DNA of 44,536 bases, taken from contig CAZLVZ010000002.1 of NCBI GenBank assembly GCA_964563465.1, positions 1 to 44,536 of the forward strand, in the 5' to 3' direction. Source of the stretch: an uncultured Candidatus Saccharibacteria bacterium. Lineage in GTDB: Bacteria; Patescibacteriota; Minisyncoccia; Minisyncoccales; PEYH01. This document shows, piece by piece, positions 1 through 44,536 of this stretch (its first letter is position 1; the number at the start of each line of letters is the position of its first letter). A model generated the notes under the pieces. That model saw only the letters and a program-made list of their open reading frames with translations, was not told the origin of the DNA and did not search any database. The translations under genes were made by a program, and so were the position numbers.

Positions 1-99
1 AGTTTTTTTATAATTAAATTACTTTAAAAATGTATATGATGATTTTAATTTCAAGTGTTCTGCGAGCGAAGCAAGCAGGTTCTTATTTTTTTAATTTTG

Positions 100-437
100 T
101 GGAGGTGGCGAGGATGAACTCGCGTCCAAAAATTATCCCAAAGATAATTCTACAAACTTGTCTCAGTTTTAACTGAACACAGAATCTAAACTGAGCAAAA
201 AATCTGTGCTTTTTAGCCCCTTTTTTCAATAAATTTTCCGGGCTTTTGAAAATTATCAATCTCGCAATATTACGCCAAAATTACTTAGCGAGAATAGGTA
301 ATCTGACGGCATTAAGCGTAAGCCAATGCAGGTTTTTGAAATAAGTTAGCACTTATTTTTTTTCTCAAAGTTTTACGAGATTTGAGAATACTCGGTTTGC
401 TTATCTTGTTCAAATTTCTGTCGAAACTTTCACCCCC
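100..437 (-). ncRNA. ssrA: tmRNA (SsrA), one-piece; encoded tag peptide ANLFQKPALAYA
   Basis: The minus strand reads 5' GGGGGUGAAAGUUUCGACAG ... GGACGCGAGUUCAUCCUCGCCACCUCCA 3'. The acceptor GGGGGUG/CACCUCC contains a G3:U wobble, the alanine identity element. The T-arm is GCGAG/CUCGC. The tag frame GCU AAC UUA UUU CAA AAA CCU GCA UUG GCU UAC GCU UAA lies at 312..350, preceded by an A-rich ...AAUAAGU context typical of resume sites. It lies directly next to smpB. The CCA end is not encoded. Confidence 0.85.
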
Positions 438-879
438 GAATTTTGAGTTCTCTTCTTATTTCTTTTTCTATTGTTCTTTTTTTAAGAACTTCTCTTTTGT
501 CTCTCTTCCCCTTGCTTTTAGCTGTTCCTATTTCAATCTTTATTTTTCCTCGTTGAGTATACACTTTCAAAGGCACTAATGTCAAGCCTTTTTCGCGAGT
601 TTTTCCAATTAAATGCTTAATTTCTGTTTTTTTTAAGAGAAGTTTTCTGCTTCGTTGAGAGTCATAATCTGCTGGAGTGTTCTTTGGTTGATAAGCGGGG
701 ATGTCAGCGTTGAGCAAATATGGCTCTTCGTTTTTAAGCACGACAAAAGAACCGTGTAGATTAGCTCTACCGAGTTTTACTGATTTAACTTCTTGGCCTA
801 ACAATATAATACCAGCTTCAAATTTTTCTAAGATTTGGAAATCATGATAGGCCTTTTTGTTTTTCGTTAATACTTTCAC
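430..879 (-). CDS. smpB: SsrA-binding protein SmpB
   Basis: 149 aa with full-length SmpB-like sequence (KNKKAYHDFQILEKFEAGIILLGQEVKS...RKLLLKKTEI..., basic C-tail). It is adjacent to the tmRNA. Confidence 0.95.
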   Translation of the reverse strand: MKVLTKNKKAYHDFQILEKFEAGIILLGQEVKSVKLGRANLHGSFVVLKNEEPYLLNADIPAYQPKNTPADYDSQRSRKLLLKKTEIKHLIGKTREKGLTLVPLKVYTQRGKIKIEIGTAKSKGKRDKREVLKKRTIEKEIRRELKIRG

Positions 880-975
880 GCTTTTATACTAACACAAACT
901 GAAAAAATATTAAGTTTTCTTTTTTTTTACGATTAAGGTAGAATAGAGAAAAGAACAATTAATATAATAAAGTTT

Positions 976-1794
976 ATGAAAAAGAAAACAGTAAGTGCTT
1001 GCAGTTGTAATCATAAAATAATTTTTGTTTTAACAATTATTTTTGCAATTTTTTTAATTACATTAACTGCTTTTACCATCGTTAGCATCCAAAACAAAAT
1101 TAAACAAGGAAAATATATTGGTCAAGATTTTGTTACCAAAGACACAATCACCGTTACCGGCACGGGAGAAGTTTATACTCAGCCAGATTTGGCTATAATT
1201 ACACTTTCTGTTAAGAGTGAGGCAAGAACCGTTATTGAAGCAATGACAGAAAATACAGAGAAGATGAATGCGGTCATTGATTTAATAAAAGCTAAGAATG
1301 TTGATAGTAAAGATTTAAAGACCGTAAGCTTTAATATTTATCCTCGTTATGAGTGGCAAAAAGAAGAAGTCGAAATTTTTCCAAACACAGAAAGCAAAAG
1401 AGTTCTTGTTGGTTATGAAATAACTCAATCCCTGCAAGTCAAAATTAGAAATTTAAACAAAATAGGAGAGATTATCCAAACAGCAACCGTAGCTGGAATT
1501 AATCAAGTAGGAGCTTTACAATTTACCATTGACAACCAAGACGAATTTAAAAAACAGGCAAGAGAAGAGGCAATCAAAGAAGCAAAAGAAAAAGCAAAAG
1601 AATTGTCTTCCCAGCTCGGTGTTAAGTTGTTGAAGATTACTGATTTTAGCGAAGGTGGAAACATTCCAAGACCATTGTATTATGATACTGCCTTTAAAGA
1701 AGCTTCTGGTGCTGATAGTACGCCGACACCGCAAATAGAGACAGGAGAAAACAAGATTCAAGTTTCAGTCAGCATTACTTTTGAGATTAACTAA
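976..1794 (+). CDS. SIMPL/DUF541-family protein with N-terminal membrane anchor
   Basis: It has an N-terminal hydrophobic helix. The body shows the SIMPL pattern: ITVTGTGEVYTQPDLAIITLSV..., GYEITQSLQVKIRNLNKIGEII..., KQAREEAIKEAKEKAKEL. Confidence 0.75.
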   Translation: MKKKTVSACSCNHKIIFVLTIIFAIFLITLTAFTIVSIQNKIKQGKYIGQDFVTKDTITVTGTGEVYTQPDLAIITLSVKSEARTVIEAMTENTEKMNAVIDLIKAKNVDSKDLKTVSFNIYPRYEWQKEEVEIFPNTESKRVLVGYEITQSLQVKIRNLNKIGEIIQTATVAGINQVGALQFTIDNQDEFKKQAREEAIKEAKEKAKELSSQLGVKLLKITDFSEGGNIPRPLYYDTAFKEASGADSTPTPQIETGENKIQVSVSITFEIN

Positions 1795-1842
1795 TTCTTT
1801 TATCTTAATTTAAAAAAACAAAAAGGATTAGATTTTAAGATT

Positions 1843-2472
1843 ATGAGCATTAAAACAAAGCTTATTCTTTACATAGTTGCTTTAGTTGCGATAAGTTCCC
1901 TTATCTTTTCTTTGTTTTTTCTTTCTAAATTAAGCCATTTAACAAAAGAAGCGCTCACAAGTCTTGATGCTCAGAATATAATGCTTCAAGGAGGATGTAT
2001 TGTTGGCTTGATTATTATTTTAGGTTTTTTAATTTCATTTTTTTTGACCAAACGACTAATTGATCCAATTGAATTATTTATTGAAAGCACAAGTAAAATT
2101 GCCGAAGGGGATTTAGATTATCAGCTTCAGATAAAAAAGGATGATGAGCTTGGACGATTGGCGAAAAATTTTAATCAAATGACTAAAAGTTTAAAAAAAT
2201 CTCGCAAAGAACTGGAGCAAGCAAGAGATGTTTTAGAGGTAAAAGTCAAAGCAAGGACAATGGAGTTACAAGAGCAAGCAAAGGGACTTGATGAACAAGT
2301 TAAAGAGAGGACAAAAGAATTACAAGAAAGAATAGATGAATTGGAAAGATTCCATAGATTGACCGTTGGCAGAGAATTAAGAATGATTGAATTAAAGCAA
2401 ATGATTCAGGAGCTTGAAAATAGTAAAGAGTTAACCGGTAAAAAGAAATTGACGGAAAAAAAGAAGAAGTGA
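1843..2472 (+). CDS. Membrane HAMP-domain / coiled-coil protein with no output domain
   Basis: It has two predicted TM helices and a HAMP-like segment (LIDPIELFIESTSKIAEGDLDYQLQIKKDDELGRLAKNFNQMTKSL). A long heptad-rich coiled coil follows (ARTMELQEQ...ERTKELQERIDELERFHRLTVGRELRMIELK). Confidence 0.7.
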   Translation: MSIKTKLILYIVALVAISSLIFSLFFLSKLSHLTKEALTSLDAQNIMLQGGCIVGLIIILGFLISFFLTKRLIDPIELFIESTSKIAEGDLDYQLQIKKDDELGRLAKNFNQMTKSLKKSRKELEQARDVLEVKVKARTMELQEQAKGLDEQVKERTKELQERIDELERFHRLTVGRELRMIELKQMIQELENSKELTGKKKLTEKKKK

Positions 2473-3314
2473 AGATGAAAAAGATTTATGTTATTAATTT
2501 AAGAGGCGAAAAGGAGCCGTTTTCTTTGAAAAAGGTTTTTAATAGTGCGCGTAGAGCCGGGGCTTCAGAAAAGTTAGCACAAGAGATTGCTTCGAAGATT
2601 CGAGATCAGGCATTTCCTGGAATTAAAACTTCAGAAATTTTTAAAAAAGTAAAAAAATTTCTTAGAGAAACAGACAAAAAATCGGGACTCCGTTTTGGAT
2701 TGAAAGAAGCGATAAGAAAATTAGGTCCAAGCGGTTTTCCTTTTGAAAAATATACAAGCGAAATTTTTGCGAACCAAGAATTTAAAATTTTACTGAATCA
2801 AAAGATTAGGGGTAAATACGCCATACACGAGATTGATTTTTTAGCAAAAAAAGATAAATTGCTTTATGTAAGCGAATGTAAATTTAGACAACGAGCAGGA
2901 GAGAGAATTGATTTATCAATAGTATTAATGGTGTGGGCTCGATTTTTAGACCTGAATCAAGGCAATTATTTCAAAAAATTTACAGAATATACAATAAAAC
3001 CAATTATTATTACCAATGCCAAATTTACCTCTCAAGCCATAAGATATTCTAATGGAATGGGAATAGAACTATTGGGATGGAATTATCCTAAAAATAGAGG
3101 ATTGGAAAGAATAATTGAGAACAAAAAACTCTATCCAATTACTATTCTGCCATCCTTAACAAATTATTTAATGGGAATTTTTTCTTCTCAAAAAATGATG
3201 TTGGTAAAAGATATTTTAAATCTTGACCTTAAAATATTTTCTAAAAAGACAAAAATTAAAGAGAGCAAAATTTTACCTTTGGTTGAAGAAGCAAAGATTT
3301 TATTAAGAGATTGA
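2469..3314 (+). CDS. ATP-cone domain fused to a PD-(D/E)xK (Mrr-like) restriction-endonuclease-fold domain
   Basis: The N-terminus is ATP-cone-like (IYVINLRGEKEPFSLKKVFNSARRAGASEKLAQEIASKI). The centre reads HEIDFLAKKDKLLYVSECKF, giving D...ExK. The GTG at 2469 overlaps the TGA of the upstream gene (GTGA); an alternative ATG lies at 2475. Confidence 0.65.
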   Translation: MKMKKIYVINLRGEKEPFSLKKVFNSARRAGASEKLAQEIASKIRDQAFPGIKTSEIFKKVKKFLRETDKKSGLRFGLKEAIRKLGPSGFPFEKYTSEIFANQEFKILLNQKIRGKYAIHEIDFLAKKDKLLYVSECKFRQRAGERIDLSIVLMVWARFLDLNQGNYFKKFTEYTIKPIIITNAKFTSQAIRYSNGMGIELLGWNYPKNRGLERIIENKKLYPITILPSLTNYLMGIFSSQKMMLVKDILNLDLKIFSKKTKIKESKILPLVEEAKILLRD

Positions 3315-3467
3315 AACTTTTTCAAAAATTCAACATTTAAATATTTTTAAGAATACTTTTTCTCTATTCAGCGATTTTTTTATTTTATCCACAGTTTTGT
3401 GTTTGACACCATTTTATGTATAACTTAAACTGAATGTAAGGTTAAAGCTAACATTTAGTTCACAGAT

Positions 3468-4052
3468 ATGAAAAAAGGTGATTATATTTCAACAATTTTG
3501 CGTTCAGAAAAGACGGTTTTTTCTTTTAAAGACATAGTTTTGTTGTGGGGAGATTCTGGTAATGCGGCTAGGGTAAGGATCAATTATTATTTGAAAAATA
3601 ACGATCTTTATCGTATTCGTCAGGGAATCTACGCCAAAGATAAAAATTACGATAAGTTTGAGTTGGCTACCAGAATATTTACTCCCGCTTATGTAAGCTT
3701 GGAAACGATTCTGGGTCAGAATGGCATTACATTTCAATATTATGGTCAAATTTTCGTTGCCTCTTATCTAACAAGAGAAATAAAAATTGATGGTCAGAAA
3801 TATTCGTATAGAAAAATAAAAGATTCTATTTTAACCAATAGTGTTGGGATAAAAAATAGAGATAACTGCTCTATGGCTACCCCAGAGAGAGCTTTTTTAG
3901 ATGTTCTTTATTTAAATAAAGATTATTATTTTGATAATTTGTCTGGATTAAATTGGGAAAAAGTTTTTGAAATTCTTCCTGTTTATGAAGGCAATAAGCG
4001 TATGGAAAGAAGGGTCAAGGAACAATATAAAGAATTTAAAACTAAAGAGTAA
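3468..4052 (+). CDS. AbiEi-like (type IV TA antitoxin family) protein
   Basis: It shows the AbiEi pattern (RIRQGIYA..., TPAYVSLETILGQNGI, ATPERAFLDVLYL). It sits 6 nt upstream of an AbiEii-like gene. Confidence 0.65.
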   Translation: MKKGDYISTILRSEKTVFSFKDIVLLWGDSGNAARVRINYYLKNNDLYRIRQGIYAKDKNYDKFELATRIFTPAYVSLETILGQNGITFQYYGQIFVASYLTREIKIDGQKYSYRKIKDSILTNSVGIKNRDNCSMATPERAFLDVLYLNKDYYFDNLSGLNWEKVFEILPVYEGNKRMERRVKEQYKEFKTKE

Positions 4053-4058
4053 TTCTAT

Positions 4059-4757
4059 ATGAGTTTATACACAGCGAGACACAAAAATTTGCTTCTCCAA
4101 ATTCTTAAAGATATTTATTCCGACACGAAAATATCTCCGTTTTTAGGATTTAAGGGTGGCACCGCCGCTTATCTTTTCTATGGTTTGCCTCGTTTTTCTG
4201 TCGATTTGGATTTTGACTTGCTTGACAGAACGAAAGAAGAATTTGTTTTTTTGAAGGTAAAAGAAATTGTTAAGAAATATGGAAAAATGAAAGATGCAAA
4301 GAAAAAAAGATTTAATCTTTTTTTCCTCGTTTCGTATGAAGAGAAAGCTCAAAATATTAAAATTGAGATTAATCGTAGAGCATTTGGTTCCCAATATGCG
4401 CTAAAAACGCATTTGGGAATTTCGATGTTGGTGATGGAAAAAGAAGATATGTTTGCCCATAAACTGATGGCGATGTATGAAAGGATGGGTAAAGCCAATC
4501 GTGACATTTACGATGTTTGGTTTTTTCTTAAAGAAAATTGGCCAGTAAACAAAAATATGGTTGAAGAAAGATCGGGAATGACTTTTAAAATTTTTTTACA
4601 GAAATGTATTCTTTCTTTAAAAAAAATGGAAAATTACAATATTTTAGATGGGATGGGGGAAGTTTTAAGCGAAAAGCAAAAAATCTGGGCCAAAGAAAAT
4701 TTATTAAAAGATATTTTATTTCTACTAAAATTAAAACTTAGCGAATATACTGGATAG
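4059..4757 (+). CDS. Nucleotidyltransferase, AbiEii/AbiGii toxin family
   Basis: It carries the N-terminal signature LGFKGGTAAYLFYGLPRFSVDLDFDL. Its size (232 aa) and its position after an AbiEi-like gene fit the family. Confidence 0.8.
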   Translation: MSLYTARHKNLLLQILKDIYSDTKISPFLGFKGGTAAYLFYGLPRFSVDLDFDLLDRTKEEFVFLKVKEIVKKYGKMKDAKKKRFNLFFLVSYEEKAQNIKIEINRRAFGSQYALKTHLGISMLVMEKEDMFAHKLMAMYERMGKANRDIYDVWFFLKENWPVNKNMVEERSGMTFKIFLQKCILSLKKMENYNILDGMGEVLSEKQKIWAKENLLKDILFLLKLKLSEYTG

Positions 4758-4759
4758 AC

Positions 4760-6484
4760 ATGACTAAAAAGGAAATTACAAAATACATAAAGAAAGCGGT
4801 TAAGGTGGCGCAAAAGGAAGAAAAACTTCCTCATTTTGATATGCATCAGGTATTAGTTGAGTTTTCAGACAGAGAAGAACACGGCGATTACTCTACTAAT
4901 ATTGCCTTATTGATTGGCAAGAAAATTAAAAAGAATCCGATGGAAGTGGCAGAAATTTTGGTCGAACAGCTAAAGTGCGTTTGCGATGGGGAGGGTCGTA
5001 TTGAGGCGGTAGAACCGGGATTTATAAATTTTTGGCTGACAGAAAAGGAATTATTAGATTCCCTACAAAGAGCATTACAAGAAAAGAGCAGATACGGATC
5101 AGATCACGAAAACAGAACAATGGTTATAGATTATTCTGCCCCAAACATTGCAAAGCCATTTGGAGTTGGACATTTGCGTTCAACTATTATTGGTCAAGCG
5201 ATTTATAACATTTATGAATTTTTGGGTTGGAAATGTATTGGTGATAATCATTTAGGTGATTGGGGCACTCAATTTGGTAAACTCATCGTTGCTATAAAAA
5301 AATGGTGGAAAAAAGATTTAAAAGAATTGACGATTGCAGAATTAGAGAAGTTATATGTAAAATTTCATAAAGAGAGCGAAGGAAATGAAGGGCTATTAGA
5401 CGAAGCAAGAGATTGGTTTAAAAAACTTGAACAAGGAGACAAAGAAGCCGAGACAGTATGGAAGATTTGTGTGGATGTAAGTTTAAAAGAATTTGACAGC
5501 GTCTATAAAATTTTAGGAATAGAAATAGACAATGCTATAGGAGAAAGTTTCTATAGAGATAAAACGAAGGCAATTATTGAAGATGCAAAAAAAAGAAAGA
5601 TAGCTAAACAGAGTCAAGGGGCTTTGATTGTTCCTCTTCCTGATATAAAAGTGCCCTTAATGCTTTTGAAATCAGATGGAGCAACCACATACGAGACGAG
5701 AGAAATGGCAACCATAAAATATCGCGAGGAGAAATGGAATCCGGATTTGATTATATGGGAAGTTGGAGCAGACCAAACATTTCATTTCCAGAAATCTTTT
5801 TCAGCAGCAGAAATACTTGGTTATGGGAATAAAGACAAATTTATTCATGTCGCCCATGGTTTGATTAGATGGCCGCATGGTAAATTTTCCACCAGAAAAG
5901 GAGACACGATTCATCTAAAAGACATATTAGAAGAAGCGATAGAAAGGGCAAAAAAAATTCTTGATAAATCTGGAATAATTAAAGGTATCCCAGAAAAAGA
6001 AAAGCAAGAGATAGCCAAGCAAGTTGGCATTGGTGCAATTAAATACAATGATTTGTCGCGTCATTATTCTCGGGACATAATATTTGATTGGGAGAAAATT
6101 CTATCTCTTAACGGAAATTCGGGTCCATATCTTCAATATACTGCCGTGCGTTGTCAGAGTGTAATTGATAAAGCAGAATCTAACCCTTTTCTTTTTAACG
6201 AAAATATCGTAGGATTTAATCAAGAAGAAATGGCGATTTTACGAACTATTTATAGATTTCCGGAAATCGTTAAACAAGCAGGGAATAGTTTCTCGCCAAA
6301 TTTAGTTTGTAACTTTGCTTTTGATTTAGCGCAAAAATATAATATTTTTTACGAGAAGAATTCGATTATAAAAGCAGGGAATAACGAGAGAAGAAATTTT
6401 CGCTTATCTCTTACAATGGCAACAAGACAAATTTTAGAAAATAGTTTGAAATTATTAGGAATTTCTATTCCTGAAAAAATGTAA
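4760..6484 (+). CDS. argS: Arginine--tRNA ligase
   Basis: 574 aa with class I motifs (PNIAKPFGVGHLRST), an anticodon-binding C-terminus, and the typical terminal ...EKM. Confidence 0.95.
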   Translation: MTKKEITKYIKKAVKVAQKEEKLPHFDMHQVLVEFSDREEHGDYSTNIALLIGKKIKKNPMEVAEILVEQLKCVCDGEGRIEAVEPGFINFWLTEKELLDSLQRALQEKSRYGSDHENRTMVIDYSAPNIAKPFGVGHLRSTIIGQAIYNIYEFLGWKCIGDNHLGDWGTQFGKLIVAIKKWWKKDLKELTIAELEKLYVKFHKESEGNEGLLDEARDWFKKLEQGDKEAETVWKICVDVSLKEFDSVYKILGIEIDNAIGESFYRDKTKAIIEDAKKRKIAKQSQGALIVPLPDIKVPLMLLKSDGATTYETREMATIKYREEKWNPDLIIWEVGADQTFHFQKSFSAAEILGYGNKDKFIHVAHGLIRWPHGKFSTRKGDTIHLKDILEEAIERAKKILDKSGIIKGIPEKEKQEIAKQVGIGAIKYNDLSRHYSRDIIFDWEKILSLNGNSGPYLQYTAVRCQSVIDKAESNPFLFNENIVGFNQEEMAILRTIYRFPEIVKQAGNSFSPNLVCNFAFDLAQKYNIFYEKNSIIKAGNNERRNFRLSLTMATRQILENSLKLLGISIPEKM

Positions 6485-6513
6485 ATTATTCGAGAACATA
6501 TCTCAGAAAAAAT

Positions 6514-9500
6514 ATGGAAGTAGGGCGTTCAAAATCAGAGGAAAAAATAGCGAAATTCTGGAAAGAGAATCAAGTCTTTGAAAAATCTTTAAATAAAAAA
6601 GGTGGTGATTTTGTTTTTTATGAAGGTCCGCCAACCGCCAATGCTAAACCAGGGGTCCATCATGTTTTAACCCGAGCATTTAAGGATATAATTTGTAGAT
6701 ATCAAACAATGCAGGGTAAAAGAGTTTTAAGAAAAGCTGGGTGGGATGTTCATGGTTTACCAGTGGAATTAGCCGTAGAAAAAAGCTTGGGATTAAAGAA
6801 TAAAAAAGACATTGAAGAATACGGAATAGATAAATTCAATCAAAAATGTAAAGAATCAGTTTGGGAACACGCCAAAGAATGGGGAGACCTTACAGAAAGA
6901 ATCGGTTTTTGGTTGGATTTAAAGAATCCGTACATTACCAGCGATCCTCTTTATATGGAGAGTATTTTTAACATTATTAAACAAATATCAAATAAGGGTT
7001 TACTCTATCAAGATTACAAGGTGGTCCCTTATTGTCCGCGATGCGGAACGGTTCTTTCTTCTCACGAAGTTGCACAAGGATATAAGAAAATAAAAGAGAA
7101 TGCTGTTTATGTAAAATTTGAGATTAAAAACAAAAAATTTAAGGCAAATACATTTTTGCTTGTCTGGACAACCACACCTTGGACATTACCTGCCAACATA
7201 GCAATAGCTGTAAATCCAAAAATTGAATATATTTTAGTAAAAATCAATAAAGAATATTTGATTATCGCTAAAAAAAGACAAGAAATTTTAGAAGATAATT
7301 TTGAGATTATAAAAGAGTTTAAGGGAGAAGACTTGGTTGGTCTTCAATATAAACCGATATTTAAAAAAGATGTGATTGTTTTGCCGAAGAATACAAAAAA
7401 CGCATATCAGATTCTTCCCGCAGACTTTGTTACAACCCAAGAGGGAACGGGTTTAGTTCATATTGCACCCGCTTTCGGTCAAGACGATATGGAATTGATA
7501 AAGACGGAAAACGAGAAACAAAAAAAAGAAAGTGATAAATTTCCGATTTTACTGATAGTGGACAAAGAAGGAAAATTTACCGTAGAAGTCAAAAAATGGA
7601 AAGGGATGTTTGTCAAAGACGCAGATTCATTGATCATTAAAGAACTCAAAAATACTAATCGTTTATTTAAACAAGAAAAATACGAGCACGACTATCCCTT
7701 TTGTTGGAGATGCGACACTCCCCTTTTGTACTATGCTAAAAAGAGTTGGTTTATTAAAGTGAAAGATATTAAGCAAAAATTAATTGAAAATAATCAAAAG
7801 ATTAATTGGTTGCCAGAGCATATAAAAGAGGGTAGGTTCGGAGAATGGTTGAGAGAATTAAAAGATTGGGCATTGTCGCGGGAAAGATATTGGGGGACGC
7901 CCTTACCAGTATGGAAGTGTGAGCATTGCGATCATCAAGAGGTTATAGGGGGCAGAGAGGATTTAAAAAAACAAAAATTTAGCACTAATCAATATTTTGT
8001 TTTAAGACACGGAGAGTCAACTTCAAATGTTGAAGAATTTTATTGTTCTTGGCCCGAACCTAAAAAATCTTTATTAACACAAAAAGGAGAATTTCAAATT
8101 AATGAAATTATTGAAAAAATCAAGAATGAAAAAATAGATATAATATTTTCTTCTGATATTTTAAGAACTTCGCAAACGGCGGAGCTTGTAGCCAAAGCAT
8201 TGGGCAAGAAAGTAAAATATGATATTCGTCTACGCGAGATTGATATGGGGATTTTTAATGGTAAAGACCTTCAACGAGGAAGAGAGTTTTTTAATTCAGA
8301 GGTTAAGCTTAGCGCGAAAGAAGTCTTTTTAAATAAATTTAATAATGGATTCAGTGAAGGGGAAAATTTTTCTGAAGTTAAAATGAGGGTTTTAGATTTT
8401 TTAAAAAAGATTGACAAAAAATTTAAAAATAAAAATATTCTAATTGTAAGTCACGAATTGCCAATTTTAATGTTAAAAAGTGCGTTATTAGGATGGACTA
8501 ACGAGGAAATGGCTGAACACAGAAAGGACATTTCTACTTCAACTGGGTCGTTTGCAAAAATTGAATTTAAAATTTTTCCATATAATCAAAAAGGAGAACT
8601 TGATTTTCATCGGCCATATATTGATGAAGTTCAGTTTTTGTGTCCAAAATGTGGCAAAGCAATGGAAAGAGTTCCTGAAGTAATTGATTGTTGGTTTGAT
8701 TCTGGTTCAATGCCATTCAGTCAAAGACATTGGCCATTTAGTGACCAATCATCAAAAATTAATAATTATTCAATTCCACCCGAATTATTTCCTGCTGATT
8801 ATATTAGTGAAGCGGTGGATCAAACAAGGGGATGGTTTTATACATTACTTGCCATTTCTTCTTTACTCGGATTTGAGTCTCCATACAAGAGCGTTGTTGT
8901 TCTGGGACATGTTTTAGACAAAAATGGTCAAAAAATGTCAAAGTCAAAAGGTAATGTAGTGGATCCATGGGAGATGATTGAAAAATATGGAGCAGATGCT
9001 CTTCGTTGGTATTTTTATACTATCAATCAGCCGGGAGATTCTAAACTTTTCTCTGAAAAGGATTTAGACCAAAGATTAAAGAAGTTTATTATGACATTTT
9101 GGCATTGCTTTACATTTTGGAAAATGTATGAGCAAACAGTAGAAAATAAATCAGCAGAGATAGACAGCCAGAACGTGCTAGACAAATGGATTTTATCTAA
9201 ACTTAATGGTTTAGTTGGAGATACAACAAAAAAATTAGACAAATATGATATTACGGGTGCAGCTCGAGAAATAGAATCTTTTGTAATTGACGACTTGTCT
9301 TTATGGTATATTAGGCGTTCAAGAAAAAGATTTCAAAGACCCGATTCACAAAAAGAAATAGAGCAAGCTTATTCTGTTTTACGGCATACGCTTTTAGTTT
9401 TATCAAAACTAACAGCCCCATTTATACCGTTTGTGAGCGAAGAGATTTATCTTGAAGTTATGAATAAAAAAGATAAATTAAGCGTCCATTTAGATGATTG

Positions 9501-10050
9501 GCTCAAGTTTGACGAAAAACTTATTAATAAAACATTAGAACAGAAGATGGATACAGTAAGAGGGATAGTCAGCGAAGGGCTTAAGATTAGAAGCGACAAT
9601 TCTATTAAAGTTAGACAACCATTGAATACTTTAAAAGTTAGGAGCGAAAAGCTTAATAAAGGATTGCTTGCTTTAATTCAAGAAGAACTCAATGTAAAAA
9701 ATATTGAATTTAAGGAAGATGCTACAAAGCAAGAACATTGGAAATTGGAATATGATTTAAAGATTACGCCTGAATTGCAAAACGAAGGAATGATTCGTGA
9801 AGTGGCGCGTCAAATTCAAGATATGAGAAAGAAAGCTAATTGTAGCCCAGAAGATAAGGTTGTAATTTATTGTGATGGAAATAAAGATTTTGTGAACCTA
9901 TTAAATCACAACAAAGAATTGATTTTGTCGCAAACCCGCGCAAAAGATTTTATTTCTCAAAGAAAAGAAAAAGAAATATTTAATATTGAAAGAGAGATTA
10001 AAATTAATAATCAAGAACTTTGGTTAGGACTAAAAATTGTAGTAAGATGA
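6514..10050 (+). CDS. ileS: Isoleucine--tRNA ligase (type 2-like) carrying a nested extra domain
   Basis: Motifs seen: PPTANAKPGVHHVLTRAFKD, the CP1 editing block TTTPWTLPANIAIAVNP, KMSKSKGNVVDP, and the zinc knuckle C469xxC472 / C710xxC713. The 1178-aa length is inflated by an insertion of about 200 aa. Confidence 0.95.
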   Translation: MEVGRSKSEEKIAKFWKENQVFEKSLNKKGGDFVFYEGPPTANAKPGVHHVLTRAFKDIICRYQTMQGKRVLRKAGWDVHGLPVELAVEKSLGLKNKKDIEEYGIDKFNQKCKESVWEHAKEWGDLTERIGFWLDLKNPYITSDPLYMESIFNIIKQISNKGLLYQDYKVVPYCPRCGTVLSSHEVAQGYKKIKENAVYVKFEIKNKKFKANTFLLVWTTTPWTLPANIAIAVNPKIEYILVKINKEYLIIAKKRQEILEDNFEIIKEFKGEDLVGLQYKPIFKKDVIVLPKNTKNAYQILPADFVTTQEGTGLVHIAPAFGQDDMELIKTENEKQKKESDKFPILLIVDKEGKFTVEVKKWKGMFVKDADSLIIKELKNTNRLFKQEKYEHDYPFCWRCDTPLLYYAKKSWFIKVKDIKQKLIENNQKINWLPEHIKEGRFGEWLRELKDWALSRERYWGTPLPVWKCEHCDHQEVIGGREDLKKQKFSTNQYFVLRHGESTSNVEEFYCSWPEPKKSLLTQKGEFQINEIIEKIKNEKIDIIFSSDILRTSQTAELVAKALGKKVKYDIRLREIDMGIFNGKDLQRGREFFNSEVKLSAKEVFLNKFNNGFSEGENFSEVKMRVLDFLKKIDKKFKNKNILIVSHELPILMLKSALLGWTNEEMAEHRKDISTSTGSFAKIEFKIFPYNQKGELDFHRPYIDEVQFLCPKCGKAMERVPEVIDCWFDSGSMPFSQRHWPFSDQSSKINNYSIPPELFPADYISEAVDQTRGWFYTLLAISSLLGFESPYKSVVVLGHVLDKNGQKMSKSKGNVVDPWEMIEKYGADALRWYFYTINQPGDSKLFSEKDLDQRLKKFIMTFWHCFTFWKMYEQTVENKSAEIDSQNVLDKWILSKLNGLVGDTTKKLDKYDITGAAREIESFVIDDLSLWYIRRSRKRFQRPDSQKEIEQAYSVLRHTLLVLSKLTAPFIPFVSEEIYLEVMNKKDKLSVHLDDWLKFDEKLINKTLEQKMDTVRGIVSEGLKIRSDNSIKVRQPLNTLKVRSEKLNKGLLALIQEELNVKNIEFKEDATKQEHWKLEYDLKITPELQNEGMIREVARQIQDMRKKANCSPEDKVVIYCDGNKDFVNLLNHNKELILSQTRAKDFISQRKEKEIFNIEREIKINNQELWLGLKIVVR
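7981..8595 (+). other. Histidine-phosphatase (PGAM-like, branch 1) domain inserted within ileS (about aa 490-694)
   Basis: The family motifs occur in order: YFVLRHGESTSN, LTQKGEFQ, FSSDILRTSQTAE, REIDMGIFNG, GENFSEV, ILIVSHELP. The region is flanked by the two CxxC halves of the IleRS zinc knuckle, and the reading frame is continuous. Confidence 0.7.
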
Positions 10051-10085
10051 TAGATGCAGAGCAATTAATGATTAATCGTTAACAC

Positions 10086-10532
10086 ATGGCCATCCCTAAA
10101 TTTTTAAAAGCGTTTATAGATGTAGCCAAAACCGGAGCTACACCAGTAAATAAAAAAATAACCCAAGGACAGCCCGGAAGTGGACACAAGAGAATGGCTG
10201 AAGGAGAGGTTACAAAAAGGAACGAAACATCAGAAGGAATTTTTGGTTCAAAACCTTTTATTAATAGATATAGATTTCGGGAGCAATTAAAGAAAGTGTC
10301 GGGGAAAATTCCCGGTGGAGGTGTTTATAACCAAAAAGAAAGATTGAGCATAGAAAAAGAACTTTTTCCGAGAGAAAAATTTGGACAATATGTTACTCCG
10401 TATGAAATGAGTCGTCGTATTAAAGATCTTAAACATAAACTTTTTCGTTCTGGTAACGCGACTGAGAAAATAGAGACAAGAAGACAAATTAAATTTTTAG
10501 AAAAATTAAGAGGAGAAAAAAAAGATGCTTAA
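10086..10532 (+). CDS. Hypothetical basic protein
   Basis: A 148-aa ORF with no recognisable motif. It overlaps the next ORF by 8 nt, which suggests an operon. Confidence 0.5.
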   Translation: MAIPKFLKAFIDVAKTGATPVNKKITQGQPGSGHKRMAEGEVTKRNETSEGIFGSKPFINRYRFREQLKKVSGKIPGGGVYNQKERLSIEKELFPREKFGQYVTPYEMSRRIKDLKHKLFRSGNATEKIETRRQIKFLEKLRGEKKDA

Positions 10533-12156
10533 TAAAATAATATTTTTTTTAATTATCATTATTATAATTATAGGAGCTGTCGGATATTGGTTTTATCAGG
10601 GCAATAGTTACTCTAAAGATGTTTTGCGTTTAGAGATTTTTGCACCAGAAACAATAAAAGTTGGAGAAGAAATAGAATATAGCGTTCGTATTAAAAACAA
10701 CGGAGATGTTCGACTTGACGAACCAAGTTTAGTATTTGAATATCCAGATACTGCGGAACCGATAAATGGAGAATCTTTACGCATCACAAAAGAGTCGGAA
10801 GAATTGGATAACGCTATTTATCCTGGGCAGGAAAAGATTTTTAGATTTAAAGCAAGAATATTTGGAGAACAGGGTCAGATTAAAGAAGCAAAAGCATTAG
10901 TTTCATATAGGCCTAGAAATTTGAAAGCAAGATATGTCTCTAAGACAAGTCATTTAGCTACGATAGATGAAGTTCCTTTAACTTTTGAATTTGACATTCC
11001 ATCTGGAGTTGGAAGTGGCCAAGAAATGAATTTTTCTTTAAATTATTTTTCAAGCATCGATTATCCCCTTTCAGACTTAGAAATAAAAGTAGATTATCCC
11101 ACGGCATTTGAACTTAAAGAGACTGACCCAAGAGGCATTTCCGATAATCAGTGGAAAATTTCTAATTTAAGTAAGGCCGAAGGCGGAAGAATAGATATTA
11201 AGGGTAGTTTGCGAGGCGAGACAGGGGCTACAGAAGTTTTTAAATCGCAAATTGGAATCTGGCAGAGAGGAGAATTTATTGTTCTAAAACAGGCGATTAA
11301 GCAAGTGAAAATAATTGAACCCTCTTTATATATTAGTCAGCTAATAAATAATTCCTCTGACTATATTGCTAAATCCGGTGATCTTCTTCATTACGAGATT
11401 ATTTTCAGAAATATCGGTAGCAATCCATTGCAACATTTATTTTTAGCCAACAAATTTGATAGTGATTTGTTTGACTTTGAGAGCGTTCGTTCCCTAAAAG
11501 GACAATCTGGATCAGGGGATAATTCAATTATTTGGGATTGGCACGATGTTCCGAAACTTCAGTTTTTAAATGCTGGAGAAGAGGGAATTGTAGAACTTTG
11601 GATAAATCTTAAGGAAGAGGTTGCAAATATTAATCAAGCTAAACTTGAGAATGAAGTTGTTTTAGGACAAGCAAGAAGAAAATTTGTCTCAAAAGTTAGG
11701 ACTAAACTTGAATTAGACCAAAGTCCATATGTTGATGATGAAATTTTCGGAAGTCAAGCTAAATTTCCGCTTCAAACAGGAGAAGAAAATTTATTTACGA
11801 TCATTTGGAAAGCTAAAAATTATTATAATCAAATAGAAGATGCAAAGATACAATCAACCCTGCCTCCACAAGTAAAATTGACAGGCAAAGTTACTCCTCA
11901 AAAACTTGCTTTTGACCCAATTACCAGAGAAATTGTTTGGTCAATAGGTGACTTAGATCCTAATCAAGGAGAGGTTCCGTCGCAACTTGCTTTTCAAATT
12001 CAACTTAAAGCTACTAGTAATCAAAAAGGAAAATTTGCTGAGTTGCTTGGAAAAACAACATTTAGTGCTTTTGATAAGTGGACAGAAGAACATGTGGAGG
12101 CAACGAGTTCGGCTATAACAACAAAAGTATTTGGAGAACAAGGTAAAATTCAATAA
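10525..12156 (+). CDS. Hypothetical membrane-anchored surface protein (repeated beta-rich, DUF11/CARDB-like modules suspected)
   Basis: 543 aa with an N-terminal hydrophobic anchor (IIFFLIIIIIIIGAVGYWF). Recurring segments resemble ...GE.I.Y...I.N.G...L. No catalytic motif was seen. Confidence 0.6.
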   Translation: MLNKIIFFLIIIIIIIGAVGYWFYQGNSYSKDVLRLEIFAPETIKVGEEIEYSVRIKNNGDVRLDEPSLVFEYPDTAEPINGESLRITKESEELDNAIYPGQEKIFRFKARIFGEQGQIKEAKALVSYRPRNLKARYVSKTSHLATIDEVPLTFEFDIPSGVGSGQEMNFSLNYFSSIDYPLSDLEIKVDYPTAFELKETDPRGISDNQWKISNLSKAEGGRIDIKGSLRGETGATEVFKSQIGIWQRGEFIVLKQAIKQVKIIEPSLYISQLINNSSDYIAKSGDLLHYEIIFRNIGSNPLQHLFLANKFDSDLFDFESVRSLKGQSGSGDNSIIWDWHDVPKLQFLNAGEEGIVELWINLKEEVANINQAKLENEVVLGQARRKFVSKVRTKLELDQSPYVDDEIFGSQAKFPLQTGEENLFTIIWKAKNYYNQIEDAKIQSTLPPQVKLTGKVTPQKLAFDPITREIVWSIGDLDPNQGEVPSQLAFQIQLKATSNQKGKFAELLGKTTFSAFDKWTEEHVEATSSAITTKVFGEQGKIQ

Positions 12157-12164
12157 TTTTTATT

Positions 12165-13490
12165 ATGGAGGATTTAATGCAAAAAATTATTTCTTTATGT
12201 AAGAGACGAGGATTTATTTTTCCATCTTCGGAAATTTATGGAGGATTTAATTCCAGTTATGATTTTGGTCCACTTGGAGTTGAATTAAAAAGAAACATCA
12301 AAAAAGAATGGTGGAAAGATATGCTTCAATGCCACGAGAATATCGTTGGTTTAGACGCCTCTATTTTAATGTCTCCACAGGTTTGGAATGCATCGGGACA
12401 CTTGTCAGCTGGCTTTGCAGACGAATTAGTAGAATGTAAACAATGTCATAAACGGTTTAGATTAGATGGGATTGAGAATAATAAATGTCCCGAATGTGGA
12501 GGTGATTTGACCAAGCCAAAGCAATTTAACTTAATGATGAAGACATTCATTGGTTCCTTGGAAGATGAAAGTGCGGTTGCTTACTTAAGACCAGAAACAT
12601 GTCAGGGAATTTATGTTAATTTCAAAAATGTTTTAACTACGAGTCGTTCTAAGTTGCCATTTGGTATCGCGCAAATCGGTAAGGCGTTCCGTAACGAAAT
12701 TACTACCAAGAATTTTATTTTCCGTACTCGAGAATTTGAGCAAATGGAAATGCAATGGTTTTGCGATCCAGAAGAAGCAAATAAATGGTTTGATTATTGG
12801 AAAGAAGAACGACTAAAATGGTATTTGGATTTAGGCGTTGATAAAAAGAATTTAAAGATGACAGAAATTCCAGAAGGAGAACGAGCCCATTACGCTCAAA
12901 GACAGATTGACTTAGAATACAAATTCCCATTTGGCTGGCAGGAAATTGAAGGAATTCATAATAGAGGTGATTGGGACTTGTCTCGACATAGTAAATTTAG
13001 CAAAGAAGATTTGAAATACAAGGATTTAAAAACAGAAAAAGAATATATTCCTCACATTATTGAAACATCGGTTGGAGTTGAGAGAAGTTTGTTGGCTTTT
13101 TTGACCGAGGCATACCAAGAAGTATCTGGAGGTAGAACAAAAACAACCGAATCTACGAAAGCATCAGAGACAGTATTAAGGTTCCATAAAAAATTAGCTC
13201 CGATTAAAATCGCTGTTTTTCCCTTAGTAAAAAATAAACCAAAATTGGTTAAGAAAACAAAAGAAATTTACCAATTACTTAAACAAGATTTTATGTGTCA
13301 ATATGACGAGCAGGGTTCAATCGGACGCCGTTACCGTCGTCAAGACGAGCAAGGCACGCCTTTTTGTGTCACAGTTGACTTTGACACCTTAGAAGATAAA
13401 TCTGTCACCATCCGCGATCGTGACACGATGAAGCAAGAGAGAATAAAAATAGATAATCTCATTGATTATCTAAAGCAAAAATTCGATTAA
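12165..13490 (+). CDS. glyQS: Glycine--tRNA ligase (dimeric class II type)
   Basis: Motifs seen: RRGFIFPSSEIYGGFNSSYDFGPLGVELKRNIK, the Cys-rich insert CKQCHKRF...CPECGG, and the C-terminal anticodon-binding domain. Confidence 0.95.
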   Translation: MEDLMQKIISLCKRRGFIFPSSEIYGGFNSSYDFGPLGVELKRNIKKEWWKDMLQCHENIVGLDASILMSPQVWNASGHLSAGFADELVECKQCHKRFRLDGIENNKCPECGGDLTKPKQFNLMMKTFIGSLEDESAVAYLRPETCQGIYVNFKNVLTTSRSKLPFGIAQIGKAFRNEITTKNFIFRTREFEQMEMQWFCDPEEANKWFDYWKEERLKWYLDLGVDKKNLKMTEIPEGERAHYAQRQIDLEYKFPFGWQEIEGIHNRGDWDLSRHSKFSKEDLKYKDLKTEKEYIPHIIETSVGVERSLLAFLTEAYQEVSGGRTKTTESTKASETVLRFHKKLAPIKIAVFPLVKNKPKLVKKTKEIYQLLKQDFMCQYDEQGSIGRRYRRQDEQGTPFCVTVDFDTLEDKSVTIRDRDTMKQERIKIDNLIDYLKQKFD

Positions 13491-13506
13491 GGGCTGGGGA
13501 AAGAAT

Positions 13507-13527
13507 GGGGGAAGTCGGATTTCCCCC
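13507..13527 (+). terminator. Stem-loop downstream of glyQS (GGGGGAAG/UUUCCCCC)
   Basis: An 8-bp G+C-rich stem with a 5-nt loop lies 17 nt after the glyQS stop. The following T tract is interrupted (TGAAATTT). Confidence 0.4.
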
Positions 13528-13537
13528 TGAAATTTGT

Positions 13538-13550
13538 GGACAATTTTGTC
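13538..13550. promoter_or_regulatory. Near-palindrome GGACAATTTTGTC upstream of the Phd-like gene
   Basis: The half-sites GACAA/TTGTC lie about 50 nt upstream of the ATG at 13602. A related copy occurs at 13868..13883. Confidence 0.3.
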
Positions 13551-13601
13551 TGATAATACGCAAAATTTAACATAATACTGTGAATGTGATCACAAAATTA
13601 T

Positions 13602-13802
13602 ATGGTTAAAGTAATGGAAAAAAATTCAATAAATATTGGCAAAGAACCAATAGTAATTTTTCCTCTTAAAAAATGGGAGGAAATTGAACAAACAATTGAG
13701 GACTTGAAAGAGGCAACAAGATTTAATATTGCCCTTGAGGAAAGCCGAGGCAAGAGACTTTTTAGCTTGGGAGAGATAGCGAAAAAATATAAACTAAAAT
13801 AA
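13602..13802 (+). CDS. Phd/YefM-like antitoxin-type small protein (orphan)
   Basis: 66 aa. The segment KEPIVIFPLKKWEEIEQTIEDLKEATRFNIALEE resembles the N-terminal fold of type II antitoxins. No intact toxin ORF follows. Confidence 0.5.
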   Translation: MVKVMEKNSINIGKEPIVIFPLKKWEEIEQTIEDLKEATRFNIALEESRGKRLFSLGEIAKKYKLK

Positions 13803-13867
13803 ATGTTTAAAGGTTCAACCTCTAAACATTCTACGCCGAACAAAAAATCGTTAAGAAAGGGGTTTTT

Positions 13868-13883
13868 GGACAAAATTTTGTAC
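13868..13883. promoter_or_regulatory. Near-palindrome GGACAAAATTTTGTAC (second copy of the motif)
   Basis: It is 7/8 self-complementary and lies 11 nt upstream of the ATG at 13894. Confidence 0.3.
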
Positions 13884-13893
13884 AATTAAATAT

Positions 13894-14172
13894 ATGAATT
13901 TTTTAATATTATGTGCTGGTCTTATCTTTGGATATCTAATTGCCGCGTTTTGTTCTGGAGGAAGAGAAGGAAAACAAGGAAGGTTTAAATCTTTAACATT
14001 TAAGACAAAGAATTATATAATTCATCTCCATCATTGGTTTATAGCAATTATCGGTCTGGCGATTCTATTATCTTTCAATTTTTATAATAACCTTATCTAT
14101 GGATTATTAATCGGGGCGATTGTTCAAGGTTTAACATACAAGGATTTTTATAGGATAGTTTATAGGCGATAG
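13894..14172 (+). CDS. Small integral membrane protein (about 3 TM)
   Basis: 92 aa with hydrophobic segments LILCAGLIFGYLIAAF, WFIAIIGLAILLSF and LIYGLLIGAIVQGL. Confidence 0.5.
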   Translation: MNFLILCAGLIFGYLIAAFCSGGREGKQGRFKSLTFKTKNYIIHLHHWFIAIIGLAILLSFNFYNNLIYGLLIGAIVQGLTYKDFYRIVYRR

Positions 14173-14194
14173 CAATAAAAATGGGAAATTTAGA

Positions 14195-14632
14195 ATGAAC
14201 ACAAAAAGAGACTTAAATAAACATAAAGCAGTGACAAATCTCTACTCCGTAACTGATTGGGAGTATCATAAAGGGAAAGTTACATGGGATGATCTTTTTG
14301 ATGAAAAAGGGAAATTTTTTTTGACCATAGGAACGATGGAAATGGCAGAAGAGGACGGATTTTTACCTGACTATATTGGTAAAAAGAGAGAACCTTTTCC
14401 TAAAAGAATTTTTATTCAAGAAAAAGACAAAACATGGACTGTTTATGAAAACCTAAAACACTTTACTCCAGAGAAAGTTCAAGAATTACTTGATGATTTG
14501 GGTAAATTAACTGAAAAGATATTCGTTTTTAAATATAAAATTGTTCCAGAATGGTGGAAGCGCCGGTTGACAAAAATGGAGAAGGAAATTGAAGGAGGAA
14601 AATTGATACCTCTCAAAAAGTTGCGTCCGTAG
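14195..14632 (+). CDS. Hypothetical protein
   Basis: A 145-aa ORF, charged, with no recognisable motif. Confidence 0.45.
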   Translation: MNTKRDLNKHKAVTNLYSVTDWEYHKGKVTWDDLFDEKGKFFLTIGTMEMAEEDGFLPDYIGKKREPFPKRIFIQEKDKTWTVYENLKHFTPEKVQELLDDLGKLTEKIFVFKYKIVPEWWKRRLTKMEKEIEGGKLIPLKKLRP

Positions 14633-14725
14633 AGACTTAACTTCTATATTTGATAAATAAAACATCTTATTTCATCGGGTTTTTATTGTTGAAAGAATGG
14701 TCAAGAAATGTTATAGTATAAATAT

Positions 14726-15058
14726 ATGAAGCCAGATAAATATATGGAGTCAGAAAACAAAAACTTAAAGTTACCATCATTTTTTAAGCCATTGCTTTGG
14801 TCTTATAATTTTTTTCTAATAGATCCGAAAAAAAATAAGAAAAGAATTATTATTAACACAGTCAATTATGGTAGATGGAAACACTTGCAATGGATAGTGA
14901 AATTTTATGGCAGAAATAAGCTGAAAAAGATAATTGAAGAAACTCCCGAGACAGAATTTAGGGTCCCTGCGTTGAAACTCGTCTCTTTATTATTGGGAAT
15001 TAAAAAAATGAAATATGCATCAAGAAGTGATTACATCAAAAGGCAAAATAATTCTTGA
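14726..15058 (+). CDS. DUF6922-like small protein, partner of the downstream AbiEii-like gene
   Basis: The pattern LLWSYNFFLIDPKKNKKRIIINTVNYGRWKHLQWIVKFYGRNKLKKII matches the LFWD..d......iI.rvl..G......l...YG motif I recall upstream of AbiEii-like genes. A TTGAAA-17-TATAGT promoter-like pair lies just upstream. Confidence 0.5.
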   Translation: MKPDKYMESENKNLKLPSFFKPLLWSYNFFLIDPKKNKKRIIINTVNYGRWKHLQWIVKFYGRNKLKKIIEETPETEFRVPALKLVSLLLGIKKMKYASRSDYIKRQNNS

Positions 15059-15632
15059 TCGACTTGATAAATTCCCTGATTTTTATTTGGCAGGCGGGAC
15101 AGGGCTGGCCTTACAATTGGGTCACAGAATCTCAGTTGATTTTGATTTTTTTTGGCAGGAAGATATTCCGAAAGAATTACTTTCAAAAATAAGGAAAGTT
15201 TTTAAGGGATGCAGAATTGAAATAGTTGTTAATCGTTTAGCGCAACTAACCGTAGAAATTGATGGAGTGATGATTTCTTTTGTGAAGTATCCTTTCCCAG
15301 TATTTTCAAGACTCATTGATTATAAAGGAATTAAAATTTTGTCTCCCATAGGAATTGCGGCAATGAAAGCGTTCGCGTTAGGAGGAAGGGCTACTTTAAA
15401 GGATTATGTAGATTTATATTTTATTTTAAAGGAAAAGACTGTCGCTTTGGAAGAAATTATTGCTTTATGCGATAAAAAATATGGAAATGAATTCAATCAG
15501 AGATTGTTTTTGGAAGAGTTGGTTTACTCAAAAGACATAGAAGAAATAGAGATAAATTTTTTGAAAGAGAAAGTAGGAAAAATAGCAATAGAGGATTTTT
15601 TTGAGAAAGAGGTCAAAAAAATAAAAATTTAA
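15015..15632 (+). CDS. Nucleotidyltransferase, AbiEii/AbiGii-like (short form)
   Basis: It carries FYLAGGTGLALQLGHRISVDFDFF near the N-terminus. It is 205 aa and overlaps the upstream partner by 44 nt. Confidence 0.7.
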   Translation: MHQEVITSKGKIILDRLDKFPDFYLAGGTGLALQLGHRISVDFDFFWQEDIPKELLSKIRKVFKGCRIEIVVNRLAQLTVEIDGVMISFVKYPFPVFSRLIDYKGIKILSPIGIAAMKAFALGGRATLKDYVDLYFILKEKTVALEEIIALCDKKYGNEFNQRLFLEELVYSKDIEEIEINFLKEKVGKIAIEDFFEKEVKKIKI

Positions 15633-15702
15633 ATCAATAGCTACAAAAAGTCCACGAATAGGGTTTTTTTGTTGGCAGATTTTTTGATAGAGTAAAGATA
15701 TT

Positions 15703-16533
15703 ATGGCAAAGAAGATTTTAAAAAAAAGTTCAATTGGAGTTTTTGATTCCGGATTTGGTGGTCTAGAGATTTTAAGAGAAATAGTAAAAGAATCGCCACA
15801 ATATGATTATATTTATTTAGGCGATACGGCACGAGCACCATACGGCAATCGTTCTCAAGAACAGATTTACTATTTTACAAAACAAGCAGTGGATTTTCTT
15901 TTTAATCGCGATTGTTATTTAATAATTTTAGCTTGTAATACTGCCTCAAGTGAAGCGCTCCGCAAAATTCAAAGAGAGTATTTACCAAAATATTATCCCG
16001 AAAGAAGGGTTTTGGGAGTAATTATTCCTGCAGTTGAATCAGCTACAGAAATAACCAAAAATAATCGTGTTGGAGTTATGGCTACAAATAGCGCAGTTGA
16101 TTCTAATGCATTTGAAAAGGAATTAAAAAAAATTAATTCTCAAATACAAGTTTTTCAACAATCCTGTCCACTTCTTGTACCGATTGTAGAGGAGGGAAAA
16201 CAGGACTCTGTATCAACTAAAACAATTTTGAAAAATTATTTAGAATCCTTAGTCAAAAAAAATATTGATACTTTAATTCTCGGTTGTACTCATTATGGTT
16301 TTTTAGAAAATCAAATTAGAGAAATTGTTGGGAATAAGATTAACATTGTTTCAGAAGGGAAAATAATCGCTGAAAAATTGAAAGATTACTTAACGAGGCA
16401 TTCTGAAATAAAAAATATTTTGGCCAAGAATTCAAAAATTGAATTTTTAACAACTGATTTAAGCGATAAATTCAAAGATATCGGAACTCAATTTTTTGGT
16501 AGACCGATTAATCCAAAAAAAATCTCCCTGTAG
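15703..16533 (+). CDS. murI: Glutamate racemase
   Basis: Motifs seen: IGVFDSGFGGLEILREI, YLGDTARAPYGNRS, ILACNTAS, LGCTHY. Confidence 0.9.
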   Translation: MAKKILKKSSIGVFDSGFGGLEILREIVKESPQYDYIYLGDTARAPYGNRSQEQIYYFTKQAVDFLFNRDCYLIILACNTASSEALRKIQREYLPKYYPERRVLGVIIPAVESATEITKNNRVGVMATNSAVDSNAFEKELKKINSQIQVFQQSCPLLVPIVEEGKQDSVSTKTILKNYLESLVKKNIDTLILGCTHYGFLENQIREIVGNKINIVSEGKIIAEKLKDYLTRHSEIKNILAKNSKIEFLTTDLSDKFKDIGTQFFGRPINPKKISL

Positions 16534-16594
16534 TAGCTCCAACAGAAAATCGCTCTTTGTTTTTATAATTAATTTGATGTATACTTTAGGAAAT

Positions 16595-17863
16595 ATGTAT
16601 AAAAAAACGATTCTAAAAAATGGTTTACGCATTATTACTGTGCCAGACAAAAATACTCAAGCAGTAACGGTTTTAGCATTGGCAAAAGTAGGCAGTAAAT
16701 ACGAGAATAAAAACATTAATGGCATATCTCATTTTTTGGAGCATATGTTTTTCAAAGGAACTAAAAAACGACCCTCTCCAATGGCAGTAGTGGAAACATT
16801 AGATAAAATCGGCGGAGAATACAACGCTTTTACAGGAGAAGAATATACTGGTTATTATGCTAAAGTTGAGGCATCACATTTTGATTTAGCTCTTGATTGG
16901 GTCGCAGATATTTTTTTGAATTCCACATTACCAGCAAAGGAAATTGAGAAAGAAAAAGGAGTTATCGTGGAAGAAATAAACATGTATTTAGATAATCCGA
17001 TGCTTTATGTTCAGACGCTTTGGAGAAAGGTTCTTTACGGAGATCAACCAGCTGGGTGGGATATTGCCGGGAGTAAATCAACGGTGAGGTCAATTTCTCG
17101 TCAAGAATTATCTGATTATAGAAGGAAACATTATACTGCCCCGAATTCTTTAATATGTATTGCTGGTAACATTGACGAACAGGACACTATTAGAAAAGTA
17201 GAAAAATATTTTTTTAAATTAAACAAAGCCAAGAGTGCTAAAAAAATAGAAGTTGTCGAGAAGCAAATTAAGCCAAAATCATTGCCATATTTTAAAAAAA
17301 CAGACCAAACACATCTTTGTTTGGGCGTAAGAGGCTATAATCTTTTTCATCCACAAAAATATGCTTTTCAGCTTTTAGCAACAATTCTTGGTGGGATGAT
17401 GAGCTCTCGACTTTTTATGGAGGTGCGTGAGCATTTGGGCTTGGCCTATTATATTTCTACTTCTACAGAGAGCGATCCAGATTCAGGATTTTTGCTTACC
17501 CGAGCTGGTCTTGATAATAAAAACATAGAGAAAGCTATAAAAGCTATATTAAAAGAATATAAGAAGATTTCTCAAGAAATGGTAGGACCAGAAGAAATTA
17601 AAAAAGCTAAAGAATATATCAAAGGTAAGATGGCCTTATCTTTAGAGGCCTCTGATGCTTTGGCTTCTTTCTACAGCGCCCAAGAGCTTCTTAAAAATGA
17701 AATTTTAACTCCAAAACAAATTTTTAAAGAAATTGAAAAAATTCAAGCAAAAGACATCTTAAGCGTAGCTCAAGATATTTTCAAACCAGAAAAATTAAAT
17801 CTTGCTTTAATCGGTCCATTTAAAGACAAAAAAAGATTTGAAATCTTGTTAAAAGAATTCTAA
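16595..17863 (+). CDS. M16-family (insulinase/pitrilysin-like) zinc peptidase
   Basis: It has the inverted zinc motif HFLEHMFFKG and begins MYKKTILKNGLRIITV. I prefer the ATG at 16595 over the tracked 16496 start, which overlaps murI. Confidence 0.85.
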   Translation: MYKKTILKNGLRIITVPDKNTQAVTVLALAKVGSKYENKNINGISHFLEHMFFKGTKKRPSPMAVVETLDKIGGEYNAFTGEEYTGYYAKVEASHFDLALDWVADIFLNSTLPAKEIEKEKGVIVEEINMYLDNPMLYVQTLWRKVLYGDQPAGWDIAGSKSTVRSISRQELSDYRRKHYTAPNSLICIAGNIDEQDTIRKVEKYFFKLNKAKSAKKIEVVEKQIKPKSLPYFKKTDQTHLCLGVRGYNLFHPQKYAFQLLATILGGMMSSRLFMEVREHLGLAYYISTSTESDPDSGFLLTRAGLDNKNIEKAIKAILKEYKKISQEMVGPEEIKKAKEYIKGKMALSLEASDALASFYSAQELLKNEILTPKQIFKEIEKIQAKDILSVAQDIFKPEKLNLALIGPFKDKKRFEILLKEF

Positions 17864-17892
17864 AATAAAAATGAATAGCTGTTATAAAGATT

Positions 17893-18981
17893 ATGGAAGA
17901 AGACGAAGTTCAAATTAAATATTCTACACCAAGAGAGACAGAAAATATGGCCTCACGTGTTTTAGACATTTCATGGGGGACTATTGTAAAAATAATACTT
18001 TCCTTGACCGCGCTTTATTTAATTTTTTTAGTGCGAGATATTTTGATTTGGTTTGTTTTTGCTTTAGTTATTTCAATTTTATTTAATCCAGCAATTAACT
18101 TTTTACGCAAAGCTCATATTCCTAGAGTATTAGCAAGTGTCTTGGTATATATCGGCATTTTTGCTTTTCTCGGTTCTTTTATCTATATCCTTGCTCCAAT
18201 ATTGTTTTTGGAGCTTCAACAATTTTCTATTAGCTTTCCCTCCTATTTTGAACAAGCGACTCCCTATTTTAGTGGTTTAAAGATAGAAGCGCTTAAGGAT
18301 TTCCAAGCATTCTCTAATTCAATAGGGACAATACTCTCAAGTGCCTCTACCAATATTTTTACTGCGGTAGGCGCAATTTTTGGTGGTATTTTTTCTTCAA
18401 TAGCTATTTTTTCTATTGCTTTTTTTCTTTCTTTAGAGGAAGAAGGGATAGCAAAGGTGTTGATGCTCGCTTTTCCTAGAAAATATAAGGCAAAAGTTTT
18501 GACGACTTGGAGTAAAAGTCAGAAAAAAATTGCCTCTTGGTTTGGGGTTCGTATTATTTGTTGTTTTTTCATTGGATTAATTACTGGTGTTACCTGTTAT
18601 GTTATAGGCATCAAGTATGCAGTATTTTTTGGTCTTTTTGCCGGAATTTTTAATATTATTATTACGGTTGGTCCATTTCTAAGCGGTGGAATAATCACAA
18701 TTTTTATTTTAAGCATGGCTGGACTCCCAAAGGCAATGATTTTTCTCCTTGCCTTTTTCATTGCTCAAGAAATAGAGGGTTATATTATTATGCCGGTTTT
18801 GAGTAAGAAATTTCTTAAACTTTCTCCTGCTTTAGTTTTGATATCTTTGTTAATAGGAGCGAGGTTATGGGGGCTTATGGGAGCTATCTTGGTCATTCCT
18901 TTAGTTGGAATGCTTTTTGAACTTACAAAAGCATTCTTAGAGAAAAAACAAACGCTTGAACCAGTAGAAGAAGAGCTTTAA
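17893..18981 (+). CDS. AI-2E family transporter (PerM/UPF0118-like)
   Basis: 362 aa, multi-TM, with the conserved C-terminal region LIGARLWGLMGAILVIPLVG. Confidence 0.8.
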   Translation: MEEDEVQIKYSTPRETENMASRVLDISWGTIVKIILSLTALYLIFLVRDILIWFVFALVISILFNPAINFLRKAHIPRVLASVLVYIGIFAFLGSFIYILAPILFLELQQFSISFPSYFEQATPYFSGLKIEALKDFQAFSNSIGTILSSASTNIFTAVGAIFGGIFSSIAIFSIAFFLSLEEEGIAKVLMLAFPRKYKAKVLTTWSKSQKKIASWFGVRIICCFFIGLITGVTCYVIGIKYAVFFGLFAGIFNIIITVGPFLSGGIITIFILSMAGLPKAMIFLLAFFIAQEIEGYIIMPVLSKKFLKLSPALVLISLLIGARLWGLMGAILVIPLVGMLFELTKAFLEKKQTLEPVEEEL

Positions 18982-18984
18982 AAA

Positions 18985-19662
18985 ATGTCAGAAATTTTTA
19001 TTATTGCCACTCCAATTGGGAATCTTGAGGACTTATCATTTCGCGCCCTAAGAATACTCAAATGGGTTGATTTTGTTTTATGCGAGGACACAAATGTGAC
19101 AAGAAAATTATTGAATCATTACGATATCAAAACTTCAGTTATTAGCTACCATCAGCATTCAAAGATTGGAAAGATAAATTATATTTTAAAGCTTTTAGGG
19201 CAGGGTAAAAATTTAGCGATTGTTTCTGATGCCGGTACGCCAGGAATTTCTGATCCAGGCAATAAATTGATAGAAGAAGTAATAAAAACATTTGAAGATG
19301 ATGTGAAAATTATACCTGTTCCAGGGCCTTCTGCGGTTTCTACAATCGCTTCTGTTGCCGGATTAGCAATGGATAGATTCTTATTTTTAGGTTTTCCGCC
19401 TAAAAAAAGAAAGAGAAAAAAGTTCTTTCAAGAAGCAATAATTTCCGAATACCCAGTTGTTATTTATGAATCTTGTCATCGTATTTTAAAAACACTTAAA
19501 GAATTGCAGGAACTGAACAATAATCTGCAATTAGTAGTAGGTAGAGAATTGACTAAAAAATTTGAAACAATTTATCGCGGTCAAATTGACAAAGTGATAG
19601 AAAGAATAGAAAAAGATAAAGTAAAGGGCGAATTTGTAGTTATTATAAAGAACAATGAATAA
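18985..19662 (+). CDS. rsmI: 16S rRNA (cytidine1402-2'-O)-methyltransferase
   Basis: Motifs seen: ATPIGNLEDLSFRALRIL, CEDTNVTRKLL, VSDAGTPGISDPG. Confidence 0.9.
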   Translation: MSEIFIIATPIGNLEDLSFRALRILKWVDFVLCEDTNVTRKLLNHYDIKTSVISYHQHSKIGKINYILKLLGQGKNLAIVSDAGTPGISDPGNKLIEEVIKTFEDDVKIIPVPGPSAVSTIASVAGLAMDRFLFLGFPPKKRKRKKFFQEAIISEYPVVIYESCHRILKTLKELQELNNNLQLVVGRELTKKFETIYRGQIDKVIERIEKDKVKGEFVVIIKNNE

Positions 19663-21094
19663 AAGTACTAAAAAATTCTATATTTCCAGCGCTCTTCCAT
19701 ATGTTAATTCTGTTCCTCATCTTGGTTTTGCCTTGGAGATTGTTCAGGCAGATGTTCTTGCCCGCTATCACAGAAACTTGGGTGAGGAAGTTTTCTTTTT
19801 GACTGGTACAGACGAGAATGGCTTGAAAGTTGCTCGAGCCGCAGAAGAAGCGGGCGTGGAAGTTGGAAAATTTGCCGAACAAAACGCGAAGAAATTTCAA
19901 GGATTAAAACAAATTCTTAATTTGTCTTTTGATGATTTTATTCGAACAACCGAAGAAAGACATATCAAAGCAGTTAAAAAATTATGGCAGCTTTGCGAAA
20001 AAGATATTTACAAAAAAAAATATAAGGGACTTTATTGCGTTGGTTGCGAACAATTTTACAAGAAGGAAGAATTGGTTGATGGTTTATGTCCTGAACATAA
20101 AACAAAATTAGAATTGGTAGAAGAAGAAAATTATTTTTTTAAACTTTCAAAATACGAAAAACAGCTTAGAGAATTAATAGAAAGCGATGCTATCAAAATA
20201 ATCCCGGGATCTCGGAAAAACGAAGTAATAGGCTTTCTTAATAAAGGATTGGAAGATATTTGTATCTCTCGTTCTACTGAACGGGCGCGTGGTTGGGGGA
20301 TTGATGTGCCAGGAGATAAAACACAAAAGATTTGGTGTTGGTGGGACGCTGTGATCAACTATATTAGTGCGCTTGGTTATGGTGTAAATGACAAAAGATT
20401 TCAAGAATGGTGGCAGAATAATGATAATAAGCTACACATTATCGGGAAAGGAATACTTGTCTTCCATACCTTATATTGGCCCGCCGCATTGCTTTCTGCT
20501 GGGTTATCGTTACCAAATAAATTATTTGTTCATGGGTACTTGAGTATTAAGGGTGAAAAAATTTCAAAATCATTAGGCAATGTTATAGATCCCTATGGAT
20601 TAGTAGAACAATACGGAGCTGATGCTGTTCGATATTTTCTTTTGAGAGAAATTTCAAGCACAAAAGATGGCGATTTTACTATTGAAAAATTTAAGGAAAG
20701 ATATAATAGCGACTTGGCAAAAGGACTCGGGAATCTTATTGCGCGGGTGTTAAAGCTGGCTCAAGAACAAGACCAGGAATTAAAAATTCAGAACCAGGAA
20801 TTAAAAACTCAAATTAATAAAACAAGAGGAGACCATAAGAAGGCCTTAGATAATTTTCAATTTGATACTGCCTTAAAATCAATTTGGGAGTTGATTGGGT
20901 TTTGTGATAAGTATATAGAAAAAGAGAAACCATGGGAAGATACAGAAAATAAATCATCAATTATTAATGATTTATTATTGGCAATTAAAGAAATTGCTAA
21001 ATTACTTGAACCATTTTTACCCGAAACCTCCGAGAAAATCTCTGAACAGTTAAAAACCAAAAAATCCGAACCATTATTTCCGCGTCTTAAATAG
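19655..21094 (+). CDS. metG: Methionine--tRNA ligase (short form, no C-terminal tRNA-binding domain)
   Basis: Motifs seen: ALPYVNSVPHLGFALE, the zinc knuckle CVGCEQF...CPEH, and KISKSLGN. Confidence 0.95.
   Translation: MNKSTKKFYISSALPYVNSVPHLGFALEIVQADVLARYHRNLGEEVFFLTGTDENGLKVARAAEEAGVEVGKFAEQNAKKFQGLKQILNLSFDDFIRTTEERHIKAVKKLWQLCEKDIYKKKYKGLYCVGCEQFYKKEELVDGLCPEHKTKLELVEEENYFFKLSKYEKQLRELIESDAIKIIPGSRKNEVIGFLNKGLEDICISRSTERARGWGIDVPGDKTQKIWCWWDAVINYISALGYGVNDKRFQEWWQNNDNKLHIIGKGILVFHTLYWPAALLSAGLSLPNKLFVHGYLSIKGEKISKSLGNVIDPYGLVEQYGADAVRYFLLREISSTKDGDFTIEKFKERYNSDLAKGLGNLIARVLKLAQEQDQELKIQNQELKTQINKTRGDHKKALDNFQFDTALKSIWELIGFCDKYIEKEKPWEDTENKSSIINDLLLAIKEIAKLLEPFLPETSEKISEQLKTKKSEPLFPRLK
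20771..20812 (+). repeat. In-frame 2 x 21-bp tandem duplication inside metG (DQELKIQ/NQELKTQ)
   Basis: The units GACCAGGAATTAAAAATTCAG and AACCAGGAATTAAAAACTCAA match at 18/21 positions. Confidence 0.7.
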
Positions 21095-21102
21095 AAAATA
21101 TT

Positions 21103-21957
21103 ATGTATTTTGACACGCACGCACATCTTAATTTCGCTACTTTTGTAAAAGACCGAGACAGTGTTGTTAAAAAATGCCTCCAAGAAAAGATTTGGCTTAT
21201 TAATGTCGGCACTAATTTTTTTACTTCTCAAAAAGCAGTTGAAATTGCTCAAAAATATGATGAAGGAATTTATGCGGCAATTGGCCTTCATCCAATAAAC
21301 TTGGACACGGGGTTGATTAAAATGAAAATAGACAAAGACGAAGATGAAGATGACGGAGACTCTCCCTTTGAACAGGAATTTGATTACGAAAGATATAAAA
21401 AATTAGCTCAAAACAAAAAGGTAGTTGCTATTGGTGAAATAGGGCTTGATTATTATTGGAAACCAAAAACTAAAAAGAGATTAGAAGATTTTAAATTTAA
21501 ACAGAGAAATTTATTTTTAACAGAATTACGCTTGGCAAAAGAATTAGATTTACCGATTATAATTCATTGTCGTATGGCCCACGAGGATTTATTAAGGATT
21601 TTAAGAAAACAGTATTCAATTTATGATTCTAAATTCAAGGGAGTAATCCATTGTTTCACTGGCGACTGGGAACAGGCGAAACAATACATGGAATTAGGAT
21701 TTTTGATTGGGTTTAACGGTATCATTTTTAAATTAAAATTGGATGATGTTATTAAAAAAATCTCACTTAATAAAATTTTGATTGAAACCGATTGTCCTTA
21801 TCTTTCTCCGCCAAGTTATAATCAAAAACAAAACGATCCCTTTGGAGTAAAAATTATCGCACAAGAAATTGCCCGCATTAAAAAGCTTTCCCTGGAAGAA
21901 GTGGCCGTTCAAACCACCAAAAACGCCAAGAAGCTATTCTTAAGTATTAATAATTAG
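21103..21957 (+). CDS. tatD: TatD-family metal-dependent hydrolase
   Basis: Motifs seen: YFDTHAHLNF, AIGEIGLDYYW, PIIIHCR, ETDCPYLSP. It contains an acidic insert (KDEDEDDGD). Confidence 0.9.
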   Translation: MYFDTHAHLNFATFVKDRDSVVKKCLQEKIWLINVGTNFFTSQKAVEIAQKYDEGIYAAIGLHPINLDTGLIKMKIDKDEDEDDGDSPFEQEFDYERYKKLAQNKKVVAIGEIGLDYYWKPKTKKRLEDFKFKQRNLFLTELRLAKELDLPIIIHCRMAHEDLLRILRKQYSIYDSKFKGVIHCFTGDWEQAKQYMELGFLIGFNGIIFKLKLDDVIKKISLNKILIETDCPYLSPPSYNQKQNDPFGVKIIAQEIARIKKLSLEEVAVQTTKNAKKLFLSINN

Positions 21958-21963
21958 ATTATT

Positions 21964-22962
21964 ATGTTACTTTTTTGGATAATCATTTTTATTGTTTCTC
22001 TCATCGTTTTAGTCAAGGGAGCTGATTGGCTTTTACAAAGCGCTGAAAAAATTGGCTTATCCTTTGGTATTTCGCCCTTTATTATCGGAGTAACCATCGT
22101 TGGTCTTGGCACTTCCTTTCCAGAACTCATCTCAGCGATGATGGCAGTTTTTCGGGGCGTGACAGAGATAGTCCCAGCTAGCGCTATCGGCTCTAATATT
22201 GCCAACATACTTTTGGTTATAGGCATTTCTGCAGTCATTGGAAAAAAACTTCTTATCCACAAAAGCCTTATTGATTTAGATTTGCCTTTGTTAGCAATTT
22301 CAACAGTTCTCTTTTTGGGTATAGCGTGGGACAAACAGATTACTTTTATAGAAGCCCTGCTCTTACTTCTTGCTTACGGCATTTATCTTTTGTATAGCTT
22401 TTTATACAGAGAAGAAGAGACAGAAGAGATTCACGAAGTTCTTCCTGATAGAGCAGAAAGAAGGAAATTACAGAGTCAAAAGACATTCAAGAAAAAATTA
22501 AAGAAAAAACCCAAGATAGGTATTAAAGATTTTTTAGTGTTAGGGGCGGGGATTATATCTTTAGTGTTCGGGGCAAAATATCTTATTGACTCTGTAATAA
22601 AACTATCTGAGATTTTGGAAATTGGCGCAGGAGCTATTTCTTTAGCCGCGGTAGCACTAGGAACCTCTTTGCCAGAGCTATTGGTTTCGGTAAAGGCCGC
22701 CTTACAGAATAAATCAGAGTTAGCGTTGGGGAATGTCTTTGGTTCCAATGTATTCAACCTTTTGGTAGTTGTTGGTATTCCTGGACTTTTTAAAACCTTG
22801 CAAATAGATGAAAAAACTTTTTCTTTAGGACTGCCGATTTTAGCCGCTGCTACTTTTCTTTTTATTATTTCCGGCATTTCTCGCAGAATTCATATTTGGG
22901 AAGGAGCGATGTACCTTATTGTTTATATCTTTTTTGTCGGCAAGCTCTTTGGGCTTTTTTAA
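21964..22962 (+). CDS. Ca2+/cation antiporter (CaCA/YrbG-like)
   Basis: It has two alpha-repeats (GLGTSFPELISAM and ALGTSLPELLVSV; GSNIANILLV and GSNVFNLLVV) separated by a charged loop. Confidence 0.8.
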   Translation: MLLFWIIIFIVSLIVLVKGADWLLQSAEKIGLSFGISPFIIGVTIVGLGTSFPELISAMMAVFRGVTEIVPASAIGSNIANILLVIGISAVIGKKLLIHKSLIDLDLPLLAISTVLFLGIAWDKQITFIEALLLLLAYGIYLLYSFLYREEETEEIHEVLPDRAERRKLQSQKTFKKKLKKKPKIGIKDFLVLGAGIISLVFGAKYLIDSVIKLSEILEIGAGAISLAAVALGTSLPELLVSVKAALQNKSELALGNVFGSNVFNLLVVVGIPGLFKTLQIDEKTFSLGLPILAAATFLFIISGISRRIHIWEGAMYLIVYIFFVGKLFGLF

Positions 22963-22989
22963 GAGCATAACAAGATTATCAAGAATGGG

Positions 22990-23215
22990 ATGTCAAAGAA
23001 AAAAGAGAATTTGACAAGAGGTCGTAAAGAAGGCAGAATATAAATATAACCTAAAGGGGGCAAGAATGAAGTGGAAAAACGATGTACCGAGAAGAGACCT
23101 AAGGAAAGACCTCGCAACTTTGTGGAAATGGCTCCGTAAGTTGTCTACAAAAGACAAAAGCGGATGCAGTAGTTTTTTTACGAGATTGTAAAGCCACACC
23201 CTCTTTTTTTACACG
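22990..23215 (+). ncRNA. Candidate structured leader or small RNA upstream of leuS (family unknown)
   Basis: The region is visibly more G+C-rich than its flanks. Helices seen by eye: UGUCAAA/UUUGACA (22991..23017), UCGUAAAGAAG with UUUUUUUACGA (long-range), GAGGUC/GACCUC, and AAAGGGGG/CCCUCUUU. It ends at the terminator at 23216..23238, 39 nt before the leuS ATG. Confidence 0.3.
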
Positions 23216-23238
23216 GCCGGGCATAGCTCGGCTTTTTT
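23216..23238 (+). terminator. Intrinsic terminator immediately upstream of leuS
   Basis: GCCGGG-CAUAG-CUCGGC forms a 6-bp stem including one G:U pair, followed by TTTTTT. Confidence 0.6.
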
Positions 23239-23276
23239 ATTGAAAAATTTAGGAATCTTGCGTAGAATAAAGAATC

Positions 23277-25652
23277 ATGGAAAAATATGATCCAAAAGCC
23301 GTAGAGGCAAAATGGCAGAAAAAATGGAAGCAAGAGAAAATTTTTGAGGCAAAGGATTTTTCAAAAAATCCAAAGTTTTTTATTTTAGACATGTTCCCCT
23401 ATCCTTCTGGGGCTGGACTTCATGTTGGTCACCCCCGGGGATATGTTGGGTCAGATATTATTGCTCATTTTAAGAGAATGAATGGTTATAATGTTTTGCA
23501 TCCCATGGGCTGGGACGCTTTTGGCTTGCCAGCAGAAAATTACGCCATTAAAACAGGTATTCATCCAAAGGTTTCTATTAAGGAGAATATAGAAAGATTT
23601 AAAAAACAGATGAATAATATCGGCTTATTCTATGATTGGTCAAGAGAGCTTAATACCACGGATCCTGATTATTACAAATGGACTCAATGGATTTTTCTTA
23701 AGTTGTTTGAAAGGGGGCTTGCCTATCAGGCGACATTACCAATTAACTGGTGTCCTTCGTGCAAAACCGGATTAGCCAACGAGGAAGTAGTAGATGGAAA
23801 ATGCGAGAGGTGCGGAACTGTTGTTACTAAAAAGAATATTAAACAGTGGGTTTTAAAAATTACTAATTATGCTGAAAAATTACTTGATGGCCTAGAAAAA
23901 CTTGATTGGCCAGAACAAATTAAAGAGATGCAAAGAAATTGGATAGGAAAATCTCGAGGCGCAGACATAGTGTTTCCCGTTAACGATAGCAAATTAGAAA
24001 TTAAGATATTTACGACTCGTCCAGATACGATTTTTGGAGCAACATTTATGGTTTTATCGCCAGAGCACGAATTGGTTGAAAAAATTACCATTCCGGACAA
24101 ATTAGAAGATGTGAAAAAATATCAAGAAGAAACCAAAAAGAAGCTTGATGTAGAGAGGCAGATGGAAGACAAAGAAAAAACAGGAGTTTTTACAGGAGCT
24201 TATGCTGTCAATCCTGCTACCAAAGAAAAAATTCCTATTTATATTGCCGACTATGTCCTGCCTCATTATGGTTATGGGGCAATAATGGGAGTTCCTGCGC
24301 ACGATGAGAGAGACCGTGATTTTGCTGAAAAATTTAATTTATTGATTAAGGATATAGAATTAAACAAAACCGTAGAGCAGGCCACAAAGTGGATAGAAAA
24401 GAAAGGTTGTGGCAAAAAAGCAGTCAATTACAAACTTCGGGATTGGATTTTTTCCAGACAAAGATATTGGGGCGAACCGATTCCACTTATTTTTTGTGAA
24501 GATTGTAAAAAAAGAATTGGGAAAGGAGATTACAAAAAAGGAGAGTTTAGTAAGGGAGAATTATTAAATCCAGGTTGGATTGCCTTATCAAAAAAAGACC
24601 TTCCTTTAGAGTTGCCTAAATTAGAGAAATATCAGCCAAGCGGTACGGGAGAATCTCCTTTAATTCAAGCAAAGGAATGGGTTCAAACAAAATGTCCAAA
24701 ATGTGGAAGCGTGGCTGTTAGAGAAACCAACACAATGCCTCAATGGGCCGGATCTTGCTGGTATTTTATTCGTTACCTTGATTCGAAGAATAAAGAGGAA
24801 TTAGCTGGAAGTAAATTAATGAAAAAATGGTTGCCAGTTGATTTTTATATTGGTGGAGCCGAACACGCTGTGCTTCATCTTTTGTATTCTCGTTTTTGGA
24901 TAAAGGCATTGTTCGACGCAAAAGTTATTCATTTTGATGAACCATTTTTGAAATTTCAAACAATTGGACTAATTTTAGCATCTGATGGGCAAAAAATGTC
25001 AAAATCACGGGGTAATGTTATAAATCCAGACAAAGTTATTGAAAATTATGGAGCAGACGCTTTTCGTCTTTATGAAATGTTTATGGGTCCCTTTGATCAG
25101 CCGATTTTCTGGGATTCAGATGGAATTTTAGGAACAAGAAGATTTCTTGAAAAAATTTGGAATATTTTTTCAGAGTTTAATAAAGAGGACGATAAAAGGA
25201 TTAAAAGAAAGTTTCACCAAACTGTTAAAAAGGTTACCGAAGATATTGAGGTACAGAAATTTAACACAGCGATAGCATCCATGATGGAGTTTATAAATGA
25301 GGCGCAGAATTTTGGAATTACGAAAGAGCAAGCAAAAGATTTTTTGAAAATTTTAGCTCCGTTTGCCCCACATATAACCGAAGAATTGTGGCACAGATTA
25401 GGACATAAAGATTCTATTTTGAAAGAGAAGTGGCCAGAATATGATAAAAAATTAATAAAAGAAGAGGCCTTCTATTTAGTTGTTCAGATAAATGGAAAAT
25501 TGCGTGATACCATCGGAACATCTTTGGATATTTCCGAAAATCAGGCAAAGGATTTAGCTTTAAAATCAGAGAAAATTCAAAAATGGCTTGAGAATAAAAA
25601 AATTAGAAAAACAATTTTTGTAAAAAATAAATTAATCAATTTTGTAGTTTAG
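23277..25652 (+). CDS. leuS: Leucine--tRNA ligase
   Basis: Motifs seen: MFPYPSGAGLHVGHPRGY, the CP1 editing block TTRPDTIFGATFMVLSPEH, and KMSKSRGNVINP. 791 aa. Confidence 0.95.
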   Translation: MEKYDPKAVEAKWQKKWKQEKIFEAKDFSKNPKFFILDMFPYPSGAGLHVGHPRGYVGSDIIAHFKRMNGYNVLHPMGWDAFGLPAENYAIKTGIHPKVSIKENIERFKKQMNNIGLFYDWSRELNTTDPDYYKWTQWIFLKLFERGLAYQATLPINWCPSCKTGLANEEVVDGKCERCGTVVTKKNIKQWVLKITNYAEKLLDGLEKLDWPEQIKEMQRNWIGKSRGADIVFPVNDSKLEIKIFTTRPDTIFGATFMVLSPEHELVEKITIPDKLEDVKKYQEETKKKLDVERQMEDKEKTGVFTGAYAVNPATKEKIPIYIADYVLPHYGYGAIMGVPAHDERDRDFAEKFNLLIKDIELNKTVEQATKWIEKKGCGKKAVNYKLRDWIFSRQRYWGEPIPLIFCEDCKKRIGKGDYKKGEFSKGELLNPGWIALSKKDLPLELPKLEKYQPSGTGESPLIQAKEWVQTKCPKCGSVAVRETNTMPQWAGSCWYFIRYLDSKNKEELAGSKLMKKWLPVDFYIGGAEHAVLHLLYSRFWIKALFDAKVIHFDEPFLKFQTIGLILASDGQKMSKSRGNVINPDKVIENYGADAFRLYEMFMGPFDQPIFWDSDGILGTRRFLEKIWNIFSEFNKEDDKRIKRKFHQTVKKVTEDIEVQKFNTAIASMMEFINEAQNFGITKEQAKDFLKILAPFAPHITEELWHRLGHKDSILKEKWPEYDKKLIKEEAFYLVVQINGKLRDTIGTSLDISENQAKDLALKSEKIQKWLENKKIRKTIFVKNKLINFVV
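25587..25652 (+). repeat. leuS 3'-terminal segment (copy 1 of 3, the functional gene end)
   Basis: ...CTTGAGAATAAAAAAATTAGAAAAACAATTTTTGTAAAAAATAAATTAATCAATTTTGTAGTTTAG encodes LENKKIRKTIFVKNKLINFVV*. Confidence 0.8.
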
Positions 25653-25695
25653 AGTTTTTGTTGAAATTAAATTTTATTGTGATAAACTATAATAT

Positions 25696-25911
25696 ATGAA
25701 TCACATTATTGCTAATCCAAAAATTTTTGGCGGTAAACCCATTATTAAAGGAACCAGGATTTCTGTTGAATTTATTATGGAATTGACCGCTTCTGGCATG
25801 ACCGTTGATGAAATCGTTAAAGAATATCCGACTATTAACAAAAGAAATGTCCTTGCAGCCATTAAATATGCCACTCAGGTTTTCAAAAAGCAAGAGCTTG
25901 TTTTTGCTTAA
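25696..25911 (+). CDS. DUF433-family protein (antitoxin-like partner of DUF5615)
   Basis: IFGGKPIIKGTRISVEFIMELTASGMTVDEIVKEYPTINKRNVLAAIKYA matches the DUF433 pattern along its whole length. Confidence 0.8.
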   Translation: MNHIIANPKIFGGKPIIKGTRISVEFIMELTASGMTVDEIVKEYPTINKRNVLAAIKYATQVFKKQELVFA

Positions 25912-25919
25912 TTTTTTCT

Positions 25920-26110
25920 ATGAAATTTTTAGCTGATGCCAATATTGCTCCGAGGACAATTGAAGCTCTTAGACAGGCGGATTTTAATGTTAAAAGCATA
26001 AGCGAGGAAGGACAAGGAGAGATATCCGACGAAATGGTAATTAAATTGGCTATCAAAAAAATAACCTTATAATTTTAACCGAGAAAGGAATCAGAGCATA
26101 TAAAGAATGA
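25920..26110 (+). pseudogene. DUF5615-like (PIN/Mut7-C-like toxin partner) remnant, frameshifted and 3'-truncated
   Basis: MKFLADANIAPRTIEALRQADFNVKSISEEGQGEISDEMVIKLAIKK then stops at 26070..26072. A 1-nt shift in the A7 run (26055..26061) continues as NNLIILTEKGIRAYKE*. The total is still only about 62 codons, against roughly 110 that I recall as typical for the family. Confidence 0.65.
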
Positions 26111-26134
26111 AAGAAGTTGATATTTATGAATTTA

Positions 26135-26197
26135 TTGAACAAAAAAATTAAAAAAACAATTTTTGTCAAAAACAAATTAATTAATTTTGTGATATAG
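26135..26197 (+). repeat. Degenerate duplicate of the leuS 3' end (copy 2)
   Basis: TTGAACAAAAAAATTAAAAAAACAATTTTTGTCAAAAACAAATTAATTAATTTTGTGATATAG reads LNKKIKKTIFVKNKLINFVI*. It has about 6 mismatches to copy 1 by eye, and the stop codon is in the same register. Confidence 0.8.
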
Positions 26198-26242
26198 CAT
26201 TTTATTGTAATTCTATTGTTTTTATGTTAACTTTTAATTACC

Positions 26243-26533
26243 ATGACCATAGAAACCATAGCTCGAAAATTAAAAACTACGCCACAAGCACTGCTCAAAG
26301 AAAGCGTTTTTGCGTATTTGCAAAGACGGCTTAATACTGTTTCTATCGAGATAGATGGCCTGAAAGGGAAATGGCAGGTTAAGTCAGCTGAGGATTTTGA
26401 GAAAGCTATAAAAGATGGGAAAATTCATGAGTTCTCTAAAGGACAAGACGCTAGTGAAGATTTTTTTCGGCTCTCTCATATAGAAGAAGAAAAAAGACAT
26501 CTCTTAAAACTTGTTAGGGAATATGCGTTCTGA
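26243..26533 (+). CDS. Hypothetical small protein, putative partner (antitoxin-like) of the downstream DUF6516-like gene
   Basis: A 96-aa ORF that overlaps the next gene. No motif was recognised. Confidence 0.5.
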   Translation: MTIETIARKLKTTPQALLKESVFAYLQRRLNTVSIEIDGLKGKWQVKSAEDFEKAIKDGKIHEFSKGQDASEDFFRLSHIEEEKRHLLKLVREYAF

Positions 26534-26903
26534 TTATCTTCCAATCTTTGAGCTCGCCGAGGCAGAATTTTCTGAAATTATCGTAAGCTTTAAAGATTTA
26601 GAGCATAAAATAAGATTTTATTTAATTGACAATAGTTATATTGATGTATGTCTGGGCGGTCCGAGATTTTCGGGTCGTTTTAGTTTTCACTGGGAAAGAG
26701 GGCACATTGACGGCAGGATTTATCGTTATGACAATTTTCCCAACACCAAATGGAAAAAATTAGAGTCGTTTCCTTTTCATTTCCATAATGGTTCTCAAAA
26801 TCGGGTAATTGAGGCAAAATTTTCCAAGAGACCATTAAATGGTTTTAGGGATTTTATGGAATGGATAAGGGGTTTTGTCGCAAGGCAAAAAAACAAAAAA
26901 TAA
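26511..26903 (+). CDS. DUF6516 / TumE-like toxin-antitoxin-system protein
   Basis: FSFHWERGHIDGRIYRYDNFPNTKWKKLESFPFHFHNG matches the family core as I recall it (..HWe....i.RyDN.ph......fPhH.H). An alternative ATG at 26523 overlaps the upstream stop. Confidence 0.6.
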   Translation: MLGNMRSDYLPIFELAEAEFSEIIVSFKDLEHKIRFYLIDNSYIDVCLGGPRFSGRFSFHWERGHIDGRIYRYDNFPNTKWKKLESFPFHFHNGSQNRVIEAKFSKRPLNGFRDFMEWIRGFVARQKNKK

Positions 26904-26938
26904 TTTTTCAAAGGATAAATTAATTAATTTTGTGATAG
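26903..26938 (+). repeat. Shorter, more degraded duplicate of the leuS 3' end (copy 3)
   Basis: ATTTTTCAAAGGATAAATTAATTAATTTTGTGATAG aligns to the last ~40 nt of copy 2 (AATTTTTGTCAAAAACAAATTAATTAATTTTGTGATATAG). Confidence 0.65.
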
Positions 26939-27016
26939 AAAAAATTTAGTCACCCTTCGCTACGCTCAGGGTATAAGAATTTCTAATACTCATTTTATTC
27001 GTGAAGAAATTTTAAC

Positions 27017-28846
27017 ATGTGCGGTATAATTGGATACATTGGTAAAAAAGACGCCCTTCCTGTAATTATGGAAGGGCTGAAGCGACTTGAATACAGGGGC
27101 TACGACTCTGCGGGAGTCGTTGTTTTTGATAAGAATAACAATGCTCAAGCCGTGAAAGCAAAGGGAAAAATTAAAGATTTAAGAGAGAGATTAAAAGCAA
27201 GAGAGATAAAGGGCAACTTCGGCATTGGGCATTCAAGATGGGCGACTCACGGGATTCCATCGGAGATTAATGCTCATCCGCACTGGGATTGTAAAAAAGA
27301 AATTTTTGTTGTTCACAATGGAATTATTGAAAATTATTTGAAGTTAAGAAATGAGTTAAAAAAAGAGGGTCATAAATTTATTTCTGAAACAGATACGGAA
27401 GTTTTAGCTCATTTAATTGCGAAACATTGGCAGGGAAATTTAGAAGAAGCAACGAGATTAGCCCTAAAAGAAGTAGTTGGCGCTTATGCGATTGCGGTCG
27501 TATCGTCTCTTGACCCTCAAAAAATTGTTTTTGCCCGTCAATCAAGTCCATTACTTATTGGCTTGGGTGATGGAGAAAACTTTGTCGCCTCTGATGCGCC
27601 GGCAATTATGGGACACACCAAACAAGTTATTTATTTAGAAGATGGAGAAATGGGAGTAATCACTCCGAACGATTTCCAGATATTTAATCTAGACAGAGAA
27701 ACAATAAACAAGGAAACTCACAATTTAGAATGGGATGTTCAACAAGCAGAGAAAGGCGGTTATTCTCATTTTATGCTTAAAGAGACCATGGAACAGCCCG
27801 AGGTTATTAAAAATGCAATAAGAGGGAGAATAATTTTAGACCAAGGGACTGCTAAGTTGGGTGGGATAGAATCTATAGCCGATAAATTGAAAAAAATAGA
27901 CAGGTTAATAATTGTCGGAATGGGAAGCGCTCTTTTAGCAGGTAGAGTCGGAGAATATATGATTGAAGAATACGCCGGCATTCCTGTTGAAGTAGAAAAC
28001 GCTTCGGAGTTTCGTTACAAAAAGTCAGTATTTAGGAAAAATGATGCAATTTTAGCAATTTCTCAATCAGGAGAAACAGCAGACACTCTTTTCGCCATAA
28101 AAGAAGCAAAAAGAAAAGGCATTTTATGCTTATCTATTGTAAATGTTGTTGGTTCAAGCATGACCAGAGAAGTGGATGCTGGTATTTATAACCATGCTGG
28201 TCCGGAAATTGGAGTTGCCGCTACTAAATCATTCATTTCTCAATTATCTGTTTTAGCACTTTTAACAGTATTTTTAGGAAGACAAAGAGAAATGTCTTTA
28301 GTTATGGGAAAAAGAATTTTAGAGGAGCTTGTTAAGATTCCAGATTTAGCGAAAGATATTTTGGCACAGAGAGATAGGGTTAAAGAGCTCGCTAAAAAAT
28401 ATTATCAATGCGAAAATTTTCTTTATCTTGGACGAAAATATAATTTTCCGATTGCGTTAGAGGGCGCATTAAAATTAAAAGAGACTTCTTATATCCATGC
28501 CGAAGGTCTCTCCGCAGGGGAAATGAAACACGGCTCTATTGCAATGATAGACAAGGAATTTCCTTGTTTTGTTATTGCTCCGAAAGATAGTATTTATGAA
28601 AAAATGGTTTCAACTATTCAGGAAATTAAAGCCAGAAATGGAAAAGTGATTGCTTTGACCACAGAGGATAATCAAGAGATTTCAAACATGATTGATGATT
28701 ATATTTTTATTCCTAAAACATTAGAAATGCTTACTCCGATTTTATCCGTTATTCCCTTACAGCTTTTTGCCTATTTTGTAAGTGTTTTGCGTGGTTATAA
28801 TCCAGACAAACCTCGCAATCTTGCAAAATCAGTTACAGTTGAGTAA
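27017..28846 (+). CDS. glmS: Glutamine--fructose-6-phosphate aminotransferase
   Basis: It begins MCGIIGYIG (N-terminal nucleophile Cys), has two SIS domains and ends ...NLAKSVTVE. Confidence 0.95.
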   Translation: MCGIIGYIGKKDALPVIMEGLKRLEYRGYDSAGVVVFDKNNNAQAVKAKGKIKDLRERLKAREIKGNFGIGHSRWATHGIPSEINAHPHWDCKKEIFVVHNGIIENYLKLRNELKKEGHKFISETDTEVLAHLIAKHWQGNLEEATRLALKEVVGAYAIAVVSSLDPQKIVFARQSSPLLIGLGDGENFVASDAPAIMGHTKQVIYLEDGEMGVITPNDFQIFNLDRETINKETHNLEWDVQQAEKGGYSHFMLKETMEQPEVIKNAIRGRIILDQGTAKLGGIESIADKLKKIDRLIIVGMGSALLAGRVGEYMIEEYAGIPVEVENASEFRYKKSVFRKNDAILAISQSGETADTLFAIKEAKRKGILCLSIVNVVGSSMTREVDAGIYNHAGPEIGVAATKSFISQLSVLALLTVFLGRQREMSLVMGKRILEELVKIPDLAKDILAQRDRVKELAKKYYQCENFLYLGRKYNFPIALEGALKLKETSYIHAEGLSAGEMKHGSIAMIDKEFPCFVIAPKDSIYEKMVSTIQEIKARNGKVIALTTEDNQEISNMIDDYIFIPKTLEMLTPILSVIPLQLFAYFVSVLRGYNPDKPRNLAKSVTVE

Positions 28847-28947
28847 GAAAACTTTACGCCTTTATTTTTTATGTTAATATGGTGATATTATATGTTAAGT
28901 GAAAAAATTGATTATTTGTTTTATCTAATTATTTTAAACACTTTGTT

Positions 28948-30144
28948 ATGAAAACCAACATTAAGGCCGTAATTTTAACTGCTGGTCGCGGAGAAAGAAT
29001 GCAACCGCTTTCTTTTCAAAAACAAAAACATTTAATAAGACTTTTAGGAAAAAGTATTTTAGAACATAACTTAGACCAATTAAACAACATCGTTGAGGAG
29101 GTAATTTTAGTAATAAGGCCGGATGACAAGTGCAAAGAGATTAAGGATCTTATAGGAGATAGATACAAAAAATTAAAGATAAAATATGCAATTCAAGAAA
29201 AAGCATTGGGAACTGGTGATGCGGCTAAATCTGCCTTATCTTTGATTAAAGATAAGTTTTTTTTATTGAATGGTGATGATTTATATGACAAAAAAGATAT
29301 TCAAAAAGTTTTGAAGAAATTTCCCTGTCTATTAGCTAAAGAAGTAAAGCAACCTAAATTTTTTGGAATAGTTGAAGAGGAGAAAGGGATAATTAAATCC
29401 TTTATTGAAAAACCGTCTAAGCCAAAATCAAACTTGGCTAATAGTGGTTTTTATTTCTTGTCAAAAGAAATTTTTAATTTTTCCATCGAGAAATCTTCAA
29501 GAGGAGAATATGAATTTACCGATTATATTAAACAATTTATTAAAGATAATAAATTAAATGTAGTAAAAGCAGACCAATGGATTCCCGTTTCTTATTGTTG
29601 GAATTTACTAGAAGCGAACAAGGCCCTTTTATCTGTGGCCAAAAAATTAAATCAAGGAAAAATTGAGTCAGGGTGTCACATTTCAGGCAAAATTATTATT
29701 AGTAGAGGGACTGTGATTAAAGGTGGAACATATATTGAAGGACCGGTTTGGATCGGTAAGGATTGCGTTATAGGACCAAATTCTTTTTTGAGGAAATTTA
29801 CCTGCCTTGGCGATAATTGTAGGATTGGGCAGGCAGTGGAAATAAAAAATTCTGTTATCGGCGACAATACTAATATTGCTCACCTTTCTTATGTCGGTGA
29901 TTCTATTATTGGAGACAATTGCAACTTAGGAGCAGAAACCATTACTGCCAACCTTCGGCATGACGGGAAAACCATTAAAACGAATATTAAGAATAAACTA
30001 ATTGATACCAAAAGAATAAAATTCGGAACAGTTTTGGGAGATAGTGTTAAAACTGGCATAGGCACATTAATTTATCCGGGTAGAAAGATTTGGCCAAATA
30101 AAAAGACTTTGCCAGGAGAAAAAGTTATAAAAGACATAAAATAA
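28948..30144 (+). CDS. Sugar-1-phosphate nucleotidyltransferase fused to a left-handed beta-helix acyltransferase domain (GlmU-like, archaeal-type architecture)
   Basis: The N-terminus reads AVILTAGRGERMQPLS...GTGDA. The C-terminal hexapeptide repeats include IGDNTNIAHLSYVGDSIIGDNCNLGA. It lies next to glmS. Confidence 0.7.
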   Translation: MKTNIKAVILTAGRGERMQPLSFQKQKHLIRLLGKSILEHNLDQLNNIVEEVILVIRPDDKCKEIKDLIGDRYKKLKIKYAIQEKALGTGDAAKSALSLIKDKFFLLNGDDLYDKKDIQKVLKKFPCLLAKEVKQPKFFGIVEEEKGIIKSFIEKPSKPKSNLANSGFYFLSKEIFNFSIEKSSRGEYEFTDYIKQFIKDNKLNVVKADQWIPVSYCWNLLEANKALLSVAKKLNQGKIESGCHISGKIIISRGTVIKGGTYIEGPVWIGKDCVIGPNSFLRKFTCLGDNCRIGQAVEIKNSVIGDNTNIAHLSYVGDSIIGDNCNLGAETITANLRHDGKTIKTNIKNKLIDTKRIKFGTVLGDSVKTGIGTLIYPGRKIWPNKKTLPGEKVIKDIK

Positions 30145-30157
30145 TAAACAACTATTT

Positions 30158-31078
30158 ATGAAAAAGGTTAGGGCATTAGTTTTGTTTTCTGGGGGATTGG
30201 ATTCTATATTGGCAACTAAGCTTTTGATGGAGCAGGGAATTAAAGTAGAAGGACTGACCCTTAAGAGTTGTTTTTGGAAGACAGATTATGCGAAAGAGGC
30301 ATCTAAAAAACTTGGTATTAAATTGAAAATAGTTGATTTTTCAAAGGAGCATTTGAAAATGATAAAATGCCCGAAACACGGATATGGCAAAAATATGAAT
30401 CCTTGTATTGACTGTCACTCTTTAATGTTCAAGATTGCTAAGAGCATTATGCAAAAGGAAAATTTTGATTTTGTCGCCACAGGCGAAGTTTTGGGAGAAC
30501 GGCCAATGTCTCAGAACAAGAACTCCTTAGAATTAATAGAAAAAGAATCTGGCCTAATCGGACATCTTCTACGGCCATTATCAGCAAAATTATTAGAATC
30601 AACAGAAATAGAGAAAAAAGGATTAGTAGATAGAGAAAAACTATTAGACATTAGAGGTAGGTCAAGGAAAAAACAATTAACATTAGCAAAAAAATGGAAA
30701 ATTAAAGATTACCCCACACCGGCTGGAGGATGTCTTCTAACGGATCCCGAGTTTAGTAAAAGATTAAGAGAGCTACTTGATAAATATCCAAAAATATTAG
30801 AAAATGATATTAAGCTTTTAAAGATTGGTCGTCATTTTTGGAATAAAGGCAATAAAATTATTGTTGGGAGAAATCATAAAGAAAATTTAGCGATAAAGAG
30901 ATTAAGACAGAAAAACGATGTCTTGATTGAACTTCAAGGATTGACCGGACCAACGACTTTGGTGAGGAATTATGGAAAGAAGATTTCCAAAGAACTGATT
31001 AAAAAAGCAAAAGATCTTACAAAATATTATTCGCTTAAAGCGAGAGCTAAAAAAGATTTAAAATTTAAAATATTTTAA
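30158..31078 (+). CDS. PP-loop ATP pyrophosphatase, ThiI/MnmA-like tRNA sulfurtransferase family
   Basis: Motifs seen: the SGGLDS PP-loop, NPCIDCH, ATGEVLGERPMSQ and LLRPL, as in the ThiI catalytic domain. No THUMP domain was seen. Confidence 0.55.
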   Translation: MKKVRALVLFSGGLDSILATKLLMEQGIKVEGLTLKSCFWKTDYAKEASKKLGIKLKIVDFSKEHLKMIKCPKHGYGKNMNPCIDCHSLMFKIAKSIMQKENFDFVATGEVLGERPMSQNKNSLELIEKESGLIGHLLRPLSAKLLESTEIEKKGLVDREKLLDIRGRSRKKQLTLAKKWKIKDYPTPAGGCLLTDPEFSKRLRELLDKYPKILENDIKLLKIGRHFWNKGNKIIVGRNHKENLAIKRLRQKNDVLIELQGLTGPTTLVRNYGKKISKELIKKAKDLTKYYSLKARAKKDLKFKIF

Positions 31079-31080
31079 TT

Positions 31081-32283
31081 ATGTTTCCTAAATTTTCTTT
31101 TGAAGAGATTTCTAATTATTTTTTAAAAACGGAATCAAATCAATTTTTTGTTAGCGTAGCTATTCGCTATCTGGCGTTAGGGATGGTTGCTATCTTTGAG
31201 CCAGTTTATCTTTACTTATATTTCGGCAGGTCAGTAAGCTATGTTTTATTGTTCTGGGCGGCATTTTCGGGTATTGTTGCTTTAACGGTTGTTTTTGGAG
31301 GGAGGATTATGGCGCGAATCGGCCTAAAAAGAACAATGCTTTTGTCTAATCTTTTCTTTTTTGGTTATTACATTTGCCTTTTTTTTATTAAAGATTTTTT
31401 TCTATTAGCAGCATTAGCAATAATTTTGAGAGCAATAGCGGCGACTCTTTTTTGGCCTGCCTTCCATACGGATTTTATTCGTTTTTCAAAAACTCATCGT
31501 CGTGCTGAAGGCGTGGGGAAGATGAGTGCCATATGTTTAACTGCTGGAATTCTTAGTCCAATTATTGGCGGTATCATTCTAACAGGACTCGGCTACGCCG
31601 CCTTGTTCACCGTTGTCTTAATTACTCTTTTTGCCTCAACTTTTCCATTATTCCTCTCCAAAGAACGGCATGAGATTTATACTGATTCTTATAGCCAGGC
31701 ATGGAAGAGAATTTGGAAAAATAAAGAAGTGAGCTTATCTTTAGTGTCTTTAGGTATTGAGGGCGGGGTAGATATATTCATGTGGCCTATCTTTATTTTT
31801 ACTCTTGGCGTGAGTTATCAAGAGATGGGTGGCATATCCACTTTTGCTTTACTGATTTCTGCCCTTTTTGCTTTTTATATGGGCAAAATAACTGCCAGAA
31901 AAAATCATTTTAAGTTATTAAACATTGGTTCGGTGTTTTTAGCCATTTCTTGGGTAGTGAAATATTTCGTTGTGAATGCTTTTTCCGCACTTTTGGCTCA
32001 GAATTTTTATAGAATGGCCAAAACAAGCGCGCTTATTCCATTTAGAACCATATTATATAACAAGGCAGCTGCCAAAAAAGGACAGGCCGATGAGTTTATT
32101 ATTTATCGCGAGATTGTTCTTAATCTTTCTCGCTTTTTCTTTTTTATGTTTCTGGCAGGAATTTTCTTTATTGTAGATAAAATTAATTTAAGTTTTATAA
32201 TCGCCGCTATTGCTTCTACTGGGTTTAGCTTTTTAGCAAAACCACGATTATTTTCTTTTAAAACGAAAAAAGCGAAAACCTAA
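31081..32283 (+). CDS. MFS-type transporter
   Basis: 400 aa with about 12 hydrophobic segments and a basic loop GGRIMARIGLKRT after TM2. Confidence 0.7.
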   Translation: MFPKFSFEEISNYFLKTESNQFFVSVAIRYLALGMVAIFEPVYLYLYFGRSVSYVLLFWAAFSGIVALTVVFGGRIMARIGLKRTMLLSNLFFFGYYICLFFIKDFFLLAALAIILRAIAATLFWPAFHTDFIRFSKTHRRAEGVGKMSAICLTAGILSPIIGGIILTGLGYAALFTVVLITLFASTFPLFLSKERHEIYTDSYSQAWKRIWKNKEVSLSLVSLGIEGGVDIFMWPIFIFTLGVSYQEMGGISTFALLISALFAFYMGKITARKNHFKLLNIGSVFLAISWVVKYFVVNAFSALLAQNFYRMAKTSALIPFRTILYNKAAAKKGQADEFIIYREIVLNLSRFFFFMFLAGIFFIVDKINLSFIIAAIASTGFSFLAKPRLFSFKTKKAKT

Positions 32284-32314
32284 TTTATGGATTTATGCTT
32301 TTGTTTTTTTGATA

Positions 32315-32578
32315 CTATTTTTTACGACCGAGTCTTTGGAGTTGGATTGAAACAATAACCACAATTACTGTAATTATTGTGGCATATACAAATTTGCTAA
32401 TTATACTACCCTTATCTTTGAATAAATTTTCAAATAAGCTTTTAATTGCCTCGTTCCATGCGAGCGCCGCAACTAAGCCAAAGCCACCCATAATAAGGGT
32501 GATGCTTTTTTCTTGAATAGCGATGCTCGTTTTACGAGCTTTTCTTATTGCTTTTTTTCTTTTGCTTTCTTTTTCCAT
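32315..32578 (-). CDS. Small membrane protein (DUF5654-like)
   Basis: 87 aa with a basic N-terminus and two TM segments. The core GFGLVAALAWNEAIKSLF matches the family as I recall it. Confidence 0.5.
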   Translation of the reverse strand: MEKESKRKKAIRKARKTSIAIQEKSITLIMGGFGLVAALAWNEAIKSLFENLFKDKGSIISKFVYATIITVIVVIVSIQLQRLGRKK

Positions 32579-32621
32579 ATTTATTGTGTTAAAATATACT
32601 TAATTATTTAATCATTTTATC

Positions 32622-33704
32622 ATGTATTTTGATTTCACGAAAATTTTAGAGTTTAAGCCAGAAATTTTAGATTTTAAATTCGGAGGAAATACATTATTAC
32701 AATACATACTTGCTTTTGGTGTTTTCCTGCTAAGCATTTTTATCTTAATGATTTTTGAGAAAATTGTAGTTCATAAATTAAAGAAAATAGCAAAAAGAAC
32801 TGCTATAGAGATTGACGATATTTTAATGGCGATGATTGGTGCTATTGGTTGGCCGTTTTATGCTTTTTGGTCTTTCTATATTGCTCTTCGTTTTATTAGT
32901 ATTCCTCAATTTTTTTACGAATATCTACCGAGTATAATTTTTGTTCTGACAATTTATTATATTGCAAAAATTATTCAAGTTTTAATTGATTATTGGACTC
33001 ATAAACTCGCTGTAGAAAAAGAGGAAGCATTAAAAATAGATAGCTCCTCGGCGAAGTTTTTGCGCCGGATTTTAAAAGGAGTTTTATGGATGATAACCAT
33101 TATTTTGATTCTTCAGAATTTAGGATACAATATTTCTACAATAGTAGCTGGACTTGGCATTGGTGGCATTGCCATTGCTTTTGCTTTACAGAATATTTTA
33201 GAAGATATTTTTGCTTCTTTTTCTATTCATTTTGATAAACCGTTCCAAATCGGTGATTTTATTGTTATGGGAGAAGAAAAGGGAACAGTAAAAAGCATTG
33301 GTATGAAATCTACCCGACTTCAATCCTTGCAAGGCGAAGAGTTGATAATTTCCAACAGGGAACTTACGGAAGCAAGAGTCCATAACTTCAAGAGAATGGA
33401 GAAGAGGCGAATTGTTTTTAACCTTGGAGTTGCCTATGAAACACCAACAAAGAAATTAAAAAAGATTCCAGATATAATAAGAAAAATCGGAGACAAAATT
33501 GATTTAGTAGAAATAGATAGGACTTATTTTAAGGAATTTGCTGATTTTAGTTTGAATTTTGAAATTGTCTATTTTTTAAATTCAATTGATTTTGATGTTT
33601 TTGTAAAAACGAGAGAGAAAATTAATATAGCTATTAAAGAAGTATTTGAAAAAGAAGGTATTGAAATGGCTTATCCTACTCAAACAGTTTTTGTTAAGAA
33701 ATAA
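32622..33704 (+). CDS. Mechanosensitive ion channel (MscS family)
   Basis: The pore helix reads GLGIGGIAIAFALQNILEDIFAS. The beta-domain reads FQIGDFIVMGEEKGTVKSIGMKSTRLQSLQGEELIISN. Confidence 0.85.
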   Translation: MYFDFTKILEFKPEILDFKFGGNTLLQYILAFGVFLLSIFILMIFEKIVVHKLKKIAKRTAIEIDDILMAMIGAIGWPFYAFWSFYIALRFISIPQFFYEYLPSIIFVLTIYYIAKIIQVLIDYWTHKLAVEKEEALKIDSSSAKFLRRILKGVLWMITIILILQNLGYNISTIVAGLGIGGIAIAFALQNILEDIFASFSIHFDKPFQIGDFIVMGEEKGTVKSIGMKSTRLQSLQGEELIISNRELTEARVHNFKRMEKRRIVFNLGVAYETPTKKLKKIPDIIRKIGDKIDLVEIDRTYFKEFADFSLNFEIVYFLNSIDFDVFVKTREKINIAIKEVFEKEGIEMAYPTQTVFVKK

Positions 33705-33709
33705 GAAAA

Positions 33710-33736
33710 CCAACCATTGAAGTTATCGCTGGTTGG
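33710..33736. terminator. Possible bidirectional stem-loop between convergent genes (CCAACC...GGTTGG)
   Basis: A 6-bp stem with a 15-nt loop, lying between the mscS-like stop and the stop of the receiver-like gene. There is no clear T tract. Confidence 0.3.
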
Positions 33737-33746
33737 CAGATATTGT

Positions 33747-34103
33747 TTATAGCTCAAGAAAATGCTCTAACGCCGGGACCAATGAATCATGGTCCGTGGC
33801 ATAATCGCATCCAGCTCTTACGAGCTTGTCTTGATAACTGGGTGTGTTGGATGTTCCAACAAGAATTAGACCAGGAAGAGATTCTTTAAGCTCTTGGGCG
33901 AATTCTATGGAGTCGGAAATTGGTCCATGAATTCTGGCATTCAGCACAACGAGATTTATGCCTGGTTCCTTCTTGATTTTTTCATGAGCCTCCTGAATAG
34001 TAGAGGTCATTAGGAAGTTTATCTTTTTACTCAATTCTCTCTCGAGCATTTTCTTTGGCCAATCCAAATCCTCAACAACTAACACCATAGGCATTTCGTC
34101 CAC
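33747..34103 (-). CDS. Stand-alone CheY-like receiver domain, predicted pseudo-receiver (phospho-acceptor Asp replaced by Asn)
   Basis: VLVVED...INLVVLNARIHG...LILVGTSN follows the receiver beta-alpha pattern, but N55 sits where the acceptor Asp should be, and the conserved Lys before the last helix is absent (DYATDHD). A GTG start is preceded by AGGAGG at 5-nt spacing. The gene is visibly more G+C-rich than its neighbours. Confidence 0.6.
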   Translation of the reverse strand: MDEMPMVLVVEDLDWPKKMLERELSKKINFLMTSTIQEAHEKIKKEPGINLVVLNARIHGPISDSIEFAQELKESLPGLILVGTSNTPSYQDKLVRAGCDYATDHDSLVPALEHFLEL

Positions 34104-34130
34104 AGTGACCTCCTGTTATAAGGAACAATT

Positions 34131-34160
34131 TTGCTATAGTTTTTATGTTTTCTATAGCAA
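34131..34160. promoter_or_regulatory. Perfect 9-bp inverted repeat TTGCTATAG-N12-CTATAGCAA in the divergent promoter region
   Basis: It lies between the receiver-like gene (-) and the parA-like gene (+), 28 nt upstream of the GTG of the receiver-like gene. Confidence 0.35.
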
Positions 34161-34277
34161 GACAACATTACTATATAATTTTAAAAAAGTCAAATTAAAC
34201 ATCATTAGAATTAACTTATTAATACTTCAAGAGAATATTTATTTGTAAATTTTTAGAAATTATTTTAGAATAAATTA

Positions 34278-35036
34278 ATGGCACGAGTTATTGCTATAGC
34301 CAACTTAAAAGGAGGTGTGGGCAGAACCAATGTCTGTGTAAACCTTTCTATGTTTTTGTCTGCTTTGGGTAAGCGGGTTTTGCTTATTGATTTGAGTCCC
34401 CAAGGAGACGCCACTTTTTGTTTAGGGATTAAGTCATCGCCAAATTTTATTGGCGATGTTTTAATTAAAAAAGTTAAACCCAAGATTGCTATTAGAAGTA
34501 CTCCTTATTTTGGTTACGACATCATACCATCTTTTCCGCGCCTGAATGAAACAATATCTAAGCTTAAGGGAGAACGAAAAGCAGAGAAGCGATTAGACGA
34601 AGCATTAGACAATATTAAAGATGATTATGATTTTGTTATTATTGACACTCCGTCTGATTTTAATCTTTTAATTGCTAATACGCTTATTGCTGCTGACGAG
34701 ATTATTATTCCTGTTCAATGTGAACATTTAGCGCTTATGGGAGCAAAACGATTGGCCAATTTCGTCAAATCATTTAAGAACCTTAAAGACAAAAAAATTA
34801 ATATTCTTTTAACAATGTATGGATGGAGAAGCTTACTTTCCAGGACTATTGCCAAAAGAACCAAAAAAGAATTTCCCAATTCTGTTTTTAACACTATTAT
34901 TCCGAGAGCGGCAATTTTGGCTCAAGCTACAGAATCAAAAGAGCCGATTCTAAAATCCGCCCCAAACTCGCGCGCTTCTCGTGCTTTTCGTCAATTAGCA
35001 GAAGAAGTTATTAACAGTGGAAAGAACAAAAAATAA
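34278..35036 (+). CDS. ParA/Soj-family ATPase with non-canonical Walker A and catalytic Asp positions; no adjacent parB
   Basis: The family fold is obvious (IAIANLKGGVGRTNVCVNLS..., VLLIDLSPQGDAT, FVIIDTPS). However it reads KGGVGRT rather than KGGVGKT, and DLSPQ rather than DLDPQ. Confidence 0.85.
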   Translation: MARVIAIANLKGGVGRTNVCVNLSMFLSALGKRVLLIDLSPQGDATFCLGIKSSPNFIGDVLIKKVKPKIAIRSTPYFGYDIIPSFPRLNETISKLKGERKAEKRLDEALDNIKDDYDFVIIDTPSDFNLLIANTLIAADEIIIPVQCEHLALMGAKRLANFVKSFKNLKDKKINILLTMYGWRSLLSRTIAKRTKKEFPNSVFNTIIPRAAILAQATESKEPILKSAPNSRASRAFRQLAEEVINSGKNKK

Positions 35037-35058
35037 TTAATTATTTATTATTAAAAAA

Positions 35059-35086
35059 CATTGAGATAAACACTCAATGTTTTTTT
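35059..35086. terminator. Bidirectional intrinsic terminator between the parA-like gene and tRNA-Leu
   Basis: CATTGAG-ATAAACA-CTCAATG forms a 7-bp stem, flanked by AAAAAA upstream and TTTTTTT downstream. Confidence 0.7.
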
Positions 35087-35087
35087 G

Positions 35088-35170
35088 TGCCCGGGGTGGG
35101 GGTCGAACCCACATGAACGAAGTCCATGCGATTTTGAATCGCACGCGTATACCAATTCCGCCACCCGGGC
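35088..35170 (-). tRNA. tRNA-Leu (anticodon CAA), class II with long variable arm
   Basis: The minus strand reads GCCCGGG-UG-GCG-GAAUUGGUAUA-CGC-G-UGCGA-UUCAAAA-UCGCA-(variable arm)-GUGGG-UUCGACC-CCCAC-CCCGGGC-A. All stems pair. The CCA end is not encoded. Confidence 0.9.
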
Positions 35171-35212
35171 GTTATTTTTATCTTAAGAAAGAATATCTAT
35201 TTTGTAAATACT

Positions 35213-37234
35213 TTAAATTGTTTTACAGTCCGGATTTGAACATTTAATTTGATTTCTTTTCGTTTTTATCAATGGCCATTTGCATTTTGGGCAAAACTCT
35301 CCCGTCGGCTTATCCCAAACAGCAAAATCACACTTAGGATATCTATTGCAGCCATAAAATATTTTTCCTTTTTTCGTCCTTTTTTCAGTAATTTCTCCTT
35401 CTTTGCATTTTGGACACTTCATGTTCAATTTATTATCTTTGAGTGATTCTGTATATTTACATTTTGGAAATCCAGTGCAGGCATAAAATTTCCCGAATCT
35501 CCCAAGTTTTATAATCAAAGGCGAACCACACTTTGGGCAAATTCTATCAGTTTTTTCTTCAGCAATTTCTTGTTTGGAAAGCTCCCCTTCTTTTTGCTTT
35601 AGATTTTTCTCAAATGGTTCATAAAAATCCTTTACTACTCTTGACCACTCTTCTTTGCCTTGAGCAATTTTATCCAAATTGTTTTCCATATTAGCCGTGA
35701 ATTTAATATTAACTATTGTTGGAAAATGTTCAACTAAGATATTGTTGACCACAATTCCTATTTCTGTTGGAACAAATTTTCTTTGTTCATTTTTTTGAGC
35801 ATAATTTCTTCTTTGAACAGTAGAAATAGTAGGGGCATATGTAGATGGTCTACCAATACCATTTTCTTCTAAGACCTTAATTAAAGTTGCTTCGCTATAT
35901 CTCGCTGGGGGTTTAGTAAAATGTTGTAAGGGCGTTAGTTTTATTAATTCTAACATTTCTTTTTCTTTTAATCCTGGCAGAATAGCTTCTTTAAACTTTA
36001 TTGAATAAATCTTAAGAAATCCGTCAAATTTTAATGTCTGTCCGTTAGATTGGAAAACACAATTATTTGCTTCAATTTTAATATTAATGGAGTCAAAAAT
36101 TGCTTGATTCATTTGACTGGCGAGAAATCTTTGCCAGATTAATTTATAGAGTTTAAGCTGTTGGCTATCTAATTTTATATTTTCAGGCGTTTTTTCAATA
36201 TTAGTTGGTCTGATGGCCTCGTGAGCTTCTTGGGCTCCCTTGCTTTTTGTTTTATATGTTTTCGAGAATCCCGGCCAATAATTTTTGCCGAAATTTTTTA
36301 TAATAAAATTTTTGGCAGAGGATAACGCCTCTTGGGAAATATTAAGAGAATCAGTTCTGTGATAACTTATCAATCCTTTCTCGTATAATCTTTGAGCTAA
36401 GAACATTGTTTTTTGGGAAGAAAGACGAAGTCGTTGGCCAGCTGTTTGTTGAAGAGTGCTGGTTGTAAATGGTGGCAATGGATTTCTTTTAACTTCTTTT
36501 TTTTGGATATTCTTAATTTGAAATTTTGCTCCCTTTAAATTTTCAACAATATCTTCTGTTTCTTTTTTATTTTTGATTCCCAATTTAGGAATTTTTTTAT
36601 TATTTTTTTCAATTAAAAATGATTCAAATTCGTTGCCTTTTTTATCCTTTTTGTCTAATAGTGCAATAACACTCCAGTATTCTTCAGGAATAAATTTTTC
36701 AACTTCTTTTTCTCTTTCACAAATTAATCTTAATACCACGGACTGGACTCTTCCAGCAGACAATCCACGAGCAACTTTTTTCCACAGAAAAGGGGAGAGC
36801 TTATAGCCAACTATTCTATCTAAAACCCTTCTGCCGACTTGGGCGTTAACCAAATTCATATAAATTTTTCTCGGATTTTTTAGCGCATTTTTAACTGCTT
36901 TTTCTGTGATTTCATGAAAAGCGATTCTTTGATATTCTTTTAATTTTAGAATTTCTCTCAAATGAAAAGAAATTGCTTCCCCCTCTCTGTCTTCATCGGT
37001 GGCGAGAATAACGGTTTCAGCATTTTCACAAAGTTTTTTAATTTGATTTACTCTTTTACGGGCTTTAGTGGGGATAACATATTGGGGATTAAAATTATTC
37101 TCTATATCTATGCCAAGCTTTGATTTTGGCAAATCTCTAACATGTCCAAAACTGGCAGTAACTTCATATTCTTTGCCTAAAAATTTTCCTAATGTTTTTG
37201 CCTTTGCTGGACTTTCTACAATAATTAATTTCAT
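35213..37234 (-). CDS. topA: DNA topoisomerase I
   Basis: It has a Toprim N-terminus (MKLIIVESPAKAKTLGKFLG, ATDEDREGE), the active-site region SYHRTDS, and C-terminal Cys4 zinc ribbons (CPKCGSPL...C..FPKC, repeated). Confidence 0.95.
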   Translation of the reverse strand: MKLIIVESPAKAKTLGKFLGKEYEVTASFGHVRDLPKSKLGIDIENNFNPQYVIPTKARKRVNQIKKLCENAETVILATDEDREGEAISFHLREILKLKEYQRIAFHEITEKAVKNALKNPRKIYMNLVNAQVGRRVLDRIVGYKLSPFLWKKVARGLSAGRVQSVVLRLICEREKEVEKFIPEEYWSVIALLDKKDKKGNEFESFLIEKNNKKIPKLGIKNKKETEDIVENLKGAKFQIKNIQKKEVKRNPLPPFTTSTLQQTAGQRLRLSSQKTMFLAQRLYEKGLISYHRTDSLNISQEALSSAKNFIIKNFGKNYWPGFSKTYKTKSKGAQEAHEAIRPTNIEKTPENIKLDSQQLKLYKLIWQRFLASQMNQAIFDSINIKIEANNCVFQSNGQTLKFDGFLKIYSIKFKEAILPGLKEKEMLELIKLTPLQHFTKPPARYSEATLIKVLEENGIGRPSTYAPTISTVQRRNYAQKNEQRKFVPTEIGIVVNNILVEHFPTIVNIKFTANMENNLDKIAQGKEEWSRVVKDFYEPFEKNLKQKEGELSKQEIAEEKTDRICPKCGSPLIIKLGRFGKFYACTGFPKCKYTESLKDNKLNMKCPKCKEGEITEKRTKKGKIFYGCNRYPKCDFAVWDKPTGEFCPKCKWPLIKTKRNQIKCSNPDCKTI

Positions 37235-37262
37235 AATTTTTTATGAATTTTTTGGTATGTGA

Positions 37263-38132
37263 TTATCGCATTAATGCGAAAATATTGCCTCCTAAATTTT
37301 TTATTATTTTTTTTATTTCTAATCCAGTAAGAGTTGAGCTCGTTTTTGCTGGAGTCAATTTGGTTTTTTCAATAATTTCGTCAATACCCATTGCTTTTTT
37401 ATTACGAAGAATTTCTATGATAAGTTTTTCCTCTTCATTATCAGGATTAATTTCTTTTTTAATAATTGTCAAGTCTAATTGTAGCCCATTGATGATATCT
37501 TCAGCCGATTCTACTAATTTGGCCCCCTTTTTAATTAGGAGATGGCAACCGCGAGAATTTGGAGAATAAATTGAACCCGGCAGGGCAAAAACCTTTCGTT
37601 TTTGTTGAAAAGCATGATTTGCTGTAATCAATGCACCGGAACGAAACTTTGCCTCTATTACAATTGTCCCCAAAGATAAGCCAGAAACGATACGATTTCT
37701 TTGAGGAAAATTACTTTTATGCCCCGGTGTTCCGGGCGGAAATTCAGAAATTACTGCTCCCCCTTTTTCTATAATTTTTTCTGCTAATTCAATATTTTCG
37801 CGAGGATAAATACTTTTTCTATCAATACCAGTGCCCAAAACAGCAATTGTTTTTGCGTTGTTTTCTAATGCTGTTTGATGAGCAATTGTATCAATTCCAT
37901 GGGCCATTCCACTGACTATAACAAACTTAGCCCTTGATAAGTCCGTGACAATTTCAATTGTTGCCTGCTTGCCATAATCTGAACAGCGCCTTGTGCCAAC
38001 AACCGCAAACGCTAATTTGTTTTTTATGTCTAAATTGCCCATAAAATACAAAATCCTTGGCGGGTCAATGATTTTTTTTAGGGCTTTGGGGTATTGCGCG
38101 CTATTTATGTCTATTTTTTGTATCTTTTCCAT
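37263..38132 (-). CDS. dprA: DNA-processing protein DprA (Smf)
   Basis: Motifs seen: AVVGTRRCSDYGKQ, VSGMAHGIDTIAHQ, and GALITANHAFQQKRKVFALPGSI. It overlaps the pth 3' end by 32 nt. Confidence 0.9.
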   Translation of the reverse strand: MEKIQKIDINSAQYPKALKKIIDPPRILYFMGNLDIKNKLAFAVVGTRRCSDYGKQATIEIVTDLSRAKFVIVSGMAHGIDTIAHQTALENNAKTIAVLGTGIDRKSIYPRENIELAEKIIEKGGAVISEFPPGTPGHKSNFPQRNRIVSGLSLGTIVIEAKFRSGALITANHAFQQKRKVFALPGSIYSPNSRGCHLLIKKGAKLVESAEDIINGLQLDLTIIKKEINPDNEEEKLIIEILRNKKAMGIDEIIEKTKLTPAKTSSTLTGLEIKKIIKNLGGNIFALMR

Positions 38133-38658
38133 TGAGTTGTGCTAATAAGATATCAGTCGCTTCTTTTTTTGTTTCTTCTAAAATTTCTTTTTCTTGTTTG
38201 CTAAATTTTTGTAAAACAAACTTTTTTACATCTATTTTAATTGGTTTTGGACCAATGCCTATTTTTAAACGGTTGAAATTTTTTGTACCCAATTCGTCAA
38301 TTATTGATTGGACTCCCTTATGCCCGGCTGAACGGGAATTTTCTTTGATTTTTATTTTCCCTAACTCCAAATCAAGATCGTCGTGTATTATCCAAAGATT
38401 TTTTAATGGGATTTTGTAAAATTTTATTAAATGACTTACTGCTTGGCCAGACGAATTCATAAATGTTTGTGGCTTAGCTAAAATAATTTTTTGCTCATCA
38501 ATTTCTCCTTGCGAAATTTTCGCTTTTAATTTCTTTTTATTTTGCCAAATAGAGAAACAACCTTGTTTTTTTATAAGATTAATAATTTCAAAACCAAGAT
38601 TGTGGCGAGTATTTTTGAATTTTAAGCCAGGATTTCCCAAGCCAATAATTAAAATCAT
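38101..38658 (-). CDS. pth: Peptidyl-tRNA hydrolase
   Basis: Motifs seen: ILIIGLGNPGLKFKNTRHNLGF, IIHDDLDLELGKIKIK and SAGHKGVQSI. Confidence 0.9.
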   Translation of the reverse strand: MILIIGLGNPGLKFKNTRHNLGFEIINLIKKQGCFSIWQNKKKLKAKISQGEIDEQKIILAKPQTFMNSSGQAVSHLIKFYKIPLKNLWIIHDDLDLELGKIKIKENSRSAGHKGVQSIIDELGTKNFNRLKIGIGPKPIKIDVKKFVLQKFSKQEKEILEETKKEATDILLAQLNGKDTKNRHK

Positions 38659-38720
38659 TTTTTTATTATATCTTAGTGTTTCTATAATAATACTTTAATT
38701 CCAAAATTTTGCAAAACTTG

Positions 38721-38748
38721 TTGACTTTTAAGAAAAAGAGTATATAAT
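38721..38748 (+). promoter_or_regulatory. Near-consensus sigma70-type promoter (TTGACT-16 nt-TATAAT)
   Basis: The hexamers TTGACT (38721..38726) and TATAAT (38743..38748) lie about 80 nt upstream of the small ORF. An 8-bp hairpin CATATCTT/AAGATATG (38767..38790) sits in the predicted 5' UTR. Confidence 0.5.
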
Positions 38749-38829
38749 AAAAATAGCTAAATCTTTCATATCTTATAGAGGAAAGATATGATATAGCTCT
38801 TTGTACAACCAAGCGAAAGGGGGATTTAA

Positions 38830-39036
38830 ATGTGCACCAAAGAAGAAATTGAGCTGCGAGCGTTAATGAACACAGCAGCAATCAAACGCGATCTCAGGTT
38901 GCAAGAGGTTCAAAAGGCCATTCAATCAGGAGATTTGCATTTGATATCTAATCGAAGGTGCCCAGATTGTTCTGTCGATGACGCTGGGCCGATAGATCCC
39001 AGCATCAATCTATCAGAATTGATAGCGATTTATTAG
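38830..39036 (+). CDS. Hypothetical small protein (68 aa, contains a CPDC pair)
   Basis: The ATG is preceded by AAAGGGGGA. It has its own promoter and a strong terminator. It is more G+C-rich than its flanks, and no family was recognised. Confidence 0.45.
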   Translation: MCTKEEIELRALMNTAAIKRDLRLQEVQKAIQSGDLHLISNRRCPDCSVDDAGPIDPSINLSELIAIY

Positions 39037-39042
39037 AGTATC

Positions 39043-39077
39043 GGGGATAGGCTTTATGCTTATCCCCATCTTTTTTT
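39043..39077 (+). terminator. Intrinsic terminator
   Basis: GGGGATAGGC-TTTAT-GCTTATCCCC forms a stem, followed by ATC and then TTTTTTT. Confidence 0.75.
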
Positions 39078-39136
39078 GTTTGTCAAAACATGGTTTTTAG
39101 TTTAATATAAATAGATTAATGGTAACTTAATCATAC

Positions 39137-39667
39137 ATGAAAAAATTTATACTTTTTATTTGGGAAATAGTAAAAATAGCCGTGATAGCTCTTATAATAG
39201 TTGTGCCTATTAGGGCTTTTGTTTTCCAACCATTTTTTGTCAGAGGAGCAAGCATGGAACCCAATTTTCATGATTTTGATTATTTAATTGTTGATGAAAT
39301 ATCTTACAGGGTTAGACAGCCACAAAGAGGAGAAGTAATAGTATTCTATAATCCCAATAATAATTCTCAAAGATTTATTAAACGAGTGATTGGTTTACCC
39401 GGAGAAACAATAAAAGTAGAAAAAGGAGAAGTATCTATCAAACAAGATGCAGATTTTTTTGTTTTAGATGAATCAAAATATTTAGATCAAAGCGTTAAAA
39501 CACCAGGAAGTAAGGAAATTACACTGAAAGATAATCAATACTTTGTAATGGGCGACAACAGAGGAGTTTCTCTTGATTCAAGATTTTTTGGAGCATTAGA
39601 GAAAAAATTGATTATTGGCAAAGAGTCTTTTCGTTTATGGCCGTTAAGTATTTTGGCAAAGCAATAA
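39137..39667 (+). CDS. lepB: Signal peptidase I
   Basis: It has an N-terminal TM helix, the catalytic Ser block GASMEPNF, and RFIKRVIGLPGE and GDNRGVSLDSRFFG. Confidence 0.9.
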   Translation: MKKFILFIWEIVKIAVIALIIVVPIRAFVFQPFFVRGASMEPNFHDFDYLIVDEISYRVRQPQRGEVIVFYNPNNNSQRFIKRVIGLPGETIKVEKGEVSIKQDADFFVLDESKYLDQSVKTPGSKEITLKDNQYFVMGDNRGVSLDSRFFGALEKKLIIGKESFRLWPLSILAKQ

Positions 39668-39681
39668 AATTATATTAAATT

Positions 39682-40971
39682 ATGGCAACGAAGAAAGGTA
39701 AAACAAAAATTCAAAGCGTTCCTGGGATGTCGGACATTTTGCCTAAAGACCAAGCTTTTTTCAAAAAGATTTATACTACGGTCAATGATTTCTCTTCATT
39801 CTACGGTTTTGCAGAGTTGACTCCTCCAATCTTAGAATATACTGAACTTTTTGAGAAAGGCACTGGCGATGATACAGAAATTGTTGAAAAACAAATGTAT
39901 TCTTTACGCTCAGATGGAGGGGATTATTTGACACTAAGACCAGAGTTTACTCCCTCCTTGGTTAGATCATATATAGAGAACGGAATGATTAGTTTGCCTC
40001 AACCAGTAAAGCTTTTTTCTTATGGGCCGGTTTTTCGCCACGAAAAACCACAAGCTGGGCGTTTTCGCCAGTTTAACCAGTTTAATTTAGAGGTTTTTGG
40101 CTCCACAAAGCCAATTATTGACGCAGAGCTTATATATATTTTCTATAACATTCTTCAATCGTTAGGCATCAAGGACTTAACAATAGAAATCAATAGCATC
40201 GGAGATCAAGAGTGCCGTCCAGCATACAAAAAACTTTTATTGAAATATTTACGAAAAAATGAAAAATTTTTATGCTCGGATTGTAAAAAACGATTAAAGA
40301 AAAACCCATTTAGAATTTTAGATTGTAAAGAAGAACGATGTCAGCAAGTTGTTTCTGGAGCACCTCAAATTATTGACCATCTTTGCAAAGAATGCCACAA
40401 TCACTTCAAGAAGGTCTTAGAATTTTTAGATGATTTGGGATTGCCATATAATCTAAATCCTTACTTAGCTCGAGGATTAGATTATTATACTAAAACAGTT
40501 TTTGAGATAGTTACGGAGGACAAAGATGGAAAAAGTAAAATGAGCTTACTCGGAGGAGGAAGATATGATAATTTAGTAAAACTTTTTTATGGAAAAAGTG
40601 TTCCCGCCTGTGGCGGAGCAGGAGGGGTGGAAAGGATTATTGCAGCGATGAAAGAAAGAGAAATACAGGTATTAGAAAAACCAAAGCCAGCTATTTTTTT
40701 AGCTCAATTGGGAAATACCGCAAAAACTAAGGCATTAAATGTAATGGAAGTTTTGAGAAGAGCTAATCTTCCTGTAATTGAATCGTTTGATAAAGATTCT
40801 CTCACCGCCCAGCTTAAGGTAGCGAATAAGTTAAAAATAGGATACACCTTAATTGTTGCAGAAGAAGAAGCGAGTAAAAATATGTTGATTGTTAGAAACA
40901 TGAAGACCGGTAAACAAACTTTAGTTAAAATGGAAAGATTAGTTAAAGAAATGAAAAAAAAGTTAAAATAA
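39682..40971 (+). CDS. hisS: Histidine--tRNA ligase
   Basis: Class II motifs are present (LRPEFT, FRHEKPQAGRFRQFNQ, GGGRYDNL, GGAGGVERI), along with the anticodon-binding C-terminus. Confidence 0.95.
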   Translation: MATKKGKTKIQSVPGMSDILPKDQAFFKKIYTTVNDFSSFYGFAELTPPILEYTELFEKGTGDDTEIVEKQMYSLRSDGGDYLTLRPEFTPSLVRSYIENGMISLPQPVKLFSYGPVFRHEKPQAGRFRQFNQFNLEVFGSTKPIIDAELIYIFYNILQSLGIKDLTIEINSIGDQECRPAYKKLLLKYLRKNEKFLCSDCKKRLKKNPFRILDCKEERCQQVVSGAPQIIDHLCKECHNHFKKVLEFLDDLGLPYNLNPYLARGLDYYTKTVFEIVTEDKDGKSKMSLLGGGRYDNLVKLFYGKSVPACGGAGGVERIIAAMKEREIQVLEKPKPAIFLAQLGNTAKTKALNVMEVLRRANLPVIESFDKDSLTAQLKVANKLKIGYTLIVAEEEASKNMLIVRNMKTGKQTLVKMERLVKEMKKKLK

Positions 40972-41000
40972 AGAATAATTAATCATTAGTAATCAATTTT

Positions 41001-41228
41001 ATGTCAGGACTTACAGTAGAGAAAAAAGAAAGAGAAAATAGTCGTCAATTAGTTAGTCGCTTTATTAGAGGCCTAAGAAGAAGTGGCCTTGTTTACAGGG
41101 CTAAGAAAGATCAATATAATCAAAGACCATTGAGCCATGAAATGAAAAAGAAGGCTGCTCTCAGAAAAGAAGAGCTCAAGGTGAAATTTGAGCGTTTAGA
41201 AAAATTAGGAAAGAGCCATCAAAAGTAA
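41001..41228 (+). CDS. rpsU: Ribosomal protein bS21 (divergent)
   Basis: The pattern E..R.LVSRFIRGLRRSGL...AKK...Y..P.....KKKAALRK parallels Bacillus S21 (ESLEDALRRFKRSVSKTG...ARKREFYEKPS..RKKK). It lies next to yqeY and ybeY, as in Firmicutes. Confidence 0.65.
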   Translation: MSGLTVEKKERENSRQLVSRFIRGLRRSGLVYRAKKDQYNQRPLSHEMKKKAALRKEELKVKFERLEKLGKSHQK

Positions 41229-41273
41229 AACATTTTTAATGAAGTAAATCTCATTAGAGATGGTAAAAATTTA

Positions 41274-41759
41274 ATGGAGTTACGTCAACAGATTCAGAAG
41301 GACTTGCATGACGCTATGAAAAATCAAGAAGAAAGCCGTATTTCAATTTTACGGTTGCTTTGGGATGCAATTATCAAAAAAGAAAAAGAAAAGAGAATGA
41401 ATTTCAAGAATGACATAGGAGAAAACATTGACGAAAAGAGTCAAATAACCGAACAAGAATTGTTGCAGATAATTTCTTCTTTGGTAAAAAGAGCAAAAGA
41501 CGCAACCATACAATTTAAACAAGGTAATAGAAACGATTTGGCAAAGAAGGAGGAGGAAGAAGTTATTATTTTGCAGGAATATCTACCAGAGCAACTCAAA
41601 GAAGACGAAATTAGAAAATTAGTTGGAGTTGCCATTAAAGAAACAAATGCTAATTCTATGAAAGATATTGGTAAAGTTATGGAATCGTTGATGCCAAAAA
41701 TACAAGGGAGAGCAGACGGAAAGATTATAGCTAAAATGGTGAAAGAGATATTATCTTAA
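41274..41759 (+). CDS. yqeY: GatB/YqeY-domain protein
   Basis: Motifs seen: LRQQIQKDLHDAMKNQEESRISILRLL, ILQEYLPEQLKEDEI and MKDIGKVM. Confidence 0.8.
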   Translation: MELRQQIQKDLHDAMKNQEESRISILRLLWDAIIKKEKEKRMNFKNDIGENIDEKSQITEQELLQIISSLVKRAKDATIQFKQGNRNDLAKKEEEEVIILQEYLPEQLKEDEIRKLVGVAIKETNANSMKDIGKVMESLMPKIQGRADGKIIAKMVKEILS

Positions 41760-41769
41760 TATTAGATAA

Positions 41770-42192
41770 ATGATTGAAATTAATAATATAGTAAAAGTTC
41801 CCATTAAAGAGAAATTATTTAAGCAAGTTGGAGAAGAAATTTTAGACAAAGAAAATATTCAAGAAGAGGTTGATATTTCCGTAGCAATAGTCAAAGAACA
41901 AGACATTAAGACATTGAATAAAATTTATAGAGACAAAGACGAACCAACAGATGTTTTGTCTTTTGCTGAAAATTCTAATTTTATTTTTCCCATTGAGGGG
42001 ACAAAACAATTGGGAGAAATAATTATCTGTCCCTCTCAGGTCAAAAAAGCAAAAGAAAAAATATCGGAAGTATTCATTCACGGTCTTTTGCATCTCTTGG
42101 GCTATACTCATAAATTTGAGAAGGACTCAATTATTATGGAGGCCAAACAAAAAAAATATTTAACTTTTTTTAAAAAATATGGCTCGGAATAA
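41770..42192 (+). CDS. ybeY: rRNA maturation endoribonuclease YbeY
   Basis: It has TDVLSF and the metal-binding motif HGLLHLLGYTH. Confidence 0.85.
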   Translation: MIEINNIVKVPIKEKLFKQVGEEILDKENIQEEVDISVAIVKEQDIKTLNKIYRDKDEPTDVLSFAENSNFIFPIEGTKQLGEIIICPSQVKKAKEKISEVFIHGLLHLLGYTHKFEKDSIIMEAKQKKYLTFFKKYGSE

Positions 42193-43399
42193 TAATATTA
42201 TTACAGCGATAGATATTGGTTCTTACTCTATCAAGGGTATTGTTGCCAGAACAAGTGGAGATAATAAAGAAATAGCAGTCCTTTCTTATGTTAATGTTCC
42301 TTCTGTTGGATTAAGGCGAGGAGTAATAACTGACACAGAAATCGTTTCCGAGAAGATTAATCAAGTTCTTGATAGAATGAAAAACGAGATTAAACCTCAG
42401 AAAATTAAAGAGGTTTTTATTAATATTGGTGGTCCCCGTGTTACTTCTCAAATGAGTCATGGTGCTGTAGCTATTTCCCGAGCTGATCAAAAAGTTTCAC
42501 ACGATGATAAAATGAGGGTTGTTGAAGAAGCGAGATCCATAAGTTTAAATTATAATAGAGAAGTTTTAGATATTTTTCCTAAAGAATTTGTAGTGGATAG
42601 CGAGACGGGATTGAAAGATGTTGTCGGCATGAAGGGAATAAAATTAGAAGTTCAGGCATTAGTAGTGTCTGTTTTTTCACTCTATTTACAAAAATTAGTT
42701 GATACTGTATTAAGCGCAGACGTTGAAGTCGCCGGAGTTATTCCGTCCGCATTAGCCGCTTCAGAAGCGCTTTTGACAGACCAACAAAAAGAATTGGGCT
42801 CAACAGTTGTGGACATAGGAGCAGAGACCACAAGCATAGTTGTTTTTGAAGATAAAAGTTTAATTCATTTGGCCATATTACCGATAGGTTCTGCTCATAT
42901 AACAAGGGATATTGCTATAGCCCTACAGGCAGACATTGATGTTGCTGAAGCAATAAAAAAGAAATTTGGTTTTTACATATTTCAAAATAGAAATAGAAAA
43001 GAAAAAATTATTATTGACAAACAAGAGCCTTTTATTTTTGATACAAAAAAAATGATTAAAGCTGGAAGGGCTAGGGTTGTAGAAATTTTTGATTTAGTCA
43101 ACAAAGAGCTTAAAAAAATTGACAAACAAGAATCTTTACCAGCAGGAGTTATTATAACCGGAGGGGGTTCGAAAATTCCAGGTCTAATTAGTTTTGTAAA
43201 AAAGGAGCTTAAACTTCCTATAAAGAGGGGAATTGTTAAAAAATTTATTGGCATAGAAGAGGATGCCTCTAATAGTGTTGTCTGTGGTTTAATAATGACT
43301 GGAATTGGTCGGGAGGAGAAGGAACAGAGTGCAAAGAGCGGAAAATTAATTTCTAAATTTAAAAGAGTTATTAAAGCATTGAAAATTTTTGTCCCATGA
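42179..43399 (+). CDS. ftsA: Cell division protein FtsA
   Basis: It has the actin-fold motifs (AIDIGSYSIKGIV, VVDIGAETTS, GVIITGGGSKIPG). A C-terminal amphipathic helix (KLISKFKRVIKALKIF) is present. Confidence 0.9.
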   Translation: MARNNNIITAIDIGSYSIKGIVARTSGDNKEIAVLSYVNVPSVGLRRGVITDTEIVSEKINQVLDRMKNEIKPQKIKEVFINIGGPRVTSQMSHGAVAISRADQKVSHDDKMRVVEEARSISLNYNREVLDIFPKEFVVDSETGLKDVVGMKGIKLEVQALVVSVFSLYLQKLVDTVLSADVEVAGVIPSALAASEALLTDQQKELGSTVVDIGAETTSIVVFEDKSLIHLAILPIGSAHITRDIAIALQADIDVAEAIKKKFGFYIFQNRNRKEKIIIDKQEPFIFDTKKMIKAGRARVVEIFDLVNKELKKIDKQESLPAGVIITGGGSKIPGLISFVKKELKLPIKRGIVKKFIGIEEDASNSVVCGLIMTGIGREEKEQSAKSGKLISKFKRVIKALKIFVP

Positions 43400-44325
43400 G
43401 AAAACTAACAAAAATAAAAGTTTTAGGTATCGGTGGTTCCGGAGGCAACGCTCTTTCCAGAATGACGAAATGTAAAATTCAAGGAGTGGAATTGATTGCT
43501 TTTAATTGTGATGTTCAAGACCTAAAGAAAACAAAAGCAGACAAGAAGATTCAGATTGGAGAGAAGCTTACCAAAGGATTGGGCGCAGGTATGAATCCAC
43601 AGACAGGAAAAGAAGCGGCAGAAGAAAGCCGTCTTTTTATAGAAGATGCCTTGAAAAATACAGATATTGCTTTTGTGGTTTGTGGACTTGGAGGAGGGAC
43701 TGGTTCTGGAGCTGCGCCAGTAATAGCTGAAATTGCTAAAAATCTTGGAATTTTAACGATTGGAGCCGTTACTATGCCCTTTTCTTTTGAGGGAGCTCAA
43801 AGAAAAAATATAGCTAAACTAAGCCAAGAAAGATTGAAAGAAAGAGTTGATACTCTTTTTGTTATTCCAAACAATAAGTTACTTGAGCAAATAGACGAAC
43901 AAACAACCTGTATCTCTGCTTTTTGGTTGTGTGATGAGATATTAAGACAAGCGGTGCAGGGTATTTCTGATTTGATTGTTAGGCCAGGAATTATTAATGT
44001 TGATTTCGCTGATGTTAAGGCAATAATGAGTGATTCTGGCTTTGCTCTTTTTGGTGTTGGTAATGCCGAAGGTGAAGACAAGATTGAAAAAGCAGCCAAT
44101 ATGGCCATCAATTCTCCTTTCTTAGATTTTGGCATCAATGGAGCTCAAAGAATTTTATTTAATATCACAGGTGGCAAGAATCTATCATTAGTTGAAATTC
44201 AGAAGGCAGCAAAGATTATTACTAAAAGCTCTTCTGCAACCCGTGTTATTTTCGGAGCAATTCAAGATAACAAACTAAAACCTGATGAAGTCAAAATCAC
44301 CCTCATCGCAGCAGGGATTGAATAA
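43396..44325 (+). CDS. ftsZ: Cell division GTPase FtsZ, core-only (no C-terminal linker or conserved tail)
   Basis: Motifs seen: VLGIGGSGGNAL, the tubulin signature GLGGGTGSGAAPVIA, NVDFADV, and the ending ...KITLIAAGIE*. The ATG overlaps the ftsA stop (ATGA). Confidence 0.95.
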   Translation: MRKLTKIKVLGIGGSGGNALSRMTKCKIQGVELIAFNCDVQDLKKTKADKKIQIGEKLTKGLGAGMNPQTGKEAAEESRLFIEDALKNTDIAFVVCGLGGGTGSGAAPVIAEIAKNLGILTIGAVTMPFSFEGAQRKNIAKLSQERLKERVDTLFVIPNNKLLEQIDEQTTCISAFWLCDEILRQAVQGISDLIVRPGIINVDFADVKAIMSDSGFALFGVGNAEGEDKIEKAANMAINSPFLDFGINGAQRILFNITGGKNLSLVEIQKAAKIITKSSSATRVIFGAIQDNKLKPDEVKITLIAAGIE

Positions 44326-44337
44326 CTCATAATTTTG

Positions 44338-44460
44338 AGGTTCGAATCCTACTCGCGGAGCAGGCTAGTGAGCCTTTCGGGAGACCGAGAGGCCCTGTAT
44401 TCTCAAGGTTTCTCAGGATCGGTTCGAGAAAAAATCCCCATACCCCGATAGGAATCGAAC
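44338..44460 (+). ncRNA. Candidate structured RNA / tRNA-T-arm-like inverted-repeat element (family unknown; strand tentative)
   Basis: The arms GGTTCGAATCCTA (44338..44350) and TAGGAATCGAACC (44448..44460) pair at 12/13 positions. Inside lie GGCU-AGUG-AGCC and an 8-bp hairpin CCUUUCGG-GAGA-CCGAGAGG with a GNRA loop. G+C is far above the local background. A terminator follows. Confidence 0.45.
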
Positions 44461-44486
44461 CGTATTCAAGAGTAAATTTTTCCAAT

Positions 44487-44509
44487 CAATCGCCATTTTG
44501 GCGATTTTT
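44487..44509 (+). terminator. Intrinsic terminator
   Basis: AATCGCC-ATTTT-GGCGATT forms a 7-bp stem, followed by TTTT. Confidence 0.7.
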
Positions 44510-44536
44510 TGGTAAAATAAAAATGAAAGATCATAA

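Follow-up and report, generated by a model that had tools for sequence, protein, structure and literature searches.

Class Ia aminoacyl-tRNA synthetases carry nested modules, such as the CP1 editing domain and the leucine-specific domain of LeuRS, which are inserted in loops of the Rossmann-fold catalytic domain and leave the fold of the host intact. Extra domains of synthetases have repeatedly led to new biology, including editing, signalling, and complex assembly. An IleRS with an additional enzyme domain has already been curated as the family NF040702 (ileS_w_GNAT), the guest of which is, according to the family name, a GNAT domain; in the IleRS described here the guest is a phosphatase, and the protein scored 289.7 bits against the NF040702 cutoff of 1999. 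The P. megaterium IleRS2 structures 8c8u, 8c8v, and 8c8w and the T. thermophilus enzyme (1ile) align over the full length, outside the insert, with the IleRS encoded by the 44,536-nucleotide stretch of DNA analysed here (the window), and the solved IleRS2 share with it the editing domain, the KMSKS motif, the DUF5915 domain, and an equally placed zinc knuckle. However, they possess no domain at positions 476–485 of PmIleRS2, where the window IleRS harbors a whole enzyme. No solved or described IleRS with a domain at this position was found, and the full-text literature, the specialised papers on IleRS evolution, and a review contained neither a description nor an explanation of a phosphatase insert in IleRS, in agreement with the first-pass annotation, which knew of no precedent for a synthetase-embedded phosphatase. 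The phosphatase-bearing IleRS is an apparently undescribed case among synthetases with nested accessory domains.

The host gene ileS (6514..10050 on the + strand, stop codon included) encodes a type-2 isoleucyl-tRNA synthetase of 1178 aa with the phosphatase nested within it. The protein scored 904.3 bits against the equivalog profile TIGR00392 (ileS; cutoff 621.4), and its matches to TIGR00392 and tRNA-synt_1 are each broken into two stretches, with the insert between them. The alignment with P. megaterium IleRS2 8c8w (E=4.6e-256) pairs residues 7–486 with 12–476 of 8c8w and residues 695–1085 with 485–868, and in Foldseek comparisons the synthetase body of the predicted model superposed on solved IleRS2 with TM scores of 0.77–0.86 (normalised to the target), so that the synthetase can be regarded as intact, as had been proposed from its motifs. 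In the N-terminal part (aa 1–486; 6514..7971, +), the first core half is joined by the CP1 editing domain and by connective peptides that reach to the first CxxC of the zinc knuckle; the first tRNA-synt_1 stretch extends over aa 12–491 (Pfam), and hits to the editing-domain structures 1wk8 and 1wny cover aa 189–395, indicating that the CP1 editing domain is present. The class I signature has the non-canonical form G47-V-H49-H50 (6652..6663, +; within PGVHHV, aa 46–51), which is the described IleRS2 variant GVHH of the HIGH signature; G47, H49, and H50 are invariant across 50 relatives. The G/AXHH motif in IleRS2 has been described as that of mupirocin hyper-resistance (PMC10485003). The window protein itself reached 838–839 bits against the profiles of the MupA and MupB mupirocin-resistance IleRS (NF000257 and NF000258; cutoff 1900) and was not assigned to them. 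The C-terminal part (aa 695–1178; 8596..10050, +) contains the second core half with WFDSG and an invariant KMSKS motif (aa 807–811, nt 8932–8946), the anticodon-binding domain (Anticodon_1 at aa 890–1038 in Pfam), and the type-2 C-terminal domain DUF5915 (aa 1079–1173; 56.6 bits vs. 27). No second ileS is present in the 44-kb window.

The insert lies between the two halves of the zinc knuckle. Both cysteines of the first CxxC half, C469/C472 (WKC469EHC472; 7918..7929, +), are invariant in 120 close homologues; they are missing in some diverged relatives, insert-bearing and insert-free alike. The second half is formed by C710/C713 (FLC710PKC713; 8641..8652, +). The nested domain belongs to branch 1 of the histidine phosphatases (His_Phos_1, PF00300; aa 487–694, envelope ~490–686) and was located by tblastn at 7972..8595 (+), within a few nucleotides of the interval 7975–8600 given in the first-pass annotation, which had called it a PGAM-like domain in the zinc knuckle. 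PF00300 matched aa 495–669 of the full protein with E=3.5e-33 and 115.3 bits, and the excised segment with E=1.5e-34 and 119.8 bits (gathering score 21.7 in both cases); such values lie well outside what chance would produce. Since the 8c8w alignment breaks at 476–485, ~208 residues stand where the solved IleRS2 has ~8. This insertion site, termed site A, falls in the connective-peptide region as placed by published core boundaries. There is no second His_Phos copy in the window.

Each of the motifs quoted in the first-pass annotation was found at its place in the 1178-aa ORF. The RHG motif with R498-H499 (8005..8010, +), in which H499 is the predicted phospho-acceptor, is part of YFVLRHGESTSN (aa 494–505), and R551 (8164..8166, +), the second arginine of the phosphate pocket (SSD.LR..QTA block), is part of FSSDILRTSQTAE (aa 545–557). 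E575 (8236..8238, +; within REIDMGIFNG, aa 574–583) is the predicted general acid/base, the counterpart of Glu89 of dPGM, and H647 (8452..8454, +; within ILIVSHELP, aa 642–650) is the second conserved histidine of the ILIVSH motif. The motifs LTQKGEFQ and GENFSEV (aa 616–622) are present as well.

The excised domain was modelled by AF2 with a pLDDT of 91.1. In the full-length AF2 model, the phosphatase has pLDDT values of 89–97 and ordered junctions, and zinc knuckle and insert together form the region of best confidence; the prediction is thus one of an autonomously folding insert. Foldseek searches with the model of the excised domain (probability 1.00) yielded PspA (4ij5; TM 0.80) as best structural match, followed by GpgP, CobC, and PhoE (1h2e; TM 0.76), and the modelled fold is of the PhoE/PspA-like dPGM/PhoE alpha/beta type. 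None of the characterized subfamilies could be assigned on the basis of NCBIfam profiles. Although PspA is the best solved match by both structure and sequence, the insert scored only 82–86 bits against NF045917 (cutoff 350). The scores for dPGM (NF038349 dPGM_arch, 86.3 bits vs. 225; TIGR01258, 29.8 vs. 81.7), alpha-ribazole phosphatase CobC (TIGR03162, 78–82 vs. 162.9), phosphohistidine phosphatase SixA (TIGR00249, 23.3 vs. 74.5), MutT1 (NF052459, 15 vs. 475), and RNase H/acid phosphatase (NF005567, 86 vs. 326), the second-best NCBIfam match, likewise remained far below the cutoffs, and GpmB was far under its cutoff.

R498, H499, R551, and H647 are kept in all 120 close homologues, bearing out the proposal that the catalytic positions are retained, and G500 is kept in 117 of them; position 575 is occupied by Glu in 96 and by Asp in 24. 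Among ~72 aligned representatives of diverged clusters, R498-H499 is conserved in 72/72, R551 in 71/72, and H647 in 72/72, while position 575 is Glu in 69, Asp in three, and Pro in one. The insert occurs in 120/120 closest homologues and in 88 of 150 representatives of 50%-identity clusters, and the number of independent assemblies with this architecture clearly exceeds 100. The dN/dS ratios of the insert (0.07–0.17) equal those of the rest of IleRS (0.06–0.14). The phosphatase domain is intact, and purifying selection acts on it as strongly as on the synthetase. This, together with its recurrence in many independent assemblies, supports the earlier view of an embedded enzyme rather than a decaying one.

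In related Patescibacteria, the phosphatase is encoded by a separate gene of ~190 aa between argS and an insert-free ileS. Among the best 80 loci in GTDB species-representative genomes, 61 carry it within ileS and 19 as a separate gene just upstream; none is unlinked. For 17 of the 19 separate genes, the distance to ileS is between -40 and +21 nt, and argS is located directly upstream of the phosphatase gene in 19 of 21 standalone loci. The conserved gene order is smpB, argS, [phosphatase], ileS, as exemplified by locus L001 (argS, His_Phos, ileS). The standalone proteins P0008 and P0019 are encoded directly upstream of insert-free ileS. In the window, argS (ORF 4760..6484, +), which in relatives flanks the free-standing phosphatase gene, is the upstream synteny partner of ileS. 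At loci L002 and L003 the upstream neighbour is a different one, and the phosphatase–ileS pair is still together. The free-standing Patescibacterial relatives align to the insert end to end and keep the acid/base residue and both histidines.

Besides site A, the junction of which is common to both deeply diverged IleRS2 flavours, two further nesting sites were identified by BLASTP. Site B corresponds to the loop aa 744–756 of the window protein (8743..8781, +; pLDDT <50) and holds the phosphatase in the Peregrinibacteria-type IleRS P0204 and P0287. Site C corresponds to the loop aa 872–887 (9127..9174, +), which in the model connects helices H848-871 and H888-909, the first two of the anticodon-binding bundle; it holds the phosphatase in P0190 and the second copy in P0208. 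P0208 and P0238 each contain two copies. Equivalents of R498-H499, and the catalytic set likewise, are kept in every site A, B, C, and tandem copy. An N-terminal, end-to-end fusion of phosphatase and IleRS was not seen among the homologues examined. The taxonomic spread covers Paceibacteria-type groups, Magasanikbacteria, and Peregrinibacteria, and IleRS enzymes with the canonical HYGH motif are found together with the phosphatase, too. The tie of the phosphatase to IleRS is thus both specific and recurrent, at three sites, in double copies, and as an abutting gene, and the pairing is seen in hundreds of related species. The apparent second IleRS at locus L060 proved to be another class Ia synthetase with 26–30% identity.

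PF00300 was detected in none of 120 LeuRS homologues, and the ArgRS, MetRS, LeuRS, HisRS, and a further class II enzyme encoded in the window are without phosphatase. No further Pfam domain was detected in the long IleRS variants L055, P0217, P0223, P0229, P0214, P0195, and P0183. The IleRS loci L087 and L088 have no phosphatase inside or adjoining the gene, so aminoacylation does not depend on it. Among the nearest insert-free IleRS, the surroundings of P0159 and P0163 contain no phosphatase gene, while P0158 begins at the end of its contig and is uninformative in this respect. The phosphatase is accessory, since it is missing from some related IleRS. A single origin of the insert-bearing IleRS was examined with a crude NJ tree of the synthetase core, which gave 25 parsimony changes but was poorly resolved and had no support values; a crude NJ tree of the domain, also without support values, suggests several switches between the standalone and the nested state.

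These data make it probable that the window encodes a working type-2 IleRS with a nested, predictedly competent phosphatase which derives from the gene between argS and ileS, and that both form one functional unit. The host would be the organism's working IleRS, with the phosphatase placed in the zinc-knuckle loop of the last connective peptide. The domain would have originated from the ~190-aa gene that abuts or overlaps the ileS start in related Patescibacteria; in the window lineage, the phosphatase coding sequence would have come to lie ~1.45 kb further down, within ileS. As such a unit, the two enzymes would associate non-covalently in genomes with separate genes and would share one polypeptide chain in those with a nested phosphatase. 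By homology, phosphate esters are expected to be hydrolyzed via phospho-His499; R498, R551, and H647 would bind the phosphate, and E575 would serve as acid/base. From the anatomy of the system we infer that the substrate is specific to the IleRS system and does not belong to general metabolism.

The first-pass annotation had termed any substrate proposal speculation, and this caution still applies. By analogy to known toxins, a protective role, in repair or immunity, is our preferred guess, which we put forward tentatively: the phosphatase might remove an isoleucylation-blocking phosphate from IleRS, i.e., from the KMSKS serine, or from the 3'-terminal adenosine of tRNA-Ile. HipA and HipT are kinase toxins which modify GltX and TrpS by phosphorylation at the KMSKS serine, and toxSAS enzymes pyrophosphorylate tRNA CCA ends. 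The small-molecule-phosphatase fold and the sub-cutoff subfamily scores do not favour a protein or RNA substrate. After a blocking phosphate, our next guess as to candidate substrates would be a nucleotide by-product or a phosphorylated ligand of IleRS.

Alternatively, the domain might be a small-molecule phosphatase (phosphoserine, sugar-phosphate, or phosphoglycerate-mutase-like) which is linked to ileS by co-expression alone and is unrelated to aminoacylation, its ancestral gene having by chance been located beside ileS and later nested in tolerant loops. The nearest solved relatives (PspA, GpgP, CobC, PhoE, and a riboflavin-pathway phosphatase) are indeed metabolic enzymes, the phosphatase is absent from some related IleRS, and the entire smpB-argS-ileS block is syntenic, so that adjacency alone could partly reflect inherited gene order. 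Moreover, Patescibacterial LeuRS relatives contain nested alpha/beta-hydrolase, NUDIX, and even Y1 transposase domains, and some IleRS contain a NUDIX or a P-loop domain; insertions may simply be tolerated by the class I synthetases of this phylum. We nevertheless consider such hitch-hiking rather unlikely, since all of the best 80 loci are linked to ileS, the pair persists when its upstream neighbour changes (L002/L003), and there are three independent nesting sites as well as double copies. End-to-end fusion, the outcome to be expected for a gene that merely lies alongside, was not seen at the N-terminus, no LeuRS homologue out of 120 has acquired the phosphatase, and the dPGM, PspA, and CobC cutoffs are far from being reached.

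A role within the IleRS system could also consist in the removal of by-products, i.e., AMP, ADP, pyrophosphate, or Ap4A fragments, either to drive the reaction towards its products or to salvage nucleotides for a cell that is unable to make them. Mycobacterial MutT1 combines a NUDIX and a histidine phosphatase domain in nucleotide degradation, and the MutT1 family in NCBIfam matches the insert very weakly. The insertion sites lie on either side of the second core half, and the rare co-inserts of IleRS are nucleotide enzymes: P0271 contains an intact NUDIX domain, generically MutT- or ADP-ribose-pyrophosphatase-like, and P0261 a Walker-A P-loop domain at site B, which matches kinases (APS kinase, shikimate kinase, Pnkp1) with E values of ~0.02–0.06 only; NUDIX is also found in the LeuRS relatives. 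However, AMP, pyrophosphate, and Ap4A are made by all twenty synthetases, whereas the phosphatase is tied to IleRS only, each co-insert is a rarity confined to one cluster, and histidine phosphatases typically act on monoesters. By-product removal therefore appears unlikely.

It is very unlikely that the phosphatase inactivates a phosphorylated natural IleRS inhibitor in addition to the resistance provided by GVHH. IleRS is often hit by natural antibiotics and the window enzyme has the G/AXHH hyper-resistance motif, the coupling is accessory and IleRS-specific, and double copies could raise the capacity of such a defence. However, we know of no phosphorylated IleRS inhibitor, and the occurrence of the phosphatase beside canonical HYGH IleRS indicates that it is not bound to the resistance motif. 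A non-catalytic module, acting as structural brace or as phospho-ligand sensor that regulates IleRS and uses the pocket for binding only, seems highly improbable. It would agree with the ordered junctions and the confident modelling of knuckle and insert, and in hosts that keep the insert while the zinc cysteines are gone, the domain might take over the structural role of the knuckle. On the other hand, the acid/base residue and both histidines are retained in addition to the phosphate-binding arginines, also in the free-standing form, and the occurrence of the domain at three positions argues against a precise structural role. An assembly chimera or a decaying pseudogene can be dismissed for practical purposes, despite the slightly lower GC content of the insert (0.290, compared with 0.343 and 0.326 for the flanks), because the frame is continuous, the architecture recurs in many independent assemblies (120/120 closest homologues, 61 species-representative loci), dN/dS is ~0.1, and the predicted fold is confident.

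Phosphoryl-transfer chemistry has no role in the textbook cycle of synthetases, and yet it would here be tied to one of them. The linkage extends over much of a major bacterial radiation and, taken with its several forms and the selection on the domain, would imply that the formation of isoleucyl-tRNA in these organisms includes a step, or is exposed to a hazard, that has so far gone unrecognised. Most Patescibacteria remain uncultured; their genomes are minimal, and an attached life on other cells is assumed for them. Should the repair or immunity reading be true, this would be the first aminoacyl-tRNA synthetase with its own phosphatase to undo damage by toxins or competitors, and undiscovered phosphorylating toxins directed at IleRS or tRNA-Ile would have to exist around Patescibacteria. 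Orthologous loci in the states "before" and "after" nesting provide a natural example of the origin of a multi-domain enzyme, and the split version (separate gene and insert-free IleRS) and the fused one form a natural pair for comparison.

With PhoE/PspA/CobC-type enzymes (H. thermophilus PspA, 4ij5; G. stearothermophilus PhoE, 1h2e), the insert shares the size of ~190–210 aa, the fold (TM 0.76–0.80), and the catalytic set RHG, Arg, Glu, and His. It differs from them in that identity is just 20–25% and in that the Patescibacterial family is marked by its tie to ileS, which the characterized enzymes do not have. Branch-1 phosphatases joined to nucleic-acid or nucleotide enzymes are known from the mycobacterial RNase H/acid phosphatase (NF005567, Rv2228c type) and MutT1 (NF052459); these are, however, end-to-end fusions with partners other than synthetases, whereas the window phosphatase is nested. 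The CP1 and leucine-specific domains act on the aminoacyl ester or the tRNA and are ancient and family-wide. In contrast to these class Ia modules, the window phosphatase has a predicted phosphoryl-transfer chemistry, is an optional component confined to a single phylum, and can be encoded by a gene of its own.

The isoleucyl-tRNA synthetase gene ileS of the window (6514–10050, forward strand) encodes a protein of 1178 amino acids in a continuous frame. Pfam searches with the window IleRS returned two separated class I synthetase catalytic stretches, an anticodon-binding domain, the C-terminal DUF5915 of type 2 enzymes and, at residues 495–669, a match to His_Phos_1 (PF00300; E=3.5e-33). The NCBIfam ileS equivalog model, which scored 904 bits against a cutoff of 621, was also divided into two stretches. 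Priestia megaterium IleRS2 (8c8w; E=4.6e-256) is the best solved relative; residues 7–486 of the query pair with residues 12–476 of the chain and residues 695–1085 with 485–868, so that about 208 residues stand where 8c8w has about 8. Superposition of the synthetase body onto IleRS2 structures already solved gives TM-scores of 0.77–0.86, normalised to the target. The insert was located by tblastn at nucleotides 7972–8595 (forward strand), and the two CxxC halves of the zinc knuckle, C469/C472 and C710/C713, flank it. The PGAM-like histidine-phosphatase domain within the zinc knuckle that the first-pass annotation had described is thereby confirmed; all motifs it quoted, both CxxC halves included, are present in the ORF, and the search for His_Phos_1 that it proposed gave the significant match stated here.

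PF00133 together with PF00300 was found in all 120 best full-length homologues (54–72% identical, 1124–1236 aa), drawn from NCBI, JGI, ENA and Logan assemblies. In an exhaustive search, 88 of the best 150 representatives of 50%-identity clusters carried the insert, down to 38% overall identity. None of the 120 close homologues departs from R498, H499, R551 or H647, while the acid/base position 575 is occupied by Glu in 96 and by Asp in 24; in an alignment of about 72 diverged representatives the catalytic residues are likewise kept, apart from one or two exceptions per position. For seven pairs with unsaturated dS, dN/dS was 0.07–0.17 for the insert, as compared to 0.06–0.14 for the rest of IleRS. 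The excised domain was predicted at a pLDDT of 91.1, and the full-length model (pLDDT 83.5) is most confident at the insert and its ordered junctions (88–97). The phosphatase is intact and maintained by selection. The first-pass annotation had considered the catalytic positions apparently retained and the domain functional, not decaying, and both the survey of related IleRS and the structure prediction it had suggested agree. Neither a chimeric assembly nor gene decay is compatible with the homologues across many assemblies, the conserved catalytic set, the dN/dS values and the predicted fold.

The class I “HIGH” signature of the window IleRS is G47-V-H49-H50 (6652–6663, forward strand), and all of 50 relatives share G47, H49 and H50. 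This G/AXHH variant confers mupirocin hyper-resistance in IleRS2 (Brkic et al. 2023, PMC10485003). Other phosphatase-bearing IleRS, among them P0204, P0208 and P0261, show the canonical HYGH; a single sequence, P0235 of the Magasanikbacteria cluster, reads HYGS, the fourth HIGH histidine apparently being a serine. A sizeable minority of these IleRS, some with and some without the insert (P0012, P0170, P0204, P0261 and others), have lost the zinc-knuckle cysteines; zinc binding at this knuckle is therefore dispensable. The cysteine at C469 is kept in 52 of 75 insert-bearing representatives.

The Hydrogenobacter phosphoserine phosphatase PspA (4ij5) is the best structural match of the insert (TM 0.80) and also the top match by sequence (E=3.7e-14). 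Further top structural matches are mycobacterial glucosyl-3-phosphoglycerate phosphatase, a riboflavin-pathway histidine phosphatase, CobC and PhoE. Membership in the dPGM, PspA, CobC, GpmB, SixA or RNase H/acid phosphatase groups was rejected, as every curated subfamily model scored far under its cutoff. The insert belongs to branch 1 as a generic PhoE/PspA-like enzyme to which no substrate can be assigned; judging from homology, catalysis would proceed via phospho-His499, with E575 as the putative acid/base.

The zinc-knuckle loop (site A) is one of three positions at which IleRS carries the phosphatase. The site-A domain is placed between “...VIGS.xEL.K” and “(F/L)P.(N/D)..G.LD.HRPYID”, which are joined by few residues in insert-free relatives (“...VIGSxxELxxKS-PYDENxxLDLHRP...” in P0159), and the junction is identical in two deeply diverged IleRS2 flavours, namely “PPTAN...GVHH”, to which the window protein belongs, and “PPFATGLPHYGH”. 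In P0204 and P0287, the latter annotated as Candidatus Peregrinibacteria, the zinc-knuckle region is short and the phosphatase follows “WFESGSMPYAQRHYPF”, corresponding to residues 745–756 of the window protein (site B). In P0190 it is located between positions equivalent to about 872 and 885, in the loop joining the first two helices of the anticodon-binding bundle (site C). Two copies occur in P0208, one each at sites A and C, and two tandem copies in P0238, both at site A; every copy, whatever the site, keeps the full catalytic set. In the window protein, site B is a disordered loop (pLDDT <50) and site C an inter-helix loop. The catalytic core of PmIleRS2 comprises residues 40–168 and 513–632 (Brkic et al.); by these limits, site A (Pm 476–485) belongs to the connective-peptide region immediately preceding the second core half, while site B falls inside that half and site C follows directly after it. 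Rare IleRS variants combine the phosphatase with further nested domains: an intact NUDIX box close to where CP1 begins in P0271 (residues 226–343), and a Walker-A P-loop kinase-like segment at site B in P0261 (residues ~735–870). The 1353-aa IleRS of Candidatus Campbellbacteria (L055:1139–5197), which has a site-A phosphatase, contains about 200 further residues without Pfam match in the editing-domain region, between the equivalents of window residues ~250 and ~450.

Standalone proteins of 178–212 aa from Nealsonbacteria and relatives are 33–46% identical to the insert and align with it end to end, from “MKLNNKYYLLRHG” through the C-terminal “GELRKLN”. Two of them, P0008 and P0019, are encoded immediately upstream of insert-free ileS genes (977 and 952 aa). 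Scanning a single genome from each GTDB species for a sequence pattern yielded at least 599 stretches, at least 483 of which encode relatives. Among the best 80 of these loci, the phosphatase is nested inside ileS at the window's site in 61 and encoded separately, immediately ahead of an insert-free ileS, in 19; none of the 80 has it unlinked to ileS. The gap between phosphatase gene and ileS is –40 to +21 nt in 17 of these 19 standalone loci, with five 4-nt overlaps. The conserved block consists of smpB (reverse strand), argS, the phosphatase gene if separate, ileS, a surface protein gene and a class II synthetase gene; in 19 of 21 standalone loci argS and ileS directly flank the phosphatase ORF, and argS abuts ileS in nested loci, the window included. 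Standalone and nested forms therefore represent orthologous loci differing only in the position of the phosphatase coding sequence. A crude domain tree mixes the two forms, which suggests more than one switch between them. In L002/L003 (1–5959), a defence-like cluster (Fic/RhuM protein, N6/N4 methylase, MutH-like nuclease, GmrSD) takes the place of argS ahead of the phosphatase–ileS pair; the phosphatase thus stays with ileS when the upstream setting changes.

In the window, smpB (430–879, reverse strand), part of the smpB–argS–ileS synteny block found in many relatives, is immediately next to a tmRNA gene (99–437, reverse strand; tag peptide ANLFQKPALAYA). Two genes code for AbiEii-family nucleotidyltransferase toxins of type IV toxin-antitoxin systems (4059–4757 and 15015–15632), one of them directly upstream of argS–ileS; each is preceded by a small ORF without Pfam match (3468–4052 and 14195–14632), which may encode the antitoxin. 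MenT toxins, which are related to AbiEii, modify tRNA 3' ends. A TumE toxin domain (PF20126, E=8.7e-12) is encoded at 26511–26903. The ORF at 2469–3314 shows an unusual pairing of an ATP-cone domain with weak Mrr-like restriction-endonuclease and AF1548-like C-terminal matches, and that at 30158–31078, combining a PP-loop ATPase (tRNA_Me_trans/ThiI-like) with an NFACT-R_2 RNA-binding domain, possibly codes for a tRNA-modifying enzyme. The window is unusually rich in synthetase genes, encoding, in addition to IleRS, ArgRS (4760–6484), a 441-aa class II enzyme (12165–13490), a short MetRS of 479 aa (19655–21094), LeuRS (23277–25652) and HisRS (39682–40971). Close relatives of this LeuRS with embedded domains (P0307, P0310, P0348, P0349, P0308, P0408 and P0405) contain Ser_hydrolase (PF06821) in four proteins, one of them also with Abhydrolase_1 (PF00561), NUDIX in two and a Y1 (IS200-like) transposase domain in one. 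Patescibacteria seem to embed enzyme domains in their class I synthetases more widely.

PF00300 was not found in the window's ArgRS, MetRS, LeuRS, HisRS or other class II enzyme, nor in any of the 120 closest homologues of its LeuRS. Attachment of the phosphatase is specific to IleRS and recurs in several forms: as an abutting gene, as a domain nested at any of three sites, and in duplicate. The module is optional: some related insert-free IleRS genes (L087, L088) have no phosphatase nearby, indicating that it is accessory and not required for aminoacylation.

This anatomy points to a substrate within the IleRS system. The domain might free IleRS itself or the 3' end of tRNA-Ile of a blocking phosphate; the analogy is with the kinase and pyrophosphokinase toxins known from other bacteria, and such a protective or repair role, which we regard as possible rather than probable, is our leading candidate. 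A macromolecular substrate is not what the fold, similar to those of small-molecule phosphatases, would suggest, the adjacency argument is weakened by the synteny of the whole gene block, and Patescibacterial class I synthetases tolerate other nested domains. As alternatives, the domain may be a metabolic enzyme hitch-hiking with ileS, clean up nucleotides or inactivate a phosphorylated inhibitor, or its role may be non-catalytic. Clean-up of general by-products (AMP, pyrophosphate, Ap4A) would leave the restriction to IleRS unexplained. If a general metabolic phosphatase were hitch-hiking with ileS, three independent nestings in one synthetase and the lack of any end-to-end fusion would not be expected.

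The first-pass annotation knew of no precedent, and we likewise found no description of the IleRS–phosphatase combination in the literature, including a study from 2023 on the structure and evolution of IleRS2 and a preprint from 2026 annotating the domain architectures of 96,219 IleRS sequences. The architecture is visible in public databases, in precomputed Pfam hits and in a UniRef entry for a Magasanikbacteria protein; many such proteins are named only “class I tRNA ligase family protein” at NCBI. The interest of the pairing rests on its breadth, its recurrence and its unexplained chemistry. An IleRS with an embedded acetyltransferase, a guest different from the phosphatase of the window, is already recognised by NCBIfam, and nested enzymes in IleRS are therefore known as a kind. 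Compared with known systems, the host is unremarkable for an IleRS2, its G/AXHH signature variant having been described before, and the guest is an ordinary member of the His_Phos_1 family.

Follow-up and report, generated by a model that had tools for sequence, protein, structure and literature searches.

Just downstream of a short ftsZ gene in genome G000 lies what sequence comparison identifies as one orphan copy of an undescribed family of intergenic repeats of the Paceibacteria, with a head copied from the 3′ end of a tRNA. The copy stands at the end of the window, by which we mean the whole stretch of 44,536 nucleotides analyzed here; the window is the entire contig C2 of this genome (580 kb in 51 contigs, 33% G+C, estimated to be 98% complete). 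Family membership, the tRNA-derived head, a bias in orientation, arrays with accessory genes, and conservation at a syntenic tRNA-Gln locus are established by the comparisons below. A literature search found no description of such an element.

The element starts 13 nt past the ftsZ stop codon and has no promoter of its own. As originally predicted, the sequence after ftsZ is conspicuously rich in G+C, with a fraction of 0.50 to 0.525 over positions 44280 to 44459 versus 0.334 for the contig (50 to 52% from 44339 to 44461). Its arms, GGTTCGAATCCTA (44339 to 44351) and TAGGAATCGAACC (44449 to 44461), are separated by 97 nt and pair at 12 of 13 positions; the original prediction had the pairing right and both coordinates one base too low. 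The head is composed of T-stem GG (the last two pairs' worth), the T-loop UUCGAAU, the T-stem 3′ strand CCUAC, the acceptor 3′ strand UCGCGGA, and the discriminator G, so that the tRNA portion comprises the last 22 nt only and the 5′ two-thirds of a tRNA are missing. Both arms had been described as tRNA-like. For the left arm this holds: its sequence shows homology to the tRNA-Asn 3′ end, and in relatives this segment forms the terminus of an actual tRNA. The right arm, in contrast, is best read as the T-arm copied in inverted orientation rather than as another tRNA end of independent origin.

Between the arms, the predicted GAGA hairpin (H1) is present with its GNRA cap; one of its 9 pairs is a U-G, and it is therefore not quite the "perfect 8-bp" helix that had been proposed. 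The GGCU/AGCC (44363 to 44374) and CCUG/CAGG (44394 to 44397 with 44414 to 44417) pairings were likewise recovered, the former in competition with H1. The 5′ half (about 14 nt) of the hairpin at 44409 to 44431 is an insertion specific to the long variant of the family, which occurs in G000, G002, G004, and G018; other genomes carry the short variant. The C-rich block resembles, at the sequence level, a tRNA-Gln-type acceptor 3′ strand, and the UUUUUCCAAUC motif of the spacer is also found upstream of some class-2 heads (C32, G075, and G018). The clean intrinsic terminator expected after the element is there, with a stem at 44488 to 44506 and a T run. Near-identical terminators occur in many relatives, and G000 contains about six of them versus none in shuffled sequence. 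The parts of the copy and its immediate surroundings are listed in Table 1.

Table 1. Features of the window copy and its flanks, in window coordinates
Feature	Position	Strand	Basis or remark
Short FtsZ paralog, 309 aa	43396..44325	+	ORF list; context only, outside the repeat
Head, copy of a tRNA 3′ end	44339..44360	+	96% identity to 3′ ends of relatives' tRNA-Asn(GTT)
Linker CAGGCUAGUGA, straight after the discriminator	44361..44371	+	GGAGCAGGCUAGUG kept in most copies across genomes
Hairpin H1, GCCUUUCGG-GAGA-CCGAGAGGC, 9 bp, GNRA-type loop, near-invariant core GACCGA	44372..44393	+	Fold; hairpin here in nearly every copy
A/U-rich conserved stretch, CCUGUAUUCUCAAGG here, CCUCAUAUUUUGAAA in most copies	44394..44408	+	49-copy alignment
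Hairpin UUUCUC-A-GGA/UCGG/UUC-GAGAAA, with second GGUUCGAG box at 44421-44428	44409..44431	+	Minimum free energy (MFE) fold
C-rich conserved block CCCCAUACCCCGA	44436..44448	+	CCRUACCCCG kept across copies
Tail, inverted T-loop and T-stem 3′ strand (UAGGAAUCGAACC)	44449..44461	+	12/13 pairs with the head
Tail-terminator spacer (GUAUUCAAGAG...UUUUUCCAAUC)	44462..44487	+	(U)GUUCGGGR in most copies
Intrinsic terminator AAUCGCC-AUUUU-GGCGAUU and U run	44488..44512	+	Same stem recurs across the order
Extended -10 promoter-like box TGgTAAAAT, over the terminator tail	44510..44518	+	TGGTAGAAT in most copies
Start of a 14-codon frame in an A/T-rich leader running onto C45	44523..44536	+	Probably no gene; C2/C45 overlap

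Searches for known RNAs agreed with the original reading of the locus. ARAGORN found no tRNA at 44300 to 44536 and the Rfam tRNA model (RF00005) had no match there even at E ≤ 10, in line with the statement that no full cloverleaf can be drawn. The element had not been matched by eye to SRP, 6S, RNase P, or tmRNA, and Rfam returned nothing relevant in the window even at E ≤ 10 and nothing relevant in five homologous loci. Two sub-threshold matches to the Moco riboswitch (20 to 22 bits versus a threshold of 36), which overlapped the tRNA in one locus, were not reproduced in a focused search. The models for the bacterial small SRP, 6S, and type-A RNase P RNAs had no match anywhere in G000. We rejected a hidden housekeeping RNA because the element is multicopy and, by inspection, lacks the SRP domain IV motif.

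To follow the earlier suggestion that multiple copies would point to a repeat, we searched the window element by BLAST against 60 relatives. Full-length homologues were detected in the same genus (G001 and G002), the same family (G004 and G018), and other families (G046 and G038), along with many partial matches. A sequence-only covariance model built from seven copies matched 52 of 151 sampled genomes of the order (E ≤ 0.01). The matching genomes belong to 48 of 121 genera and have as many as 15 copies each; the other two thirds (99 genomes) gave no match. Outside the order, three other genomes matched among 150 sampled across the class (E ≤ 1e-5). Homologous copies in dozens of genomes place the element beyond chance and bear out the repeat suggestion. 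A pattern search with 18 fixed bases through 596 Gb found hosts in the Paceibacteria/Parcubacteria (Nealsonbacteria, Portnoybacteria, Wildermuthbacteria, and Paceibacterota); about half of its 30 matches lay in unrelated phyla, as expected by chance for 18 fixed bases in 596 Gb.

The 96 distinct hits of the family include 37 full-length copies and 47 that have the left half only (head, linker, and H1), usually with a terminator directly after; among the orphans, short decayed forms outnumber full ones. All inspected copies are intergenic, and indels of 5 and 14 nt between copies are in line with a noncoding sequence. Relationships among copies do not follow species: a copy of G001 is 86% identical to that of G134, from another family, and 72% identical to that of G000, from its own genus. 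Two copies of G091 are 95% identical, and four copies of G075 are only 59 to 79% identical to one another. G000 itself contains the full copy in the window and short ones at C32:5488-5551, C45:1635-1694, and C25:691-758, the last of which sits on tRNA-Gln(TTG).

Across 49 aligned distinct copies and the 96 distinct hits, the consensus runs from a tRNA-type head through the linker CAGGCUAGUG, H1, the A/U-rich CUCAUAUUUUGAAA, the second box GGUUCGAGAAAAAAAUC, and CCRUACCCCG to a tail, UAGGA(C)AUCGAAC, that is the inverse of the T-arm. A spacer of about 15 to 25 nt follows, and then AATCGCC-N4-5-GGCGRTTTTTT fused to TGGTAGAAT. Many genomes have a second conserved head type, GGUUCUAACAUCGUCC, which is not tRNA and has a loop 5 nt larger. 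The H1 core GACCGA is near-invariant in the copies and is capped by a GNRA or UUCGAGAGA loop; up to three GGUUCRA boxes occur per copy, and the blocks CUCAUAUUUUGAAA and CCAUACCCCG are strongly conserved and unpaired. About 100 nt past the tRNA part are conserved across families, which argues against the plain decaying remnant considered in the original prediction. The conservation of these blocks exceeds what a terminator alone would need and thereby hints at a specific partner.

The tRNA portion of the element links it to genuine tRNA genes. The head is the 3′ end of a real tRNA gene in 19 of the 96 distinct copies (Gln, 14; Asn, 3; Trp, 1; Ser, 1) and in 13 of the 37 full-length copies. The element stands directly 3′ of an intact tRNA-Asn in G046 and G134 and of an intact tRNA-Gln(CTG) in G091 and G088; the tRNA-Asn gene of G000 lies at the edge of contig C36. 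At least six more of the sampled genomes share the syntenic order ftsX-tRNA-Gln(CTG)-element, with an FtsX 52 to 80% identical to the reference, and five compared element bodies at this locus show 50 to 89% mutual identity. Conservation to this extent speaks against neutral decay. In G000, the ftsX-tRNA-Gln(CTG) locus lacks the element, which is therefore dispensable at this position.

We next considered how copies lie relative to genes. For 80 of 89 copies the upstream ORF runs in the same direction as the element, as does the downstream ORF for 78 of 84, and the copies are followed by the terminator and the TGGTAGAAT box. Direct arrays with a spacing of 1 to 4 kb were found in G075, G091, G088, G150, and G055. 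A tRNA gene marks the start of the arrays in G091 and G088, and the G134 array likewise begins at an intact tRNA gene. The genes between copies are miscellaneous or accessory (Menorin, PHP, 2-thiouracil desulfurase, CAP, DUF218, methyltransferases, and unknowns).

Comparison of G000 with G001 indicated how the window copy relates to its neighborhood. Both genomes have ftsZ and then the element, after which their gene content diverges. In G001 the element is followed by a flavodoxin-like gene, a small gene, and then genes 93 to 94% identical to those of C32 in G000. In G000 it is followed by C45, on which a PgdA-like deacetylase gene, lacking any close orthologue in other members of the genus, is joined by a short copy, an unknown gene, and one more head; a further short copy opens C32 of G000. 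The two genomes are about 94% identical over C32 versus only 74 to 80% on the core side. The element thus borders a variable region that was exchanged recently. G055 and G125 offer a second, less strict example, with synteny that persists until about 1 kb short of a copy and disappears across the array. CPR genomes are about 0.6 Mb and are thought to hold very little repeated or mobile DNA. A repeat that occurs across the order at the borders of variable blocks would offer a handle on accessory gene exchange in these genomes, and the covariance and hidden Markov models of the element can be used to annotate such regions and to locate cassette arrays.

The association with ftsZ itself is narrow. 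The short FtsZ form is present in 25 of 25 genomes of the family, in nearly all cases as an open frame of about 310 to 340 aa, and G000 encodes a second, longer FtsZ on C14. Because the short form is a family-wide paralog and the long form is encoded elsewhere, we rejected truncation of ftsZ by the element. The full element follows the short ftsZ in only 2 of the 25 family genomes, G000 and G001, and the region downstream of this gene varies in almost every genus of the family. We therefore also rejected the originally proposed 3′ untranslated region element specific to ftsAZ, since an ftsZ-specific regulator is at odds with a downstream sequence that differs in almost every genus. In G012, solely a tRNA-Asn 3′ fragment is fused to the ftsZ stop codon, followed by a terminator.

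Folding and covariation had been suggested as checks on the element, and the evidence for RNA structure is mixed. Compared with dinucleotide shuffles, the window element is unusually stable on both strands (z = −4.5 for the plus strand and −5.0 for the minus strand), in support of the structured character first ascribed to it. Across the 37 full-length copies, the mean z is −1.25 against mononucleotide shuffles, with 11 copies below −2; the reverse complement is more stable than the plus strand in 30 of them, and the MFE fold contains at least 8 head-tail pairs in 19. Covariation did not rise above controls: in a pair count made on the sequence-only alignment, 76.7% of cells were paired versus 75.9% in shuffles, and 76 of 500 shuffles reached the observed value. 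Across copies, paired cells make up 94% of the outer closing helix and 70% of the inner one. These helices, the closing stem included, are retained mainly because the sequence itself is retained. When the MAFFT and model alignments were folded with RNAalifold, hardly any consensus structure emerged, and a brute-force scan of column pairs was too noisy for use.

Several pairings also compete. In the window copy, CGGUUCGA (44420 to 44427) can pair with UCGAACCG (44455 to 44462) as an alternative to the closing stem, and extension of either stem into its flanks showed no preference between them. More generally, every GGUUCGA box, the internal one included, is a potential pairing partner of the tail, and in tRNA-linked copies the head is engaged in the tRNA fold, in competition with the closing stem. 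In favor of RNA structure are the G+C richness, the GNRA loops, the sense orientation, the attached terminator, and H1 stems that change yet are kept. These stems vary in both sequence and register (CCUUUCGG/CCGAGAGG, GGCGUUCCGG/CCGAAACGCC, GCUCGG/CCGAGC, and CGG-UUCGAGAGA-CCG).

Taken together, we judge the chances to be about even that the element is a transcript-end module derived from tRNA trailers that also serves as homology for recombination. Its source would be genes for tRNA-Gln and tRNA-Asn, of which it would represent the 3′ end together with the 3′ trailer; the tRNA-linked form would be the original. This master form would comprise the tRNA 3′ end, the linker, H1, the A/U-rich stretch and second GGUUCGAG box, the inverted T-arm copy, the terminator, and the next promoter. 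The orphans would be secondary copies that keep the last 22 to 25 or so nt of the tRNA as head and lie in sense orientation just past the stop codon of a gene. Transcripts from upstream would extend into the module and have it as their 3′ end. Their RNA there would fold into a cluster of hairpins enclosed by the head-tail inverted repeat, and transcription would end at the module's terminator and be handed over to the adjacent extended -10 promoter. Such termination and handover would amount to a transcript-end and insulator role, as for REP, ERIC, and Correia elements in 3′ untranslated regions. In the DNA, the repeated 150 to 250 bp would provide homology for the gain, loss, and swap of accessory blocks, from which both the direct arrays and the position at synteny breaks would follow. 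We infer that the module is transcribed, folds in vivo, and spreads by recombination. For the window copy, cotranscription with ftsZ is likewise inferred from its position, its sense orientation, and the terminator that follows.

With many intergenic copies (1 to 15 per genome in the matching genomes) and a foldable terminal inverted repeat, the family has the hallmarks of a small intergenic repeat. It resembles ERIC (IRU), REP-BIME, and Neisseria Correia elements of the Proteobacteria in its length of about 125 bp, its imperfect terminal inverted repeat, its multiple copies, its place just after genes, its terminator and promoter signals, and its candidate role as a recombination substrate; cotranscription, predicted here from position, would be a further likeness. 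Unlike these elements, it has a head that reproduces a tRNA 3′ end and that, in one fifth of the copies, is the end of a real tRNA gene. It also differs in being locked to gene direction, in its low copy number, in the absence of a RAYT or transposase partner, in having no sequence similarity to them, and in its ultra-small CPR host.

The arrays could alternatively be scars of att sites, left as successive islands entered the T-loop of tRNA-Gln or tRNA-Asn, each bringing a replacement 3′ end and pushing the old one downstream as a functionless leftover. We regard this account as unlikely. Attachment repeats of tyrosine-integrase islands (attL/attR, tandem accretion) share with the element a tRNA 3′ fragment that starts from the T-arm and direct arrays downstream of an intact tRNA gene with accessory genes in between, and the arrays of G091, G088, and G134 are indeed direct repeats of the tRNA 3′ part. 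On the left, homology ends within the T-stem, the place where integrases that target the T-loop reportedly cross over, and the excess of short decayed orphans also fits. The arrays, however, come without an integrase: none of 101 array proteins matched Phage_integrase, and G000 and G150 have one tyrosine recombinase each, that of G000 being Xer-like. Leftover scars would also not be expected to share about 100 conserved nt and a terminator past the tRNA end, to use the conserved non-tRNA head GGUUCUAACAUCGUCC in many genomes, or to lie far from tRNA genes. The window copy follows the core genes ftsA and ftsZ, its only upstream tRNA is 9 kb away on the other strand, and it therefore lacks the upstream same-strand tRNA of which it could be a direct repeat.

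That the element is a functional structured RNA, released from the 3′ end of a tRNA or mRNA in the manner of a 3′-ETS small RNA, with boxes and blocks that bind a protein, a tRNA, or another RNA, seems to us quite unlikely. The 19 tRNA-linked copies fill exactly the stretch from tRNA 3′ end to terminator, as E. coli 3′ETS-leuZ does, and their release would be the putative counterpart of its processing; unlike 3′ETS-leuZ, the element is multicopy, also follows protein genes, and has no known target. A content of 50% G+C in a 33% genome, H1 stems that differ between copies beneath GNRA or UUCGAGAGA loops, the repeated GGUUCRA boxes with the unpaired CUCAUAUUUUGAAA and CCAUACCCCG, long-term conservation at the syntenic ftsX-tRNA-Gln locus, and strong enrichment of tRNA-Gln and tRNA-Asn as partners all speak for an RNA function. 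Against it are the lack of significant covariation, a strand asymmetry that does not favor the plus strand, the many truncated copies with the left half only, the missing promoter, the lack of an Rfam relative, and absence from two in three genomes sampled within the order. Should the tRNA-linked master copy nonetheless be a functional RNA, it would represent a new lineage-specific class of structured RNA tied to tRNA-Gln and tRNA-Asn.

We find it similarly doubtful that the module serves as the site at which gene cassettes recombine in an integron-like system with no dedicated integrase; a T-arm-shaped hairpin would then be acted on by the only Xer recombinase or by host recombination. Integron attC sites and CALIN arrays are likewise imperfect inverted repeats of 60 to 140 bp, 3′ of gene blocks and in co-oriented accessory arrays. 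They differ from the element in their integron integrase and their R″/R′ consensus (RYYYAAC/GTTRRRY), to which the arms of the window copy do not conform by inspection, and the blocks here are often multigene with a terminator and promoter for each unit. The tyrosine recombinase of G000 scored 92 bits on the integron-integrase model (cut-off, 265) versus 222 bits on XerD. If the cassette reading were true, ultra-small CPR genomes would have a means of reshuffling their accessory genes, both at the genes for tRNA-Gln and tRNA-Asn and at secondary sites, of which the end of ftsZ would be one. In a variant of this reading, the T-loop-rich RNA could be a new regulatory RNA tied to tRNA-Gln and tRNA-Asn, both of which are served by the GatCAB transamidation route.

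A nonautonomous mobile element moved by an enzyme in trans, whether a MITE with 13-bp terminal inverted repeats or a folded attC-like site, is in our view very unlikely: its terminal inverted repeat, length of about 125 bp, multiple copies in subfamilies that do not track species, and gene-plus-repeat arrays reminiscent of cassette arrays are offset by an orientation locked to genes, by the absence of a target-site duplication at the window copy (the only copy checked, with differing flanks TTTTGA and GTATTC), and by the lack of an enzyme partner consistent with the element in copy-rich genomes. Among the candidate partners that we rejected, Y1_Tnp had weak matches in G000 and G055 only and none in the copy-rich G075, G150, and G088; a serine recombinase was found in neither G000 nor G075; and an integron integrase was not found, the sole tyrosine recombinase of G000 being XerC/D.

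Finally, the repeat accounts for some recurrent breaks in metagenome-assembled genomes. Contig ends of C36 and C45 stop within heads and that of C32 lies 30 nt upstream of a head; the G000 assembly is thus interrupted at the repeat. The end of C2 overlaps C45 by 55 nt, and the new gene predicted at 44523 proved to be a 14-codon frame only, the first real gene after the element starting at C45:108. We had considered this frame as a relic of a peptidase gene of G001 and dropped the idea, since that match spans 15 nt and is weaker than the match of the whole leader, which is 83% identical to the stretch after a G150 copy; there the frame is lost and the next protein is unrelated.

The source genome (G000) encodes two FtsZ paralogs, as do 25 of 25 genomes of its family. 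In G012 (contig C20, locus L078), a solo tRNA-Asn 3′ fragment, TAGGTTCGAGTCCTACTGCCGGAGC, lies at the end of the short ftsZ, just after position 9516; the stop codon TAG is formed by the first three bases of this fragment, which is followed by a terminator, the remainder of the tRNA-derived element being absent. In G016 (contig C40, locus L074), which belongs to another genus, the short ftsZ is directly followed by a different G+C-rich, hairpin-rich stretch of ~200 nt (CACTAGGGGGACAGTCCCCG...GGGCGGGAGCCC...).

Coordinates of the features discussed (C, contig; L, locus)
Feature	Location	Strand	Description
Short FtsZ	window 43396-44325		~310 aa; ends at globular core; adjoins ftsA
Longer FtsZ paralog	G000:C14:4107-5036		open frames of 409-540 aa across family
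tmRNA	window 97-437	minus	ordinary; tag ANLFQKPALAYA
tRNA-Leu(CAA)	window 35088-35170	minus	
tRNA-Gln(TTG), then short element copy	L135 (G000:C25), about 600-760	minus	
Terminator-promoter unit	window 44488-44518; also G000 C4, C18, C32		stereotyped; AATCGCY-N3-7-RGCGRTTTTTTGRTAnAAT
A/T-rich leader	window 44519-44536, on into L132 (G000:C45) 30-107		ACTTTAATTAAAAAACAATRTGTCWAAAA..TAATTGCAAT; after terminator-promoter

The terminator-promoter unit occurs in ~6 copies in the source genome versus 0 in shuffled sequence, and its stem sequence is unchanged across many genomes of the order. The A/T-rich leader is 83 to 93% identical to its counterparts in G150 and G055, genomes of other families in which the proteins encoded 3′ of it are unrelated. 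The leader may be an operator or a 5′-UTR motif.

Comparison of G000:C32:1051-5285 with G001:C7:552-4758 (L134 and L136) revealed 93 to 94% identity between two species, whereas the adjoining core genes are only 74 to 80% identical. This disparity in sequence identity suggests that the block was recently exchanged. Among its contents are a fusion of a MerR-type HTH with a GHKL-like ATPase and a small partner gene.

Across the whole source genome (98% complete), Rfam models for the bacterial small SRP RNA, 6S RNA, and type-A RNase P RNA yielded no match (E ≤ 1); the alternatives are strong divergence of these RNAs, their omission from the assembly, or their absence from the genome. Near the tRNA-Gln(TTG) gene on contig C25, a second direct T-arm-plus-acceptor fragment, GTCGTTCGAATCCTAGCCCGCA, was found ~95 nt beyond the short element copy.
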